From: Candidatus Parvarchaeota archaeon | GTDB taxonomy: Archaea; Nanobdellota; Nanobdellia; WJKC01 | Assembly: GCA_030615175.1 (NCBI GenBank) | Contig: JAUWZX010000001.1 | Coordinates: 460,044 to 524,043, forward strand | Direction: 5' to 3' | Length of the DNA stretch: 64,000 nucleotides | Shown: one piece after another, positions 1 through 64,000 of the stretch | How the letters are laid out: every line of letters begins with the position of its first letter | Numbering within the stretch: position 1 is the stretch's first letter | Position numbers and translations under genes: made by a program | Notes under the pieces: model-generated | The model's database searches: none | What the model saw: only the letters and a program-made list of their open reading frames with translations | What the model was told of the DNA's origin: nothing

Positions 1-276
1 CTTCTTGGGAGTTCTAGCCTTCTTCCTGCCCTTCCGAGTCCCGTAACCTTTTCTCCTGCCTTTCTTTCTCTGCTCATGCCTCTTCTTTGCTCTTGACCTG
101 CTAACACCTTTCTTCTTCTTAGCAGTGATTGTTCCTTTCTTAATCAAGTCTTTAACGTCGCTGCGCGTGATTGCCTCACTAATCTCTGTAAGTTTATCCT
201 CCTTGAAAGCAATCCTGTTCTTACCTGTCTTTAATAATTTGCTTGCAAGCCTCTTCTGCAGTTTATAAGTCTTCAT
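1..276 (-). CDS. rpl19e: ribosomal protein eL19 (5' part; runs off the window edge)
   Basis: Reverse translation from ATG at 276 gives MKTYKLQKRLASKLLKTGKNRIAFKEDKL..., a typical eL19 N-terminus. ATGA overlap with the stop of the upstream ORF. Expected operon position after eL32. Confidence 0.85.
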   Translation of the reverse strand, partial: MKTYKLQKRLASKLLKTGKNRIAFKEDKLTEISEAITRSDVKDLIKKGTITAKKKKGVSRSRAKKRHEQRKKGRRKGYGTRKGRKKARTPKK

Positions 277-899
277 TCTTTCTCCTCCTCTGGCATGTCA
301 TGTAGTGCGTTTACTCCAGGCAAGAAACTCATGTTCTTTCTTGAAGCCCAGTAGTCAGCTTCTCTTACAGCAAGTTCAATTCTTGAAGGATAAGATGCTC
401 TTTGATATTCTTCAAGATTAACTTTCATTTCTTTATCAGTATAATTCCTATCCTCAAAAGGGGATATTATATAACACCAGGGGAACATATGATAACGGAC
501 CCCATTCTTAATTGTTTCCTTAATCCTTTTATCTAATTTGAATTGATCAAGCCAATTATAAGTTAAATACCCATGAGCGTAATCAGTATTCTTACCCCAT
601 TCAATGCCATTTTTGCAAACATCATGCAGGATAACGGCTGCAAGTGATGTGTCAGTTTCACTTTCAGAGAAAACAGCTCTTCTCGCGTACTGCTTGCATA
701 CACTAACTGCTTTGATAACATGCCTTAATAAGCCTCCCTCTCCCTGGTCTTCAGGAGGATGATACTTGCCGCTTGAACTTGAAGGAGCCTTCCAGAATTC
801 AGGGTTAGTATTATCCAGTACTGTTATTACAAACTTTTTAATCTTATCATCTTTAATCCCTTCAACTTCTTTAAACAAATAATCTTTACCGAAATTCAT
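273..899 (-). CDS. HD-domain metal-dependent phosphohydrolase, unknown specificity
   Basis: Motifs SSSGKYHP, GGLLRHV and ILHDV match the H...HD signature. Overlapping stop/start with both the eL32 and eL19 genes. Confidence 0.7.
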   Translation of the reverse strand: MNFGKDYLFKEVEGIKDDKIKKFVITVLDNTNPEFWKAPSSSSGKYHPPEDQGEGGLLRHVIKAVSVCKQYARRAVFSESETDTSLAAVILHDVCKNGIEWGKNTDYAHGYLTYNWLDQFKLDKRIKETIKNGVRYHMFPWCYIISPFEDRNYTDKEMKVNLEEYQRASYPSRIELAVREADYWASRKNMSFLPGVNALHDMPEEEKE

Positions 900-1423
900 T
901 TCTTACCCTCCTTCTTAACTGGCTTCTTTTCTGCAGTTTTTTTCTTAATCTTAACAATCTTCTTCTTTGCTTCTTCCTTCTTTGCCTTATCCTCAAGCCT
1001 TTTTTTATCCTTCTTCTTCCTCTTTAACTTTTCATTTAATTCCTTGTCACGCTTATCCTTTGACTTCTTGAAGGATTCTTTTAATTTATTAACTGCTTCC
1101 TGAGTTTTCTTATAATTCTTAACAATTAATTCATTCTTAATGCACGCGTTTAATAATTCAATCTTCTTCTTAGCTCCGATATTGGATTTAAGCATGATGA
1201 CAGTTCCTTTTTTTAAGCCGCTTAATTCCTTTATATTACTTACAAACAGTAATTCCTTGCCTCTTCTTTTTTTAGGGCTTCTGTAACTAATGTTTGGCAT
1301 TGCAGTCCTGCGCCCTTTCTTCTTCTTACGTTGCTTGCTGCCCCAGCCCCTAGGCTTTCTCCAGACTGGCTTAACCTTCTTCCTTGAACCAAGTCCCTGC
1401 CTCCTGAACTTTAATTTTTTCAT
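896..1423 (-). CDS. rpl32e: ribosomal protein eL32 with Lys/Glu-rich C-terminal extension
   Basis: N-terminal FRRQG...WRKPRGWGSKQR...ISYRSPKK core is eL32-like. Position between uL6 and eL19. About 60 aa of K/E-rich tail. Confidence 0.8.
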   Translation of the reverse strand: MKKLKFRRQGLGSRKKVKPVWRKPRGWGSKQRKKKKGRRTAMPNISYRSPKKRRGKELLFVSNIKELSGLKKGTVIMLKSNIGAKKKIELLNACIKNELIVKNYKKTQEAVNKLKESFKKSKDKRDKELNEKLKRKKKDKKRLEDKAKKEEAKKKIVKIKKKTAEKKPVKKEGKK

Positions 1424-1947
1424 GGCTTTTTAATTATCCAAATACCGTCTTGGAAAACCCTCCTGTCTTTTTTCTTAATTTGAGTCGTGCGCTCAAGATT
1501 AGCTGCTGTCTGACCAACAACTTCCTTGTCAAGACCTGTAATTGTTATAATATTGCCTTCAACCTTTAATTTAGCGCCATTAATTAACTTAGTTTTCCTA
1601 GGCTTCTTCTCGCCGATGAAGTTATCAATAATCACGTTATTACCCTCAACCTTAACGGTTATTGGGAAGTGACTGTAAGTAATTTTAAGCCGCGCTTCGT
1701 AGCCGTTAACCACTCCTTTAATCATGTTATTAATGTGCGAGGCGTAAGTGTTAATAATTCTTTTATACTTCCTTGAGTTAGAATCCTTAGCGCTCTTAAT
1801 AACTACGCTTTTAACTTCATCCAAGCTAACAGTGAATAATGGATTCTTAACAAGTCTTTTATTCTCACCTAAAGGACCTTTAATGAATAATATGTCATCC
1901 TCAATCCTTGCCTCAACGCCTTCAGGCAGTTTAATAACAGTAAGCAA
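1420..1947 (-). CDS. rpl6: ribosomal protein uL6
   Basis: Two-domain uL6-like sequence (IKLPEGVEARIEDDILFIKGPLGE...). Operon order S8-L6-L32e. Confidence 0.9.
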   Translation of the reverse strand: MLTVIKLPEGVEARIEDDILFIKGPLGENKRLVKNPLFTVSLDEVKSVVIKSAKDSNSRKYKRIINTYASHINNMIKGVVNGYEARLKITYSHFPITVKVEGNNVIIDNFIGEKKPRKTKLINGAKLKVEGNIITITGLDKEVVGQTAANLERTTQIKKKDRRVFQDGIWIIKKP

Positions 1948-2317
1948 TTAAAGTTCCTCCTAAATTCTTATTCTTTGCCTCTTCGTGAGTTATTAATCCT
2001 TTCTGAGTTGAAATAATTATTATTCCAAAACCAGCGGCTGGCAAGTACTGCTTCTCGTAATCCTCAATCTCCTCAACCTTGCATGGGAATCGCGGCCTTA
2101 TCGCGCCAATCTTATTAATCTTATTTAATAACTTAATCTTCAGGATTCCCCCTCTCCCGTCATCAATGGATTCGTACTCCCCGACATATCCTTTACCATT
2201 TAATAATTTTATTATTTTCTTTAATAATTTATTAATCCTCTTAATAACTGCTTCTTCCTTACTCAGTCTTTCAGCATTATTTATTATGCTTAACGCATCA
2301 CTAATTAATTCACCCAT
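1931..2317 (-). CDS. rps8: ribosomal protein uS8
   Basis: DALSIINNAERLSKEE... N-terminus and GGTLIAYCY C-terminus are typical of uS8. Confidence 0.9.
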   Translation of the reverse strand: MGELISDALSIINNAERLSKEEAVIKRINKLLKKIIKLLNGKGYVGEYESIDDGRGGILKIKLLNKINKIGAIRPRFPCKVEEIEDYEKQYLPAAGFGIIIISTQKGLITHEEAKNKNLGGTLIAYCY

Positions 2318-2323
2318 TAGTTA

Positions 2324-2554
2324 TCACCTGTATTTATTAAAACCTAACTCCTTAGCTTTGTCCCTGAAGCACTGCCTGCAGATATGCAGTCCGTAACGGC
2401 TGATGTGCCCTCCTCTCCTGCCGCAAATCTTGCACTTATTCTTGCCCTTGCCTGTTTTCCTAATCTTTGGCTTATTATGCTTCAAGTACTTCACTAGTTT
2501 AACTCTCTTATTTATTAACTGCTTTATTTTCTTCTTATATGATTTAGCAGTCAT
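2324..2554 (-). CDS. rps14: ribosomal protein uS14 (zinc-binding type)
   Basis: [35 protein letters not shown] matches the C-x2-C...C-x2-C uS14 core. Confidence 0.9.
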
Positions 2555-3051
2555 TTAGCTTCAACCACCTTTGTCTTGAATTTTTTTTCAAAAAACTTTA
2601 TTGCTTCATCGGTTGTTATTCTTTGATGCTTTCCAATCACTGATTTTCTTATTCTGCGCTTAGCAACCCTTAATCCTGGTCGCTTAAGCAGTACTGCCAC
2701 GTCCATTCCAATAATCCCAATGTTTGGGTCATAATCCATTCCTGGAATGTAGATGTATTCTTCAACGCCGAAGCAGATGCTTCTGTTATTAAAACTTGAG
2801 CGTGACAGGGTGTTTTCAACAGCTTCTAATAACTTGGTTAATAATTTCTTAGCATCCTTTCTGACAGTGACTTTAACTCCTATTGGCAGTCCAGGCCTTA
2901 TCTTAAATGAAGGTATCTTCTTTTTTGCCTTAGTCACAACCGCCTTCCTGTTAGTTAACCGCTCTATTATTATTTTGGCTTTTTCCAAAGCCGCACCTGC
3001 CTCCCCGACCCCCATGTTTAAGCATACTTTTTCAATACTGATTTTCCTCAT
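2551..3051 (-). CDS. rpl5: ribosomal protein uL5
   Basis: Sequence and position between eS4 and uS14. [16 protein letters not shown] motif. Confidence 0.9.
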
Positions 3052-3749
3052 ATGGTCACCTTAATTTCTTTCCCGCCTAGAGGAAATGCGTAACTCTTAA
3101 TTGTTTCATATTCCTTATCCTTAATTTTTATCACGACTAAATCTTCGCGCGCTGCTTCTAACTCCCTTACTTCCTTTACCTTGGCTTTAACACCTATATG
3201 CTTGCCGCCAATTATGAATGCATTAACATTCTTCTCTAATGGCACGTAATTAATTACGTCCTGGCTTGGAATCTTAATTAAAAGACTTGAACCAGTTTTG
3301 TATTTCCTGCCTTCAATTTTCTTAACAATTATTGTCCTGCCGTCATGAGTCGTGATTTGAAATTCTTTTTTCTTCTTAATTTTCTTCTTAATCATTACAA
3401 GTTTTAATCCTGCTTCTTTACTCTTAATTTCTAATGGAATCATTCTTCCTTTAATGTCGTAAGTAATCCTGTAATACTTTTTAATCTTAGGGACTGATAT
3501 TACATCCATGAATCCTATTGGGAATCTATAATCCTTTCGAGCGACTCCGTCAACAAGCACTTCCTTCTTTTTAAGAATTTTCTTAACTTCTTTGGCATTT
3601 CTCGCAACATGAGTGAAATCCCTTATTAGTAATCCGAGAGGTATTGATTCCTTTCTCTTGTGAGGTCCAGGCCTTATTCTCGGCGTCCAAACCTTGTCCT
3701 TTCTTAGTATTGAATACGTTTTCGGTGCTGAAATCCTTTTCTGCATCAT
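3048..3749 (-). CDS. rps4e: ribosomal protein eS4
   Basis: SAPKTYSILRKDKVWTPRIRPGPHK... is a typical eS4 N-terminus. Archaea/eukaryote-specific protein. Confidence 0.9.
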   Translation of the reverse strand: MMQKRISAPKTYSILRKDKVWTPRIRPGPHKRKESIPLGLLIRDFTHVARNAKEVKKILKKKEVLVDGVARKDYRFPIGFMDVISVPKIKKYYRITYDIKGRMIPLEIKSKEAGLKLVMIKKKIKKKKEFQITTHDGRTIIVKKIEGRKYKTGSSLLIKIPSQDVINYVPLEKNVNAFIIGGKHIGVKAKVKEVRELEAAREDLVVIKIKDKEYETIKSYAFPLGGKEIKVTI

Positions 3750-4102
3750 TTTTTCTTCACCCTTTTCAACCTCTTAGGGTCTTCTAAGTTAAGTTTATTA
3801 ATCATTAAATTTGATGAATGTAGCGGGACTTTAACTTTTGTCCCGTCCTTTTTCTCAAAAGACACATTATCCACGAATACCTTGTACTTCTTCCTTTGCA
3901 CCATGCTAACCTTGCCTTCCTTGCCTTTATAAGAGCCCTTCATCACTAATACCTCATCACCCTTCCTGATAGGCATGCTTCTCCTGCCATATTTCTCTCT
4001 TAATGAAGTGCTTAAGTGACTGCTCATTATTCTGCGCCTAACGTGCAGTGGAGCGTTGTAAACACGCTTCCGTTGCTTTCCTCTCTTAGCGCTTAACTTC
4101 AT
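3746..4102 (-). CDS. rpl24: ribosomal protein uL24
   Basis: KOW motif IRKGDEVLVMKGSYKGKEGKV. Start moved to the ATG at 4102 (MKLSAKRGK...), which forms an ATGA overlap with the uL14 stop. Confidence 0.85.
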   Translation of the reverse strand: MKLSAKRGKQRKRVYNAPLHVRRRIMSSHLSTSLREKYGRRSMPIRKGDEVLVMKGSYKGKEGKVSMVQRKKYKVFVDNVSFEKKDGTKVKVPLHSSNLMINKLNLEDPKRLKRVKKK

Positions 4103-4500
4103 ATTACCACTCTCGCAATCTTTCCAACCTTCTTCCACCTGTCAACTACTTCCTTGGCAACAGGTCCTTTGATTGCAGTGCCTTTAGGGTCTCCTTCATC
4201 ACTTTTTAATAATATTGCGCAGTTCTCATCAAACTTAACTCTTGTCCCGTCAGGCCTCCTGTAACTCCCTTTTTGCTGAACTATTAATGCCTTGACGAGT
4301 TTATGTTTTAATTCAGGATTCCCAACCTTTACTGTTGCAGTAATCATGTCGCCAACCCCTCCACGGGAGTATCTGTTCTTAACTCCTTTATAACCTTTAA
4401 CGCTGATTAATTCAATAATTTTAGCTCCAGAATTATCAATTACTTTAAGACGCGAGCCTACCTGCAGTCTCCTAGTTATTGTAGAGCCAGTATCCTTCAT
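4099..4500 (-). CDS. rpl14: ribosomal protein uL14
   Basis: LQVGSRLKVIDNSGAKIIELISV... is a typical uL14 sequence. Confidence 0.9.
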   Translation of the reverse strand: MKDTGSTITRRLQVGSRLKVIDNSGAKIIELISVKGYKGVKNRYSRGGVGDMITATVKVGNPELKHKLVKALIVQQKGSYRRPDGTRVKFDENCAILLKSDEGDPKGTAIKGPVAKEVVDRWKKVGKIARVVI

Positions 4501-4832
4501 TTCTCCTTCACCTTTAGTATTACAAATTTCTTAGTCTTGCTTAAAGGCCTGCACTCCATTATCACTACTTCATTACCTGTTTTGGCGTTAATGCATTCAG
4601 GGTTATGAGCCTTAACTCTGCTCCTCTTCTTCATATACCGCTTGTATTTCTTAAGCCTTACAATCCTAGGCCATTCAACAGTGGTTGTCTTAGCCATTCT
4701 ATCACTGATTACTCTGCCAGTGAATATTCTGCCGCGCACGCTTAACTTGCCATGCCAAGGGCACTTGCTGTCACTGCACTTATTCTCCGGCGGTTCAATG
4801 CCTTTTATCCCAATACCTTTACTCTTTACCAT
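4497..4832 (-). CDS. rps17: ribosomal protein uS17
   Basis: CPWHGKLSVRGRIFTGRVISDRMAKT... is an archaeal uS17 sequence. Confidence 0.9.
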   Translation of the reverse strand: MVKSKGIGIKGIEPPENKCSDSKCPWHGKLSVRGRIFTGRVISDRMAKTTTVEWPRIVRLKKYKRYMKKRSRVKAHNPECINAKTGNEVVIMECRPLSKTKKFVILKVKEK

Positions 4833-5107
4833 CTCTTCACCAATTTTTTCCTTCGCTTAATTCTTTTCTCAGGCCTGCCAATTAATGCTTCTCCAGGCAC
4901 TTTTACTTCTCCTTCTTTTGTCTTAATCAATAGTGTTATATTCTTTTTTAATATTTTCCTTAAGCCGTTTATTGTATCAATGCTTAGCGTGTTCCTTGTT
5001 TCATCCACTACCCTGCCTTTAATTCCTTTTAAGGTTTCATTCCTTGCTTCTATAATATTTACTTTTAATCCAATGATTTCATGTCTTACCTGTTTTTTTA
5101 ATTTCAC
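4826..5107 (-). CDS. rnp1: RNase P protein component 1 (Rpp29/Pop4)
   Basis: HEIIGLKVNIIEARNETLKGIKGRVVDETRNTL is the Rpp29 Sm-like core. Conserved archaeal position before uS17. Confidence 0.8.
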   Translation of the reverse strand: MKLKKQVRHEIIGLKVNIIEARNETLKGIKGRVVDETRNTLSIDTINGLRKILKKNITLLIKTKEGEVKVPGEALIGRPEKRIKRRKKLVKRW

Positions 5108-5423
5108 TTAAATTATCTCCTTCAATCTTGAATCCTTTATGCCGTAAAAATTTTTTAACGCTTTTCCTATGGTTTCCTTGGAGTTCAATCCAGTTATTTT
5201 CCCTGTCATAAACTCCTCCGCAAGCAAGTTTTTTCTTAAGGTATTTAATTAATTTCTTTAACTCATTTGATTCCAATTCATTCCAGTCAAGTCCCCTAAT
5301 TATTGTTACTGGCTTACCCCATTTCCTTGAAGTCACTATAATGCTTAATTTCTGTGATTCCTTTACTATTTCTTCACAAGTGCATATTTCTTTTGGCAAC
5401 CCGCATTTTGGGCAAACTGTCAT
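5079..5423 (-). CDS. sui1: translation initiation factor aSUI1 (eIF1 homolog)
   Basis: N-terminal Zn knuckle CPKCGLPKEICTC plus SUI1 core LKKKLACGGVY...IELQGNHR. Confidence 0.85.
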   Translation of the reverse strand: MTVCPKCGLPKEICTCEEIVKESQKLSIIVTSRKWGKPVTIIRGLDWNELESNELKKLIKYLKKKLACGGVYDRENNWIELQGNHRKSVKKFLRHKGFKIEGDNLSEIKKTGKT

Positions 5424-5429
5424 TTTTTT

Positions 5430-5639
5430 TTACTTCATACCTCTCTCTTTTTTTATTGTATTAATCCTGGCAATTGTTTTCTTAATCTCTTTTATCCTGC
5501 CAGGATTCTCTGGATTAACCTTCGAGGCTGACTGTGCTTTAGCCTTCATTAATTCCTTCATTAATTCTTCACTCTTCTTTTTTAATTCTTTTCTGTTTAA
5601 CTCTCTTATTTCCTTCTTCTTTAGTATCGCCATGAGCAC
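5430..5639 (-). CDS. rpl29: ribosomal protein uL29
   Basis: LKKKEIRELNRKELKKKSEELMKELMKAKAQ matches uL29. Overlaps the K/E-rich 3' end of the uS3 ORF by about 70 nt. Confidence 0.85.
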   Translation of the reverse strand: MLMAILKKKEIRELNRKELKKKSEELMKELMKAKAQSASKVNPENPGRIKEIKKTIARINTIKKERGMK

Positions 5640-6264
5640 TCACCTCCTCGCTTTGAACTTTTTCAGGTGTTTTTATAATATTAAACTGGTCAGGCGTCTT
5701 GACGTAAGGGCTTAGTATGTTTACTTTGACTCCTACGCTTCCCTGTTTCCATTGAATGTCTTTGAATCCTTTATCAACTAAATTATTAGCGACATGACCA
5801 TTTTTTGGAAGTCTTCCTTCCTTAAACCTCCATGTTTTATGCCTTTTGCCTGGAATTCTTCCTGATATGACGACTTCAGCTCCTACTGCTCCCGCTTTCA
5901 TAATCCTTCGCAGGGTGTTGTAACCAATCGCCTTGAACCTTGTTTTACCGAATCTCTTTATTTGGTACACGATTCTTTCAGCCATTATGTTAGCATCAAG
6001 TTCAGGTTCCCTGACTTCATTAACTTCTAATTGAGGGCTTTCAAGTTTGAACTTCTTTTTTAGGAGTCTTGTCATTTCAGCAATGTTTTTCCCTCCCTTG
6101 CCAACTATTATGCCAGGCTTGCTCGTGTTAATCTTGATTTTAAGCCCTAAAGGCGTTTTTTCAATTTCAGCGCTGCTGTAACCGGCATTAACAAATTTTT
6201 CTTTTAAGTAACTCTTAATTTTATACTCTTTTACTTTATTCTCAATGAATTTCCTTTCAATCAT
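5569..6264 (-). CDS. rps3: ribosomal protein uS3
   Basis: KH domain (GIIVGKGGKNI) and uS3 C-terminal domain, with a charged C-terminal tail. Confidence 0.9.
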   Translation of the reverse strand: MIERKFIENKVKEYKIKSYLKEKFVNAGYSSAEIEKTPLGLKIKINTSKPGIIVGKGGKNIAEMTRLLKKKFKLESPQLEVNEVREPELDANIMAERIVYQIKRFGKTRFKAIGYNTLRRIMKAGAVGAEVVISGRIPGKRHKTWRFKEGRLPKNGHVANNLVDKGFKDIQWKQGSVGVKVNILSPYVKTPDQFNIIKTPEKVQSEEVSAHGDTKEEGNKRVKQKRIKKEE

Positions 6265-6728
6265 TTTTTCTTCACTTCTTTTGTAATCTTCTTTTTCTTT
6301 TCAGTCTCTTCTTTTTCCTTAACTTTTATCCTAATGCTTAATGATTTAGCACTCTTAATGAAAGGCCCTTTTCTTGCGCGGAGCCGCTTGTTCTTGCTTA
6401 TGTTCATCATTGTTATTGCCTCATGCACGTATAATTTCTCCTCTTGCAGTCCCTGATTAACAGCGTTATTTTTAGCATTAAATAGTAATTTGATTATGTG
6501 GTCACACGCCTTGATAGGATATCTTCCAGCACTCATTCCTCTTTTATGACCCATATCCTTCTTATATCTCTTGAATGGCACTGCCCGTTTGAAGTTCTTA
6601 ACTAATTCAAGCCTTTCAATTGCTTTGTCAAGATTCATTCCTTTAATCATATTTAACACTTCTCTTACATGCTTCCTGCTTATTGGAAGCCTGCTTCCTG
6701 CACCAACCGCAACATTATAATCCTTCAT
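6261..6728 (-). CDS. rpl22: ribosomal protein uL22
   Basis: uL22-like core (ISRKHVREVLNMIKGMNLDKAIERL) with a K/E-rich tail. Confidence 0.9.
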   Translation of the reverse strand: MKDYNVAVGAGSRLPISRKHVREVLNMIKGMNLDKAIERLELVKNFKRAVPFKRYKKDMGHKRGMSAGRYPIKACDHIIKLLFNAKNNAVNQGLQEEKLYVHEAITMMNISKNKRLRARKGPFIKSAKSLSIRIKVKEKEETEKKKKITKEVKKK

Positions 6729-7136
6729 TTATTTCACCGGCACGAACTTGCTTGACCTGCTTGCACCAACCCCTGGACTCGAGTGCTTAACCATCTTCCT
6801 AGTCATTGCATATTCACCTAATGCGTGTCCTATCATTGAATTCTTTATTAACACTTCATAGAATTCCTTTCCATTATGCACTTTAATCGTTAAGCCAACC
6901 ATTATTGGCAATATTATGAAACTCCTTCTATGAGTCTTAATGTCATTCTGCGGCTTGCCTGAGTCAACAGTCTTTCTTGCTTCTTTAATTCTCTTCACCA
7001 GTCTTGGATTATTCTTTAATAATCCTCTCTTAATAGCCCTTCTAGCCCTTGCCGGCATTAATTTAATTACTTCATCCAATGGCATCTTAATTAATTCCTC
7101 AATTTTTTTACCCCTGTAATTAAATTCTCTTACCAT
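6729..7136 (-). CDS. rps19: ribosomal protein uS19
   Basis: VHNGKEFYEVLIKNSMIGHALGEYAMTRK matches uS19. Confidence 0.9.
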   Translation of the reverse strand: MVREFNYRGKKIEELIKMPLDEVIKLMPARARRAIKRGLLKNNPRLVKRIKEARKTVDSGKPQNDIKTHRRSFIILPIMVGLTIKVHNGKEFYEVLIKNSMIGHALGEYAMTRKMVKHSSPGVGASRSSKFVPVK

Positions 7137-7143
7137 TACATTA

Positions 7144-7869
7144 TCACTTCTTTTTCCTTCTCCCTGTTCTTCTTGAAGCTATTGTTCCGACCTTTGCTCC
7201 TGGAGGAGCTCCCCTGCTAACAGTTCTTGACTTCCTGTTCCTGCCTCCTCCACCACCGTGAGGGTGCTCTACAGGATTCTTTGAAGTGGCTGAGACTATT
7301 GGCCATAACTTGCCTTTGGCTTTTTTCTTGTAATAATTCTTGCCTGCTTTTACTAATGGTTTTTCCCCATGCCCTCCGCCAGCAATAACACCTATTGTTG
7401 CCCGGCAATTATTATTAAATGTCTTGAACTTCTTTGATGGCAGTTTAATGACTGTTTTTTCATCACTTTTCTGCACAATCCTTGCACTGTTACCAGCAGT
7501 TCTTGCAATTGAGCCGCCGTCGCCTGGCGTTAATTCAATATTATTTATCGTTGTTCCTTCAGGTATTGATATTAATGGCAGGACGTTGCCTGGCTTGATG
7601 CTTGCAGTTGCTCCATATTCTGTTATATCTCCTTTCTTTATTCCAAGAGTTGCTGGCAGTGCAGTTATTTGATTTTGATGCTTGATTATCATTAATGGCG
7701 CGCTCCTTGCAGGGTCATGTAGCAATTCAATTACTTCTCCTTTAATCATTCCTTCTTTCTCTGCTGCCTCGTAAGTTTTGTATTCACATTTTGCCTTGTA
7801 GCGGTGGCTTTTAGCCCTGTAAGTAGTTGTTCCTTTTCCACGCCTCCTAGTTATCGTTCTCCTCGGCAT
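7144..7869 (-). CDS. rpl2: ribosomal protein uL2
   Basis: NPVEHPHGGGGGR and the rest of the uL2 core. Confidence 0.95.
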   Translation of the reverse strand: MPRRTITRRRGKGTTTYRAKSHRYKAKCEYKTYEAAEKEGMIKGEVIELLHDPARSAPLMIIKHQNQITALPATLGIKKGDITEYGATASIKPGNVLPLISIPEGTTINNIELTPGDGGSIARTAGNSARIVQKSDEKTVIKLPSKKFKTFNNNCRATIGVIAGGGHGEKPLVKAGKNYYKKKAKGKLWPIVSATSKNPVEHPHGGGGGRNRKSRTVSRGAPPGAKVGTIASRRTGRRKKK

Positions 7870-7870
7870 C

Positions 7871-8122
7871 TTATATCATTCCTAATTCAGTTCCAACGTC
7901 TAATGCATTGTTTGAAGTGCTTAATTTTATGTAAGCTTTCTTCTCATTCTTCGTTGTTATTAAAGTCCTTACTTTTAATACTTTCACGTTGAATAATTCT
8001 TCAACTGCTTTTTTAATTTTTATTTTATTTGATTTTTCATTAACTATTAGTGTCAGGGTATTCTCAGCTTCCATTAAGCGCACTGCTTTTTCACTCATTA
8101 CAGGCCTTATTATTACATCCAT
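7871..8122 (-). CDS. rpl23: ribosomal protein uL23
   Basis: Sequence and position between uL4 and uL2. Confidence 0.85.
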   Translation of the reverse strand: MDVIIRPVMSEKAVRLMEAENTLTLIVNEKSNKIKIKKAVEELFNVKVLKVRTLITTKNEKKAYIKLSTSNNALDVGTELGMI

Positions 8123-8862
8123 AATTTCTCTTCCCCTATTCTTTTTATTGCTCCAAGACTGAATACTGCTGTCCTGCCAGGACTTCCTCCTGGAGCTAAT
8201 AATTCAATGTTTAATTCCTTAATTATTGCAGCATTAACTCCTGGTATGTTATTACTTGCCTTTATGGCATCGCATTTGTCATTGAATACTAGTAATGGTC
8301 CTTTCTTGTACCTCTTAATTCTGCCGCGCATTTTGCCCTTGCCTGCCTTCCTGCGCACTACCTTCTCTAATTTCAATCCATTCTTATTTAATGCCTTTAT
8401 TAATTCCTTTGTCTGCTTTATTGATTCCATTTTATTCTCTATTATTACTGGCTTGCAAGCGCTTAAAGCACTTCTTATCGCCTTCCTTCGCTCCTTCTTA
8501 TTAATCTTCTCCTTAATCTTTTTCTCTGATTTCGGCGGGTGAGCAACCCTTCCCTTTACTGTGAACGGCGCCATTGCCCCTACTAGCATGAATCTCCTGC
8601 CCCTTGATGATAATGTTTTCCTTGGAGTCCTGCTCCTGCCTGCGCCGTAAACTGTTTTGTAAGCCCTTCTCCTCTTGCTTAAGTAAACAGCCCATCTATT
8701 GCCAGCTCCTTTCATTACTCCTTGAGGTTGAATCTTATGACTTCTTAATGCATTAAAAGCTCTTTTAATCAAGTCCTTTCTGACATCTTCATTGAATTGT
8801 TCTGGCAGTTTTATTGTCATTACTTCCTTGCCAGTTATTGAATTAACTTTCATTTCCTGCAT
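8113..8862 (-). CDS. rpl4: ribosomal protein uL4
   Basis: GAGRSRTPRKT...RGRRFMLVGAMAP is an archaeal uL4 core. Confidence 0.9.
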   Translation of the reverse strand: MQEMKVNSITGKEVMTIKLPEQFNEDVRKDLIKRAFNALRSHKIQPQGVMKGAGNRWAVYLSKRRRAYKTVYGAGRSRTPRKTLSSRGRRFMLVGAMAPFTVKGRVAHPPKSEKKIKEKINKKERRKAIRSALSACKPVIIENKMESIKQTKELIKALNKNGLKLEKVVRRKAGKGKMRGRIKRYKKGPLLVFNDKCDAIKASNNIPGVNAAIIKELNIELLAPGGSPGRTAVFSLGAIKRIGEEKLWM

Positions 8863-9842
8863 CCCTGACTGCTTTTAAGGCTTAAGTATTTGATTTGAGG
8901 AGCTATTTTCGGAGTTTTCTTATTAATTCTTACTGGGAATCTGAGGATTATGAGCCTTTTTCTCGGACCCATCACGCTGCCTTTTAGCACTACGTAATCC
9001 TTTTTTATTATTCCATAACCTTTGAATCCTCCTTTAGGATTAACTTCTTCAGGCTTGTTTCCTATTTTTAGTATTAATTTATTAAACTCTGTTCTCGTAT
9101 GGTAACCCATTTGACCGAATTGAGGCACTCTCCAACTAACTTTGCTCCAGTTAGAGCCAAGCGTTCCTGCACCCCTCTTCGTCTTCTCGCTTTTATGACT
9201 TCTTATTCCAACACCATGCCTTTTAACGCTTCCCTGAGTGCCTTTTCCTTTAGTGACTCCATTAATGTCGATTTGCATTCCTTCTTTAAATATCTCGCTT
9301 ATCCTTATCTCCTTGTCAAGCGCTTCTTTTGCGTACTCTTTCTTTTCTTCAATGGTTCCTCCAAGCCCTACTTCAAATACTTCAGGCGTCTTCTTTAGTT
9401 TTATTAGGTTTGGCTGTGTTTGAACTATTAACCTGATATCATCATAATCAGTAATGTCTTCGAATTTTTTTGAATCCTTTTTTGATTGTTTTATTTTTCT
9501 TTTAAGGTTTTTATCGAATTTTTTTGTTAAAATTTGAGAAATAGTTTTTTTGCCGTAAGGCGTGTCCTTATAGAATCGCAACCCAATGATTTTCAAGGGT
9601 GGCGCTTCAAGTATTGTTACTGGCCAGAAAATGGGTTTATTCTTTGTGGGCGTGTTCTTCCTGTTATCAATTATTATTGCATGGCTCATCCCTGCCTTAT
9701 AAGCAGCGAATCCCACTCCTCCTGTCACTCCACTCACTTCTTTCCAGTTTACTCTAGGATACTGCCTCTTCGCTCTCTTCCTGTGCCAGTACCCCATGCT
9801 CCCTCTGTGAGGTCTGTGCACGTATCCAACTTTATGTCCCAT
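8850..9842 (-). CDS. rpl3: ribosomal protein uL3 (first gene of the operon)
   Basis: HRPHRGSMGYWHRKRA...GVTKGKGTQGSVKRHG matches uL3. Confidence 0.95.
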   Translation of the reverse strand: MGHKVGYVHRPHRGSMGYWHRKRAKRQYPRVNWKEVSGVTGGVGFAAYKAGMSHAIIIDNRKNTPTKNKPIFWPVTILEAPPLKIIGLRFYKDTPYGKKTISQILTKKFDKNLKRKIKQSKKDSKKFEDITDYDDIRLIVQTQPNLIKLKKTPEVFEVGLGGTIEEKKEYAKEALDKEIRISEIFKEGMQIDINGVTKGKGTQGSVKRHGVGIRSHKSEKTKRGAGTLGSNWSKVSWRVPQFGQMGYHTRTEFNKLILKIGNKPEEVNPKGGFKGYGIIKKDYVVLKGSVMGPRKRLIILRFPVRINKKTPKIAPQIKYLSLKSSQGCRK

Positions 9843-9965
9843 TTTTTGACATTCCTAACTATTTCGAACTCATAGGTACAAATCCCTATTCTCTTAATGG
9901 AAATAAATATTCTTTTTAAAGGTTTCTAAACTACAAACAAAAAGTTTTGTTGGCTGCTGTTTTTC

Positions 9966-9986
9966 TAATAGAAAATTTTATAAATA
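9966..9986 (+). promoter_or_regulatory. BRE/TATA promoter for the gene at 10009
   Basis: TAATAGAAAATTTTATAAATA. The TATA is centred about 27 nt before the ATG, which fits a leaderless mRNA. A nearly identical 21-mer occurs at 19265. Confidence 0.55.
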
Positions 9987-10008
9987 CCTAATTCAACTTT
10001 TTATTCTA

Positions 10009-10788
10009 ATGAATGACATTGAGGTTTATAAGGAGTTATATGCGAACTTGATAGAGTATCATAAGGCTGTTGGTTCTTGCTTAGAACTCTATGTTGATGA
10101 CATTGACCTTGGCATCATGAAAATTTATTCAGATAACATTCTTGAGTTACTTTTTGATTATAATAATGAACAGACTATTTATGAAGTTATGAAGTTATTT
10201 GACCCTGATTTTGCAGAGGAGTTTAATAGTAATTTCTTAAAAAGTTATACTAATGGTTTGTTTGAATTAATCAAGAAGAGATTATATGATAATTATAATG
10301 TATTATATGACTTGCTCGTTGATGAGATTAAAATTTTAATTGGTCACGATAAGATGTTGGATAATTTCTTAATTAATTTATTAAAAGGGTCTCATGATGA
10401 TTACGAGAGGCACTTAAGTGTTAATTTTGATTTTAAGGCAGGCGATGAATTATCCTTTATTCATGATAAATTCTTTTTAAAATTAATTGGCAAGGATTAT
10501 TATCCTTTAATCAAGTATATTGATGATTTTAAGTTTTCCAAGTCAGGCAACCTGACTTTAGAGTTCCCTGAAAAAATTCCATACAGCAGGGCGGAGGGGA
10601 TTAAGTCAGAAATTCAATCCGTTATATCCAAGTTAAATGATGACAAGAATGAGAAATTAAGATATGTTTTGTCTGTTCATTTTCATTTAAGTTATGAGAT
10701 TTATAAGATGGTTCCAACATCAGTTAAGGATGCTTTAAAGAATATGAAAAAAATCCAAGACTCTTATGAAATAAATTATTTCACGTAA
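10009..10788 (+). CDS. hypothetical protein (259 aa)
   Basis: Long ORF with a well-placed promoter. No recognisable motif. Confidence 0.6.
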   Translation: MNDIEVYKELYANLIEYHKAVGSCLELYVDDIDLGIMKIYSDNILELLFDYNNEQTIYEVMKLFDPDFAEEFNSNFLKSYTNGLFELIKKRLYDNYNVLYDLLVDEIKILIGHDKMLDNFLINLLKGSHDDYERHLSVNFDFKAGDELSFIHDKFFLKLIGKDYYPLIKYIDDFKFSKSGNLTLEFPEKIPYSRAEGIKSEIQSVISKLNDDKNEKLRYVLSVHFHLSYEIYKMVPTSVKDALKNMKKIQDSYEINYFT

Positions 10789-11294
10789 TCGTCAATGCTT
10801 TCTTGCGTCCCGTAAGCATTGATATTTTTTTGTATAATAATTTTCTTTATTGGAATTAAGTAGCAGCCAAGCCTTTTATTGTAAGGGAATAATCCATTCC
10901 TGGTGTTAGGCAGTGTTAATGGGAAGCCGTCCTTTATATTAAATCCTTTATCTTGTATTGCATTCCTTATTCCTTTTAGCACTCCTTTTGTTCTGGTTTC
11001 TTTATTGCCAGTTAATTTAAATTGCTCCCAAGTTAACATGTACCTCGCTATTAACCCGTTTTCTGCATTGCTTTTTAGTTTCCTTAATAATTTAGCGTAA
11101 TTTTCGCATTCCTTCACATCCCTGTTCCGCCATGCATAGTATAATTCACTGTTAACTTTATCCATTTTTAAGATAAAGTCAAGCGTTTCAGTGTCTTCAT
11201 TAATTTTTACAATTCCAATGTAGTCAATCCCGCTTGGATTAAAGAATAATTCTAAATTATGATTATTAATCGTGAAATAAGCATTACCTGACAT
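10776..11294 (-). CDS. hypothetical protein (172 aa)
   Basis: ORF abutting the upstream SWIM-protein gene. No recognisable motif. Confidence 0.55.
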   Translation of the reverse strand: MSGNAYFTINNHNLELFFNPSGIDYIGIVKINEDTETLDFILKMDKVNSELYYAWRNRDVKECENYAKLLRKLKSNAENGLIARYMLTWEQFKLTGNKETRTKGVLKGIRNAIQDKGFNIKDGFPLTLPNTRNGLFPYNKRLGCYLIPIKKIIIQKNINAYGTQESIDDYVK

Positions 11295-11295
11295 A

Positions 11296-12759
11296 TCATA
11301 AACACCTCTGCTTGTAAAACCCCGGGGTTAACGTTATTTTTTCCTTCTTTAATTGCTCTTCTGCTATATTCTTGCGCAAGTCAATTACTGCTTCTAACCC
11401 TGATGCCTGCGGTAATGGCTGCTTTACCATTCTTATATGCTCGTCTTTAACTTGTGGTTGTTCTGCATAAACAGGTTCTTCTTTAATGCTGGCGCATCCT
11501 TCTGTGATTAATTTACCTCTCTCAATGTTGCCTGTTAGAATGCAGGTATCCAAGTATCTTTTACCTAAGTTGTCCATTCCTGCTATTAGTAATATTTGGA
11601 TTACTGGGTCTAATATTATTTCAATGCCGTACCGGTTATATAATTCATAGTCAATGCGGCTTATTTTATACGCTTTCTTCACTTCTCTTTTCATCCTCTT
11701 ATTCCAGTTACTTAATTTTTTGTAGTCCTTTACTAACTCGTCAGCATACCTTTCATGTAGTATGTAAGCGTTGAATTGCTCGAATATTGGGTTTGAGTCT
11801 CCATTTGGCAGGCTTGGCTGTTCAAGCGGTGAAAACATGGTTATTAAGTCCTCAAGCCTTGGCGACCTTGCTTTATTCTTGTCTATTATCACTTTATCTT
11901 TGTACTGCCTTTTTAACCTGTTAATTGTTTGTTTTAATTTTTCATTAACTATTCTAATTCTTCCTCCATACTTTGCTTCTTGTTCCGCTGCCAGGGCGTG
12001 AATGCACATGACTAATTCCTTGCCGCTTTGCTCGTCTTTCACGACTCTTAAACTCTGGTCAGGGCAGCCGCAGTTAATCTCTGCTGTGTGCGGGAAGAAT
12101 ATTTTCACTCTGTCCAGTAGTTTGTCAGAGTAATTATTCATTTTCATGAACCTTATTGGGTAATTTATGTTAACTCTATACTCAAGTTGTTCTTGGCGGC
12201 TCTTACTGCTTACGCGTATTGTGCCGGCATTACCGATGAATTCGCCTTTAATGCTGCATTCAAATAAGTATTTGTCATTTTTACTTATTCCCCTGTCAAT
12301 CCTGTGCTGCTCCCATTTTTTAAGGTTTGATAATTTTAATACTTCATCTCCTAATCTTATGCAGTTAGCAATTACTGTGTTCACCGGGTCCTCGAAGTAG
12401 TAGTCATTGTTTGGTTTCCTAATGTAGAACACCCAGCGCCTGTTTTCCAGAAATCGGTAATTATTAATGTTATAATCAAAGGTTTTTATCATATCATGCT
12501 CCTGTCCATTAACGTTAATCATTCTAGGCATTCCTAGCCTGTAATCTGGTGTTACTTTTGGCAGTCTTCCTTTAATGAATTTCCCTGTGTAATAATTTTT
12601 TTCTTTGCCAATATTAAATAAGTGTTCACTTACTGTTCCCGTCTTAGTATTGTCAATGATGTTCATTAACATATCCAAGCCGAAGTATCTTTCAAAAGCG
12701 AGTGCTAGTAATTCTTCTTTAGCGTACCAGCATTCCCTTGTATTAATTCTTGGAGTCAT
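11296..12759 (-). CDS. SWIM zinc-finger domain protein (487 aa)
   Basis: CGCPDQSLRVVKDEQSGKELVMCIH fits the SWIM C-x-C-xn-C-x-H signature. The rest is unassigned. Confidence 0.55.
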   Translation of the reverse strand: MTPRINTRECWYAKEELLALAFERYFGLDMLMNIIDNTKTGTVSEHLFNIGKEKNYYTGKFIKGRLPKVTPDYRLGMPRMINVNGQEHDMIKTFDYNINNYRFLENRRWVFYIRKPNNDYYFEDPVNTVIANCIRLGDEVLKLSNLKKWEQHRIDRGISKNDKYLFECSIKGEFIGNAGTIRVSSKSRQEQLEYRVNINYPIRFMKMNNYSDKLLDRVKIFFPHTAEINCGCPDQSLRVVKDEQSGKELVMCIHALAAEQEAKYGGRIRIVNEKLKQTINRLKRQYKDKVIIDKNKARSPRLEDLITMFSPLEQPSLPNGDSNPIFEQFNAYILHERYADELVKDYKKLSNWNKRMKREVKKAYKISRIDYELYNRYGIEIILDPVIQILLIAGMDNLGKRYLDTCILTGNIERGKLITEGCASIKEEPVYAEQPQVKDEHIRMVKQPLPQASGLEAVIDLRKNIAEEQLKKEKITLTPGFYKQRCL

Positions 12760-12812
12760 TAAGTTATTCTTTGAAATTATTGATTTATAAGTTTATCCAA
12801 TACTGTTTTGTA

Positions 12813-14474
12813 TTAAAATTTTATCTTGATTTTTTCTTTCACATCAATTATTTCCTTTAATCTTTTCATCTCTTTTTTCACAGGCCTCATTAAGTACATT
12901 GTCTGGGCTATTCCGCCAGCCACGCCAATCCCTGCCATGATCAGCCCTAAATTACCTTCCATTACCATTTTCGTTAATGTTTCAAGCGGATTGCTCCAGT
13001 CAGCATAAGTTGATAGAATAGTTGTATATGTTAGGATGCCGTTGGTTAATGTGCTTCCTATTGACATGTAACTTCCTATTATTGACCTGCGCCTTACCTG
13101 TTTTAAGAAGTATATTAATTTCCAGATTGACTCCTCTGGGGGAAGGTTCTTTATTTCCTCTTTGAAAGTTTCTTTCCATTTCTTGTACATTAGAGTATTG
13201 CTGCTTTTGAATAAAAGGCTTGCAATGTTGGAAGTCATTGTGGAGTAAAAAGTTAATGGACCAAGAATAGGTATGTTGTTTATTGGGGAGTCCATTGCAA
13301 CACCAGTTGTTATGAGTAGGTTGAGGGCAGACTTTACTGAACCTATTGTTCCAAGAAAGTAATTCCTGCCGAGGACGCCTGATAATCTCTTCCCCTCCTT
13401 CCCTGCCCTGTCATTAATCATTGCTTCAAGCAGTAATTCTTTCTGATGGGAGATTGACTTTAGCATGTCTTCTAATTCAGGTTCTTCAGGTTCAACTGGC
13501 TTGTCAACTAAGTATAATGGTATGAGCCCGTCTATTATTTTATGTCTTACGCTCTCGAGTTCTCTGAATTCATTTCTTAGCAATTTTTCTTTAATCCATG
13601 CAGTTCCTGTACTAAAAGCCATGCCCGTTATCGCGAGCGAATAGAATATTGTTGGTATTGCTTTCCCTAAATAGGAGTCCGGGTTTAAGATAATGGCAGG
13701 GCCTCCAAACCATGGTGATAATGCGAGAGCTAATGAGACTGACCCCATGAAGGAGCCTAAACCAATTAAAGCCCAACCCCTTGTCTTCTCTGCATGCAAG
13801 ATGTCTGATACATATGTTTTCAAATAATTAAGAAGACCTGGATGCTCTGTTTTTATTTCCATGATTGCATCCGAAACGTATTCTTTCATATTCTTTATGC
13901 TAGGAGTTGAAATCCTTTTTTCCAAAGATAACGTGTCTTTCATGTTTTTCATATATTTTTTCGTATACCTATAAAGACCAGTCAGGTGGGCTGTCAGCAA
14001 GCCTCTTCTTTTTTTCTTTATGATCTCGCCATACCTGTATTCTCTTAGGGTTTTCATGTTAGGGCTGAGTTTTTCATTATTGCCGCATAAGTCATTTATG
14101 TTGGCTAAGAGCAGCCATTCTGCTGGAACTTCAAATTTTTCATGCTCTTCATTATAAATTATGCCCATTTCTGCAAGGGTTTCATAGTCATTATTCTTGA
14201 TGGGGGTGAAAATGTTTTCTGAAGTCATTGAGTATAATTTCTTTTTCAATTTATTTATCATATTCTTGTTTATTCTTGTTGTTGCCAAAAAGTAGTATAA
14301 GTCTTCAGCATTGAGTTCTTTTTTTTCAAGGATTTCTTCTAATTCAGGTTTTTTCTCTTCAGCTAAGTGTTTGTATAGAATGTCAGCTTCTTTCCTGTTA
14401 TTTGAGAAAGAGTGGTATAGGAATAATTTGTAAGATTTTTTCCATTCAGATGCTTTATTAAAGATTTGTGGCAC
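12813..14474 (-). CDS. multi-pass membrane protein, unknown function (553 aa)
   Basis: Soluble, charged N-terminal third followed by several hydrophobic helices (WALIGLGSFMGSVSLALALSPWFGG, GLIMAGIGVAGGIAQ). Confidence 0.6.
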   Translation of the reverse strand: MPQIFNKASEWKKSYKLFLYHSFSNNRKEADILYKHLAEEKKPELEEILEKKELNAEDLYYFLATTRINKNMINKLKKKLYSMTSENIFTPIKNNDYETLAEMGIIYNEEHEKFEVPAEWLLLANINDLCGNNEKLSPNMKTLREYRYGEIIKKKRRGLLTAHLTGLYRYTKKYMKNMKDTLSLEKRISTPSIKNMKEYVSDAIMEIKTEHPGLLNYLKTYVSDILHAEKTRGWALIGLGSFMGSVSLALALSPWFGGPAIILNPDSYLGKAIPTIFYSLAITGMAFSTGTAWIKEKLLRNEFRELESVRHKIIDGLIPLYLVDKPVEPEEPELEDMLKSISHQKELLLEAMINDRAGKEGKRLSGVLGRNYFLGTIGSVKSALNLLITTGVAMDSPINNIPILGPLTFYSTMTSNIASLLFKSSNTLMYKKWKETFKEEIKNLPPEESIWKLIYFLKQVRRRSIIGSYMSIGSTLTNGILTYTTILSTYADWSNPLETLTKMVMEGNLGLIMAGIGVAGGIAQTMYLMRPVKKEMKRLKEIIDVKEKIKIKF

Positions 14475-14533
14475 GTAATTAGTTATTAATTGTAAATGTA
14501 TTAAATTCTTTGTTGTCCTCTAAAAATTAGGCT

Positions 14534-14686
14534 TCATGAGCGCGTGCGTTTTTCAATGTTAATATTTATTACTTGCTTGCTTGTTGTTAATTTCCATTTC
14601 TTTAATTCTGGTATCTGCCTGCCGCAGAACGTGCAGCAAGGATAATCGTACGTTATTCTTTCACCGCAGTAAACACAAATAGCCAT
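14534..14686 (-). CDS. small zinc-ribbon protein (50 aa; below the ORF-track cutoff)
   Basis: MAICVYCGERITYDYPCCTFCGRQIPELKK... has paired C-x2-C motifs. A TATA-like CTTAAATAATAC lies about 27 nt upstream on the minus strand. Confidence 0.4.
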   Translation of the reverse strand: MAICVYCGERITYDYPCCTFCGRQIPELKKWKLTTSKQVININIEKRTRS

Positions 14687-14732
14687 ATTACTACTAATAA
14701 GTGACTAAAGTATTATTTAAGTGTTTCGGAGT

Positions 14733-15065
14733 CTACTCTATTATTTCTGGAGGCATTTTCGGTTTCTTAAGAGCTGAGAAGTACTTCATTATAACTGCTT
14801 TCTTATAAAATATTATCATGCCTATAGCAAATAAAAGGTAAGTCAGTGCTGTTATTAGTTCATAAATAATCTTATTATTATAGAGAATGTTGATTGATTC
14901 ATTGATTATGATTAATAAACCTGATGATAATATGAATGTCCTGCCGGCATTCAAGTATTTTAACTTCCTTGTTCTCTTAAGAATTGCAAGGGAGATTATT
15001 AATCCAATGATTAATTTAATCATGTTTAGGTAAATTAGTTCATTATAAAGGATTGATGATGACAT
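14733..15065 (-). CDS. small membrane protein (110 aa, about 3 TM helices)
   Basis: Hydrophobic helices throughout. Confidence 0.5.
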   Translation of the reverse strand: MSSSILYNELIYLNMIKLIIGLIISLAILKRTRKLKYLNAGRTFILSSGLLIIINESINILYNNKIIYELITALTYLLFAIGMIIFYKKAVIMKYFSALKKPKMPPEIIE

Positions 15066-15101
15066 TTATTAATGTTGAATTCTTTAAGTATTAATTAATT
15101 T

Positions 15102-16025
15102 ATGGTCTTCGTTTCAATTGCAATACTCAGTATTTGTTTTATTCTTTTATTATTGCTTAGTAATTACTTGATTGATGGCTTAGTCAGGTTCTCAAGGAGT
15201 TTGAAGTTAAGCCTTTTCTTCATTAGTTCATTAATACTTGCTATTGGCACGAGCATGCCTGAATTCGTAAGTGCTTTTGTATCTTCATTAATTAATGCAG
15301 GTGAGTTGGGTATTGGAGTGATTATTGGTTCAAGTATTACTAATATTTGTTTAATCCTTTCAGTAACTGCCTTGTTAAGCCCTATTAAGCGGATTAAGAA
15401 GTCTGAGTTAACATATAATATTGCAGTGCTGGCTTCATCAGTTTTATTCATGGTTTTAATGCTTGACTTCACGCTTTCAAGGATTGACGGTTTAATCCTA
15501 CTAGTATCCTATGCTGTTTACTTGTATGTGCTTTACAGGAAGGAGTTTGATTTTAAGGATAATTTCAATCCAGGCCCTTATGAGAATATTTATATTATAA
15601 TTCCTGGAGCAGTATTCGGTATTTTGATTGTTGGCTGGTTAATGGTTAATGTTAGTGTTTACATTGCTGAGATTGCTGGCTTGTCGCTTGGTTTTTTTGG
15701 TTTAACAATAATGGCTATTAGCACAAGCCTGCCTGAGTTAACAACTAGTATCACTGCTTCTGTTATTGGCAAGTCAAAGATTGCTGTTGCCAACATTGTT
15801 GGAAGCAATATCGTTAATTTATTGCTTATCGGAGGTTTAGTTGCTTTAATTAATCCTATACAATTAACTTATAATCCTGCGTTCATTTTTTCATTGATTT
15901 ACATGGTCTTCGTAAGTGCTTTAATGATGTTATTAACCAGGGATAAGGATGTTACTAGGAATGAGGGGGTAGTCTTCTTAATTCTTTACATTATTTACTT
16001 GTTAGTGCTTTCAGGTATGAATTGA
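15102..16025 (+). CDS. Ca2+/cation antiporter (CaCA, YrbG-type Na+/Ca2+ exchanger)
   Basis: Two alpha-repeat signatures, GTSMPEF and STSLPEL, in a roughly 10-TM protein. Confidence 0.8.
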   Translation: MVFVSIAILSICFILLLLLSNYLIDGLVRFSRSLKLSLFFISSLILAIGTSMPEFVSAFVSSLINAGELGIGVIIGSSITNICLILSVTALLSPIKRIKKSELTYNIAVLASSVLFMVLMLDFTLSRIDGLILLVSYAVYLYVLYRKEFDFKDNFNPGPYENIYIIIPGAVFGILIVGWLMVNVSVYIAEIAGLSLGFFGLTIMAISTSLPELTTSITASVIGKSKIAVANIVGSNIVNLLLIGGLVALINPIQLTYNPAFIFSLIYMVFVSALMMLLTRDKDVTRNEGVVFLILYIIYLLVLSGMN

Positions 16026-16049
16026 AATGAATTGGAGTTATTATTTTTC

Positions 16050-16565
16050 ATGAGTGAATATTATGATGCGCTGAGCAGTGGTTATGGCGAGTTGTATAGT
16101 GAGGAGCAGTTGGATAAGTTTGAGTTCTTAATGTCTTGGCTTAAAACTTTAAAAGGTTTCATTCTTGACTTGGGTGCTGGCACCGGCTTAATCCAGAAAT
16201 TCTTCATCCCATCAGTATCTGCTGATTCAAGCATTGAAATGCTTAAGAGGAATAATAATCCTAACCGCGTGTGTTGTGATGCGCGCTTCCTGCCTTTCAA
16301 GGATGAATCTTTTAATTCACTTATTAGTGTTACAATGCTTCAGGATGTTAAAGAGAAGCGCAGGGTTTTGCGTGAGATTGCTCGAGTCTGTAAAGGCGTT
16401 ATTATCTTAACAATCCTTAAGCGTAATTACAATAAGGAGCGTCTTGATGCGTTAATGAGCAAGAACTTCGAAATCATTTACTTTGACGTTCAGGGAAAGG
16501 ATTACTGCTATTACTTGAAGCGGAAGAAGCAGGAGGAAATTAAGAGATTAAGAATTAGATTTTGA
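16050..16565 (+). CDS. class I SAM-dependent methyltransferase
   Basis: Motif I ILDLGAGTG. ATG at 16050 preferred over the TTG at 16032. Confidence 0.7.
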   Translation: MSEYYDALSSGYGELYSEEQLDKFEFLMSWLKTLKGFILDLGAGTGLIQKFFIPSVSADSSIEMLKRNNNPNRVCCDARFLPFKDESFNSLISVTMLQDVKEKRRVLREIARVCKGVIILTILKRNYNKERLDALMSKNFEIIYFDVQGKDYCYYLKRKKQEEIKRLRIRF

Positions 16566-16569
16566 TGAT

Positions 16570-17937
16570 TTATTTGCCTGCTGATTCCAGGCCATTAATG
16601 AATGTTAATACTTGTTCTTCTATTCTGTTAACATCTTCTGATAATATTTTTCCCTGTTCTCTTGCCTTTCTTATTCTTTTCATGTTGCTTAGGAATTCTA
16701 GCTGGTCCCTGTTCAGTTTTTCTTTCCTGACGAATTCTTTCTGGAATGCTTTTTCAACTTCCTTGCCAGCAATCACTCCAATAGCATTTAATGATTTCCT
16801 CATAGCGTTCTCAAACATTTTTTCAAGCCCGTCCAGTCTGTCATAAATTTTTTCTTTCTTTATTTGCTCGAATAACTTGTCCATTCTCTTATTGAATTTT
16901 TCAGCTCTTTCAAAGTGTTTCTGTAATTCAGTGCCGCTTAATTGCTTTTTTGTGGTATGCTCAATTGATTTCCTTGCTTGAATAACTTCCTCTAACCATT
17001 GAGGGTATTCCGGCTCCAGCATTTTTTCCTGTTCAACGAATATTTTCTTTAATAGTATTGGCGCTTCCCTGTAAGTCATGGGCATTACTCCGTAAAGCAT
17101 TAAAGCCGCTTGGGCTGGCATGAGCATTGCTTGGTATAACTTTTCTGATACTAATTCATTAATCTCGTTCCCGACTAATTTTAGTAATAGCCTGCCTGAT
17201 TTCTGGAAGTTCTCTATTGCTTCAGGGCTTGGCTTTATCTTTCCATGCTTTAATAATAATCTCCAAGGAGTGAATAATCCAGTATCATATAATGGGATTC
17301 CATCTCTTAGTAATGTGAATATTACTGGGCTAGCGTCCTTAATCCAGTCCCACACGTCAGTTAGTAAGTATACTTGTATTGCTCCGAATTTGGGGAATAT
17401 TTCATGACCTGCTTTGTTAATCATTGCCATTAAACGCTTCCTTGCTTCTGCCCTGCTCATATTCTTTAAGTCAGTGTCGTCTACAATAACTGCTAAGTCA
17501 ATATCTGATTCCTCTGTTGCCTGGCCTCTTGCCAGACTGCCGAATAATATTACGTTCATTATGTAGCGCTCGAATTTCTGCACTACTGCTAGTTTTAATC
17601 CTTCAGCTGCCTTCATTGCCTTCACAAACCCGTTATCATAATGAATTTCACTTGTTAGTATTGTCGCGAGTAAACTGTACTTCTTATCATATAAGGCTTG
17701 CCATAATCCTGATAATGGGAGTATTGATATTTTCTTGGCGTATGGTTTTAGTAATTTTTGCATTTTTTTAGGTTCTGCAATATCATTAATTATTACTAAG
17801 TTGTCTTTTTTTTCCTTAACTTTTAGTGTGACAACTGCGAGTAAATAATTTTTTAATGACGTCTTCATGTTCTCTATTAACTTGTTTAATTCTGTACCAC
17901 TGAGTTTCTTTTCCAAGCCTTTCTTTTCGTCTGCCAT
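16570..17937 (-). CDS. nucleotidyltransferase (Pol-beta superfamily) domain protein, 455 aa
   Basis: ILFGSLARGQATEESDIDLAVIV is the G-S...D-x-D NTase signature. Flanked by helical regions. Confidence 0.7.
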   Translation of the reverse strand: MADEKKGLEKKLSGTELNKLIENMKTSLKNYLLAVVTLKVKEKKDNLVIINDIAEPKKMQKLLKPYAKKISILPLSGLWQALYDKKYSLLATILTSEIHYDNGFVKAMKAAEGLKLAVVQKFERYIMNVILFGSLARGQATEESDIDLAVIVDDTDLKNMSRAEARKRLMAMINKAGHEIFPKFGAIQVYLLTDVWDWIKDASPVIFTLLRDGIPLYDTGLFTPWRLLLKHGKIKPSPEAIENFQKSGRLLLKLVGNEINELVSEKLYQAMLMPAQAALMLYGVMPMTYREAPILLKKIFVEQEKMLEPEYPQWLEEVIQARKSIEHTTKKQLSGTELQKHFERAEKFNKRMDKLFEQIKKEKIYDRLDGLEKMFENAMRKSLNAIGVIAGKEVEKAFQKEFVRKEKLNRDQLEFLSNMKRIRKAREQGKILSEDVNRIEEQVLTFINGLESAGK

Positions 17938-18218
17938 AAGTATAAAAGAATAATCTTAGCCCTTTATAAATGTTTTTCATAAATTTTATATTGAATTTAT
18001 TTGCGTCAAGTGTTATTATTTACTCATAAGAGTGTTCCAGAATTAGAATTCACTTAGAGCAGTAACTCTTCTTGTTAGTGCATTACTTTTCTGTATATTT
18101 TGTATAGTAAGTAAATCGCTATTGGCACTCCAATTAAGGTTATAACGTCTTGTATTCTATCAATTATTTCCCATATTTCCATTAAGTTTTTATAGTCATT
18201 AGTTGGTATTAAAATCTT

Positions 18219-18512
18219 GTGAATGCAGAGTTTTATGAGCCGGTTAGTTATGAGGATTTATTATTGAAGATTGATGAAGTGGTGCGGCTTAATAATCTTA
18301 TTAATGTCATGGTTGATGTTGAATTCAGGGATAGTTCTCTTGAAGCTGTTGATGAGATGAGGGTTAAGAGTGTTTTTAAAACGCCTAAATCATGGCGCCG
18401 TATTAGGGGTGTCTTGAAGCGTTACAGAATTTCTGATTTCACGATTACTTTCCCTGGTAAAGCCAGGATTATTCTGAAGTATGGCGATGAATTAATCATT
18501 AATGTGTATTAG
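18219..18512 (+). CDS. hypothetical protein (97 aa, GTG start)
   Basis: ORF only. Confidence 0.4.
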   Translation: MNAEFYEPVSYEDLLLKIDEVVRLNNLINVMVDVEFRDSSLEAVDEMRVKSVFKTPKSWRRIRGVLKRYRISDFTITFPGKARIILKYGDELIINVY

Positions 18513-19227
18513 GGATTTCACTTAATATTTCATCTATTCCGCTTGTGCGTTCAAATAAGTCATTTTCTCCTATACAATTAAGTATTCCTTGATAAGCTAG
18601 TTTTAGTAGGTTAGGGATTATCCGCCGAGGTTCTGCTTTGTCGCCGAATAATTTTTCTACTTCGTTAAATCCTATTTCATTTACTTTATCTAAGTAATTG
18701 AAGCATTCATGTATGTATTCATCGTCATGCGCTTTTAACTTCTCATGGTATTCTGGGAAGAATCTTACGTGTAATTCACAGCTGAAGTGTGAATGCACTA
18801 TTTCATATAAGTAATCCTTAAACCATGTTCTTGCTTTGCTTGCATGTTTTTCACTTATTGCATTAATTTCTAATGGTTCTTTTAAGTAGAATTCTGGTTT
18901 TTCTTTTATTTTATAATATTTCTTTATTAAGTTCGTTCTTTCATGTTCTTCTTTTGTTAAATCATGTTTAGTTAGTAATCCTGTTAATCCGTGGCCTGCA
19001 AGGTTTAGTAAGTTCTCTATTTTAAACCAGTCATCTTTTTCAAACCAGAAGTGTAATTCTTCATTAATTACTTCAAGTATTGATTCCATATCAGGATTTT
19101 CATATTTATTCTTAAAATAATTAATTAAGTTATGCCTTAAGTAAGTGATAATCCATGGTTTTGCTTTTTCTATTTCTTCATATTTAATGGCATTTACTCC
19201 TGGTCTTAGAATTGCTTCGCCTCCCAT
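18499..19227 (-). CDS. hypothetical protein (242 aa)
   Basis: ORF only. Helical and His/Glu-rich. Confidence 0.5.
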   Translation of the reverse strand: MGGEAILRPGVNAIKYEEIEKAKPWIITYLRHNLINYFKNKYENPDMESILEVINEELHFWFEKDDWFKIENLLNLAGHGLTGLLTKHDLTKEEHERTNLIKKYYKIKEKPEFYLKEPLEINAISEKHASKARTWFKDYLYEIVHSHFSCELHVRFFPEYHEKLKAHDDEYIHECFNYLDKVNEIGFNEVEKLFGDKAEPRRIIPNLLKLAYQGILNCIGENDLFERTSGIDEILSEIPNTH

Positions 19228-19264
19228 TATAAGGAATTAAGGATTCAGTAATTATATAGATATC

Positions 19265-19285
19265 TTAATAGAAAATTTTTTAAAT
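19265..19285 (+). promoter_or_regulatory. BRE/TATA promoter for the gene at 19309
   Basis: TAATAGAAAATTTTTTAAATA. 20 of 21 positions identical to the element at 9966. TATA about 28 nt before the ATG. Confidence 0.5.
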
Positions 19286-19308
19286 AGAATTTATAATAAA
19301 ATTTCTGT

Positions 19309-20184
19309 ATGTATGGTGATGTTGCTGATTTAGGAAGTTATTGTATGAACTTGAAGAGTAATGTGTGTGCTAGCATTGATGAGGTAATTGAATTAACAAT
19401 GAATGATTCAAGTATTTCAGATAAAAGTAGTGTATGTTGGTTGGAGGATAATAAGAAGGGTTTGCGGGATGCATTGAGTAAGGCTAAGCAGTTCTTACGC
19501 GAGGAGTATGGAATAAGGGAATATCAAAGAAAATTATTTATTGATACAAAAAAGCATAGTAAAGTAACTGCTTATTATTGTCATAAAAAGAATCGCGTTC
19601 TTATACGTGAAAAATTTTTTAAATATTATATAAAGGATTTTGAGTTAAGCGTTGGTACGTTAGTTCATGAGTTCGTGCATAAACATAATAAGTTCTGGAC
19701 TCATGATTTAACTTCAAGTTTTTCTAATTATACAAAGATGATGGGTGATAAGATTTACAAAAGCAATTATAAAAATGTAGCCTTTAAAAACTGGTTGGCG
19801 AAAAAGTTTTATAATAAATTTTTAAATAAAATGTATTGGTATAAAAATCCTCTTGGCCTTATCTATAAAAAACCCAGGTTTTCTATGGATTTGGAGAAGA
19901 AAATAGCTAAGGAAAATAAAGAAGTGTTTAAATTATTAAGTAATTATCAGTCTGCTTGGTTAATCAGGGAATACTTAAGTGAGCAGCCATCAATTATTGC
20001 AAAAATTGATTATTATTCTAAAGCAAAGGGCATTAGTATGGAAGAGGCATTAAAGAAATGTTATGGCGATAAAATTTATATTAATTATTGTACTGATCTT
20101 GATCCTTCACTTATCATGAGAGAGCCTGACTTGCGTTACTTTAAGAAATTGCTTGAAAAAGGTAAGAAGTTAATCGCCAAATAA
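19309..20184 (+). CDS. putative zinc metallopeptidase (HExxH) of unknown family
   Basis: A single HEFVH motif in LVHEFVHKH. Otherwise an ORFan. Confidence 0.4.
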   Translation: MYGDVADLGSYCMNLKSNVCASIDEVIELTMNDSSISDKSSVCWLEDNKKGLRDALSKAKQFLREEYGIREYQRKLFIDTKKHSKVTAYYCHKKNRVLIREKFFKYYIKDFELSVGTLVHEFVHKHNKFWTHDLTSSFSNYTKMMGDKIYKSNYKNVAFKNWLAKKFYNKFLNKMYWYKNPLGLIYKKPRFSMDLEKKIAKENKEVFKLLSNYQSAWLIREYLSEQPSIIAKIDYYSKAKGISMEEALKKCYGDKIYINYCTDLDPSLIMREPDLRYFKKLLEKGKKLIAK

Positions 20185-20214
20185 GAAATTATTTAATATT
20201 TAACTAATCAAGGA

Positions 20215-20682
20215 TCAACTCTTACGTTTCTTGTCGTCGGGTATAAATCCTGTTTCATATGGTATCTCAATGGCTTTACCGTTGATAACGTCAAAGCATT
20301 TCATGTCAAGATTATTATAATTGATGAATGTCATGAATGATGGTTGATAAATTTTTCTAAAATCTTCTTGACTCTTAATGTCAATTTCGCTTGGGTTATT
20401 TATGGGGTGGGTGTGGAACCAGCTTAGTATTCTTAAACACGTATCAGGTAATAATCTTTGCTTTTGTTTATACGATTTAATAAAGTAATCAGCATTAGGT
20501 TCTACTCTAGTATTGGTTTGAACTGCTTGTGAGTCATATATTAAGTCATAGATGTAAGCGTTATTAGAGTCGTGTTTTCCAAGCAGCCAGGCATACTGTT
20601 CTTTAGGCTTCTTATTCCATGCTAAATCTTTTAGTATCTTCACAAGCCTTGAGTCAAAGATTGCTTTATTTATTTTAATCAT
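20215..20682 (-). CDS. JAB/MPN (JAMM-like) metalloprotease domain protein
   Basis: WFHTHPINNPSEID resembles the JAMM H-x-H-xn-S-x2-D motif (spacer shorter than canonical). Upstream Glu in EQYAWLLG. Confidence 0.55.
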   Translation of the reverse strand: MIKINKAIFDSRLVKILKDLAWNKKPKEQYAWLLGKHDSNNAYIYDLIYDSQAVQTNTRVEPNADYFIKSYKQKQRLLPDTCLRILSWFHTHPINNPSEIDIKSQEDFRKIYQPSFMTFINYNNLDMKCFDVINGKAIEIPYETGFIPDDKKRKS

Positions 20683-20747
20683 AAAATAATTTTTAATCTA
20701 ATTCTTTTAAAAACTTTTCTAACAAAAATATTATTGATTCTTACTAA

Positions 20748-21128
20748 TTATTTGTAGTATTCTTTAATAATTTTTTTTGCTATTCTTGAAAATGATTTGT
20801 AACTGTCAACTTCTTTGATTGGATTCACTTCTTGTGTTATATAGTCATGTCCTTGTTCAGTTAATTTATAACATCCATCACCAGTCTCATTTAATATGTT
20901 AAAGATTCGGAGTTCTTGAACCCTAAAGTCTAATTCTGGCGTCATGTAACCATTAAGTCCATAAACCACTGGTAATAATACGAATTCACTGTTGCTTTCT
21001 TCATCAATTTTAATAATTATTTTTGATAAGTCTTCCTGACTAATGCTATTTGAATTTGCTTCAGATATCCTGCATAACAAGTCATACATTAGTAATTTCT
21101 TTGTAGGTTTTTTTAATTCTAATACCAT
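20748..21128 (-). CDS. hypothetical protein (126 aa)
   Basis: ORF only. Confidence 0.45.
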   Translation of the reverse strand: MVLELKKPTKKLLMYDLLCRISEANSNSISQEDLSKIIIKIDEESNSEFVLLPVVYGLNGYMTPELDFRVQELRIFNILNETGDGCYKLTEQGHDYITQEVNPIKEVDSYKSFSRIAKKIIKEYYK

Positions 21129-21232
21129 TGTACTTATCTAAAGGATAAAACCCTCTTTTATTATTTATTGTAATCTAGATATTAATAAAACACACTCACA
21201 AACCCTTTCAAGGGGGTTGGATGAAGTGGTTA

Positions 21233-21352
21233 CGCTGGGGGTGGGATTTGAACCCACGAGTGCAGAGCACACAGCCTTTCAAGCATTTAATGCTAAACCA
21301 TCTTTATGGGTTTTCCAGGGCTGCGCCGTGGACCGGGCTTGGCTACCCCAGC
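21233..21352 (-). tRNA. tRNA-Ser (anticodon GGA) with an intron of about 35 nt after position 37
   Basis: Hand-folded. Acceptor GCUGGGG/CCCCAGC, discriminator G, anticodon stem CAGCC/GGCUG, loop CU-GGA-A, long variable arm GUGC-UCU-GCAC, T arm GUGGG-UUCAAAU-CCCAC. No encoded CCA. Confidence 0.85.
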
Positions 21353-21380
21353 ATTAAGTAAGAAGTAATTGCGAAAGTTT

Positions 21381-21408
21381 TTTAAATATTGCTGGAACAA
21401 TATTTAAA
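21381..21408. promoter_or_regulatory. inverted-repeat TATA region between the tRNA-Ser gene and the gene at 21412
   Basis: TTTAAATATTG-CTGGAA-CAATATTTAAA is a perfect 11-nt inverted repeat. The left arm is centred about 27 nt before the ATG at 21412 and about 33 nt from the tRNA 5' end. Confidence 0.45.
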
Positions 21409-21411
21409 TTA

Positions 21412-21759
21412 ATGATAGAAGAATGCCTTGAAGATTATGATAATCGTTATGTAATAACTTGCGTTGAGTTAGGCTTGAATGAAGACGAGTTATTAAAAAT
21501 TAATGATGATGACCTTGTTAAACTCATTAATAATAAAGTTTTTTTAACAGAAGTTAAAAACGGTTTCAGTATTAAGAGCCTTATTAATGATGAGAGGAAT
21601 AGGGGCCGGATAATTAAAGTAAGGCATTATGAATACATGGCAATAATTGGTTGCGGATGCAGTGTTAAGAAAGTAGTGTATAATAATTATAAAACAGAGA
21701 AGTACGTTAACGGTCAATCATATAATGATTGTGATTTAGAATTAGCAACTGACTTATAA
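21412..21759 (+). CDS. hypothetical protein (115 aa)
   Basis: ORF with a well-placed promoter. Confidence 0.5.
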   Translation: MIEECLEDYDNRYVITCVELGLNEDELLKINDDDLVKLINNKVFLTEVKNGFSIKSLINDERNRGRIIKVRHYEYMAIIGCGCSVKKVVYNNYKTEKYVNGQSYNDCDLELATDL

Positions 21760-22905
21760 TTCCTCTTCATCATCCTTATGCTTCTTAACCTCGAACTTCC
21801 ATCCATACTTAAGCGTTTTAGTTGCTTTACTAACATATTCTTTAGCGTATTCACTGACTTTATTCATGATTACTTCAGGATTAATCTGCCTTTGGCTTAT
21901 GCGCCTGAAGTGAGGGCTTGAGACGTAAGCAATTAAGATGAAGAAAATCATTATTGAACCAAAACCAAAGGCAATGTCATGATATAATGAGAATAACTGT
22001 CCAAGACCTGTTCGCAGGGTAATCTGTATTGCCAGCAGGTGGTAACTAAGCATGAAGCCGAGCATTATTTGAATGAGGCTGTCCCAGTAATAAATGCTGT
22101 GCTTGCGTCCTGCGATTAAGCCGGTAATGCCTTGAGCAGACATTATTGTTATTAAGATTATTATGAAGACGTCAATTATTAAGAATCCGGTCGCTCCTTC
22201 AGCGCCCCTGACAAAGAGGTGGTATAGTAATGTTAAGAAGAATATTGATAATATGCTTGCAATTAATGAATCATTATATGCTTTCCTTAAAATGAATATT
22301 GTATATAGAATGATGAATGCCGTGAGCATGGATAATATTTCAATTATGTATAATTCTCCTGTGAATAAATCATAAGTAAACCATATGGTGACTCCAATGG
22401 CGGCGAGAATAATTATTGGCTGGAAGAAAATCCTGCCCGGTTCATCGCCAAGGCTTATAACCCATCCAGGCCATGAAACAATGAAGTCCCTTATCCCTAA
22501 AAACATTGCAATATTAAGCGTTATTATCCATGAGTAAAAGCCTGCATAAATGAATACTGTTCCAATAATTAATGAAAAGTCAGTGGTGAAGTAAAAGAAG
22601 AAGAATAAGCCGCAGACCAGGAACGCGTAGAGTATGTGCTCTTCCTTTAATACGTTAGTTTTCAAAGTGTAAATGCCAATAAGTACTAAACTAACGCATA
22701 TTGCTAATTCAAGGTCGAATAATATTTTATAAATATCCAGTGTTTCAGCGTAGTTCACTTGGATGAGGGCTGCTAATGTTAGTGCGGCGCTGATTATTAT
22801 CACGCTTGTAATGTACGTGATAAACCTCTTATTGCTTAATATTATTAATCCGCCAACAAGCAGTTTTTTAATGTAGTCATAAAATATGTTTTCAACATAA
22901 CTCAT
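21754..22905 (-). CDS. polytopic membrane protein (383 aa)
   Basis: About 10 hydrophobic helices. No motif recognised. Confidence 0.6.
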   Translation of the reverse strand: MSYVENIFYDYIKKLLVGGLIILSNKRFITYITSVIIISAALTLAALIQVNYAETLDIYKILFDLELAICVSLVLIGIYTLKTNVLKEEHILYAFLVCGLFFFFYFTTDFSLIIGTVFIYAGFYSWIITLNIAMFLGIRDFIVSWPGWVISLGDEPGRIFFQPIIILAAIGVTIWFTYDLFTGELYIIEILSMLTAFIILYTIFILRKAYNDSLIASILSIFFLTLLYHLFVRGAEGATGFLIIDVFIIILITIMSAQGITGLIAGRKHSIYYWDSLIQIMLGFMLSYHLLAIQITLRTGLGQLFSLYHDIAFGFGSIMIFFILIAYVSSPHFRRISQRQINPEVIMNKVSEYAKEYVSKATKTLKYGWKFEVKKHKDDEEEL

Positions 22906-22944
22906 ACTAATTAATGGTAAGGGAAAGGATTAATAAAAGCGTAA

Positions 22945-23964
22945 CTAAAGTTCATCTTTGTAGTATTTTTTCCATTTTAAGTCATGGTTAGTGAAGTCTA
23001 TTGGTTTATCTTTAATGTAAGGCAGTATTTCGAATAAACCGAAGTTTTTTATGTCATCTACTTTAGGTATTCTTGATTTTAGTAATATTTCTCCGTAACG
23101 AGTTGCTTCCAAGTCAGTTAGTAATGAGATTGCGATTACTGGATGCACTCCTAAATCCTCTTTTAAGAAGAAGTTATATAAACCATGTATTATTTTTTCC
23201 TGCAGTTCAAAGTTAACTTTGTCATAGAATTCGTCAAATAAGAATCCTCTTAATTCAGCGAAGTCCTGGAACACGTTTCCTTCACTGAATTCAACCATTC
23301 CTTTTTCCTTGCTCTCATTAATTAGTGATTTTAGTACTTTAATTACTCTATGCCGTTGATTTCTTCCCAAGTTAAAAGCGCATTTAGGAATTTTATCTAA
23401 GTAACCGTACCTTATAGCATCATTAAGGTCTGATAGAGTGTAGGATATTTTATCAGAGTATAATACTGCAGCGTACTCTTCGCATATCATTTCATCGCAA
23501 CGTTTTAATTCTCCTCTCTCTATTGAGTGATTAAGCATTCCTTCAAGTGTTTCATGAGTTAAGTTTAAGCCCTTGCCTTCCCTTTCAATGTGCTGTGCTA
23601 TTACTACGCCGTAAACATTGTGTTTGAATTCCTTGCCACTGAGTTCTGATAGTACTTTCTGACCCCCATGCCCGTAAGGCGCGTGCCCGATATCATGACC
23701 TGCTGCTATTGCCATGCAGAGGTTAGTGTTTAATCCTAAATTTTCAGCTATTATTACGGAGTTAGTGATTACTTCATTAGTATGCACTGCCCTAGTTCTA
23801 ACGTGAGGATTGTCAGGTGAGCATAGTACTTGGGTTTTATCCGATAATCGTCTTATGGCTTTTGAATTCAGTATTTTATTATAGTCATTCATGAATGAAT
23901 TCTTAATTAATGTATCCTCTTTTTCCTTGTAGCGCCTGCCTATTGATTCATTACATGCTTTCAT
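22945..23964 (-). CDS. dGTP triphosphohydrolase-like HD-domain protein
   Basis: RTRAVHTNEV...IAAGHDIGHAPYGHGG is the dGTPase-family HD signature. Confidence 0.75.
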   Translation of the reverse strand: MKACNESIGRRYKEKEDTLIKNSFMNDYNKILNSKAIRRLSDKTQVLCSPDNPHVRTRAVHTNEVITNSVIIAENLGLNTNLCMAIAAGHDIGHAPYGHGGQKVLSELSGKEFKHNVYGVVIAQHIEREGKGLNLTHETLEGMLNHSIERGELKRCDEMICEEYAAVLYSDKISYTLSDLNDAIRYGYLDKIPKCAFNLGRNQRHRVIKVLKSLINESKEKGMVEFSEGNVFQDFAELRGFLFDEFYDKVNFELQEKIIHGLYNFFLKEDLGVHPVIAISLLTDLEATRYGEILLKSRIPKVDDIKNFGLFEILPYIKDKPIDFTNHDLKWKKYYKDEL

Positions 23965-24034
23965 TTGCTTCTTTTTAATTGCTCTTCTCCTTTAAATACA
24001 TTTATTAATTTATAATCATTTCTTTGAATTATTA

Positions 24035-24367
24035 ATGAAGTTTAAGTTATTTAAGAAGGATGAGAAACTCATTGATGAATTAGCAAAGACTGATGCTGTG
24101 AGGGAGCTTGCCAGAGTTTTTCTTGCTTACTTAACTGTTGAGGAATTAGCTCAATTCATTGCTTCGTTTATTTTAGTGAAGGCTAAGGGCGGTGATGAGA
24201 GTGATGCGGTTAATTACTTTTTGAAGGATCAGTTTCTTTCTTTATTGAAGACTTTTACTCTTTCAATGGCTGACTTCCTGCCTGACATGATTACTGATGT
24301 GGATTTCATGAGGATTGTGGCAAAGCTTTATGGCGACAGGTTCAGCATTAAAAACTTATTCAAATAG
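24035..24367 (+). CDS. hypothetical protein (110 aa)
   Basis: ORF only. Confidence 0.45.
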   Translation: MKFKLFKKDEKLIDELAKTDAVRELARVFLAYLTVEELAQFIASFILVKAKGGDESDAVNYFLKDQFLSLLKTFTLSMADFLPDMITDVDFMRIVAKLYGDRFSIKNLFK

Positions 24368-24476
24368 AAAGAGTGCATAAGTGATTATAAAGTAGAGTTC
24401 AGGCAGAAATTACTGGACTCGAGCGCGAAGGCTTAATGAAAAATTTTTTTAAGAGTCTAAATCTAATATCATAATA

Positions 24477-25556
24477 ATGAAACCAAAACCTTTAGTTTTC
24501 GGAATTTTAGTGCTGGCAGTTACTGGAATCATTTTTATTAACTGGTGTGCTCAGCAGGAATCACTGCCAGCTACAGTGCAGTATAGGGGTATTTGGATGC
24601 CTGGCATGTTACTTATTCCAGATTACCTGGCTTCTAATATGCAGAAGCTGAAGGATGTTGGAATAAATGCGGTTTTCTTTGCAGGTTTGCCTGCCCTTCC
24701 CGAGTCATACTTTGAAAAACTGCCCCTTCCTCCCGAGACGCTTGAAAAAATTAAAGAACTTCTTCCGATTGAAAAAGAGCTTTTAATCGCTGATATCCAA
24801 ACTGCTCACAGAAATGGTTTGAAAGTTGTATTAACTATTGGGATTGACCCCAAACCTGAGATGGAGGAGATAGATTTAGAGGCTTGGAACTCCAAAATCG
24901 TTGAATACGCCAGATTAGCAGAAGAATATGATGTTGAACTCTTCGCTCCCATGGCTGAGCCAGGAGGATTATTTGCCGAAAAGGATATCGGAAAGTGGGG
25001 GCAGGAGATTCTTCTCAGGGTAAAAGAGGTTTATCATGGTGAAGTCGTTTGGATGGGATGTGGGCCTGGCGGGGAAACACGGTCTGAAGAGTTCCTAAGG
25101 GGATTATCTGAAGCGCCGCCAGGGGATTACGCGGGATATGATTACATAGGGTTCGGCCTTAATTTAGTACCTGAGATGGCGTTAGAAGAGTTTCCACAAT
25201 ATATTGACAATTGTATAAAATATAAGCTTGCTCAGGCTGAAAGAGATAACTGCACTGGAATCATGGTTACTGAATTTAGTGTGTTCTTACCTAAACAGCG
25301 GAGCGAAGAAGATGTTGCGAGGGCCCATGAAATGGTGCTTGAGAAGGTAAAGGATTATGATAATGTTTTTGGAGTTTTTGTTGCAAATTTTCTTGGAGGA
25401 CAAATTGAAGGATTGCCTCTTATTGAAGAGGACGTGAAGACAGGAGAAGTGATTAGGAGATGGTTCAAAGTTTTCCCAAGTGGAATCATTATCGCACTGT
25501 TTGTTATACTGGCCGTGGTTGGAGTGATTGTCTGGTATAAAAAGTTTTATAAATGA
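24477..25556 (+). CDS. membrane-anchored TIM-barrel glycoside-hydrolase-like protein (clan GH-A-like)
   Basis: N- and C-terminal TM helices. FAPMAEPG and IMVTEFSV resemble the acid/base and nucleophile strands of GH-A enzymes. Visibly GC-richer than its neighbours. Confidence 0.45.
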   Translation: MKPKPLVFGILVLAVTGIIFINWCAQQESLPATVQYRGIWMPGMLLIPDYLASNMQKLKDVGINAVFFAGLPALPESYFEKLPLPPETLEKIKELLPIEKELLIADIQTAHRNGLKVVLTIGIDPKPEMEEIDLEAWNSKIVEYARLAEEYDVELFAPMAEPGGLFAEKDIGKWGQEILLRVKEVYHGEVVWMGCGPGGETRSEEFLRGLSEAPPGDYAGYDYIGFGLNLVPEMALEEFPQYIDNCIKYKLAQAERDNCTGIMVTEFSVFLPKQRSEEDVARAHEMVLEKVKDYDNVFGVFVANFLGGQIEGLPLIEEDVKTGEVIRRWFKVFPSGIIIALFVILAVVGVIVWYKKFYK

Positions 25557-25692
25557 CACTTTTTTATTTTCCTAATAAGCCTTTAGTGTTTTAATAGGTA
25601 ATTCGTGGATTAAAAATTTATTCAAATAGAAGGATTGCTTTATTGTAGTGATATATAGAAAAGAATTTAAGGATTAACTTCTGTATTAAAAG

Positions 25693-26616
25693 GTGGAGAG
25701 TAATTTAATGGTGGAGTTTTATGCATTATCAAAAGATGAGCAAATAAAACATATTGCTAAGCAATTAACACCTGAAATTTTAGGAAGCGTATTAGACCAT
25801 ACTTATTTAAAGCCAATAGGGACGAGAGCGGATATAGTGAAACTATGCAGGGAAGCTGTTGAAATCGGTTCTCAGATTTGTATTCATGGAAGCAGGATTG
25901 AAGAGGCTTTTTATGAATTAAAATTATTAAAAGCCGAGGATAAAGTTGATATTGCTGCTGTCATAGGATTCCCTTTAGGTAATGCTCCTTCTGAAAGCAA
26001 GGCAGCAGAAGCCATTGATGTTATTAGAAGAGGAGCTAAAGAAGTGGATATGGTTATTAATGTTGGCTATCTTCATGACATTGGTTTCTATAAAACGAAT
26101 GATGGAAGAAGCAAGCCATTGGAAAGTCTGGTTAAAACAGAATTTGAGAATGACGTGAAGGGTGTTATAGAAGCAGTTGCTGAATATCAGGAGAAGCTTG
26201 AAAAGCCCTTGATAGTTAAAGTTATTCAAGAAAACTGTTATTTAAATCAGGAGGAAAAAGCACTGGCTGCTGCAACAACGGCTAAGTTAGGAATGGCATA
26301 CAAGGTTCATGTGTTTGCTAAAACTTCTACAGGATTCGGAACTCCTAACGAAGGAATTCCTAAAGGAGCAACTGTTGAAGATGTGGGATTAATGAGAAAA
26401 ACTATTGGAGAATATGATGAGTTGACAAATAAGGTTGGAATCAAACCAGCTGGCGGAGTGAGGGATGCTAAGGCATCTATAGAAATGATGATTGCAGCTG
26501 GTTGTGCTGATAAAAATGGAAACTTGAAATCAAAACTAAGAGATATGTTTAGAATAGGAACTTCTTCAGGGAAATCAATAGTTAATGATTTTAAAAGTTT
26601 CCAAGAGAAAATATAA
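25693..26616 (+). CDS. deoC: deoxyribose-phosphate aldolase family (DeoC/DERA-like)
   Basis: LDHTYLKP, DMVINVGYL, FAKTSTGFG and IKPAGGVR motifs. GTG at 25693, or alternatively ATG at 25708. Confidence 0.7.
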   Translation: MESNLMVEFYALSKDEQIKHIAKQLTPEILGSVLDHTYLKPIGTRADIVKLCREAVEIGSQICIHGSRIEEAFYELKLLKAEDKVDIAAVIGFPLGNAPSESKAAEAIDVIRRGAKEVDMVINVGYLHDIGFYKTNDGRSKPLESLVKTEFENDVKGVIEAVAEYQEKLEKPLIVKVIQENCYLNQEEKALAAATTAKLGMAYKVHVFAKTSTGFGTPNEGIPKGATVEDVGLMRKTIGEYDELTNKVGIKPAGGVRDAKASIEMMIAAGCADKNGNLKSKLRDMFRIGTSSGKSIVNDFKSFQEKI

Positions 26617-26697
26617 AAGCAATGATTATATTCTTTAAATTTAAGTAAAAACTTATTTAAGTAAGATTTGAGTTATTATTCTAAAGGTGATTTAATA

Positions 26698-26883
26698 ATG
26701 GCTGAAGAGAAAAAAATTGATGTTACTCAAGAAACGATTGCAGAACTTGGAGAGCAGATTAAAGGCTTGCTTGAAGGAGTTAAGGCAAACATTGATGATT
26801 ACCGCTTCACTGTAACCAGTGAAATGGATGGATTAGTGGTTGAATTCTTCATTAAGGCAAGCTTTAAGAAGAAAAATAAATAA
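26698..26883 (+). CDS. small hypothetical protein (61 aa from the ATG)
   Basis: ORF only. ATG at 26698 preferred over the upstream TTG. Confidence 0.35.
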   Translation: MAEEKKIDVTQETIAELGEQIKGLLEGVKANIDDYRFTVTSEMDGLVVEFFIKASFKKKNK

Positions 26884-26902
26884 TCTCTTATTATTATTTT
26901 TT

Positions 26903-27019
26903 TTATCTTTTATAACTCTTCTTAGGATTCTTGCCCTTAACCTTGCACCCGCCTTGCTTGCGCTTCTTCTTTTTACACCTAATCTTGCTTCCATGTCTTA
27001 ATGAAACTCCATGAGCCAT
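26903..27019 (-). CDS. rps30e: possible ribosomal protein eS30 (38 aa; below the ORF-track cutoff)
   Basis: MAHGVSLRHGSKIRCKKKKRKQGG... resembles the archaeal eS30 N-terminus M-x-HGSL-x-x-GK-x-R, followed by a basic tail. Confidence 0.4.
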   Translation of the reverse strand: MAHGVSLRHGSKIRCKKKKRKQGGCKVKGKNPKKSYKR

Positions 27020-27034
27020 GAATAATTAGTTATT

Positions 27035-28165
27035 TTACATGTTTATTAATACTTTTGCACACTCAGAAGCGCCCTGACCCTTGAACTTTGACCTATTAAT
27101 CCTGTTCTCATAATAATCCTTGTTCTCAATGAATTCATTAATCTTCCTTAATAATCTTTTGCTATTAATTAGTCTGTCAATATAGTAAACGCTTCCATAA
27201 CCCTTTCTCTCAATCACGCTTGCATTCCCTAACTGCTCAACATGGTCGCGTATTGGAATTACGAAGCTTGGCTTGTTAAAAATAATGTTCTCACTAAGAG
27301 TTGAATGACCTGCCAAGCAGATAATTCCCTCAGCACACTTAAGGTATTCCAGAAAATTATTAATGAATGGGTATAATTCAAGATTCTTTATCTTATGATA
27401 TCTTCTTACTGCATTATTAGTGCTTACTATGAATTTATGATTTAATTTCTTAAGTACCGGCAGCAACCCCTTATAATACTCCTTTCCAATTCTTGCACCT
27501 CCAAAACTCACTATATAGTATTTATCCTTGATTTTTAATTTATTTCTTAACTCCTTAACTTCAGGCAGTTCAGAAGGCTTTGCCCTGGTTATTAAGTCAG
27601 TGAATACAATCTTCCTGCTTGCTTTGTATTCAGCAATCGTCGGGCTTAGTAATTTACCGCACCACTTAAGTGCTTGGTCAATGAATGCATTAATCATTGT
27701 ATGCTGCCCTGCAACTTTATTATTCTTAACTCCTACAGGCAAGTGCTTGTATTCTCCTAGAGTTAGGATTAAGTTTGACAGGAATGCGCATGGCATGTCA
27801 AGGCTTGACGCTGTGTAAAGACTTACTGGTTCACTGTCACTTACTATTAAGTCAGGTTTGAATTCATTAATTTCCTTTTTAAGATTATAGTAATCAGCTA
27901 TCATGTTAAACGGTAAGTCAATGTTCTCAAATAGTGTTTGAATCCAGCTGAAACCAGTTGTAGTATTGCCTATCTGGAAACTATTAATCCTTAATGGATT
28001 CATCTTTAATTTCCTGAAGTACTGGTAAGCGTTATTAGTTGCAGCAATCCTGACTTTAACTTCTCTGGTTTTCTTAGGTTTCATTAATTCATTAATTATT
28101 GCATGGCACCTGGTTGCATGACCTAAACCATATCCGTACACGCTGAATAAAGTCTTCTTATTCAT
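27035..28165 (-). CDS. glycosyltransferase (GT-B fold, GT28/MJ1255-like)
   Basis: N-terminal YGYGLGHATRC glycine-rich loop and a C-terminal GHSTLSE donor-binding region. Confidence 0.65.
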   Translation of the reverse strand: MNKKTLFSVYGYGLGHATRCHAIINELMKPKKTREVKVRIAATNNAYQYFRKLKMNPLRINSFQIGNTTTGFSWIQTLFENIDLPFNMIADYYNLKKEINEFKPDLIVSDSEPVSLYTASSLDMPCAFLSNLILTLGEYKHLPVGVKNNKVAGQHTMINAFIDQALKWCGKLLSPTIAEYKASRKIVFTDLITRAKPSELPEVKELRNKLKIKDKYYIVSFGGARIGKEYYKGLLPVLKKLNHKFIVSTNNAVRRYHKIKNLELYPFINNFLEYLKCAEGIICLAGHSTLSENIIFNKPSFVIPIRDHVEQLGNASVIERKGYGSVYYIDRLINSKRLLRKINEFIENKDYYENRINRSKFKGQGASECAKVLINM

Positions 28166-28782
28166 AGTATTTTAAAACACTCCGCGTATTTGAAGCCGTT
28201 ACGGTAGCCGTAATAAATTGCTTTAATAATTATTAATGGTTTTAATAATTTAATGATTATGCCTTGACTCTTAATCATGTTTAATGCCTTAATTTTCTCC
28301 TTGAAAGTGTCAGTGATGTCATAAACTACTTGTATCTTGTTAGGACTTAAATTCCAGAAGTTAACGTCAAAAGTGTAGACTTGAGTGTTAATGAATGATT
28401 CTTTAACTGCTTTAAGCACTGTTTCATTAACCGCCCTGTGGTCTGGATGACTGTCAGTTCTTGTGTGAACAAACACTTTGCTAGGCTTATATTTTAATAA
28501 TATTTCCTTAACTTTTTTAACCGCGTCATCAACATTCTTCTTTAACTGCATGTCCCTGTAACCAAGCAAGTATGTTTTATTTATTCCAAGCACGTCCTTT
28601 ATTTTCTGAGTTTCTTCTTTCCTAATACTTGTTACTTTCTCATAATTCTTCCAGAATGGGTATTTATCACCCATGCTGAATATCACTGTTATTATCTTTT
28701 CTTTTTTACTTATTTTTGCTATTGTTCCTCCAAGACCTATTACTTCATCATCCGGGTGGGCTGCGAAGACTAATACTGTCAT
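28162..28782 (-). CDS. PIG-L/LmbE family N-acetylglucosaminyl deacetylase
   Basis: AHPDDEVIGLGGT and HPDHRAV motifs. Overlaps the downstream GT gene by 4 nt. Confidence 0.8.
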   Translation of the reverse strand: MTVLVFAAHPDDEVIGLGGTIAKISKKEKIITVIFSMGDKYPFWKNYEKVTSIRKEETQKIKDVLGINKTYLLGYRDMQLKKNVDDAVKKVKEILLKYKPSKVFVHTRTDSHPDHRAVNETVLKAVKESFINTQVYTFDVNFWNLSPNKIQVVYDITDTFKEKIKALNMIKSQGIIIKLLKPLIIIKAIYYGYRNGFKYAECFKIL

Positions 28783-28822
28783 GATAATTATTAAAAAGTT
28801 CTTTTCCCTTTATATATCTTTA

Positions 28823-29518
28823 ATGACAAGAGTTTTATTAATTGCTGACGCGCATTCTAACTGGCCTGCACTTAAAGCATTGCATGAGGATGTTGGAAGC
28901 GTTGAATTCGTTATTCACGCAGGCGACTCAATTGGTTACGGTCCATTCCCTAATGAAGTTATTGGCTGGATGAGGAAACATGCTGATGTTAATGTTGTAG
29001 GCAATCATGATTACGTTATTATTTCAGGCAATTACTCAGGTTTTGGTGATAATTCACAGATTGTTTTAAAATGGACTGATGAATTAATCACTGCTCAGAA
29101 CCTTCGTTATTTAAGCAATCTTAAGGATGTATGGACTGGCAGTGTTGGAGGCGTTAAGTTTGGCGTTGTTCATGGCGGACTAACTGACCCTCATAATGAG
29201 TTCATTCACCCTTATACTAATGAGTCATTAATTAATGACTATTTTAAGCGGTTAGGCGTCAACGTTTTAGTTACAGGGCATGTTCATCAATTATTTGTCA
29301 GGGAATTCTCTTCTGGTTTACTTATCAATCCAGGCAGTCTTGGGCAACCAAGGGATGGCAATCCGCAGCCAAGTTATGTATTATTAAACGTTGATGGCGG
29401 CCGCATAACCAAAATTGAACCTCACCGTTTTAATTATAACATTGATGAATTTAAGGATAAGTTATTAAGCGAGAAACTGCCAAGCGTTTTTGCTACCCGG
29501 CTTTACGAGGGGCGCTAA
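28823..29518 (+). CDS. metallophosphoesterase (YfcE/MJ0936-like)
   Basis: DAHSN, GDSIGYG, GNHD and GHVH motifs. Start moved to the ATG at 28823, because the longer ORF is antisense to the PIG-L gene. Confidence 0.8.
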   Translation: MTRVLLIADAHSNWPALKALHEDVGSVEFVIHAGDSIGYGPFPNEVIGWMRKHADVNVVGNHDYVIISGNYSGFGDNSQIVLKWTDELITAQNLRYLSNLKDVWTGSVGGVKFGVVHGGLTDPHNEFIHPYTNESLINDYFKRLGVNVLVTGHVHQLFVREFSSGLLINPGSLGQPRDGNPQPSYVLLNVDGGRITKIEPHRFNYNIDEFKDKLLSEKLPSVFATRLYEGR

Positions 29519-30123
29519 TCACTTTCTAAGACTTCATTCTTAAGGGTTATTGCTCTGCTGCTCATTTTCTTCTTTGTATAAATGCCTGCAATGAGTAGTG
29601 AAATAATTAATGCTCCGAAAATAATTATTCCTATGTCTTCATAAGCTGTGAACACGCTTCCAAGCGTTGCGTAAAGAATTACTCTTGGAATTGTTCCTAG
29701 TGAGTTGTAAATAGTGAATGATTTGAAGCTCATGCTCGTGACGCCTGATAAGTAACTGATTGGGTCGTAAGGCACGAAAGGTATTAATCGTCCAATGAGA
29801 ACTCCTTTATCGCCCCATTTATCAACCCATGAGTCCATGAATTTAAGTGTTTCCTCTCCCAGTAATTTTTTAATTATTGGTCTGCCTCCCTTTTTGGCTA
29901 TGTAAAAGCAAAGGCTTGCACCTGCTATTGAGCCTAGGATTGCCCATAAGTACACACTCCATAATGGTTTTATGAACATTCCTGCTGCGGCGATTACTCC
30001 TTCGCTTGGTATGAAGATTATTATTGCTTGAACTATCATGCCTATGAATAATCCTATAGGACCCATTAATTGGATGAAGAATTCAATTATGCCTATTAGT
30101 GGCGCGAATAATTCGTTCAGCAT
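29515..30123 (-). CDS. DedA/VTT-domain membrane protein
   Basis: IFIPSEGVIAAAGMF and GRLIPFVPYDPISYLSG are typical DedA motifs. Confidence 0.75.
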   Translation of the reverse strand: MLNELFAPLIGIIEFFIQLMGPIGLFIGMIVQAIIIFIPSEGVIAAAGMFIKPLWSVYLWAILGSIAGASLCFYIAKKGGRPIIKKLLGEETLKFMDSWVDKWGDKGVLIGRLIPFVPYDPISYLSGVTSMSFKSFTIYNSLGTIPRVILYATLGSVFTAYEDIGIIIFGALIISLLIAGIYTKKKMSSRAITLKNEVLESD

Positions 30124-30145
30124 TTTTTTTTTAATAACCTCCTTA

Positions 30146-30391
30146 TTATTTAGCTCTTGTGCTTATCAGAGTGCTTGACCTTTCTATTTCAGTGTTCTTG
30201 CGTATGTTTATCACGAATTCTCTTAATTTATTCATTGTTGGCAATGAGACTTTTATTATTATGTCATACTCGCCGTAAACAACGTTTGCTTCCTTTACTT
30301 CCCTCATCCTGTTTAATTTCAGTGCTATTTTATTCTCCATTCCTGGTTTCGCATTTAATAATAAATAAGCTGTTACCATAATTGTTTTCAT
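30146..30391 (-). CDS. stand-alone Lrp/AsnC-type ligand-binding (RAM) domain protein
   Basis: 81 aa. AYLLLNAKPG...EVKEANVVYGEYDIIIKV pattern with no HTH. Confidence 0.6.
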   Translation of the reverse strand: MKTIMVTAYLLLNAKPGMENKIALKLNRMREVKEANVVYGEYDIIIKVSLPTMNKLREFVINIRKNTEIERSSTLISTRAK

Positions 30392-30416
30392 AATACCTTG
30401 TTTTTAAAACTTTTCC

Positions 30417-30920
30417 TTACTTCGTTAGTATGTGTTTTGTTATTAAATTATTTGGAATTATTATTACCTTGCCTTTCTCATCCTCTATTGTTGTTGTCAG
30501 TAAATCAACTTTCTTTACTTCGCCTTTAAAGTCCTTTATACTTATTTTGTCTCCTTTCCTTATTATCCTGTTATTCTTTATGTAAGCGCCTGCAAAAGCA
30601 TTTGGTATCAAGTCACGCAGTGAGTAAACAAAGATTCCAATAACACTGAAAATGAGTATTATTGCTATTAGGAATAATATTTGCTGTGCAAAGCCCAGGG
30701 CGCCGGCTGCTATTACGAATGTTATCATGTAAATGAATGCTTTCAGGAAGTAGAGTCCGTAATCAATTAATGCTTCATTGTAGTTTAATTTTTTGAATAA
30801 TTCTTTTACGGTTTTGCTTAGCAGTGCCTTTCTTAAGTATTCATTAACGTATTTAGCGATTAAGTAACCTATTATTATTGTTATGCCTGCCTGCACAAGG
30901 TTGTACCATTCCATTATCAA
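30417..30920 (-). CDS. small MscS-like mechanosensitive channel protein
   Basis: 3 TM helices, then GDKISIKDFKGEVKKVDLLTTTIEDEKGKVIIIPNN, which matches the MscS beta-domain. Confidence 0.6.
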   Translation of the reverse strand: MIMEWYNLVQAGITIIIGYLIAKYVNEYLRKALLSKTVKELFKKLNYNEALIDYGLYFLKAFIYMITFVIAAGALGFAQQILFLIAIILIFSVIGIFVYSLRDLIPNAFAGAYIKNNRIIRKGDKISIKDFKGEVKKVDLLTTTIEDEKGKVIIIPNNLITKHILTK

Positions 30921-30954
30921 AATTGTTAAAAATTTATCTTTTATATTCTTATCT

Positions 30955-31764
30955 ATGAAATTCAGGAAGAGAAGGCTGCCTCAGGGCTTTTTTGAGTTGC
31001 AGGATGAGTATTCTCTTGCTCGTAGTAATGATGAGAGGATTTCATGCCTTAAAGGAATGTTAACTCATATCCCTCATGGTGACGAGTTTAACAAGGTTCG
31101 CGGCCATGTTAGCAGGCGCCTTCGTGATTTGCGTAGAAAAGTTATTCATAAGCGCGAGCAGGCATTGAAGATTAGGAAGTCTCGCGGAGTTAAGTTTAAT
31201 GAAGACTTGCCTACTATTGGATTGATTGGTCCTCCTGATTCAGGCAAGTCTTATTTTATTAATCATTATTGCGGCACTAGTTATGCGAGCACTAGTATTC
31301 CTTTTGAAACTAAGAGTCCTGTTTTTGGTGTTGTTAATTTTGAGGATGTTCAATTGCAGTTCCTTGAAGTGCCTTCTGACTTGGAGCAGCGTTACGTTCA
31401 ATTACTTCATAAGACTGATTTAATTCTTATTACTGGCGAGGCTTCACGCTTTAAGGAGTTGCTGCTTAAGCATGGCATTAATGTTTCTTCCAGAGTGATT
31501 TCTAAGCTTCCTAAGATTTCAGAGTTATGGTCTTGGCTTGGCTTGATTCGTGTTTACCCTAAAGGCGATAACGTTCCAATCCTTCTGCGTAAAGACGCTA
31601 CTGTTAGGGATTACTTGAAAATCATTCATTCTTCTTGGATTAAGCGCTTCAAGACTGCTCTCATTACAGGGTCTAGCGTTAAATTCTCCAATCAGAATGT
31701 TAACGTGAATCACGTGCTCGCTGATAAGGACGTGATTGAAGTCAGGATTACTGGTTCTGGATGA
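30955..31764 (+). CDS. P-loop GTPase with C-terminal TGS-like domain (DRG/Obg-related)
   Basis: Walker A GPPDSGKS. C-terminal IRVYPKG...VRDYLKIIH...DKDVIEV is TGS-like. Start at the ATG at 30955. Confidence 0.5.
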   Translation: MKFRKRRLPQGFFELQDEYSLARSNDERISCLKGMLTHIPHGDEFNKVRGHVSRRLRDLRRKVIHKREQALKIRKSRGVKFNEDLPTIGLIGPPDSGKSYFINHYCGTSYASTSIPFETKSPVFGVVNFEDVQLQFLEVPSDLEQRYVQLLHKTDLILITGEASRFKELLLKHGINVSSRVISKLPKISELWSWLGLIRVYPKGDNVPILLRKDATVRDYLKIIHSSWIKRFKTALITGSSVKFSNQNVNVNHVLADKDVIEVRITGSG

Positions 31765-31769
31765 TTCTT

Positions 31770-32717
31770 TTAAGCTAGTCTTAAGTGTTTTTCAGCGTAT
31801 AATCCCAGTGTTTTCCTTGCATTAGGTTCAATGTTTAGTTCTTTTAATGCTTGGCTTGGAGGCATCCATACATAATCTTCTGCTTCATGATTTAATATTA
31901 CTTTCCTGTTCCTTGCTTCTACGACATTGTCAGTGAAGACTTTATGCTCGTTTGGTATGTAATAACCTGATTCTTTAATCTGGTCAAATGTGCAAATGCT
32001 TTCCCTTATTCTTGGCCTTAAACTAGTTTCTTCTAGTATTTCCCTTCTTAATGCATTGGCTAGTGTTTCATTTCTTCTTACTTTGCCTCCAATAATGGAG
32101 AATTTATTGCCCCACTTATGCGTTTGCACTAATAAAACATCCCTTTCCTGTCCTGGTTTATATTCTTTTTTACTGTAATCAACTATGATTGCGCCAACAG
32201 CTATTATTGAGCCTGGCAGTATCAGGCTTTGTAGCAGTCTGTGTATTCTTTGTTCGTTTTGCGGTATGTATGGTGGAGGGTACCTTTTGTATTCTGAGAT
32301 GTATGCTACTAATTCTTCTGGTTTCCAAATCGAGTTTTGAGGTATGTATGCTGGATGGTCTGCTGGTTTTTCCATGAATACTTGTCTTGTATTAGTCAGT
32401 TGGTCCATTGCTAGTTCGTATGAAGCGCTGGTTCCTATTCTTCCTTCAGGGTTAACGTAGTAACTGAAGCCTTTTGTTCCTAGTTCTGATAACTTTTTAA
32501 GATATATTAACTCTGTTAGTCTTGGGTCTTTGCTTGCATCCGTTTTTAAGTGCATGAAACCATTTGTTTCACCTGTTATTTCTGTAATGCTTGGAGCAAT
32601 AACTTCTATTCCTGCTTCATTGAATATTTCTGCAACTTTTTTAATTAAGTCATAGTGTTTTCTAAAACTGCCGTGAAGAATGCATTTAATTTTCCTTTCA
32701 TCCATTATTAGTTTCAT
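31770..32717 (-). CDS. Nudix hydrolase fused to an N-terminal Rossmann-like (nucleoside 2-deoxyribosyltransferase-like) domain
   Basis: Intact Nudix box GGKVRRNETLANALRREILEETSL. The N-terminal 130 aa (GSFRKHY...IGTSASYELA) resemble NDT-like folds; that part is inference. Confidence 0.6.
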   Translation of the reverse strand: MKLIMDERKIKCILHGSFRKHYDLIKKVAEIFNEAGIEVIAPSITEITGETNGFMHLKTDASKDPRLTELIYLKKLSELGTKGFSYYVNPEGRIGTSASYELAMDQLTNTRQVFMEKPADHPAYIPQNSIWKPEELVAYISEYKRYPPPYIPQNEQRIHRLLQSLILPGSIIAVGAIIVDYSKKEYKPGQERDVLLVQTHKWGNKFSIIGGKVRRNETLANALRREILEETSLRPRIRESICTFDQIKESGYYIPNEHKVFTDNVVEARNRKVILNHEAEDYVWMPPSQALKELNIEPNARKTLGLYAEKHLRLA

Positions 32718-32797
32718 TAATGTTTTAATTAATAATGATTTCTATGCTGTTCTTAATATTACATGGTATCCAAAACGAATGTTCATGAAACCATAAT

Positions 32798-33733
32798 TTA
32801 TTTATTCTTTCTTAACTTGTTTAAGTTGTAATAGATTTTTCCAATTATTATGTCGATGGGTATTATGATTTTTCTAAAAATCATTGATCCGGGGAGTAGC
32901 ATTCCACCATATTCTTTTGGTTTAGTAAATCGTTTCTTGGATGAGTTTAGAGTAACGTTTGCGAGTATGATTCCTTCATCATGTTTTAATTCACTTTTAA
33001 CTGTCCCGTTTGAGTCTATGATTCTTGACATTCCCCTGAACTTGAAGGTGTTTGGGGTTACTAGTTTGCCTATGATCCCCGGCAGTTTCTTCATTGGTCC
33101 TACTTGGTTTACGAAGATTACTGGTATCCCCAGTGTTCTTGCGTAAAGTGGAGCAAGTTTAGTAATCTTTTCATTAACCTTTTTACAATCAGTCTTGCTT
33201 AAGAACCTGCTAGTCTTATATGGAGTTGGACTGGCATGAGGCATTAACATTAAATCAACTGATTCCCTATTCATTAGTTTAGGGAGTGATGAATATACAT
33301 TATCAGCGCATATACCAACTCCTATTTTACCTATTTCAGTGTTAATTATATGTGATCCTTTACCGCGCTTAAAGACATAGGCTTCAGCATTACTTTTCCT
33401 AACCTTGCCCGCTATTTCTCCTTTCGGGTTTGTTAAAATAAATGAGTTATAGAAATCTTTTCCATCTGTCTCAACAAATCCTGCTCCTAAATAAACCTTT
33501 AATCTTCTGGAGGTTTGTTTAAGCCAATTTACAGTTAACCCATTTAATGTTTCTGCATAATTCCATACTTCTTTGGTTATTATATACCCTGACGAGAATA
33601 GTTCAGGTAACACTACTAGTTTAGCTCCTTTCTTGGCTACTTTTTCAATCATGGCTGTTGCGTGTTCAAGATTCTCCTTAATAAGACCTGGTTTTGATTC
33701 TACTTGAATTACAGCAACCCGAATATTCTTCAT
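32798..33733 (-). CDS. carbon-nitrogen hydrolase (nitrilase superfamily)
   Basis: VVLPELFSSGY (Glu) and GVGICAD (Cys) catalytic motifs. Start at the ATG at 33733 (MKNIRVAVIQ). Confidence 0.75.
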   Translation of the reverse strand: MKNIRVAVIQVESKPGLIKENLEHATAMIEKVAKKGAKLVVLPELFSSGYIITKEVWNYAETLNGLTVNWLKQTSRRLKVYLGAGFVETDGKDFYNSFILTNPKGEIAGKVRKSNAEAYVFKRGKGSHIINTEIGKIGVGICADNVYSSLPKLMNRESVDLMLMPHASPTPYKTSRFLSKTDCKKVNEKITKLAPLYARTLGIPVIFVNQVGPMKKLPGIIGKLVTPNTFKFRGMSRIIDSNGTVKSELKHDEGIILANVTLNSSKKRFTKPKEYGGMLLPGSMIFRKIIIPIDIIIGKIYYNLNKLRKNK

Positions 33734-33853
33734 AATCTTATTTAAGTTGATCAAGTTATTAAAAACTACGCCATCCTTAAAATCACATGCTGCCTGAAGT
33801 GGTTGCACTGGTTGCCACAAATTAATAAAGGTGGTATTGCTTGAGGATTATTA

Positions 33854-34267
33854 ATGGCAAAAACCGCTATTGTTTACAAGACTATTCATGGTTCAACTAA
33901 GAAGTATGCCTTATGGCTTAGTAAGGATTTGAAGTGTAAGGTTTTTGAGATGGATTCAGTTAAGCCAGCTGATTTGAAGAGGTTTTCAGAGTTCATCGTG
34001 ATGTCTGGCACTTATGGTAGTCGAATGCCTCTTACAGGTTTCTTGAAGAAGAATTGGGATTTATTAAAGGATAAGAAGATTACTATCGTGGCTGTTGGCG
34101 TGGCGTCAGAGGATAATTTGTGGAGTAAGTTGTCTTATATTATGATTCCTCGTAAGATTCGAAAGAAATCAAAGTATTTCAAGATTCAAGGAGTGTACAA
34201 GGGTAAAGGCGGGCCTGTTAGGAAATCTAATTTGAAGCGGGTAATAGATTATTTGAAGAAGAAATAA
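33854..34267 (+). CDS. flavodoxin-like domain protein
   Basis: TAIVYKTIHGSTKKYA is an FMN-loop-like N-terminus. About 137 aa. Confidence 0.55.
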   Translation: MAKTAIVYKTIHGSTKKYALWLSKDLKCKVFEMDSVKPADLKRFSEFIVMSGTYGSRMPLTGFLKKNWDLLKDKKITIVAVGVASEDNLWSKLSYIMIPRKIRKKSKYFKIQGVYKGKGGPVRKSNLKRVIDYLKKK

Positions 34268-34272
34268 TAACG

Positions 34273-34551
34273 TTATGCAGTGCGCAGAATCAAGTGGTAT
34301 CCGAATCTTGTCTTTATTGGTTCCTTAGTCATTTCATTTACTTGCAGGCTGAATGCTGCTGTCTCGAATGGTTTGACCATTGCTCCTCTGCCGAAGTACC
34401 CTAAGTCTCCTCCACGCTTCCTTGAAGGGCACTCGCTTAATTCCATTGCCACTGTCTTAAAAGATTCTCCTTTACTGATTCGCTCCAGTGCTAGTAATGC
34501 TTTTGATAACTTGGAGCATAGTATGTGAGAGCACTTAACTTTATTAGCCAT
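34273..34551 (-). CDS. parvulin-type peptidyl-prolyl cis-trans isomerase (PpiC)
   Basis: SHIL...[21 protein letters not shown]...FGYHLI. Start at the ATG at 34551. Confidence 0.8.
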
Positions 34552-34611
34552 GTTTAATTGGATTAGAAGGATAATCTTTAAAAAGTCTTTCATTATTCTC
34601 TTATTGTTATT

Positions 34612-35118
34612 ATGAAGTCTCATGAAGCTTTAGGCAAAGCCTGGCATAAGCCTAAGGAAATGGAAGGTTACAAGGAATTATTAATAGGGTTAAGAAGCAG
34701 GCATACTATAACTAGAGTTGAGAAGCCTTTAAGGCTTGACAGGGCGCATTCAGTTGGTTATAAGGCTAAGCCAGGGTTCATTACTGTTCACGTTAAGATT
34801 AAGAAAGGTGGTCGCAAGAGGCGTCAGGTTCATAGGGGGCGGAAGCCGAGTAAGATGGGCATTAAGGGGTTCACTACTAAGAAGAGTCTTCAATTAATTG
34901 CTGAGGAGAGAGCTAATAAGAAGTATCCTAACTGCGAGGTACTTAATTCTTACTGGCTTGCCGAGGATGGCAGGCATAAATGGTTTGAAGTCATCCTGCT
35001 TGACAGGATTAATCCTTCAGTATTGTCTGATAGTGAAGCTTCTAGAGTTGTTAAGAGACGTAAGAGGGTTTATCGCGGCTTAACTAAAAGTGGCAGGAAA
35101 ATGCGCGGTTTATTATAG
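34612..35118 (+). CDS. rpl15e: ribosomal protein eL15
   Basis: [30 protein letters not shown]...[20 protein letters not shown] matches eL15. Confidence 0.9.
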
Positions 35119-35156
35119 AAAAAAGTTTTTAAACACAGAAGCATTATTAATTCCTA

Positions 35157-35621
35157 ATGGTGAGGGGTAGTAAGGCCAGTCATGTGAGTGTTGCAGCGTT
35201 TAATAAGTCATGCATGGACTTTAATAAGAAATTTTCAAGAATTGAATCATTATTAGGTAAGTTGGATAAGGGTGTTAAGAACAAGGTTTCAGTTTCTGCT
35301 TGGAATAAGTCGCTTGAGGATTTAAATGCTAAAGTTAATGAGTTGTTCACGGTAAGTCTTGAGAAAACAGTTTCTGAATTAAATGATAAGCTGGATAAGT
35401 CTGTTGAATTAATTAATGAGTTAATGATTCACTTGAATGAGAAGGTTAGTGTTTCTGCTTGGGAGCGCAGTTGCGTTGAATTGGAAGGATTATCATCTGA
35501 TTTAAGGTCTTTAAGGTCTGTTCTTGATGATGTTAAGTTAAAAGTCATGAAGCTTGAGACTGATTTTAATGATTCAATTGTTAATGAGAGTGAAATTAAA
35601 GGATGGTTGAAGTCATTATGA
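35157..35621 (+). CDS. coiled-coil protein with internal repeats (154 aa)
   Basis: The motif KVSVSAW(N/E)(K/R)S occurs twice, and the related VSVAAFNKS once. Confidence 0.5.
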   Translation: MVRGSKASHVSVAAFNKSCMDFNKKFSRIESLLGKLDKGVKNKVSVSAWNKSLEDLNAKVNELFTVSLEKTVSELNDKLDKSVELINELMIHLNEKVSVSAWERSCVELEGLSSDLRSLRSVLDDVKLKVMKLETDFNDSIVNESEIKGWLKSL

Positions 35622-36352
35622 TATTCTTGTTCGGTCGTAAAAAAGAAGTTAAGAAGGAGTTTGTGCCTCCTCTGCCGGAAGAATCTAAGAAACTTAAGAA
35701 GCCTAAGAAGATGAAGCCTAAAATGAAGCCTAGGAAGATAGTGATGGGGGTTGCACCGGCATTAATGCAGGATGTTAAGGCCAGGGTTAGGGCTATTAAG
35801 GCAGAGCGTGATGAATTAAGGATGAGGAGTGAGGAGTTGGAGGATAAGTATGAGGACGCGCTTAACAGGCTTGGCGTGGTGGAGGGTAAGTGCAAGGCTG
35901 TTGAGAATTCATTTAATTCTTTTAAGGATGATTTAATGACTGATTTCATGGAGGAGGCTCGTAAGGTTTTGAAGAAGGAGATGAAGCTTCAGGGTGATGC
36001 GGTTACTGCAACTTATAGAAGGGTTTTAAGGATTGAGGATGATTTAATGAATATTAATAAGGATTTTGATGATTTGAAATTCACGACTTCATTTAGTGAT
36101 TATTATCATTTAATTAAGTGCTTGATTTTTTTCATGACTAATTGCGAGTCAAGTGATCATAGGTTAATCACTATTTCCTTGCAGACCATTAGGTCAATTA
36201 TTAGTGATATGAGGGCTAATGGTTACTGGAAGTCAGGAAAGGATGCAATTATTACTTCCTTGCTTAACCTTAAGGCTTATTGGAGGAGTAAGGATGAGCG
36301 GGTTGAGAATTTAATAGGCGTTGAGGTTGACGCTTTAGAGAGTTTGAGGTGA
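35603..36352 (+). CDS. hypothetical protein (249 aa), basic/coiled-coil N-terminal half
   Basis: ORF overlapping the previous gene by 19 nt. No motif recognised. Confidence 0.5.
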   Translation: MVEVIMIFLFGRKKEVKKEFVPPLPEESKKLKKPKKMKPKMKPRKIVMGVAPALMQDVKARVRAIKAERDELRMRSEELEDKYEDALNRLGVVEGKCKAVENSFNSFKDDLMTDFMEEARKVLKKEMKLQGDAVTATYRRVLRIEDDLMNINKDFDDLKFTTSFSDYYHLIKCLIFFMTNCESSDHRLITISLQTIRSIISDMRANGYWKSGKDAIITSLLNLKAYWRSKDERVENLIGVEVDALESLR

Positions 36353-36359
36353 TTTATTA

Positions 36360-36578
36360 ATGGATGAATACGGTATTTACGTAGGTAAGAAGACAGGTAA
36401 GAGGAGCCCTAGGAGCGGCGTAGCACTTTGGAGGTGGACTCTTGTTAAGAGGACTTCGGAGAAGCCTTCAGATAATGAGATTAAGTCTGAGATTAGGAAG
36501 AAGGGTGGCTTGATGGGTTACGCTATGAGGCTTAAGCCTAGACCGTGGAAGAAAGTAAGTAAGACTATTAAGATGTAA
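36360..36578 (+). CDS. small basic hypothetical protein (72 aa)
   Basis: ORF only. Confidence 0.4.
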   Translation: MDEYGIYVGKKTGKRSPRSGVALWRWTLVKRTSEKPSDNEIKSEIRKKGGLMGYAMRLKPRPWKKVSKTIKM

Positions 36579-36579
36579 A

Positions 36580-36586
36580 TTTTTTT
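36580..36586 (+). terminator. oligo-T archaeal terminator candidate
   Basis: A T7 run starts within the stop codon of the gene ending at 36578 and is followed by two hairpins (CCACTT-ATGA-AGTGG and GAAACTTT-TAG-AAAGTTTC). Confidence 0.45.
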
Positions 36587-36704
36587 GTGGGGGAATTATA
36601 GCCACTTATGAAGTGGTATAGGCTATCTTAGGATTTCCTTTGAAACTTTTAGAAAGTTTCATCAAAAGAAACGTTTTTAAGTCTTTATTATTATTTATTT
36701 ACTT

Positions 36705-36770
36705 GTGGATGATGACGCTCATTGAGCGGCTGAGGCTTATCGGATGATTAAGGCTATTTATCACTGAGAG
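36705..36770 (+). ncRNA. candidate C/D-box sRNA
   Basis: C box ATGATGA 36709-36715, D' CTGA 36730-36733, C' ATGATTA 36744-36750, D CTGA 36764-36767. The spacers are 14 and 13 nt, slightly longer than the canonical 12 or so. The first spacer is itself the palindrome CGCTCATTGAGCG. Confidence 0.35.
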
Positions 36771-36836
36771 CTTAAAGTTCAATGACGTGTAAACCGCACA
36801 ATGACGAGCTAAATCAAAAGCCAATGAATGAAGATG

Positions 36837-36849
36837 GGCGGTCTGACAC
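36837..36849 (+). repeat. cassette-junction element, copy 1 (core GGCGGTCTGACAC only)
   Basis: Exact 13-mer shared with 41982 and 42411. Preceded by ATGAATGA. Confidence 0.6.
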
Positions 36850-36936
36850 AAATATGTCCAAACCGCAGGGGAATCTTTATACGTGATAAACATACTAAAA
36901 CTGTAAATAGTTGAGATTAATATACTTAAAAGTAGT

Positions 36937-38232
36937 ATGAAAAATGAAAAGATTGTTTCAGGTTATGGAAACATTACTAATTTGATTACTAACTCCAAAC
37001 ATAAAACAAAGTTTAGTTTAAAGTACCAAAATGGTGAATTATTTTTACAGATAACAAGTAGAATTGACCCTAAAGACATTCATGGAAACTTCTTTTACAA
37101 ATTTGAGAGTAAAACCAAAAAAAGCCTTCTTTTGATAGAAAGATTATATTTAGAGAACCATAATATTTCTCATAATTATAAAACTAAAAAAATCTCTTTT
37201 TGTTATACTTTCAAAGCATTGTCAGAAGCGGTGTTATCAAAAAAGAAGGGTAAATATGTTAAAGTAGAAGGTTATCTAACAAATTTCTTTTTTTTTGGAA
37301 ACAAAGTTGTAAGATATAAAAGAAAGGGTGGTTTTTATTTAGGTCGTGATGCTCTTACATTTAAAGCCAATAGTAGGGCAGTTCTTATAAAAAAATTATC
37401 TAATTATGCGACTTTAGAAAAGAAAAAACCAGTTTGCTCACTGATTGAGACCTCTAAGCTCTTTATGGATGGCCATAATGAAAAAAATGATATTAAGTTA
37501 TTAGATGTTTTAATGTTAATGCTTTCAATAGCAGTAAAAAGAAAGATAGAACTAACTAAAATCCTATTTAAGGATAGGAATGGAACTATTTTGAAGAGGA
37601 TTTATAGACCTTTGTTTAAGCACATGAATCTTTATTTTTTTGAATTAATACCCACTAATGATGTTTATACAAGATTATCTGGTTTTATTACGAAAACATT
37701 TGATAAATTTTCTAAATTGGAAGAGAAGTTAAAAATGTCTATTTATTACTATCTTTTGTCACACGAAAAGAGCGATTTTTATCATAAGTATTTATACTTA
37801 ACAATTGCACTGGAATCATTAGTGAGGGAAATAAGACACATTAAAGAGATAAAGATTAATAAATTTGATAAAAGAATATTAAATGAATTAAAAGGTTTGC
37901 CTTACTTCAAATATTATTATAAACTATTTAAAAAGCAAGTTGATGAACTAATCAAAAAATTGTCTAAATCCTCTTTAAGAGAAGAAACAAAAGAGGCCAT
38001 AAAATCATTAACTCTTAATTATCAAGGGAAATCTTATGATATTTCTAAATATAGGTTTCCAAAGATAAGAGGAAAAATAGCTCATGGACGACTCAAGGAA
38101 TTGCCTAAGAATTTGAATATTATTGATTTAAATCAGCTTTCTCATCTTTATGATAATCTCTTGTTGAAACTTTTAGAGTATAAAGATGAATACTATGACA
38201 TTTTATTAAAGAACCTTAAAAGAATAGAGTGA
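36937..38232 (+). CDS. HEPN-domain protein (ApeA-like architecture), candidate defence/abortive-infection nuclease
   Basis: C-terminal FPKIRGKIAHGRL fits the HEPN R-x4-H motif (R codon at 38068), with an upstream LTIALESLV helix. 431 aa. The most AT-rich gene in the window by eye. Confidence 0.5.
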   Translation: MKNEKIVSGYGNITNLITNSKHKTKFSLKYQNGELFLQITSRIDPKDIHGNFFYKFESKTKKSLLLIERLYLENHNISHNYKTKKISFCYTFKALSEAVLSKKKGKYVKVEGYLTNFFFFGNKVVRYKRKGGFYLGRDALTFKANSRAVLIKKLSNYATLEKKKPVCSLIETSKLFMDGHNEKNDIKLLDVLMLMLSIAVKRKIELTKILFKDRNGTILKRIYRPLFKHMNLYFFELIPTNDVYTRLSGFITKTFDKFSKLEEKLKMSIYYYLLSHEKSDFYHKYLYLTIALESLVREIRHIKEIKINKFDKRILNELKGLPYFKYYYKLFKKQVDELIKKLSKSSLREETKEAIKSLTLNYQGKSYDISKYRFPKIRGKIAHGRLKELPKNLNIIDLNQLSHLYDNLLLKLLEYKDEYYDILLKNLKRIE

Positions 38233-38420
38233 TTATTAACCTTTGTAGAAATCGAAGTATTAGGATATCAATAATAAAGACGGAGAGAAAAAACTTGTCA
38301 TCTGTTGTCTTTTATTCTATTCTAACAGGGTTATGGCCATTATTGCTCATTTAGACTAATATTAAATGGTGATACATTAATAGAAAAGATTATATTTTGG
38401 TATTATAATTATTATTTTAT

Positions 38421-38960
38421 ATGAAAATAAAGGACAATATAAAAAGAGTTGAAAAGTTAATTTTAAATATTAATAAAATAATTGATGAAGGAGCATTTAG
38501 TAATAATTCTAAAATGTTGGATGGGGCAAGAGATATGACAATCCAAACAAAACAATTAATTAGAACACTTTTTTCTGATGCTACAGATAGGATGAGTGAT
38601 TTTGTTGGAAGCATGAAAAATGCTGTAAAAAGAGACAGAGGCACGAAGTATTTTAAAGAGCAAGCGAAGGTAATACGCAGATATCTTGTTGTAATAAAGG
38701 ATTCTTTGGAATCAAGGGAAACAATTGAACTAAAAGAAAGTAAGTTAGATAAAATTGATAAAAAATTAAGAGAAATGGAAGTCGAATCCAAAAGGCGAGA
38801 GAAAGTTGCTGAAACTAAGTTTTGGGGCGCATCTATTGAGATGATAGATAAATTAAGAGAACAAATTAAGGAAGATGGAACTATTAAAGAAGAAATAATT
38901 AATATAAAAACTGAATTAAAAGAAATTAAGGAGATGCTTGTTAAGATTAAGAAAATTTAA
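38421..38960 (+). CDS. coiled-coil hypothetical protein (179 aa)
   Basis: Charged heptad-like sequence. Shares a cassette with the HEPN gene. Confidence 0.5.
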   Translation: MKIKDNIKRVEKLILNINKIIDEGAFSNNSKMLDGARDMTIQTKQLIRTLFSDATDRMSDFVGSMKNAVKRDRGTKYFKEQAKVIRRYLVVIKDSLESRETIELKESKLDKIDKKLREMEVESKRREKVAETKFWGASIEMIDKLREQIKEDGTIKEEIINIKTELKEIKEMLVKIKKI

Positions 38961-39125
38961 TCTTTGAAAAGCAAAAGAAATTAAGAACTTTGGGTTGCCC
39001 TAGAGCATGGCAAGTTGCCCAACGACTGTCTCTGAAGTAGCAAACGAATGATACTAAAACTAAAAGACAATTGGCACCTTATTGGGTGGCAGGGCAGTAG
39101 CCACAACACAAAAAACGTTCTTTTT

Positions 39126-39164
39126 GGTGATTGGAGTCGAATTTATGCGTGAACGGTCTGACTC
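39126..39164 (+). repeat. cassette-junction element, copy 2 (39 nt)
   Basis: GGTGATTGGAGTCGAATTTATGCGTGAACGGTCTGACTC. Confidence 0.65.
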
Positions 39165-39172
39165 TTTTTAAA

Positions 39173-40384
39173 TCAGTATCCTTTATTTTTACCTTTTATT
39201 TTCCTTATTATTTTTTTCGTACCTTTTGCCATTTTTGAGAATGTTTTATATTTTATTTGGAAAAAAAGACCAACTATTATAAGCGTGCCTAATAATACTA
39301 ATGAACCTATTAAGCCATTACCGTCCATTATCATAAACCCTGTTGGTCCTGTATCAGATGTTATTCCAGTTTGATTCACTGAATCCTCTTCTATAACTTC
39401 TTCTACTTCGTCTTCTATTATTCTATCTTCTTCTATAACTTCTTCTGGCTCTTCAGTTAGTATTTCTTCTTCAATCTCTTTTTCTGGTTCTTGCTCTGGA
39501 GTGTATTCGCAGGCTTGAGTTTGTTGTATTACTGCAGAACAATTATTTAAATCTTCGCAAATTCTTGTTTGATATCCTGTTTCATTGCACTCACTCCATT
39601 CAGAGCAGTTATAGTTTGGAGTACACGTTGGTCTGAAAAATGTTCCTCCACCAGAAGGCGTTGGTGCAGGTACAACCCAAGTAATAATTATCTCTTTGGT
39701 TGAGAATGTAAGACAGAAATTAACTATTTTTGTTGTTTCATTATAAGTGAAAGTTATTGGATTATCATTAACTTTAATCGAGTAAGGTTCTCCTTTTTCC
39801 GCATAGATATCAAAGCATTTTTCTCCTGACGAAGTTACTTGTAAATTAATATTTTCGCTATCAGAAGTTATGGATTGAATTGTTACATTAAATTCAGGAA
39901 TTATTACATACGCTTCTTTGGTTTCTATATAAACCAATTCTTCACCGGGCGGAATTATCCTATCAACAGTTACGTTATTGGGTAGTGTAATAGTTGTAGT
40001 AATATTTTGTGAAGTTGGATTAGTTGTATTGTAAGTTATTGGTTCTATAGTTTCATCATCTTTTAGAGCGTATTGCTCTATAACGTATGTGTAGTTGCCA
40101 GCAGAATTCACTGCTGTTGTTAGAGTTAAAGTGGTTCTGTTATCAGTGCAAATGCATTTGAAAGATTTTACATTATTTTCTACACTTGCACTTAGTGCAG
40201 TGCAGTCCGGTTCTAGAGTATATTCGCCTTCATCTTGGATTGGTGAGATTGATATGCTCACTAATAGTTCCGTACATTCCCCATCAAAAATATTAATTGA
40301 ATCCCCACCAGTTAAAGCTAAAACTGGTTGAATAAGCATAAACATGAATGCTAAGAACATTATTTTTTTCATTTTATTAAACAC
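39173..40384 (-). CDS. cell-surface protein: signal peptide, Asn-sequon-rich domains, Cys motif, acidic linker, C-terminal TM anchor
   Basis: N-terminal MFLAFMFMLIQPVLALTGG. Many N-x-S/T sequons. CTPNYNCSEWSECNETGYQTRICEDLNNC. Glu-rich linker. C-terminal LVLLGTLIIVGLFF plus a basic tail. Confidence 0.7.
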   Translation of the reverse strand: MFNKMKKIMFLAFMFMLIQPVLALTGGDSINIFDGECTELLVSISISPIQDEGEYTLEPDCTALSASVENNVKSFKCICTDNRTTLTLTTAVNSAGNYTYVIEQYALKDDETIEPITYNTTNPTSQNITTTITLPNNVTVDRIIPPGEELVYIETKEAYVIIPEFNVTIQSITSDSENINLQVTSSGEKCFDIYAEKGEPYSIKVNDNPITFTYNETTKIVNFCLTFSTKEIIITWVVPAPTPSGGGTFFRPTCTPNYNCSEWSECNETGYQTRICEDLNNCSAVIQQTQACEYTPEQEPEKEIEEEILTEEPEEVIEEDRIIEDEVEEVIEEDSVNQTGITSDTGPTGFMIMDGNGLIGSLVLLGTLIIVGLFFQIKYKTFSKMAKGTKKIIRKIKGKNKGY

Positions 40385-40470
40385 ACCTTATTTTATTCCT
40401 CGTTTACATTTTTTCCGTCTTTCCCATAAAAAAAATAAAAAAGGAAAAAAAAGGGAAATCCATTTAATTA

Positions 40471-41487
40471 CTAATTTGGACTGATGTTTGTAGTTATTGT
40501 GTAAGTTCCTGGCGTCAATGCTACATTAAAGTCGTTGACGATATAGAAGCTCAGTATTTCTCCTGGTTGTAGTGTCAATGGTAGTTCAAGTGCTCCCACC
40601 AATTCTGCATATACATAGTTTGGTACATCCATATCTACTAATGGATTAGCCCAATCGAAGTAAGGAGTAACACCATCAGGTACTGACATTTGCTCATAGT
40701 CGTAGTCATTGAATCCAGTGCCAATTGCTAGATTTAATGCCCAATGGAAGTCTTCTCCAAGTTCAGATTTGTCAATAGTTATTGTGAATATTCCATCTGG
40801 ATTATTCTCACGGTCTCTTTCACCTGTTGCAGATACCCAGTCAAGTTCTGTTAATGGTGTGTTATCATAGCTTGAATGCCATCCCATCCAGCCATCGTCA
40901 ATCGTTGGTCCCCAAGGACTCATTAACCAAGTTCCCCAATCATATGTTGCATCTGTCCCATCGTTGTTGTGTATTTGGAACACTGGTTCGCCATCAATAG
41001 CTATGACCAATCCTACCGTCAGTTTACCATTACCTAATGGGTCGTATGGTTCTGTCATTGGATAGTCAATAGTCCATTTGATTGAATCGCCCAAATCCTC
41101 AACAGTTATATCTACTGGTTGTGTTCCAACTGTATCAACAAATGAATATTCTGTTTCTTTAAGATATGTTGTTGTAATTCCATCTATTACTCCAGTTTCG
41201 AAATTTACTGTTGCTGTAACTTCTGCGTTATTTGTTAATGTATGTGAGTCACTTATGATTGTATTTCCTGCCACACTTGGAGTGACATATGTGTTAATTT
41301 GTAGATAATTTCCTTCATCAACCAATACTGACTGCGCTACTGTTACCGTTCCTGTTATCGTTCCAAAAAACTCCAGTAACGCTCCGCTTGCTAATCCAGT
41401 CATTAACAAACCAAACACTAACAAAACACCAGTCCGTCTTCCTAATTTGCCTAATCTTTCTTGTATTTTCATGGTATTAATTGACAC
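40471..41487 (-). CDS. secreted protein with N-terminal signal/anchor (338 aa)
   Basis: N-terminal RRTGVLLVFGLLMTGLASGALLEFFGTITG. Trp/Asp-rich beta-type sequence. Confidence 0.6.
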   Translation of the reverse strand: MSINTMKIQERLGKLGRRTGVLLVFGLLMTGLASGALLEFFGTITGTVTVAQSVLVDEGNYLQINTYVTPSVAGNTIISDSHTLTNNAEVTATVNFETGVIDGITTTYLKETEYSFVDTVGTQPVDITVEDLGDSIKWTIDYPMTEPYDPLGNGKLTVGLVIAIDGEPVFQIHNNDGTDATYDWGTWLMSPWGPTIDDGWMGWHSSYDNTPLTELDWVSATGERDRENNPDGIFTITIDKSELGEDFHWALNLAIGTGFNDYDYEQMSVPDGVTPYFDWANPLVDMDVPNYVYAELVGALELPLTLQPGEILSFYIVNDFNVALTPGTYTITTNISPN

Positions 41488-41591
41488 TTAAAGATAGTTA
41501 TAAATGTTTCGATTCACTTTACTTTTAGTAAGTATTAGGTTTTTATGGTTCGGGAAAAATCAATAATGAGTATAACTTACTTTATTATTAG

Positions 41592-41864
41592 ATGACTAAC
41601 AAAGGCATTTTAAAGTTACTGGCAAAGAAGTATGTTTTTGAAATACTCACAGCACTAGAAGAAATGCCAAGAAGGTTTAAAGACTTACTCACAGCCTGTG
41701 AGGGCGAGAAAATGAGAACTCAAAGACTAAGAGAACTAGAAAATATTAAATTAATATTCGTAAGAGTCGAAAGGGTTGGTAGGAGACCAGTATCAATTTA
41801 TAACATTTCTAAAAGAGGCAGAGAAGCACTGCGTTTAATAAAGGAAATAAAAAAGATTATTTAA
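41592..41864 (+). CDS. winged-helix transcriptional regulator (HxlR/ArsR-like, 90 aa)
   Basis: KYVFEILTALEEMPRRFKDLL...MRTQRLRELENIKLI... shows a wHTH pattern. Confidence 0.6.
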   Translation: MTNKGILKLLAKKYVFEILTALEEMPRRFKDLLTACEGEKMRTQRLRELENIKLIFVRVERVGRRPVSIYNISKRGREALRLIKEIKKII

Positions 41865-41981
41865 TCTCATTAGCCATTCTCATCGGTTTAACATTCTAAA
41901 AAACCAAAAAAACGTTAATGTGTTCCTGCGCCCACGCAGTTTTAGAAGTCTAATTCATGGTGGGCTTCGCCAGCCAAGCAA

Positions 41982-41994
41982 GGCGGTCTGACAC
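41982..41994 (+). repeat. cassette-junction element, copy 3 (core; the extended variant starts near 41944 and carries an insertion)
   Basis: GGCGGTCTGACAC. Upstream AGAAGTCTAATTCATGGTG aligns with GGAGTCGAATTTATGCGTG of copy 2. Confidence 0.6.
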
Positions 41995-42046
41995 ATAAAA
42001 AGCTATAAATAAAACTATAAATAAAGCATTTGAGCTAGAATACTTG

Positions 42047-42409
42047 ATGTCTGAAATCTTTGAATTATTAAATCAGTATAAAAAATTAGCAGAAGAATAT
42101 GGATGGAAGATGAACAAAGAAGGATTAGATGATGGATACTTATTCTTTGAAAAAATGTTCATAACAAAGAGCATTAAGGAAAGCAAGGGATTACTAGAAG
42201 ACCTAGGATATGAATCAAGATGGCAAATTGAACCATCAGTCCACATATTTAATAATGAATCCATAGGACCTGGATTCGAATTAGGATACTATAATGGAGA
42301 ATATGGACGAGGAATAAATATGACATTAAGATTAGATAAAAAATTAAAAAAACCACTAAAAAACGTATTTGAAGAATTAAAAATAGTAATTAAAAAAATA
42401 AAATCTTGA
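42047..42409 (+). CDS. hypothetical protein (120 aa from the ATG)
   Basis: ORF. TATA-like AACTATAAATAAA about 29 nt upstream of the ATG at 42047. Confidence 0.5.
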   Translation: MSEIFELLNQYKKLAEEYGWKMNKEGLDDGYLFFEKMFITKSIKESKGLLEDLGYESRWQIEPSVHIFNNESIGPGFELGYYNGEYGRGINMTLRLDKKLKKPLKNVFEELKIVIKKIKS

Positions 42410-42410
42410 T

Positions 42411-42423
42411 GGCGGTCTGACAC
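42411..42423 (+). repeat. cassette-junction element, copy 4 (short form)
   Basis: TGATGGCGGTCTGACAC, starting at the TGA stop codon of the preceding gene. Confidence 0.6.
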
Positions 42424-42469
42424 GTGAATGCACAAGTTTTATAAATTAATTAAACATGGATGTTTTGTC

Positions 42470-42817
42470 ATGGTTCAAAGGTATTTTATTGAATTATATG
42501 AAAACAATGAAGGGAAAGCCATGTTCACGTTTCCATACTATGAAGGCATGGAAAACATATTTCAAAAAGAATCATTTACTGGTTCGGATTTAATTAAGAA
42601 AGTTAAGCCATTCTTCTTTGAAGGAGGTAATGATTTTGTGAAAGAATATGAACAATTAAAACAACTAATTAATACTCAATTAAGTTATAAAGTTAAAACA
42701 GGATTCTACAAACCAGAACCACCCGTTAGAGTAGGCCTCAACGGAAATCTAACAATAGGACTTGATTCCGGACTTGATTTTTTAGAAAATTTATTACAGA
42801 AAATAAAGAAGAAATAA
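42470..42817 (+). CDS. hypothetical protein (115 aa)
   Basis: Start moved to the ATG at 42470 (MVQRYF...), because TTTTATAAATTA is centred about 28 nt upstream of it. Confidence 0.5.
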   Translation: MVQRYFIELYENNEGKAMFTFPYYEGMENIFQKESFTGSDLIKKVKPFFFEGGNDFVKEYEQLKQLINTQLSYKVKTGFYKPEPPVRVGLNGNLTIGLDSGLDFLENLLQKIKKK

Positions 42818-42855
42818 TTGATAAGCATTAATTCTGTGTATGAACGGTCTGACAC
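42817..42855 (+). repeat. cassette-junction element, copy 5 (39 nt)
   Basis: ATTGATAAGCATTAATTCTGTGTATGAACGGTCTGACAC. Shares its first nucleotide with the TAA stop. Confidence 0.65.
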
Positions 42856-42890
42856 ACAAAATTTTAAATAACTCAAAACTTTATGATTAC

Positions 42891-43146
42891 ATGAAGAAAA
42901 GTAAAAATGAATTATACTTAAGATTTATAAAGAGAAAAAGGGAGGGGATTTATCATAAAAAACGAAGAAGAACAGGAAATAAATGATTCGAAACCATTAC
43001 GTTGCAGACTAGGGTTGCATAAATGGGGTATGAAGATATATCATGAAGAAGAAGGCAGTTTTGAAGACCACTCAATCAAGTCATGTATTCTATGCGGCAA
43101 AGAAAAGAAAGGCACAAGGAAAATGGCATGGGATTATAGCAAATAA
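42891..43146 (+). pseudogene. small cassette ORF interrupted by a +1 frameshift in an A6 run (or a homopolymer sequencing error)
   Basis: The ATG at 42891 sits about 25 nt after AAAATTTTAAATA. Frame 0 stops at 42986. Removing one A from 42957-42962 joins it to the frame open to 43146, giving about 84 aa with C-x4-H...C-x2-C. Confidence 0.4.
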
Positions 43147-43184
43147 TTGATAGGCATCAAGTTTGTGCGTGAACGATACGACGC
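43146..43184 (+). repeat. cassette-junction element, copy 6 (39 nt)
   Basis: ATTGATAGGCATCAAGTTTGTGCGTGAACGATACGACGC. Confidence 0.6.
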
Positions 43185-43223
43185 GCAATTATTTATATAA
43201 CTTATTACTAAACTTTTTTTAAA

Positions 43224-43835
43224 ATGATACAGAAAATCACTAAAGAAATAGTGCCTTACGATATACTAATACAAACTTTATGCAAGCTGCCTTATTATGG
43301 ACACGGCAAAGGATGCATAAATCATGGAAAAAAGAAAGGCTGCCCTCCACGAAAAACAATAGAAAAACATTTTAACTTAAATAAAGAATTATTCGTGATA
43401 TACACTAAATACAAAGTAGGAGAATTCGCGGAGAAAATGAGAATAAGACATCCAGAATGGACTGAGAAAGAATACCCTGACAAACAGGCAAGAAAAAAAG
43501 AACACATACTAGAAGAAATATTAAATAAATTAAGAGCAAAGCATCCGGACTGGCCGGAAACATACTACCAAAAGAAAATAACGAGTACTTGGAATTCATC
43601 AAGACAATGGTATAATCCCAGACGATGGCAGCAAACAGCAAGAAAGCAGCATGAAAAGGAATTAAAGAAATTAAAAAAAGAAGGAATAATAATTAATAGA
43701 TGCCCAGAAGCATTAGGAATAAATATTACGGGCTTAATGGCGAATATTGGAATTAAATTAAACTGGCAGTGGCCGCCAGAACATAACAAAGAAAACAAAA
43801 CTTACATAATTTCAATAGCAGGATATAAAAAGTAA
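43224..43835 (+). CDS. hypothetical Cys-motif protein (203 aa), possible metal-binding
   Basis: LCKLPYYGHGKGCINHGKKKGCPP cysteine cluster. The rest is charged and helical. Confidence 0.5.
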   Translation: MIQKITKEIVPYDILIQTLCKLPYYGHGKGCINHGKKKGCPPRKTIEKHFNLNKELFVIYTKYKVGEFAEKMRIRHPEWTEKEYPDKQARKKEHILEEILNKLRAKHPDWPETYYQKKITSTWNSSRQWYNPRRWQQTARKQHEKELKKLKKEGIIINRCPEALGINITGLMANIGIKLNWQWPPEHNKENKTYIISIAGYKK

Positions 43836-43873
43836 TTGATGGCCAGTCATTTCATATAAGAGCGATGTGATAC
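43835..43873 (+). repeat. cassette-junction element, copy 7 (39 nt, most diverged)
   Basis: ATTGATGGCCAGTCATTTCATATAAGAGCGATGTGATAC. Confidence 0.5.
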
Positions 43874-43909
43874 AAAAATTTATGAATTCATAATCCTTAT
43901 TTGTAAGAA

Positions 43910-44521
43910 ATGAAGACTCGTAAAGGAAAAAAGGCATTAGTCATAAACCATAACTGTTCTGTAATAAAAGAATTAATAGATTTACTTAACTTAGAAGGTT
44001 ACTCTTCACTTAAATTAAGTTACAATAAACTAAGAGGAGTTAAAGCAGAAAATTTTAATGTAGTCTTCTCAGCAGGCGGAAAAACAAAAATAACTAATAG
44101 CACTGAACTAAAGGATGAATTAAGAATCTGGAAAGAATGCCAAGAAAAGGACATACCATTGATGGGCATTTGTCATGGAGCCCAAATAGGAGCTTATTAC
44201 TCAGGCGGTAAGTATTCTAAATTAAGAGTTGCCCGCAAAGGAATCTTTGATGATTACAAAGTTAAGAAAGATGACCCAATACTGAAAGGAATTAAAAAAC
44301 TGGTTGCAATAGACTGGCATGAATATGGAATAAACAGTGTTGGAAAAAAATGGGATATTATCATGACTGATAGTACTGGCGAGATTCAAATCGCAAAACA
44401 TAAAAATTCAAGAGTTTACTTAATTCAATTCCATCCAGAGTTAAAGAGACCGAAGAAGGGAAAACAAAAAACAAATGCTGAACTCATTATTAATAATTTT
44501 CTAAAAATTGTTAAAGAATAG
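43910..44521 (+). CDS. class I glutamine amidotransferase-like protein
   Basis: Nucleophile elbow MGICHGAQ and IQFHPE His-Glu motif. Confidence 0.7.
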   Translation: MKTRKGKKALVINHNCSVIKELIDLLNLEGYSSLKLSYNKLRGVKAENFNVVFSAGGKTKITNSTELKDELRIWKECQEKDIPLMGICHGAQIGAYYSGGKYSKLRVARKGIFDDYKVKKDDPILKGIKKLVAIDWHEYGINSVGKKWDIIMTDSTGEIQIAKHKNSRVYLIQFHPELKRPKKGKQKTNAELIINNFLKIVKE

Positions 44522-44526
44522 TTTTT

Positions 44527-44565
44527 GGTGATAAACGTCAAATTTATGCGCAAATGACGTGACAA
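44527..44565 (+). repeat. cassette-junction element, copy 8 (39 nt)
   Basis: GGTGATAAACGTCAAATTTATGCGCAAATGACGTGACAA. Closest to copy 2. Confidence 0.55.
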
Positions 44566-44598
44566 GCATACAAAAGTATTTATTAATTAATTAAATAA

Positions 44599-44940
44599 AT
44601 GTTTTTCATGAAAGATAATGAACTAAATGATTTAGAAGTTGCACTGGACATGTATAAAACAGGCATGTCTAAAGCAAAGAATAAATATGTTACTGCAAAA
44701 AACTTAGCTGAATCCCTCGCTAGTTTTAAAGAAGTTTATGAAGCTGTTTTTGGAGCAGTATATGACAAGAAAACAATTAATTTAGATGATGACGGCGACT
44801 TTAATGAATTTGCTAAAGCACTGCTTGAACTGGAATTAAAAGACTTTACGACAGTCATTGAAGACGTATTTCAAATAGAAGACCATAAAGAAGCTGAAAT
44901 AGTTGCCAAACCATTCTATGAAAGATATGATAAATCATGA
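44599..44940 (+). CDS. hypothetical acidic protein (113 aa)
   Basis: ORF only. Confidence 0.45.
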   Translation: MFFMKDNELNDLEVALDMYKTGMSKAKNKYVTAKNLAESLASFKEVYEAVFGAVYDKKTINLDDDGDFNEFAKALLELELKDFTTVIEDVFQIEDHKEAEIVAKPFYERYDKS

Positions 44941-44951
44941 GCTGAGCTTAC

Positions 44952-44974
44952 CTTAACGCTCAAGAAATTTTGAG
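44952..44974 (+). promoter_or_regulatory. 23-nt operator-like element with internal palindrome, copy 1
   Basis: CTTAACGCTCAAGAAATTTTGAG, identical to 46074-46096. Contains CTCAA-N6-TTGAG. About 40 nt upstream of the gene at 45013. Confidence 0.5.
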
Positions 44975-45012
44975 AAAACATATTTAAGCAAAAACCTTTA
45001 AAAAAAGGATTA

Positions 45013-45333
45013 ATGAAGTATTTTTTAGTATACAATAATTCTGAGAATAACCCTGTTATTGCTCAAATACGTTTGAATAAGGAACCAGTAATTGGTACAA
45101 GAATCTTATTCTATGATAAGGACCCAATGCTGGATTTTGAAGAAGAAGTGACAGGAGTAAAGAATGATTGCTTAAAAAACATAGACTACGCAAGCATTTA
45201 TAAGATAACCAAGAAATTAATTCACGATAATGGCATAATTGAAATAAGGAAAACAAAGAATTTCAGAGAAGAACCGAATTCAGAACTGGAAAGAAAGTTA
45301 ATAATGCTAAAGCCAAGCAACCACTCTAGTTAA
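45013..45333 (+). CDS. hypothetical protein (106 aa)
   Basis: ORF only. Confidence 0.45.
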   Translation: MKYFLVYNNSENNPVIAQIRLNKEPVIGTRILFYDKDPMLDFEEEVTGVKNDCLKNIDYASIYKITKKLIHDNGIIEIRKTKNFREEPNSELERKLIMLKPSNHSS

Positions 45334-46042
45334 GAATCCTTGTTAAATCAAATTTTTTGCCATCAAATTCCCTTGTAATCTCGAAAAAATTAATTCCACG
45401 CTTATCAATATACTTTAATGAATAAGGAATGTCAGCGAAGATATTCAATTTCTCTAAATTTTTAATATTAAACCATTTATTAAGCCTGTCAACAGTCTTC
45501 TTTTTCAACTCACCAGCAAATTCATTACACTTGAAGACATAGAATAAATGATGAGAATGAATATCATCCTTATTATACGTTCTCATTGAGTAAATAATTT
45601 TAAGCTTTAAATCCTTAGGCACGTAACCAGTTCTCTCAATAGTTTGCCTGACAGCGCTTTCCTTAATTCCTTCCCCAAAACGCACTCTGCCAACAACACT
45701 AGTAGCCCAAACCCCTTTAAACGGCTCTCTTTCAAGCCTTGATAACAAAATCTTACCCTCCTCCCTAATAATCACTCCGGCAATAACAAATGGCTGCTTA
45801 TGAACCCCCATGTCATTTAAGTCAACATAAATCGCTAATTCATTGCCAGTATTAGTTAATGAATACAAACCATCCTCATCCTTTTTTATAATACCAAGCT
45901 TAACTAATTTATTCAAATGATAGTTGAAGTGATTAGAACGAATATTACTATCCTGCAACTGTGAAAAACTAAGTCCAGACGCATACATTAATTTCTTAAA
46001 AATGTTCTTTCGAACATCATGATTTAATAAATTTAACTCCAT
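45326..46042 (-). CDS. wHTH + degenerate Nudix domain regulator, paralog 1
   Basis: N-terminal wHTH (LSFSQLQDSNIRSNHFNYHLNKLVKLGIIKK). C-terminal Nudix fold with box GRVRFGEGIKESAVRQTIERTGY, where the RE-x2-EE glutamates are mostly lost. Confidence 0.65.
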   Translation of the reverse strand: MELNLLNHDVRKNIFKKLMYASGLSFSQLQDSNIRSNHFNYHLNKLVKLGIIKKDEDGLYSLTNTGNELAIYVDLNDMGVHKQPFVIAGVIIREEGKILLSRLEREPFKGVWATSVVGRVRFGEGIKESAVRQTIERTGYVPKDLKLKIIYSMRTYNKDDIHSHHLFYVFKCNEFAGELKKKTVDRLNKWFNIKNLEKLNIFADIPYSLKYIDKRGINFFEITREFDGKKFDLTRILN

Positions 46043-46073
46043 GAAATAATATCCTTAATAAATCATTTATAAA

Positions 46074-46096
46074 CTTAACGCTCAAGAAATTTTGAG
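46074..46096 (+). promoter_or_regulatory. 23-nt operator-like element, copy 2
   Basis: Exact repeat of 44952-44974. Lies in the divergent intergenic region between wHTH-Nudix paralog 1 and the gene at 46135. Confidence 0.5.
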
Positions 46097-46134
46097 GAAA
46101 TCCATTTATACTGAAACTAATAATAGTTATAAAA

Positions 46135-46611
46135 ATGGAAAATGATGTTATTGCAGTGGAATTCTATGAAGATATGCTAGGGGACGGAATCAGGCATTCC
46201 ATACACATGGATGCGTTTAAAAAAGTTGTTTGCAAATGGTTGCTGGAGAATTACAGTGATGAATTTAAAGAAAAAGTAAATGAAGAAATGAACAAGATGA
46301 AATTAGAAGACATAACCGGGTACATCATTCATGGATATGTAAATATAATTGAAAACAAGAAAACAGAAAGTGATAGTAAATTAGAGGATATAATAAATGA
46401 TTTAATTAAGGATTTAAGGCAAAGTAGAATGGAAAGATTACTAGAACAAACTGCTGGAAAAGTAATACACAGAATGGTAGAGAAGTATGGTTTCAGGAGA
46501 AAAAGAGAATTGCGCTACGATCCTAAAGATCATTGGGAGATTAATAAATACGGTGAATTCAGTTGCAGTAAAATAGATAAGTATCTGAAAGAAATTAAGA
46601 TGAATGACTAA
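46135..46611 (+). CDS. hypothetical protein (158 aa)
   Basis: ORF only. Confidence 0.45.
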   Translation: MENDVIAVEFYEDMLGDGIRHSIHMDAFKKVVCKWLLENYSDEFKEKVNEEMNKMKLEDITGYIIHGYVNIIENKKTESDSKLEDIINDLIKDLRQSRMERLLEQTAGKVIHRMVEKYGFRRKRELRYDPKDHWEINKYGEFSCSKIDKYLKEIKMND

Positions 46612-46731
46612 CTCCTTTTTTTATTCTTAACAAAACATTTATATACTCTGCCACATATTTTTTACTAAAAAGAACTGAAAGAAACCAAAATTTGATTTTC
46701 TATCAGTAATAATAAAGAAGGTGAAAGTAAT

Positions 46732-47883
46732 ATGAAAGGATTTGAAGAATTAAACTTAAGTAAAGAAGTAATTCATGATCTTGAAAAGCATGGCATAGTA
46801 GAGCCAACAATCGTGCAATTAAAAACAATACCATTAATAATGGATAACAGGGATGTTTTAGTGCAGTCAGAAACTGGAAGCGGTAAAACAATTGGCTTCG
46901 CGATTCCAACAATAGAGAATTTAAAACCAGCTAATAAAGTGCGCGTACTAGTATTAACGCCGACAAGAGAGTTAGCCAGGCAAGTAGGCGAGGAATACAT
47001 TAAGTTCTCAAGAAGCAAAGGATTAAGGATAGCAATAGTCTACGGAGGAGTATCAATTAATAATCAATTATACAAGGTAAGGCAGGCGGATATAGTTATA
47101 GGAACGCCAGGCAGACTATTAGACTTATTAAACAGGAGAATGTTAGACTTAACGCATACTAAATACTTAGTAATAGATGAAGCGGAGCGATTACTGGATA
47201 TGGGATTCATAGATGATATAGATAGGATAATAAGTTACATGCCTGAAGAGAGGCAAAACATGTTATTCAGTGCAACAATAAATGACAGGGTGTTAAACCT
47301 GGCTGGCAAGTATTTAAACAATCCAGCAAAAGTGCTGCTGGAAAACGTGATAGAGAGCGTAATACTAAGTCAGTATTATTATAATGTTAAGGAATACAAT
47401 AAGTTATCCTTACTGGTTCACATACTAAGCAAGGTTAACAGGGAATTAACCCTTGTCTTCTGTAATACTAAACGAAAAACCAGGTTCGTAGCCCGCGTAC
47501 TGAAAAGTAATAACATAAAATCAGACTGCTTAAATGGTGATATGAGTCAGCATATGAGGGAGAAGGTTATGGAGGACTTCTCAATGCGCAGGATAAAAGT
47601 ATTAGTTGCAACAGATGTTGCGGCCAGGGGAATACACGTGGATGACATAACGCATGTAATAAATTATGACTTGCATGATGAATTAGAAACTTATACGCAC
47701 CGGATAGGCAGGACGGCAAGGAATGGCAGTAAAGGCACTGCAATAACACTATTATCAGATCGGGATTGGTATAAGATGGATAAGGTTATGAATAAATATG
47801 GGGATCAATTGGTTGAACAGCCATTAATTCGTTTTGACAGAATAAGGATGCCTCAACACAGGAGAAGTAATTTTAGAAGATAA
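46732..47883 (+). CDS. DEAD-box ATP-dependent RNA helicase (motif II variant DEAE)
   Basis: Q motif, SETGSGKT, PTRELA, VIDEAE, SAT and HRIGRTARNG. Confidence 0.9.
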   Translation: MKGFEELNLSKEVIHDLEKHGIVEPTIVQLKTIPLIMDNRDVLVQSETGSGKTIGFAIPTIENLKPANKVRVLVLTPTRELARQVGEEYIKFSRSKGLRIAIVYGGVSINNQLYKVRQADIVIGTPGRLLDLLNRRMLDLTHTKYLVIDEAERLLDMGFIDDIDRIISYMPEERQNMLFSATINDRVLNLAGKYLNNPAKVLLENVIESVILSQYYYNVKEYNKLSLLVHILSKVNRELTLVFCNTKRKTRFVARVLKSNNIKSDCLNGDMSQHMREKVMEDFSMRRIKVLVATDVAARGIHVDDITHVINYDLHDELETYTHRIGRTARNGSKGTAITLLSDRDWYKMDKVMNKYGDQLVEQPLIRFDRIRMPQHRRSNFRR

Positions 47884-47922
47884 ATTCTTCCAATCCGCAG
47901 TCATCTTAGTGCTGGGCGTTTA

Positions 47923-48180
47923 CTAATCGAATAATTCTGATATTAAGTCCTGTATTTTCATTAGTGAGGATTGCACTCCCTTAACGTCACTAATGGAATC
48001 CATGGCAACTTCACCAACTTGAGTTTCATTAGTTATCATTCCTGTCACTGCCTCGTAAACACCGCTTACCTGCTCGCCAAGGGAGTTTAATAAAGGGATT
48101 ATAACAAACAACCCAACAAATAATATAATAACACCAATCCAGACAGTTACTATTAATTTTATCATGCTCTTCTTATTCAC
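47923..48180 (-). CDS. 85-aa single-pass membrane protein, translationally coupled to the giant gene
   Basis: N-terminal TM helix LIVTVWIGVIILFVGLFVIIPLL. Its start overlaps the giant ORF stop by 4 nt. The C-terminus SSLMKIQDLISEL resembles the giant-protein tail SLELMIQDLSDIL. Confidence 0.65.
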   Translation of the reverse strand: MNKKSMIKLIVTVWIGVIILFVGLFVIIPLLNSLGEQVSGVYEAVTGMITNETQVGEVAMDSISDVKGVQSSLMKIQDLISELFD

Positions 48181-51100
48181 ATTAATCCCTCCATTAAATC
48201 ATATACTTTAACAAGTATGTCTGATAAGTCCTGAATCATTAATTCTAGACTATTATAAATGTAATTAACATTCGCTTCTGACGGCTGGTCCTTAACAGTA
48301 GTGATATATGTTTTCAAGTCATCAGCCCTGTTAATTAAGTCATGGTAACTATCATATATAACCTGCCACTCTGCCAGTTTACCAGTTTCTCCCACATCAT
48401 TATAGTAACTAATAACGCCCAGTAAGTCCAGTAGACTATTATTAAGTTCTTTATTAAATGAGGTAAGCCTGGCATCTAACTCCTCTAACTGCATTTTATA
48501 AGCCATGGTCGGGTTATCATCCTCTGTTATGAATTTTGAAATGCACTTATTGTTAATGCATACAGGTATTGCCTTGCCCAGAGTGCATTCAGTAATCACT
48601 GAAGGACAGATAGGGTTAAGTTCAGCCAGGCTCTTAGTGATTGCACCGCAACCAGAGTAACACATGCAGTCATCATCAGTAACGCATCCTAACTCAACTT
48701 CTTCATCTATAACGTAAGTAATATTGCTTTCATCAACTTCCTCATCAATGCACATGTTATCTGAGCAATTCATGCCAGCGGGGCAGCCAGCATCTAAACA
48801 GCAGTTAAATGAAGTTTCGTAATCCTGTACTACGCCGTCACCGCAAGTTGCTTCATCAACGCATGAAATCTCTAAAGGTGAAATTAAATCACAAGTTCCA
48901 ACCGTGCAGGTACAGTCCAGACAGCATGCTTCAGATGTTTCACTTGGACTGCAGATGCCGTCACCGCAGTACTCTTCTGCACAAATAAAGTCCTCTGGCT
49001 TAATGAAGAATAATATATCCCATCCAGTGATTGTCTGTGATAAGGCAGTGTAAGGTAGGCAAACGCCGGTCTCGCAGCCAGCATCTAAACAGCAGGTTTC
49101 AGGTGTTTCCCCTGCTGAAACAAGCCCGTCACCGCAGAAAGCATTATTCATTGGAACGCAGCCCTTAACATTAGCATAAGAAGAGGTTAAATTACAAACT
49201 TTGTTACCGCAGTCACAATCATTTGGTGCTGTAACGCAGTTTTCTCCAACACTTGGCGAGCAAATGCCATTAGTAGCGCATACCTGAGGCGAGCAGTCAT
49301 AAGAGCATGAAGTGCATTCTCCAGGACCGCATTTCTTGTCACCGCAGCATGATTCAGCTCCTCCAGGGCACTCGAATACTGGCACGCAGCCCATTTTATC
49401 AGCTCTTACATTATCAGGGTCGCATTCAATGCTGCTAGGACAGAAGCAGGCAGGTGAGTTAAGGCAATTATCTCCTAAGCCGGGACTGCATATCTTTGAT
49501 GAATTAACAAATCCCTCTACCGTGATGCAGCCCATTAAGTCAGCGCTTGGAGCTACTGCGCCGTCAGAGTGAACACCGCAATTAAATCCTATAGGGCAAA
49601 CACAGTCTATTGGGTTTGCGTAACAGTTTTCTCCATAACCGCATCTGTAATCAATAATGTTTTCATAAATAACGCAGCCCTGCAAGTCAGTTTTTACGCT
49701 GTCAGGATTGCAGTATGAATCTTTAGGGCAGCGAGCGCAGTCAAGTGAATTCATGCAATTCTCAGTTCCATCGCACACGCCGTCATTACAGACTTCACCG
49801 GAAGGGCAGTCATCTATTTTTAATTCAATTTTGTAAACACAGCCCTTGAAATCAGAATCCTTGCTTCCAGGATTGCATTCAGCTCCTGATGGGCACGCGC
49901 AGTCAATTGACTTGCAGTTCTCTCCGAAGAAAGTGTCGCAGTAATCATCCCCTTCTTCAAAATCGTAGTCAAGCATGCATCCCATGAAGTCCGCGCTTGA
50001 GTCTTTTGGATTGCATATGAATCCTTCAGGGCATTCGCAGTCGCTTGAACTTAAGCAGTTCTCGTTAGGGTCGCAAACATTTTTCCCTCCAACGCATTTA
50101 ATATCCTGGCACCACCCAGTGTTTTGTTCTGTTGTATTCATCATTACTCCTGAAATATCATACATTGTGGTTAATATCATGTTCTCGCACCAATTCCTTC
50201 CAGCGCTTTCACAGTTTTCTTTAGTGTAACAATTCCAGTATTGTTCATAACCGCATGTCGGGCAGGTATAGTCTGTGCACCATGTCTCACACCAGTTACC
50301 ACTCACATTAAGGCATTCTGATTCAGTGAAGCAGTTCCACGGCATGCTTGAACTGCAGGTCGGGCAGGTATAGTCGCTGCACCAGGAGCCCCATTTATCA
50401 CTGCACCAGTTACCTTCATTATTAACGCACTCGCTTTGAGTATAGCAGTTCCATGGCGTGCTTGAACTGCATGTTGGGCAGGTATAATCTGTACACCATC
50501 CGCCCCACATATCAGAGCACCAGTCGCCATTTATTCCTTCACAGTCTTTTTCACTGGCGCAGAGCCATACCTGTTCATTGCTGCACACAGAGCACGCGTA
50601 CTTATCACACCAGGAGCCCCACTCGTCAGAGCACCAGTTAGCTTCCGCTCTCTCGCACTCGCTTTGAGTATTGCAGTTCCATGGCAGGTTTATTGAGCAC
50701 TTAGGGCACTCATAGTAACTGCACCAGTCACCGCACCAGTAACCGCCTGCTGATGTGCACTCAGAAGCTGTTGAACAGAAATCAAGATAATCCTTACTGC
50801 ATGATATACATTTTTCTGACTGGCACCAACCGTTCTTTTCATCACCGCACCAGTTTGCTCCAGCACCCTTGCATTCAAGTTTTGTTTTACAATTCCATGA
50901 CTGGTATTCTAAGCACGTTAAACAAGGAGTTTCCTGACAATAATTATCACACCAGTAATTATTATTTACTATGCAGTCATCTTCAGTATAGCAATTCCAT
51001 GGCATGCTTGAACTGCATGTTGGGCATTCATAGTCGCTGCACCATCCGCCGTAATGACTTTCACACCATTTAGCTCCTACATTAGTGCATTCCTGTTTTG

Positions 51101-54100
51101 AGAAGCAGTTCCACGGCTCGCTTGAACTGCATGTTGGGCAGGTGTAGTCGCTGCACCATGTGCCGCACCAGCTTCCTTCATTATTAATGCATTCGCTTTT
51201 TGTATAGCAATTCCATGGAGTATCCTTTGAGCATGTAGGGCAGGTATAGTCACTGCACCAATTGCCTCCCCAATTATCAATACACCACTTACCGCCAACA
51301 CCTTCACATTCATCTTTTGAATAACAATTCCACGGCTCTGATTTCTTGCACGTTGGGCATTCATATATTGATTTCTGGCACCAGCCGCTCGTGAATGATG
51401 TTGCATTAGCACTAATGCTTTCACACCAGTTACCGCCAGCGCTTTCACATTCATTCTTTGTATAGCAGTTCCATGAACTTGCTGCTGAGCAAATGCCAGC
51501 GCATATGTAGTCACCATAATCATTTATTTTACAGAAAGAGTCACCCCAGCACGCGCATTCAGGGTCAAAGCAGTCAACTAACCCGTCATTATTATCATCT
51601 ACCCTGTTACTGCAAACTTCTGTTACTGCTCCGCAAGACCATGACTGGCACCAACTACTCCATGCGTCAGTGCAATAATAACCGCCAGCGCTCTTGCAGG
51701 ACTCTTTTGTATTACAATTCCATAATTCATCTGAACTGCAGGTTGGGCATTCATAATTGCTGCACCACGTGTCGCACCAGTTTACTCCAGCATTACTGCA
51801 GTCCTTTTCAATGTAGCAGTTCCACGGCATGCTTGAACTGCAGGTCGGGCATTCGTAGGAATCACACCACGTTCCGCACCAGTAACCATTATTAGAAGTG
51901 CATTCTGTTTCTGTCTTGCAGTCCCATAAGTTTTCAGAACTGCATTCGCTTGCACAGTAATAAAACCCTTCAGCATCCTTTTTGCATGACTTGTCGTTAG
52001 GGCACGCGCAGTCCTCATCATTACAGTCTATTTTAGTATCCTTATCATTATCTAATCCGTCACCGCATATTTCGTATAGTTTTGTTTCACCGCAAGGAGA
52101 GATTTGACACCAAGTGTAGCCGTATTCATTAGTGCACCAGTAACCTCCAATGTCAGGGTTAGTGCATTCTGTTTCTATATTGCAATTAAATAAATCATCT
52201 TTACTGCATTGAGGGCATTGGTTTGTCTGGCACCATGAGTATTCTTCATAGTATTTATCCGTACACCAGTATCCTTCTGCTCCACTGCATTCTGTTTCAG
52301 AGTAGCAGTTCCATATGTTTGTTGAACTGCAGTCAGAACAGTATTGTGATAGAGTGCAGTAAGGACTGCAAGTTGAGCATACATTAGTGCACCATGTTCT
52401 ACTTACTCCTTCGCACTCGCTTTGAGTGTAGCAGCTCCAGTAATTGCCTTCAGTGCATTCTGAACAAGCATTTGTCTGGCACCAGGCGTAATCTGCACCA
52501 CCGCACCAGTAACCATTATTAGAAGTGCATTCTGTTTCAGAGTAACAGTTCCATATGTTTGTTGAACTGCAGTCGTAACACCATTGAGGGTCTGTGCAGT
52601 AAGGCTCGCATGTTAGGCAGATGTTTGTGCACCAATCCCCTCCTGCCCCTTCACATGATGTCTGGTCTTTGCATTTCCAGTAATTATTCGAGTCACATGT
52701 TGCGCAAGTATCTGTCTGGCACCATCCTGGACTCCATTCATCAGCACACCAGTGACCGCCTGCATTCGTGCACGTTGTCTGCGTGTAACAGTTCCATACA
52801 TCAGTGGAACTGCATTGTGGGCATGAGCCTATGGTCGTGCACCAGGGATCGCATGTTAGGCAGATGTTTGTGCACCAATCCCCTCCTGCTGTTGTGCATG
52901 TTGTTTGGTCTTTGCATTTCCAGTAATTATCCGAGTCGCATACTGTGCATTCGTTTGATTGGCACCACCCTGTTCCGCAACTTGAATCATAATCATAAAG
53001 GCACCAGTAGCCATTATTAGAATTGCATTCTGATTCAGTGTAGCAGTAACTTACTTGACTGCCTGTACTGCAACTGCAGTCATAATTAGCGCACCAGCCG
53101 GTTCCACCGCAACTGCCAGTGCACCAGTAATAACCTGTTCCAAGACCTTCACAATCTGTTTGATTATAGCAATACCAGTAATTCGTTGTTGAACATTCAT
53201 ATGCTGAAGTGCACGTGACACTGCAGCAGTTATAAGAATCCGTTGCTGTTAAGTAAGTTCCAGAGCAAGTCTCTTCTGGTGAGCACATGTCTCCTCCCTG
53301 CTCTGAGCATGTTTTAGGGCAATCCGTGCTGCTTGATGCATAAACATCGCCTGAGCAGCAGTATCCTGAGTACTTATCAATGTTTTGGCATTTGCACCCG
53401 CTTGAAGGTATTACTCCTTCAGTGCAGTTAGACAGTTCCCCTGTTTCAATGCATTGACCCATGCTGCATGTTTTTCCGCTTGCAGTGCAGTTCTCTTTTT
53501 CCCATGAACTCCATACTGAGTGGCTGCATCCTCCATTAGCGCATGTGTACAAGTGTCTTTCCTGAACAACTTTGTCATTATAGCAGGATGGTTCTCCTAT
53601 GTATACTTCGCCGCCGCATTCAGCGTCAGTAGTGCATGAATTAATAGTGAATGTTAGGTTCTGCGTGCTTACTTGACTGCTCGTGTCTGTTGCCTCGACA
53701 GTTATTGTATGCGTTCCAGTAATGTAAGTTGAGACAGTTGTATTGTAATCGCAGCTCGTGCCTGAACAGGTTATTGTCACGCCTGATTGGAATGCCCAGT
53801 CCCCGTACCACCTGGCACTGCTGATTCCAATGTCATCAGTTATTGTAGCAGTTAAATTCATTTCCAGTCCAGCGTACTGGGTTGATGGCGTAAGGCTTGC
53901 CGTAACTGAAGGATAACTGTCAAGAATGCATGCTTTTAAGATAGAGTCATAAACATAATCTGTTGCGCAGTCTGCACTGGAATTGGCGTAGTAGCACTCG
54001 TGAGTTGTTAAGTCGCAGTACCTCACTGCATCTGCTCCTGAGCTTGAATAATTCATGCTGTACATGTTATTGCACATTAAGTCAGCATTGCATCCTGACA

Positions 54101-54440
54101 GGCAGTCAGCGCTTCGGCAGTGGCAGCCCCAGCCATAAGTTGCATCTGTATATTTTGCGTAAGGGCAGAAATAACCTTCACTATCACAATAATGATGATA
54201 ATAAGTGCTGCATTGAGTTTGAGAGCAGTCTGAAGCACAAGTATCACAATTACTTGCTGTAATACAAGTATTACTGTCAGTGCACCAGTGTGCTCCAGCG
54301 GTTTCACAATCAGTTTGTGTTGTACAAAAGTCAAGTGTTGCATTAGAACAAGAAGTATTATCTAATGCATCCGCGAAGACGGTGTTAATAATGGCAAAAG
54401 TAGTAATTATAAATAATAACAGAATCTTCTCCTTGTCCAT
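48177..54440 (-). CDS. giant secreted cysteine-repeat protein (2087 aa)
   Basis: Uninterrupted 6.26-kb ORF. Signal peptide ILLLFIITTFAIINTVFA-DA. One Ig/PKD-like segment. About two dozen modules of roughly 40 aa of the form C-P-T-C-S-x4-W-N-C-Y-T-x2-E-C-x4-G-x-W-C-x-D-x-W-x2-W-C-x2-Y-x-C. A second type of Cys module follows, and the C-terminal ~120 aa are Cys-free and helical. Confidence 0.85.
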   Translation of the reverse strand: MDKEKILLLFIITTFAIINTVFADALDNTSCSNATLDFCTTQTDCETAGAHWCTDSNTCITASNCDTCASDCSQTQCSTYYHHYCDSEGYFCPYAKYTDATYGWGCHCRSADCLSGCNADLMCNNMYSMNYSSSGADAVRYCDLTTHECYYANSSADCATDYVYDSILKACILDSYPSVTASLTPSTQYAGLEMNLTATITDDIGISSARWYGDWAFQSGVTITCSGTSCDYNTTVSTYITGTHTITVEATDTSSQVSTQNLTFTINSCTTDAECGGEVYIGEPSCYNDKVVQERHLYTCANGGCSHSVWSSWEKENCTASGKTCSMGQCIETGELSNCTEGVIPSSGCKCQNIDKYSGYCCSGDVYASSSTDCPKTCSEQGGDMCSPEETCSGTYLTATDSYNCCSVTCTSAYECSTTNYWYCYNQTDCEGLGTGYYWCTGSCGGTGWCANYDCSCSTGSQVSYCYTESECNSNNGYWCLYDYDSSCGTGWCQSNECTVCDSDNYWKCKDQTTCTTAGGDWCTNICLTCDPWCTTIGSCPQCSSTDVWNCYTQTTCTNAGGHWCADEWSPGWCQTDTCATCDSNNYWKCKDQTSCEGAGGDWCTNICLTCEPYCTDPQWCYDCSSTNIWNCYSETECTSNNGYWCGGADYAWCQTNACSECTEGNYWSCYTQSECEGVSRTWCTNVCSTCSPYCTLSQYCSDCSSTNIWNCYSETECSGAEGYWCTDKYYEEYSWCQTNQCPQCSKDDLFNCNIETECTNPDIGGYWCTNEYGYTWCQISPCGETKLYEICGDGLDNDKDTKIDCNDEDCACPNDKSCKKDAEGFYYCASECSSENLWDCKTETECTSNNGYWCGTWCDSYECPTCSSSMPWNCYIEKDCSNAGVNWCDTWCSNYECPTCSSDELWNCNTKESCKSAGGYYCTDAWSSWCQSWSCGAVTEVCSNRVDDNNDGLVDCFDPECACWGDSFCKINDYGDYICAGICSAASSWNCYTKNECESAGGNWCESISANATSFTSGWCQKSIYECPTCKKSEPWNCYSKDECEGVGGKWCIDNWGGNWCSDYTCPTCSKDTPWNCYTKSECINNEGSWCGTWCSDYTCPTCSSSEPWNCFSKQECTNVGAKWCESHYGGWCSDYECPTCSSSMPWNCYTEDDCIVNNNYWCDNYCQETPCLTCLEYQSWNCKTKLECKGAGANWCGDEKNGWCQSEKCISCSKDYLDFCSTASECTSAGGYWCGDWCSYYECPKCSINLPWNCNTQSECERAEANWCSDEWGSWCDKYACSVCSNEQVWLCASEKDCEGINGDWCSDMWGGWCTDYTCPTCSSSTPWNCYTQSECVNNEGNWCSDKWGSWCSDYTCPTCSSSMPWNCFTESECLNVSGNWCETWCTDYTCPTCGYEQYWNCYTKENCESAGRNWCENMILTTMYDISGVMMNTTEQNTGWCQDIKCVGGKNVCDPNENCLSSSDCECPEGFICNPKDSSADFMGCMLDYDFEEGDDYCDTFFGENCKSIDCACPSGAECNPGSKDSDFKGCVYKIELKIDDCPSGEVCNDGVCDGTENCMNSLDCARCPKDSYCNPDSVKTDLQGCVIYENIIDYRCGYGENCYANPIDCVCPIGFNCGVHSDGAVAPSADLMGCITVEGFVNSSKICSPGLGDNCLNSPACFCPSSIECDPDNVRADKMGCVPVFECPGGAESCCGDKKCGPGECTSCSYDCSPQVCATNGICSPSVGENCVTAPNDCDCGNKVCNLTSSYANVKGCVPMNNAFCGDGLVSAGETPETCCLDAGCETGVCLPYTALSQTITGWDILFFIKPEDFICAEEYCGDGICSPSETSEACCLDCTCTVGTCDLISPLEISCVDEATCGDGVVQDYETSFNCCLDAGCPAGMNCSDNMCIDEEVDESNITYVIDEEVELGCVTDDDCMCYSGCGAITKSLAELNPICPSVITECTLGKAIPVCINNKCISKFITEDDNPTMAYKMQLEELDARLTSFNKELNNSLLDLLGVISYYNDVGETGKLAEWQVIYDSYHDLINRADDLKTYITTVKDQPSEANVNYIYNSLELMIQDLSDILVKVYDLMEGLM

Positions 54441-54506
54441 TAAGAAATTATGAAGGAATTGCCTGAATAAAAAGGTTTTTAATTTTAATAATCGTCTGAT
54501 TCTTTA

Positions 54507-54809
54507 ATGAGTTTTATTAATAGTTTAATATTCATAGCAGTAGGATTTATTGGCTTATTACTTGTCAAGGCTGCAGTCAAGGCAGTGTCAATAATATTCA
54601 TCATATTATTAGGAATTGGAGTGCTGGGCTTGATTGGTTATGACATAACTGACTTCCTGACAGGAACAGTGACTAATATTACTCGGGCTGAATTAGTGAA
54701 TAAGTCGCTTGAGCTTAAGGAATGCGTTGTACAGGCCTGTAACTGCAGTCAGGGCATAGTGATTGACTGCATAACGCAGACAATAATCCCCATTAACCTG
54801 ACTACTTGA
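54507..54809 (+). CDS. small membrane protein (100 aa) with C-terminal Cys motif
   Basis: Two TM helices, then ECVVQACNCSQGIVIDC. Divergent from the giant gene. Confidence 0.5.
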   Translation: MSFINSLIFIAVGFIGLLLVKAAVKAVSIIFIILLGIGVLGLIGYDITDFLTGTVTNITRAELVNKSLELKECVVQACNCSQGIVIDCITQTIIPINLTT

Positions 54810-54819
54810 GTAATCTTTT

Positions 54820-55686
54820 CTAATGAAGAATTAGGCACTTAAGGTAGTCCTTGCCTGTTCTTTGTTTTAGTAATTTTTTCCACGCGTTCTCCAGAGTCTT
54901 AGGCTTGAATTCAGGAGGTTCATTACCATTTAACCGCGTGTAAGTTGGCGAGTAAAGAGAGATTTGCAGTATATTAACTTTTTCAGGCCGTTGTATCACC
55001 ACGTCAAATAAGTCCTCTAAATCCAGTAAGTCTTTCTCGTCCTGTATTAAGTCAATTAAGTAAATTGAATAATCATCAAGCACGTCCTCCATGTACTCTA
55101 AGTTCTCCAACTGCTTGTACCAAATCTTGCCTGGCAGCCCGGTATTTTCCTCAAAATTCTTTTCACTTATCCCTTTAATGCACATCTGGAATTGCACGTT
55201 TGACTGATTGATTAATTCTTCCTTATGAAGCTTTCTCGTTAAGTTAGTGTCAATGTTTAATCCGTATTCATGAGGGAATTCACGTATTATTTTGTACAGG
55301 AATTGCGGGAAAAGTGTTGGTTCTCCTCCACTAATCCTTAATGCATTAACATCTTCATTCTCATTTAAGTAAGTCACTACTTCATTGAGTACCTGATTAA
55401 CTGGTTTATTAATCCCCCTGCTAGCATCCTTGTTCTTGTCATCAACATAGCAGAACCAGCAGTTCATATTGCATTTATTAACCTGGCTTGTTAGAACCTT
55501 GTTCGTTTTATAAGGGCTTAAGCCAAGTTTTCGCGATGCCACGAATGGAACCCTGCCAAATTCTTTCTTCTTCTTATTAATATTCCACATGTAATAGTAA
55601 ATCCTGTAAGTATCATTTATTATATCACCGCTTTTCTTAATATCCTCTTTCTGTTTTCCTTCATTAAAGTTTGTTAAATAAACCAA
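54820..55686 (-). CDS. radical SAM enzyme, paralog 2 (288 aa)
   Basis: CNMNCWFCYVD (C-x3-C-x2-C) and ISGGEPTLFP (GGE SAM motif). Aligns with the 377-aa paralog along its length. Confidence 0.75.
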   Translation of the reverse strand: MVYLTNFNEGKQKEDIKKSGDIINDTYRIYYYMWNINKKKKEFGRVPFVASRKLGLSPYKTNKVLTSQVNKCNMNCWFCYVDDKNKDASRGINKPVNQVLNEVVTYLNENEDVNALRISGGEPTLFPQFLYKIIREFPHEYGLNIDTNLTRKLHKEELINQSNVQFQMCIKGISEKNFEENTGLPGKIWYKQLENLEYMEDVLDDYSIYLIDLIQDEKDLLDLEDLFDVVIQRPEKVNILQISLYSPTYTRLNGNEPPEFKPKTLENAWKKLLKQRTGKDYLKCLILH

Positions 55687-55754
55687 TTCAATGATTTTTA
55701 TCCTATCTTTCTTTTAATACATTTATTTAGTTTAAAATAATGATTCCAAGCCAG

Positions 55755-56471
55755 TCATCTAATAATCTTGGTTAAATTAAATTTCTTGCCATTGAACTCT
55801 CTTTCAAGCTCTAAAAAAGTAATTCCACGCTTATCAATATACTTCAAAGTGTAAGGAATGTCAGTGAAAATATTAAGCTTCTTAACATCTTTAATATTAA
55901 CCCATTTGTTAAGCCTGTCAGGAGTTTTCTTTTTCAGTTTGCCGGAAAAATCATTACACCTTAAAACATAAAACATGTGATGAGAATGAATATTATTCTC
56001 TTTATTTGTTCTTATTGAGTAAATAATTTTAAGCTTTAAATCCTTAGGCGCGTAACCAGTTCTCTCCATAGTTTGTCTGACAGCACTTTCCCTTACTCCC
56101 TCCCCGAAATGCATTCTACCCACCACGCTTATAGCCCACACGCCCTTAAATGGTTCCCTCCCAAGCTTTGATAATAAAATCTTATCTTCTTTTCTAATAA
56201 CCACTCCTACAATCACGAAAGGCTGCTTATGTACTCCCATCTCATTTAAGTCAACATAAATCGCCAGTTCTTTGCCAAGATTGCTTAATGAATACAAGCC
56301 ATCCTCATCCTTTTTTATAATACCAAGCTTAACTAATTTATTCAAATGATAATTAAAACGATTAGAACGAATATTACTATCCTGTAATTGTGAAAAACTA
56401 AGCTTTGACTTATACATTAATTTCTTAAAAATTTTCTTACGGACATCATGATTTAATAAATTTAACTCCAT
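55755..56471 (-). CDS. wHTH + degenerate Nudix domain regulator, paralog 2
   Basis: 238 aa, collinear with 45326..46042. Long identical nucleotide runs near the 5' end of the gene. Confidence 0.65.
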   Translation of the reverse strand: MELNLLNHDVRKKIFKKLMYKSKLSFSQLQDSNIRSNRFNYHLNKLVKLGIIKKDEDGLYSLSNLGKELAIYVDLNEMGVHKQPFVIVGVVIRKEDKILLSKLGREPFKGVWAISVVGRMHFGEGVRESAVRQTMERTGYAPKDLKLKIIYSIRTNKENNIHSHHMFYVLRCNDFSGKLKKKTPDRLNKWVNIKDVKKLNIFTDIPYTLKYIDKRGITFLELEREFNGKKFNLTKIIR

Positions 56472-56536
56472 GTAAATTCTTTTGGATGAAGTTACTAATA
56501 AATTTAACCATTTTTTTAAAAAAAAATAATAATGAT

Positions 56537-56893
56537 TTAGATAATGAATTCTAGCATAGTAACATCATCATTAACTGTTACTTGATCTCCATATATGCTT
56601 CTTAATTTTTTAACTAGGTTTTCTAAACCATCACCCATGTATTCCTCTGGCACGTTTTTTAACAACGTTTTTTGTTTGTCAACCAATTTAAGTGTTAAAA
56701 CTGTCAGCGCTGTTTCAGGATTCTTACCAACCGTGATGTCAACAAGGCTTCCAATTTTGTAATCCTGGTTGTCAAAATACTTTGTTCCATACCTTAATTC
56801 ATACCACGCGCTCTTAACTTTAATTTCTTCTTTTATGTAATCACTCCATTTCTGTTCGTCTTCTCTTTCCCATAAATTAAATTTTGGTGTCAT
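56537..56893 (-). CDS. small ASCH/PUA-like domain protein (118 aa) - tentative
   Basis: Size and pattern (...LKLVDKQKTLLKNVPEEYMGDGLENLVKKLRSIYG...VTMLEF) resemble ASCH-fold proteins. Judged by eye only. Confidence 0.35.
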   Translation of the reverse strand: MTPKFNLWEREDEQKWSDYIKEEIKVKSAWYELRYGTKYFDNQDYKIGSLVDITVGKNPETALTVLTLKLVDKQKTLLKNVPEEYMGDGLENLVKKLRSIYGDQVTVNDDVTMLEFII

Positions 56894-56988
56894 AAAATTC
56901 CTTTAATTTAATGATTAATAAATAGGTTTTCTCAAAAGAATTTGACTCAAAAAAATTTAAAGAATAAATAAAAGAAAAAAGTTTTTTT

Positions 56989-58122
56989 TTAAGCGTTTGC
57001 TAAAATGTCTTCAATAATGCTTGGTCTTGATATTTCCTTATAATGCTTTCCGAACTCTTCAATGCATAATCCGTCCATTACTTGCTCGCTTCTGGCATAG
57101 TAATCATTCCATTCACTTACTGCTTCATCTATTTTATCACCATATCTTTCTTTCACTGGACCGTAAGGACCAATCTTTAATATATGCATGAAAGGAATTA
57201 TCTTCCTGCCATAATCCTGCGCTAATTCATTCATAAAGCCTTCAAGTGTTTCAGGATTTGGATTAATAATGTATGCATAAGTCCTGATTCCATTACTTAA
57301 TAATTTCTTAAAAGTGTATAATTGCTCTTCAAGCAATTCCCTTCCCTGCTCCGCGTTTCTTCCTATATTACGAGCCAGGTTCTCCGGGTCGCTTCCCTTA
57401 AAGCAGTAAAGAACGTTGAAATTCTTATACTTGCTTACTTGTTCAAATAAGTCTTCTTGCATTTCCTTGTTCTTAATCCATCTGTTCCATGCATGACCTG
57501 TTGTGCCGTTACAGTCAGATTGTACTGATACTTTCTTGCTTAAACCATATTCTTCCAATAATTGCAGTACTTCAAGCCATTGTTCAGGCGCTAAAGTTGG
57601 TTCTCCTCCACTAGGCCTGAATTGATTCAATGCTACTCCTTCATCATTTTTTCTTTCACGGAATTTAATGAATGAATCAATTATTTCACGCATACTGAAG
57701 TATTCAGCCCCATGGTCTGCTCTGCCATTATTATTGAACCTGTCTACGAAACAGAACTTGCAGTTAATATTGCATCCTTTTAATTGGTAGATGAAAACGT
57801 TAGTGTATTCTTCTATTATTTCTCTCGGCACGTCCTGCAATCTTGCAGTGTTGTACGCACCTGTCGATTCTATTGCCCAGAAATCCATGTCAAAAGGTAA
57901 TACTTGATTATTCTTTGTTGCAAAGTACTCGTCAAGCTGGTAGTCCTTCAAGTTTGTTTTAACTCTGAAGAAGTCATTAATGCTTCCCTTGACATTGCCT
58001 TTAGTTTTATCCAAGTCCTTCTGCTGCTCGCTGCCTGCAAAGTTAGTTAATAAGTACTTTCTAACACCGTCTTCAATCTTCATTACTCTATGCCTTAAAA
58101 GTGTTGGTAGTGTCCTCGTCAT
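56989..58122 (-). CDS. radical SAM enzyme, paralog 1 (377 aa)
   Basis: GCNINCKFCFVD (C-x3-C-x2-C) and PSGGEPTLAP. N-terminal extension of about 100 aa. No C-terminal SPASM-type Cys cluster. Confidence 0.75.
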   Translation of the reverse strand: MTRTLPTLLRHRVMKIEDGVRKYLLTNFAGSEQQKDLDKTKGNVKGSINDFFRVKTNLKDYQLDEYFATKNNQVLPFDMDFWAIESTGAYNTARLQDVPREIIEEYTNVFIYQLKGCNINCKFCFVDRFNNNGRADHGAEYFSMREIIDSFIKFRERKNDEGVALNQFRPSGGEPTLAPEQWLEVLQLLEEYGLSKKVSVQSDCNGTTGHAWNRWIKNKEMQEDLFEQVSKYKNFNVLYCFKGSDPENLARNIGRNAEQGRELLEEQLYTFKKLLSNGIRTYAYIINPNPETLEGFMNELAQDYGRKIIPFMHILKIGPYGPVKERYGDKIDEAVSEWNDYYARSEQVMDGLCIEEFGKHYKEISRPSIIEDILANA

Positions 58123-58216
58123 ATCCCTCTCCCCTCCTTAAATTAATTTAGAATCTTTTAGTATGAACTGTTTTAAATTCATTTATTTAATCTAAAATAC
58201 TCTTTAGAAAATGGTA

Positions 58217-59020
58217 TTAAATTAATCCAAGCTCTTTTGCAAAGTCAAAGGCTTGTTTGCGCTCCCTGCAAGGAGGACACCAGTCATTGTATGGAATGCC
58301 TTGCTCCGCGTGAGTTGGTTTAGGATTCCAGCAAGAGTAACTTGCATTAATCGCGTTAATATAGTCTTCTGGCGCGCAGTCAATAGCGAGCGCTAAAGCT
58401 TCATTCTTAGATAAGCCGAGCCAAAGGTAAGGCATGTAGCAATGAACTATATTACCCTTAACTTGAACGTCATACAATTGGTTAAGTAATTTATAATTCT
58501 TAACATCCCCATCTCCAAAGCTCTCATCAGTAGTTACGTTGCCGTTGCTTAAGATTGTGAATACAGGGTCATCATCTTCTCTGTACCTATCATCATTCAG
58601 GCATCGGGCTAGTTTATAGCATTCATCCATCATACTAATATTGCGCAGAGTGTACACTGACTTAGTTGATGCTTGCTTAGCGGATTCCTTATTCTTGAAA
58701 GTTTCTTTAATATACTTTGACGGGATAGGCATCACGTACTCTATTAATTTAAGCACTGAGTCAGGATATACTTCTGAAGCAATACTTAATACTTTTGTAA
58801 TAGCTGTTTTTTCCTGTTCATAATTGCCCTGCCCTCTGTTAAAGAATACTGGCTGTATTTTATCAGCGCCGAAGAATTTCATTACTGGTATTACTCCTAC
58901 AGAATCAAGACCTCCTGAAATGCAGTGCACTACGCTTGCATTCTTTAGCATTCTTCTCGCGTGCCTGATTCTGCCTTCAAGTCCTTCCTTATTCTTGAAA
59001 TATTCATGCATTAAAACCAT
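58217..59020 (-). CDS. QueC-like PP-loop ATPase (divergent 7-cyano-7-deazaguanine synthase family)
   Basis: PP-loop HCISGGLDS, FFNRGQGNYEQE (compare the QueC DYGQRH-x2-E), TLRN, and a C-terminal SCW...CPPCRERKQAF Zn-Cys cluster. Confidence 0.65.
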   Translation of the reverse strand: MVLMHEYFKNKEGLEGRIRHARRMLKNASVVHCISGGLDSVGVIPVMKFFGADKIQPVFFNRGQGNYEQEKTAITKVLSIASEVYPDSVLKLIEYVMPIPSKYIKETFKNKESAKQASTKSVYTLRNISMMDECYKLARCLNDDRYREDDDPVFTILSNGNVTTDESFGDGDVKNYKLLNQLYDVQVKGNIVHCYMPYLWLGLSKNEALALAIDCAPEDYINAINASYSCWNPKPTHAEQGIPYNDWCPPCRERKQAFDFAKELGLI

Positions 59021-59078
59021 TTTAAAGAAAAGTTAGTAATAAGTATTTCTATGAATTATTATATATGTTTAAGAATCC

Positions 59079-60185
59079 TTAGTAGCGGTTCATTTTAGGA
59101 ATAAGTTCAGAAATTTTTGCTCCAGCAACGCATATTACATTATCCGCTCCCCCATAATAAACAATGAGTTTATCACTCTTGTCCAAAACTTTATTTGAAT
59201 CCTTGTATCTTGGAACTGCTCCGCAAGTAAATACTACATGATTTACCCAGCCATACTTTTCATACTCCTCTTCCGGCTCTAAGATTGGAGGCGAGACGTA
59301 AAGCTTCTTAGAAGGGTCTTTTAAGTCAAGAAGCATTGTGAATAAGAAGTATTTATGATTTTGTAAAACACCACTTTTAGCCAGAGAATCTTTTTTACCT
59401 CCTCTATCCACTATTTCTTTTCCATGACAGATAATCAGCCATCCATATTTTGTCTTTATTACCTGCGCTCCTGCACCAATTTTATCGCAGCCTTTTGAAC
59501 CAATATCTTTTGCCTTCAGTAAAACATCCCCCACCCCGCCTGTCCAGGGGAACTTTAATTCATCAGCATAAGTTATGCGCATATCTGGGTATGGGCGATG
59601 AATTAGTACATATTTATTATTAATTTTTTCTGGTATGAGCACCCCATCCTTATTGTAACCTTTAAAAGCAAGCCCTTCTTTATTCCATGCCCTGGTCCAT
59701 TCTTCAGTGCCGGCACATTTATCTGCTAGGGAAATAAATTCATCTAATGCGATTGAGGCAAAAGCTAATTGTGATTCACCACCTACATTACGATTACCGC
59801 TATTACCGGTATAGGAGACGTAAAGTCTGTCATTGAACACTCCTAACATATGAGGGTCTTCACAACCTCCTTTTTCATAAGGAAGTTTCTTATAAATTTC
59901 ATCTGTAGGTAATTCGTATTCTTCAGTAGGTATAAAAATAGGATTATCAAGTCTATTGTCAATATTTATTCCATCTTTACTTGTGGCAAGACCCCAGCGG
60001 GAAAGCATGTCCTTCTTGCCTATGGCCCTGTAGATAATGTAGGTTAATCCTTTTCGATAAGCGCCGCAGTTAAAAACAAGTTTTGATTCCCATTCATGAT
60101 TTTCTATTGGTTTAAGAATTGGATTCTTTAAAATCCGACTTAACCCGCTCCTAACTGATTTTATCATGGTGTTCTCCTCATTCAT
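59079..60185 (-). CDS. GH130-family glycoside phosphorylase/hydrolase (DUF377-type beta-propeller)
   Basis: NPILKP...WE...VFNCGA...IYRA, GGCEDPHM, NKDGVLIPEKINNKY, GWLIICHG, LLDLKDP, YGWVNHVVFTCG and VYYGGADN. Confidence 0.7.
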   Translation of the reverse strand: MNEENTMIKSVRSGLSRILKNPILKPIENHEWESKLVFNCGAYRKGLTYIIYRAIGKKDMLSRWGLATSKDGINIDNRLDNPIFIPTEEYELPTDEIYKKLPYEKGGCEDPHMLGVFNDRLYVSYTGNSGNRNVGGESQLAFASIALDEFISLADKCAGTEEWTRAWNKEGLAFKGYNKDGVLIPEKINNKYVLIHRPYPDMRITYADELKFPWTGGVGDVLLKAKDIGSKGCDKIGAGAQVIKTKYGWLIICHGKEIVDRGGKKDSLAKSGVLQNHKYFLFTMLLDLKDPSKKLYVSPPILEPEEEYEKYGWVNHVVFTCGAVPRYKDSNKVLDKSDKLIVYYGGADNVICVAGAKISELIPKMNRY

Positions 60186-61084
60186 AACTTATTTAAAAAA
60201 GGTCCTTTAATGTAATTAAGGTTTATTTCAAAATAAATCTTGACATTGTATTCTTTCTCCAAGCTTAATGCTTTTCGAATGGTTTCTACAGTGACTTGTG
60301 GGTTAAACGCGCCAGGACTACTTCTTAACCAGAAACAGCAATTCCTAATACGATGTTTTTCAGCAAATCTTAAAACTTTATCCCAGTTTTCTTCATGAAT
60401 TTCTGGGCTTACACTGTAGATAATGTTGCCTAATCCCTTTACATGTTTTTTAATACTTTTATCAATTCTGCATCCAGGTTTCCTGTACCTTGCTAAATCT
60501 ATGTTTAATTTGATTTTTGGATTATTTCTTACTTTAGCGAAGAAATAATTTTCAGCTCCAATTTGGTAACTCCTGTCTTTGCCTGTAATATTGATTAACG
60601 TGAAATCAATACTTGCTTGATTCACTAATTCAAGGACCTTATCAGTCACGATAGAGTATAATCCATCATTTTTTAATTTAATGTCTATCTTTGGATAAGT
60701 CTCATGTCCTTCGAAAAGACTTAAAACTTCTTCTAATTTATCTAATGGCTCTTGCGGTGGGTGTCCTGTTTTAATGATGCCGTTAATTGACATTACGTCA
60801 AATTCGACAAAAATCGGCTTTAAATCAACAGCCTCTTGTATGGCTTTCAACGAATTTTGCTTGGCATGAGCATCAAGACCTCTGTGTACTCCGAATCTTT
60901 GCTCAATTGTCATTCTGATGAATAAATTATAAGTAATATTCTGTCCGTCATTTTCATCACTAACTGCCCGCAAATACGTTTTGGGTTTGCCTTCTTTATC
61001 ATACTTCCTGAAACGCTTGCTATTCGCTTTCTCAATCTTCCTTAATTGTTCAAGCTGTAACATTCTTTCAAGCCCAACCATCAA
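60182..61084 (-). CDS. GDPD/PLC-like phosphodiesterase TIM-barrel protein (tentative)
   Basis: FGVHRGLD...NSLKAIQEAV...VEFDV resembles the GDPD HRG...N-x-L-x-A...E-x-D pattern. 4-nt overlap with the GH130 gene. Confidence 0.4.
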   Translation of the reverse strand: MMVGLERMLQLEQLRKIEKANSKRFRKYDKEGKPKTYLRAVSDENDGQNITYNLFIRMTIEQRFGVHRGLDAHAKQNSLKAIQEAVDLKPIFVEFDVMSINGIIKTGHPPQEPLDKLEEVLSLFEGHETYPKIDIKLKNDGLYSIVTDKVLELVNQASIDFTLINITGKDRSYQIGAENYFFAKVRNNPKIKLNIDLARYRKPGCRIDKSIKKHVKGLGNIIYSVSPEIHEENWDKVLRFAEKHRIRNCCFWLRSSPGAFNPQVTVETIRKALSLEKEYNVKIYFEINLNYIKGPFLNKL

Positions 61085-61355
61085 AGGAGTATTTATGTTT
61101 ATACTCTTTTAAATAGTTTCTCATCACAGTTGAATAGAAATCTTTATAAAAAAAATTAATAAATAGTGATTCCAAGCAGAGTAATCAAGAAATATTTTCT
61201 TTCCATAAAATTTATAAAGAATTTAAAACTTTCTTCTTCTTTTTAGGAGCCTTTTTCTTTTTCACCATCTTTAATTAACACCTCAATAATTATTGTTGCG
61301 CATAAGACTATAGATTTGAATAAATTTATATATGAAGTGAATTATCAAGTGATGA

Positions 61356-62336
61356 ATGATGAGTGAAGCGTTAATAACCGGGGCTAATGGGTTTTTAGGT
61401 TCTCACTTAACTGACTTATGCATTAGCAAGGGCTTCATTGTTCACGCATTAGTAAAGCCAGGAACATTACTTGATAATTTAAGCCAGCATAAAGGCAGTG
61501 ATAAATTAATGATTCATGAATGCGACTTAACTAATAATGATTTATTGAGTGAAATAATTAAGGATTCAAAACCTGGATTAATTTTTCATTTCGGAGCTCA
61601 GCCTCACGTGATTCCTTCATGGAAGGATCCTGCTGGCACAATAAATGTTAATGTTATTGGAACCATAAACGTGTTCGAGCCATTGAAGAAGTATAAAATT
61701 AATGCTCGAGTCATCATTGCTTGCTCCAGCGCTGAGTATGGTTCAACTGCAAAGCTTAATCGCCCGCTAAGAGAGTCAGACCCTTTATTGCCATTGCATC
61801 CTTATGGGGTTAGTAAGGTTGCGGCAGAACTGCTTGCGCGCCAGTACTTCATTAACTTCGGTATTGAAGTGATTAACTTAAGATTCTTTAATCAGACAGG
61901 GCCTAGGAAGGTTAATGATGCCTGCTCTGACTTTGTGAGGGCTGTTGCGAGGATTGAGTTAGGCTTGGATGAGCCGGTAATCAGGGTTGGTAATCTAAAC
62001 TCTTTCCGCGACATTACTGGTGTTCAGGATTCAGTTAAGGCAATTTGGCTGGCAGCCAGTAAAGGAGTGCCAGGCGAGACGTATAATGTCTGTTCTGGCA
62101 GGAAGATTCATGTCAAGAGTGTGTTAAACACTGCTTTGAGTTTCTCATCTAAGAAAATAAAAGTGGTTGAGGATTCTCCTGTTAAGTTAAGGAAGACTGA
62201 TGAGGATGTAATAATTGGTGATAATTCAAAGATTACTGCCTTAGGCTTTAAAGTCTCCCAATCCATTAATGAATTTTTAAAGGACATGTTTGATTACTGG
62301 ATTAAGTATTACAGTAATGAATTACATGCTTCTTAG
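61356..62336 (+). CDS. NAD-dependent sugar-nucleotide epimerase/dehydratase (extended SDR)
   Basis: ITGANGFLGSHL Rossmann motif and YGVSK catalytic Y-x3-K. Confidence 0.85.
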   Translation: MMSEALITGANGFLGSHLTDLCISKGFIVHALVKPGTLLDNLSQHKGSDKLMIHECDLTNNDLLSEIIKDSKPGLIFHFGAQPHVIPSWKDPAGTINVNVIGTINVFEPLKKYKINARVIIACSSAEYGSTAKLNRPLRESDPLLPLHPYGVSKVAAELLARQYFINFGIEVINLRFFNQTGPRKVNDACSDFVRAVARIELGLDEPVIRVGNLNSFRDITGVQDSVKAIWLAASKGVPGETYNVCSGRKIHVKSVLNTALSFSSKKIKVVEDSPVKLRKTDEDVIIGDNSKITALGFKVSQSINEFLKDMFDYWIKYYSNELHAS

Positions 62337-63227
62337 TTTTCTTATTCTTTTATTTATTGGCGGGTGAGTGCTGAATAAGGAGTCTGCTCCTAACTTCTTT
62401 AACGGGTTTGATATGAATAAGTGCATTGTTGCCTTGCTAATCTTCATCCGCCCCTTGTTTTCTGTTTTAATCATTTCCAGCGCGTCAGCTAACCCGTCAG
62501 GATACCTTGTTATTAGTGCTGCTGACGCGTCAGCCAAGTATTCTCTTTTCCTGCTAATAGCTAATTGTATTAACTTCATTAGTATCGGAGTGATTATTGC
62601 AAGTATTAATCCAATAATCACTATTATGCCTGCGCCCTTGCTGTCCCTGTCACTACTGCTTCTGCCCCTCCAGAAGAAATTCCTTAATAATAATTCACTG
62701 ATAATGACTGCAGTGCCTACAAGTACTGACACCAGGGTCATGAATCTTATGTCATAATTCTTTATGTGGCTTAACTCATGCGCGAGCACTCCTTCTAATT
62801 CTAGTTTGTCAAGTTTCTCTACAGCGCCTTCAGTTAATCCAATAACTGCATGCTCGTAGTCCCTTCCTGTGGCGAACGCGTTGATTTCAGGGCTCTTAAT
62901 TATGTATAACCTTGGCATTTTCATGCCTGCTCCAATGCATAATCCTTCAAGCAGGTCTAATGCCTTCTTGTGATTTACTGGATGCGCTTTCTTTGCATTA
63001 ACTGCTTTTAACACTATCTTGTCACTGTAGTAGTAACCAATTATTGATGACAGCATTGCGAATATGATTGCAATAATGAATATGGTGAACGCTAAGTCAG
63101 GGTGGTATGTATAACCGAATACGTAGCCGAGCGCTCCAATCCCCAGCACGATTAGAATGGCTAGCAGGAATGAAAGCCTTTTATTATTCGCTATCTGGCC
63201 GTACACATCTACTTTTTCATGTTTCAT
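62322..63227 (-). CDS. htpX: HtpX-like M48 zinc metalloprotease
   Basis: HELSHIKNYD (HExxH), 4 TM helices, C-terminal STHPPINKRI. Confidence 0.9.
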   Translation of the reverse strand: MKHEKVDVYGQIANNKRLSFLLAILIVLGIGALGYVFGYTYHPDLAFTIFIIAIIFAMLSSIIGYYYSDKIVLKAVNAKKAHPVNHKKALDLLEGLCIGAGMKMPRLYIIKSPEINAFATGRDYEHAVIGLTEGAVEKLDKLELEGVLAHELSHIKNYDIRFMTLVSVLVGTAVIISELLLRNFFWRGRSSSDRDSKGAGIIVIIGLILAIITPILMKLIQLAISRKREYLADASAALITRYPDGLADALEMIKTENKGRMKISKATMHLFISNPLKKLGADSLFSTHPPINKRIRKLRSM

Positions 63228-63282
63228 ATTAATTAATTCTTAAGAGTAATTAGTTATTAAAATCTTTGTGTGGAAAAGGAAT

Positions 63283-63864
63283 TTAAGCTTCAGGGAATCT
63301 TACTTTTGGCACAGCCCTTTCTGCTGCTTCAATTTCTAAGTAAATCTTAGTCTTCCTTCCGCCTGCGAAGAACTTGCCTGGAATAGTTGTAATCATGTTA
63401 TTGTAGCGTAGCACTGAGTCATTGTAGAATTGTCTTGCGTAAGCAATTTTATTCTCTATTGCTGCTAACTCATCCTGCAATGCCTTGAAGTTCTCATTAG
63501 CTTTAAGGTTCGGGTAATTCTCTGCTATCGCAAATATTGTTTTCAAGGCGCTGGTTAATTCATTGCCTGCCTTAACTTTTGCTCCAATGTTGCCTGCTTT
63601 CATCATTCGCTCGCGTGACTGAGTTACCATTTTAATAGCATTCTTCTCATGTTTCATATAACCTTTAACTGTTTCAATTAAGTTAGGCACTAAGTCAGTT
63701 CTTCTCTTTAATTGAACGTCTATCTGGCTCCATGAATTACTTATCCTGTTGCCAAGAATCACTATTGAGTTCCAGTAGTAAATCGCTATGCCAACAAGCA
63801 CTAATACGCCTACTATTGTTAGTCCAATAATCCATTCAATCATTGACTCAAGTGAAGTCAGCAT
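63283..63864 (-). CDS. lemA: LemA family protein
   Basis: N-terminal TM helix plus QIDVQLKRRTDLVPNL...ENYPNLKANENF...YNDSV, matching LemA. Confidence 0.85.
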   Translation of the reverse strand: MLTSLESMIEWIIGLTIVGVLVLVGIAIYYWNSIVILGNRISNSWSQIDVQLKRRTDLVPNLIETVKGYMKHEKNAIKMVTQSRERMMKAGNIGAKVKAGNELTSALKTIFAIAENYPNLKANENFKALQDELAAIENKIAYARQFYNDSVLRYNNMITTIPGKFFAGGRKTKIYLEIEAAERAVPKVRFPEA

Positions 63865-63901
63865 ACTTATTTAAGTTTTTCTTGACTTACATTTTTTTAA
63901 A

Positions 63902-64000
63902 ATGAACATCCTGCATGTAATTAAAAGGGTTAGATTAATGGTTGGGGAGCGCGAGCCTTACGCGTTTAAAAATCCTTTCCGCGTGTTAATAACCACGGTT
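63902..64000 (+). CDS. possible endonuclease III / HhH-GPD family protein (N-terminal fragment)
   Basis: MNILHVIKRVRLMVGEREPYAFKNPFRVLITTV... resembles the Nth N-terminus (NPF-x2-LI-x-T). Truncated by the window edge. Confidence 0.35.
   Translation, partial: MNILHVIKRVRLMVGEREPYAFKNPFRVLITTV

Follow-up and report, generated by a model that had tools for sequence, protein, structure and literature searches.

In NrtR-type transcriptional regulators, which are related to Nudix proteins, a winged-helix DNA-binding domain is joined to a Nudix fold whose catalytic residues are crippled. Canonical QueC (7-cyano-7-deazaguanine synthase) corresponds to cluster 1 of Pfam family PF06508 and to TIGR00364, and is represented by the structures 3BL5 and 2PG3. 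Work on the E. coli enzyme has established that its signature positions (the Tyr and His of YxQxHxxE and the YPDC motif) are essential (PMC13329287). Cap9, the protein-deazaguanylase of type IV CBASS (9NTO), is about 185 amino acids long and keeps Y/F-x-Q and YxDC motifs; its gene adjoins that of a CD-NTase (PMC13329287). The "cluster 4" QueC-like proteins of PF06508 are mainly proteobacterial, carry the motifs YGQ(x)6E and CH(x)5CxxCxGCxK, and adjoin PfkB and nucleoside-deoxyribosyltransferase genes; a role in purine salvage has been proposed for them (PMC13329287).

The DNA analyzed here (the window) is a stretch of 64,000 nucleotides from a 726,884-bp contig of a Candidatus Parvarchaeota archaeon. 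It contains a run of five genes that the original prediction read as a single modification module, possibly for defense, under a nucleotide-sensing regulator. All five ORFs are real and lie at the stated coordinates, on the minus strand, and the motifs quoted for them are present in the sequence. The gaps between the genes are 58-95 bp, and none of the genes overlap. Nevertheless, the explanation that we favor, at a probability of about 0.65, is that the five genes are not one system but evolve independently and happen to lie in a row on one strand of a compact DPANN-type archaeal genome. The closest relatives are labeled Woesearchaeota or Nanoarchaeota.

The gene at 58217-59020 (minus strand) encodes a protein of 267 amino acids with an SGGLDS PP-loop. 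In keeping with its prediction as a QueC-like ATPase, it matches PF06508 over the entire profile with 33 bits (gathering cut-off 22), and its likeness to canonical QueC is a whole-length match at the level of the fold. A profile of its clade matches the QueC structures 2pg3 and 3bl5 (E 2e-16 each) and Cap9 (9nto_B, E 7e-16) about equally well, the Cap9 score equaling that of QueC at 62 bits; the match to the QatC structure is weak (E 3e-3). The SGGxDS PP-loop, the RN of VPxRN, Lys-205, and a C-terminal Cys zinc knuckle followed by Arg are common to the protein and QueC. However, YxQxHxxE is replaced by NRGQGNYEQE, VPxRN by YTLRN, and YPDC by FGDG. Specifically, Tyr-35 of QueC corresponds to R62, an Arg that is invariant across the clade, His-39 corresponds to N66, and three of the four zinc-knuckle Cys residues are present (C230, C248, and C251). 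The score against TIGR00364 is 14 bits compared with an equivalog cut-off of 150. This score, the invariant Arg in place of the essential Tyr, and FGDG in place of YPDC show that the protein is no orthodox QueC, as the original prediction had also suggested. Unlike canonical QueC, it has no queD, queE, folE, or tgt neighbors, and its clade is extremely rare: an exhaustive HMMER search of 1.84 billion representatives returned 23 hits at E ≤ 1e-3, four of them close, and the tight clade comprises five sequences with the window protein included. Judged by its sequence, the protein is a divergent, non-canonical PP-loop ATPase of the QueC superfamily that belongs to a very rare clade.

The protein resembles Cap9 in the Q-x5-E spacing of its second motif but is longer, has R-x-Q and FGDG in place of the Cap9 motifs, and is not encoded near a CD-NTase or Cap10. 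With cluster 4 it shares the general concept of a QueC-type ATPase fold, a retained PP-loop, a variant second motif, and nucleotide-salvage neighborhoods (below). The motifs differ from those described for cluster 4: in the clade of the window protein the second motif is NRGQ(x)5E, and the Cys pattern, C-x7/8-C-x2-C-x2-C, is of the canonical type.

Genomic contexts could be read for two close relatives, both on short contigs (9.3 and 7.9 kb). A MazG gene follows that of the 54%-identical relative, and the 49%-identical relative lies downstream of an operon of the Mbh/Mrp type, with a dCTP-deaminase-like gene facing it; neither context contains a radical-SAM gene. Loci of the broader clade carry Ham1, ThyA-like, kinase, HD, and TGT-like genes. 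One of them, L050, has PfkB, kinase, Ham1, and ThyA-like genes, and in another, L039, the QueC-like gene and a TGT-like gene are 2 kb apart. The radical-SAM family of the window was never met in the broader-clade loci examined. An association of QueC-like relatives with nucleotide-metabolism genes (MazG, dCTP-deaminase-like, Ham1, ThyA-like, HD, nucleotide kinases, and TGT-like) is thus supported.

The gene at 56989-58122 (minus strand) encodes a protein of 377 amino acids (rSAM_377). Its prediction as a radical-SAM enzyme is borne out by the cluster motif GCNINCKFCFVD, an SGGEPTL motif, and a match to PF04055, which is also passed by the 288-residue protein rSAM_288 (below). At least 31 proteins (clusters at 90% identity) make up the rSAM_377 family, in which C117, C121, C124, SGGEP, Q33, D36, R53, K55, F77, D78, and W82 are invariant. 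The AlphaFold2 model of rSAM_377 (pLDDT 93.7) has PflA as its first Foldseek match (3cb8, E 1e-6) and QueE as its second (5th5, E 3e-5). Like these enzymes, rSAM_377 has a single CX3CX2C cluster and a GGE-type SAM motif and lacks a SPASM or twitch cluster. However, identity to them is only 14-16%, the query-normalized TM-score is no higher than 0.44, and the conserved N-terminal domain of about 105 residues and the long C-terminal helices of rSAM_377 have no counterpart in either. None of 29 family members tested reaches a curated NCBIfam cut-off. Among QueE models the highest score is 21 bits (cut-off 260), in line with the earlier view that the radical-SAM pair does not look like orthodox QueE. 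The likeness to viperin that had been noted is confined to the Fe-S cluster-binding region: viperin HMM matches of the radical-SAM proteins cover about 80 residues around the cluster box at 30-39 bits (cut-off 180), and viperin ranks 20 or lower in the Foldseek search. rSAM_377 represents an uncharacterized single-[4Fe-4S] radical-SAM subfamily with a PFL-activase/QueE-like core.

In these searches the family was seen solely in DPANN-type archaea. Genes for the CCA-adding enzyme, OapB/C, RtcB, eIF5A, and RNase P subunits (one by a Pfam match, one read from the sequence) are found as neighbors, and distant members likewise lie amid housekeeping genes. The family gene is normally solitary among information-processing genes.

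The gene at 54820-55686 (minus strand, TTG start) encodes rSAM_288, which retains the cluster Cys residues and SGGEP within CNMNCWFCYVD and ISGGEPTL motifs. Its predicted paralogy to rSAM_377 was upheld by BLASTP (29% identity over 147 residues, E 6e-11). Among the near-invariant columns of the rSAM_377 family, 27 of 55 are retained and 28 lost, and matches in other genomes are ORFs of the rSAM_377 family only (best E 3e-18). The protein is, by these comparisons, a true paralog of rSAM_377 that is truncated and divergent.

The gene at 55755-56471 (minus strand) encodes a protein of 238 amino acids with a DUF7347/HTH_20 N terminus and a Pfam NUDIX match of 37 bits. Its Nudix box reads GRMHFGEGVRESAVRQTMERTGY, in which REUxEE has become RQTMER. 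As proposed, it has a paralog in the window, at 45326-46042 (minus strand), 10 kb away and outside the five-gene run. The gene is a recent duplicate of that copy: the two proteins are 80% identical, and nucleotide identity (83.5%) does not extend beyond the ORF. No radical-SAM or QueC-like gene neighbors the other copy. By analogy with NrtR-type regulators, the degenerate box and the winged helix would point to ligand sensing rather than hydrolysis, although the domain order is reversed, with the winged helix at the N terminus here. A role as regulator of the cluster, which had been envisaged, is not supported: the recent duplication covers the ORF alone, and oligo-T runs part the gene from those upstream.

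The gene at 56537-56893 (minus strand) encodes a protein of 118 amino acids (p118) that had been likened to ASCH/PUA domains. Profile searches with Pfam and NCBIfam matched it to no family, and ASCH and PUA were missing even at E ≤ 1; p118 itself was the only sequence recovered by a word-indexed homolog search, a method of lower sensitivity than full HMMER scanning. A single-sequence AlphaFold model was unusable (pLDDT 42). p118 is an ORFan, and the oligo-T runs that flank it on both sides indicate that it is probably its own transcription unit.

The intergenic regions differ in their signals. The region 3' of the rSAM_377 stop codon (56894-56988, minus strand) contains T6 and T7 runs resembling archaeal terminators, and p118 is preceded there by a TTTAAA box. 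That 3' of the p118 stop codon (56472-56536, minus strand) contains a T9 run and then, ahead of the wHTH-Nudix gene, a TTTAAA. In the region that separates the QueC-like gene from rSAM_377 (58123-58216, minus strand) no run of at least five T occurs, and the ATG of rSAM_377 is preceded at 9-15 nt by a strong Shine-Dalgarno sequence, GGAGGGG. From the oligo-T runs and the other signals we infer that this is the sole junction compatible with co-transcription, and the two genes may share a transcript.

Co-occurrence was assessed by searching all ORFs within ±10 kb of rSAM_377 loci with HMMs and phmmer. A genome scan gave 25 loci and earlier look-ups gave more; de-duplication at 90% identity left 24 distinct loci, including that of the window. 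No QueC-like gene, p118, wHTH-Nudix gene, or second paralog was found within ±10 kb at any of the other 23. Unbiased clustering of neighbors revealed no universal partner; four loci share Memo (three of them carry a Pacearchaeota annotation), and an ORF of putative Pop5 type is likewise found in four. Because the genes do not co-occur within 10 kb in the other genomes examined, an outcome that the original prediction had itself named as refuting it, their adjacency in the window is probably accidental, and the proposal of one five-gene module is not supported.

A narrower pathway, specific to this lineage, is unlikely. The QueC-like protein and rSAM_377 (perhaps with rSAM_288) would be co-transcribed in this organism only to make an unusual modified base or nucleotide; a carboxylated heterocycle, built or rearranged by the radical-SAM enzyme, would be amidated or nitrilated by the PP-loop enzyme. 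The adjacency of the two genes on one strand without a terminator-like T-run, the Shine-Dalgarno sequence of the internal-gene type, the ATP and zinc sites of a PF06508 member, and the nucleotide-metabolism contexts of its relatives are consistent with this pathway. QueE, second among the structural matches to rSAM_377, fits it too and makes a very divergent QueC/QueE pair conceivable. However, the pairing occurs in 0 of 23 other rSAM_377 loci and 0 of 2 QueC-like contexts, the two differ in phyletic distribution (the rSAM_377 family has at least 31 clusters at 90% identity, the tight QueC-like clade five sequences), and QueE models score far below their cut-off. In addition, as had been predicted, GTP cyclohydrolase, QueD, and TGT are absent from the window by Pfam matches to the ORFs scanned, many of which carry no annotation at all.

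We consider it distinctly improbable that the two are orthodox preQ0/archaeosine genes, QueC and QueE, made hard to recognize by the fast sequence evolution of DPANN genomes, with the remaining genes elsewhere in the genome. The full-length PF06508 match, the QueC structure matches, the high rank of QueE, and the TGT-like gene at L039 fit such a reading, but the TIGR00364 and QueE scores and the rebuilt QueC signature do not. Moreover, rSAM_377 as QueE would be expected to adjoin queC, queD, or tgt, which it does in none of the 24 distinct loci (nor is there a glycyl-radical enzyme neighbor), and a normal DPANN QueC would be expected to be common rather than to have four close relatives.

An anti-virus module, with a viperin-like enzyme making chain-terminator nucleotides, a Cap9/QatC-like protein-deazaguanylating enzyme, and a nucleotide-sensing regulator, is very improbable: viperin/pVip is the best, if weak, NCBIfam and PADLOC hit of both radical-SAM proteins and Cap9 matches about as well as QueC does, but PADLOC found no defense system or partner genes in the region (its Cap9 hit covers the PP-loop only), no CD-NTase, Cap10/TGT, QatA, QatB, or QatD lies nearby, the QatC match is weak, no phage or viral-contig relatives were found (BFVD matches are generic), the region has no GC or island signature, no mobile-element signal was seen, and the gene of the rSAM family is conserved, stands alone amid housekeeping genes, and does not lie in variable islands.

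Under the favored reading of independently evolving genes, what remains is not a system but two uncharacterized enzyme subfamilies. The wHTH-pseudo-Nudix gene is freshly duplicated and probably encodes a transcription factor that binds a ligand; any co-transcription would extend at most to rSAM_288, a lineage-specific, N-terminally shortened duplicate of rSAM_377 that is diverging in function or decaying. The clade of the QueC-like protein has kept the ATP-pyrophosphatase and zinc-knuckle machinery, but its substrate-side signature is rebuilt. The protein may use a substrate of nucleotide type rather than free 7-carboxy-7-deazaguanine, adenylating and then amidating its carboxyl or oxo group, as suggested by relatives that lie beside NTP pyrophosphatase, ThyA-like, Dcd-like, and kinase genes. 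For rSAM_377, the invariant Arg and Lys and the neighboring genes suggest that the 5'-deoxyadenosyl radical would act on an anionic substrate, most likely RNA (tRNA or rRNA) or a nucleotide.

The five genes of the cluster were recovered by the ORF listing exactly where the original prediction had placed them, and every motif quoted there is present in the translated ORFs. All lie on the minus strand: a QueC-like PP-loop ATPase (58217-59020, 267 aa), the radical-SAM enzyme rSAM_377 (56989-58122, 377 aa), the small protein p118 (56537-56893, 118 aa), a wHTH-Nudix protein (55755-56471, 238 aa) and the radical-SAM paralog rSAM_288 (54820-55686, 288 aa, TTG start). The genes are separated by gaps of 58-95 bp with no overlaps among the five, in contrast to the two genes upstream of the cluster, which overlap by 4 bp (59079-60185 and 60182-61084). 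Promoters and terminators were read by hand from TATA-like boxes and oligo-T runs. A sigma-70 promoter scan was set aside because the organism is archaeal, and the TATA-like matches carry little weight because the DNA is AT-rich (35% GC). Runs of T that resemble archaeal terminators lie behind rSAM_377 (T6 and T7) and p118 (T9), no such run was seen at the junction between the QueC-like gene and rSAM_377, and the ATG of rSAM_377 is preceded by a strong GGAGGGG. Judged from these signals a five-gene operon is unlikely; at most, the QueC-like gene with rSAM_377 and the wHTH-Nudix gene with rSAM_288 could be bicistronic.

The window is archaeal and DPANN-like in character, as indicated by its GC content (30-39%), an intron-bearing tRNA, a gene for ribosomal protein L15e and its closest relatives, which are labelled Woesearchaeota or Nanoarchaeota. 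The contig it comes from measures 726,884 bp. The tRNA (21233-21352, minus strand) was detected by Rfam (41.7 bits) and missed by ARAGORN; it presumably contains an intron, because it spans 120 nt against a 71-nt model. A small sugar-metabolism unit (59079-62336 in all) lies directly upstream of the QueC-like gene, at 58 bp with no T-run between. It consists of a GH130 beta-mannoside-phosphorylase-like gene (59079-60185), the overlapping and unannotated 300-aa ORF (60182-61084) with a weak GDPD match, and a divergent GDP-mannose-4,6-dehydratase-family gene that these two face. Immediately downstream of the cluster and on the same strand is a 2087-aa ORF (48177-54440) that is extremely Cys-rich and internally repetitive, with a signal-peptide-like N-terminal hydrophobic stretch and a GC content of ∼0.45 compared with ∼0.35 in its surroundings.

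Loci encoding the rSAM_377 family were gathered by looking up exact proteins and by a single scan in which the alignment of the family was run against GTDB species genomes. They represent 24 distinct species-level sequences (<90% identity), the window included, with flanks of up to 10 kb. The QueC-like profile and the individual window proteins served as queries against every ORF at these loci. Co-occurrence of the five genes elsewhere, which the original prediction had itself made the decisive test, was found at none of the 23 other distinct loci: within their flanks there was no QueC-like, p118, or wHTH-Nudix gene and no second radical-SAM paralog. The five-gene system reading is thus not supported. 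In our view, held with a probability of about 0.65, the genome is a compact one in which these genes came to lie side by side on one strand by chance. Among them are new variants of known enzyme superfamilies.

Unbiased clustering of the neighbors at the rSAM loci revealed no universal partner, the largest neighbor "clusters" being antisense shadow ORFs within the rSAM gene itself. The few real recurrent neighbors were Memo (four loci, three of them annotated Pacearchaeota), DUF7768/DUF4406 (three loci) and a Pop5-like small ORF (four loci). Typical neighbors are housekeeping genes, including those for CCA-adding enzyme, OapB/C, Rpr2, deoxyhypusine synthase, proteasome, beta-CASP nuclease, Orc1/Cdc6, RtcB, and eIF5A. 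Memo adjoins the rSAM gene in mostly Pacearchaeota-annotated loci (L004:5068-7834; L010/L011/L026; L024; L029), in three of which a DUF7768/DUF4406 gene follows; where upstream genes were annotated (L004, L010-L012), they include those for the CCA-adding enzyme and OapB/OapC. The Memo adjacency at four rSAM loci recalls the AmmeMemoRadiSam pairing of Memo with a radical-SAM protein. However, the window itself yielded no Memo, TIGR04337 was absent from the matches listed for rSAM_377, and it was likewise absent from the best 25 matches listed for rSAM_288 and for the family, so the idea was rejected. A conserved ORF of ∼95 aa (KPSMRENKRYLL...VSGTLKG) is located just upstream of the rSAM gene in the Nanoarchaeota-type loci L028 (2843-3136), L030 (681-1037), and L033 (9632-9913), and its copy in L032 (6498-6791) lies ∼3 kb from the rSAM gene on the opposite strand. 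On sequence grounds we take this ORF to resemble the Pop5 subunit of RNase P.

The distribution of the QueC-like protein is discordant with that of the rSAM family: the latter is common in DPANN-type archaea, whereas the tight QueC-like clade is almost unique. A word-indexed search yielded two relatives; when 1.84 billion representatives were searched exhaustively with HMMER, 23 proteins reached E ≤ 1e-3, four of them close (37-54% identity). The genomic context was readable for two close relatives, both on short contigs, and a radical-SAM neighbor was absent from each. A MazG pyrophosphatase gene follows the 54%-identical relative. The gene for the 49%-identical relative comes after an Mbh/Mrp-type operon, and a dCTP-deaminase-like gene lies opposite it. 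A metagenome scan with the tight clade gave no loci. The broader QueC-like alignment gave 17, none of which contained the rSAM family; these form an "NRGQ-motif" clade, often in tandem pairs. That the QueC-like protein and rSAM_377, whose genes are adjacent, constitute a lineage-specific two-enzyme pathway is therefore unlikely.

In the NRGQ clade (L050:926-6336; L048:1528-4417; L038:5381-8675; L039:1716-5249; L005:3378-4463; L055:6607-7916), NRGQ replaces the canonical (D)YGQRH, and tandem paralog pairs are frequent. Annotation of the four larger loci revealed Ham1/ITPase, thymidylate-synthase-like, AAA_17 and PfkB kinase, SLOG, and HD/dGTPase-like genes, with a TGT-like gene in one of the four. 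Together with the MazG and dCTP-deaminase-like neighbors, these genes suggest that the QueC fold has an association with nucleotide metabolism that has yet to be described.

The QueC-like protein matched Pfam PF06508 end to end (33 bits against a gathering cut-off of 22), whereas its score with the QueC equivalog TIGR00364 was 14.1 bits, below the cut-off of 150.3. The single sequence retrieved no PDB sequence matches. A profile of the clade matched the QueC structures 2pg3 and 3bl5 (E = 2e-16), the CBASS protein Cap9 (9nto_B; E = 7e-16, 62 bits), and, at E = 3e-3, the QatC structure 9vlk. A mutationally tested QueC signature, in which Tyr-35 and Arg-99 are essential, was published in 2026 (PMC13329287), and we scored the QueC-like residues against it. 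The SGGxDS PP-loop is kept (SGGLDS, residues 35-40), as is the conserved Lys (Lys-205). The YxQxHxxE motif reads NRGQGNYEQE, with Arg-62 in place of the essential Tyr-35, as in 11 of the 13 members aligned, and Asn-66 in place of His-39. VPxRN, which contains the essential Arg-99, has become YTLRN, retaining Arg-126 and Asn-127 without the Val-Pro, and YPDC has become FGDG, which still has an aromatic residue and the Asp but neither the Pro nor the Cys. The zinc motif C-x8-C-x2-C-x2-C is represented by C230-x17-C248-x2-C251, that is, three Cys and an insertion; relatives retain four. The earlier QueC-like call thus holds for the superfamily and the SGGLDS motif, and its C-terminal Cys cluster proved incomplete, with three of the four zinc Cys residues.

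Its sequence places the protein in the PF06508 superfamily, with ATP and zinc machinery apparently intact and a rebuilt substrate side, and it appears to be neither canonical QueC nor QatC nor Cap9. Of the known families, canonical QueC and Cap9 are the nearest to it. Canonical QueC (cluster 1/TIGR00364) shares the SGGxDS motif but differs in its equivalog score, Tyr-35, YPDC and four-Cys zinc motif; this identity was rejected on the curated HMM cut-off and the signature residues. Unlike QatC of the QatABCD system, the QueC-like protein has no QatC HMM match, and no QatA ATPase or TatD was present among the neighbors scanned. Cap9 of type IV CBASS has a minimal fold of ∼185 aa with Y/FxQ and YxDC motifs, compared with 267 aa, RxQ, and FGDG here; the profile likeness of the clade to Cap9 is real, but no SMODS/CD-NTase or Cap10 (TGT-like) gene lies nearby. 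The purine salvage-associated "cluster 4" of PF06508 is conceptually close.

The substrate of the QueC-like enzyme would most likely be of the nucleotide type, with a carboxyl or oxo group that the enzyme adenylates and then amidates. This proposal is based on the replacement of Tyr by Arg and on the genes for NTP pyrophosphatases and pyrimidine metabolism that lie next to its relatives. It is conceivable that ammonia for such a PP-loop enzyme is donated by a standalone class-I glutamine amidotransferase (43910-44521, plus strand). This protein is closest to GMP synthase subunit A (65 bits against a cut-off of 198), and its gene lies 14 kb from the QueC-like gene and 0.8 kb from a second wHTH-Nudix gene (45326-46042). 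The adjacent 203-aa ORFs at 43.2-44.5 kb (43224-43835 and 43910-44521) were considered as paralogs and found on comparison to be unrelated. Co-transcription of the QueC-like gene and rSAM_377, with the two products jointly making a novel modified purine- or deazapurine-like nucleotide, is in our estimate unlikely; were it true, the NRGQ-motif clade would constitute a new class of ATP-dependent nucleotide-amidating or nitrile-forming enzymes in DPANN-type organisms.

rSAM_377 is one of at least 31 proteins that form a coherent family, the labeled members of which are all from Nanoarchaeota, Woesearchaeota, Pacearchaeota, or Aenigmarchaeota. The family alignment shows a single CX3CX2C cluster motif and SGGEP, a conserved N-terminal domain of ∼105 aa with Gln-33, Asp-36, Arg-53, Lys-55, Phe-77, Asp-78, and Trp-82, and several invariant Arg and Lys residues. 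The AlphaFold model of rSAM_377 was confident (pLDDT 93.7). A Foldseek search of the PDB ranked the PFL-activating enzyme PflA first (3cb8, E = 1e-6) and Bacillus subtilis QueE second (5th5, E = 3e-5, TM 0.36/0.52, 16% identity), followed by NifB and anSME, with viperin from rank 20 on. The compact PflA/QueE group is thus nearest to the radical-SAM core of rSAM_377, and on this model the likeness to QueE appears to be at the level of a generic compact radical-SAM core.

None of the 29 family members tested reached a curated NCBIfam cut-off. Weak matches recurred to viperin (28/29) and NrdG2 (26/29), with a best E of ∼2e-8, and spanned only the cluster-binding N-terminal part where an alignment was shown. 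The best QueE model, TIGR03963, scored 20.9 bits against a cut-off of 260, in the cluster region only, and was matched weakly by 13 of the 29. The original view that the radical-SAM pair is not textbook QueE is borne out, and membership of QueE and of viperin was rejected on the curated cut-offs. The suggested viperin resemblance was confined to the cluster region: the pair scored 30 and 39 bits against 180 for viperin/pVip NF038283 (profile positions ∼9-91 of 281), and the PADLOC pVip matches were partial. RaSEA partners and co-occurs with ArcS (PMC11298593); the rSAM family, compared with it by neighborhood alone, differs in this respect, with no TGT/ArcS-family match among the window ORFs scanned and no such recurrent neighbor at the 24 distinct loci. 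Nor did the window ORFs scanned include FolE/MptA, QueD, QueE or TgtA, in agreement with the absence of GTP cyclohydrolase, QueD, and TGT noted originally. Against this background it is quite unlikely that the QueC-like protein and rSAM_377 are fast-evolving orthodox QueC and QueE.

We propose instead that rSAM_377 is the local copy of an apparently housekeeping radical-SAM family seen only in DPANN-type archaea. Its most likely role would be radical-mediated modification of RNA or a nucleotide, as suggested by its conserved basic residues and by its synteny with information-processing genes. rSAM_288 is a true paralog of rSAM_377 (E = 6e-11), as had been predicted, and in other genomes matched only ORFs already matched by rSAM_377. 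The protein is shortened, retaining 27 of 55 family-conserved columns, with many family positions gone; part of the N-terminal signature remains (YLTNFNEGKQKEDI, compared with LLANFxGTEQQKDI in the family). rSAM_288 is probably a lineage-specific duplicate that is decaying or neofunctionalizing.

p118 is an ORFan. It gave no Pfam or NCBIfam match at E ≤ 1 and no PADLOC match, its homolog search returned only itself, and a single-sequence AF2 model was unusable (pLDDT 42); the proposed ASCH/PUA label finds no backing in these searches. The idea that p118 is a partner conserved alongside the rSAM family was rejected, because the small Pop5-like ORF recurring at four rSAM loci is unrelated to it, and so is the 131-aa gene in L060 that overlaps the stop codon of the rSAM gene.

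The wHTH-Nudix protein combines a Nudix fold (PF00293, 37 bits) with an N-terminal winged helix. Its Nudix box reads G-x5-E-x7-RQTMERTGY compared with the catalytic GX5EX7REUXEEXGU, so two of three Glu residues are gone and a catalytic Nudix hydrolase identity was rejected. The degeneracy, here RQTMER for REUxEE, and the existence of a paralog were both correctly anticipated; the paralog lies at 45326-46042 and is 80% identical. At the DNA level the duplication covers 716 bp at 83.5% identity and ends at the ORF boundaries; this ORF alone was duplicated, and the idea that the cluster arose by segmental duplication was rejected. The pair would represent a recently duplicated, ligand-binding wHTH-pseudo-Nudix regulator. 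There are three Nudix-fold genes in the window, as a 315-aa protein (NUDIX, 52.6 bits), whose gene adjoins a carbon-nitrogen hydrolase gene (31770-33820, minus strand), joins the two paralogs.

That the cluster is a defence module, as had been raised, is most improbable: PADLOC returned partial pVip matches (cluster region) and a PP-loop-only QueC match with no partner proteins, phage tblastn and a viral-contig scan found no relatives, viral predicted structures (BFVD) matched rSAM_377 through generic radical-SAM cores alone, the window GC profile showed no compositional island, and no integrase, CD-NTase, TatD, or QatA-type genes were found among the neighbors scanned.

Since the five-gene module does not stand up, there is no reason to keep it on as a candidate for defence or base modification. 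The rSAM_377 family deserves specialist attention as a well conserved family seen only in DPANN-type archaea, with a unique N-terminal domain. Its genes sit amid those for translation and RNA processing, and the genomes are very small, a setting in which genes that are kept tend to matter. The rare QueC-superfamily clade merits attention for its rewritten substrate-side catalytic signature, and adds to the recent evidence that the QueC fold has been put to uses other than queuosine synthesis (PMC13329287). New chemistry of nucleotides or RNA might emerge from either.
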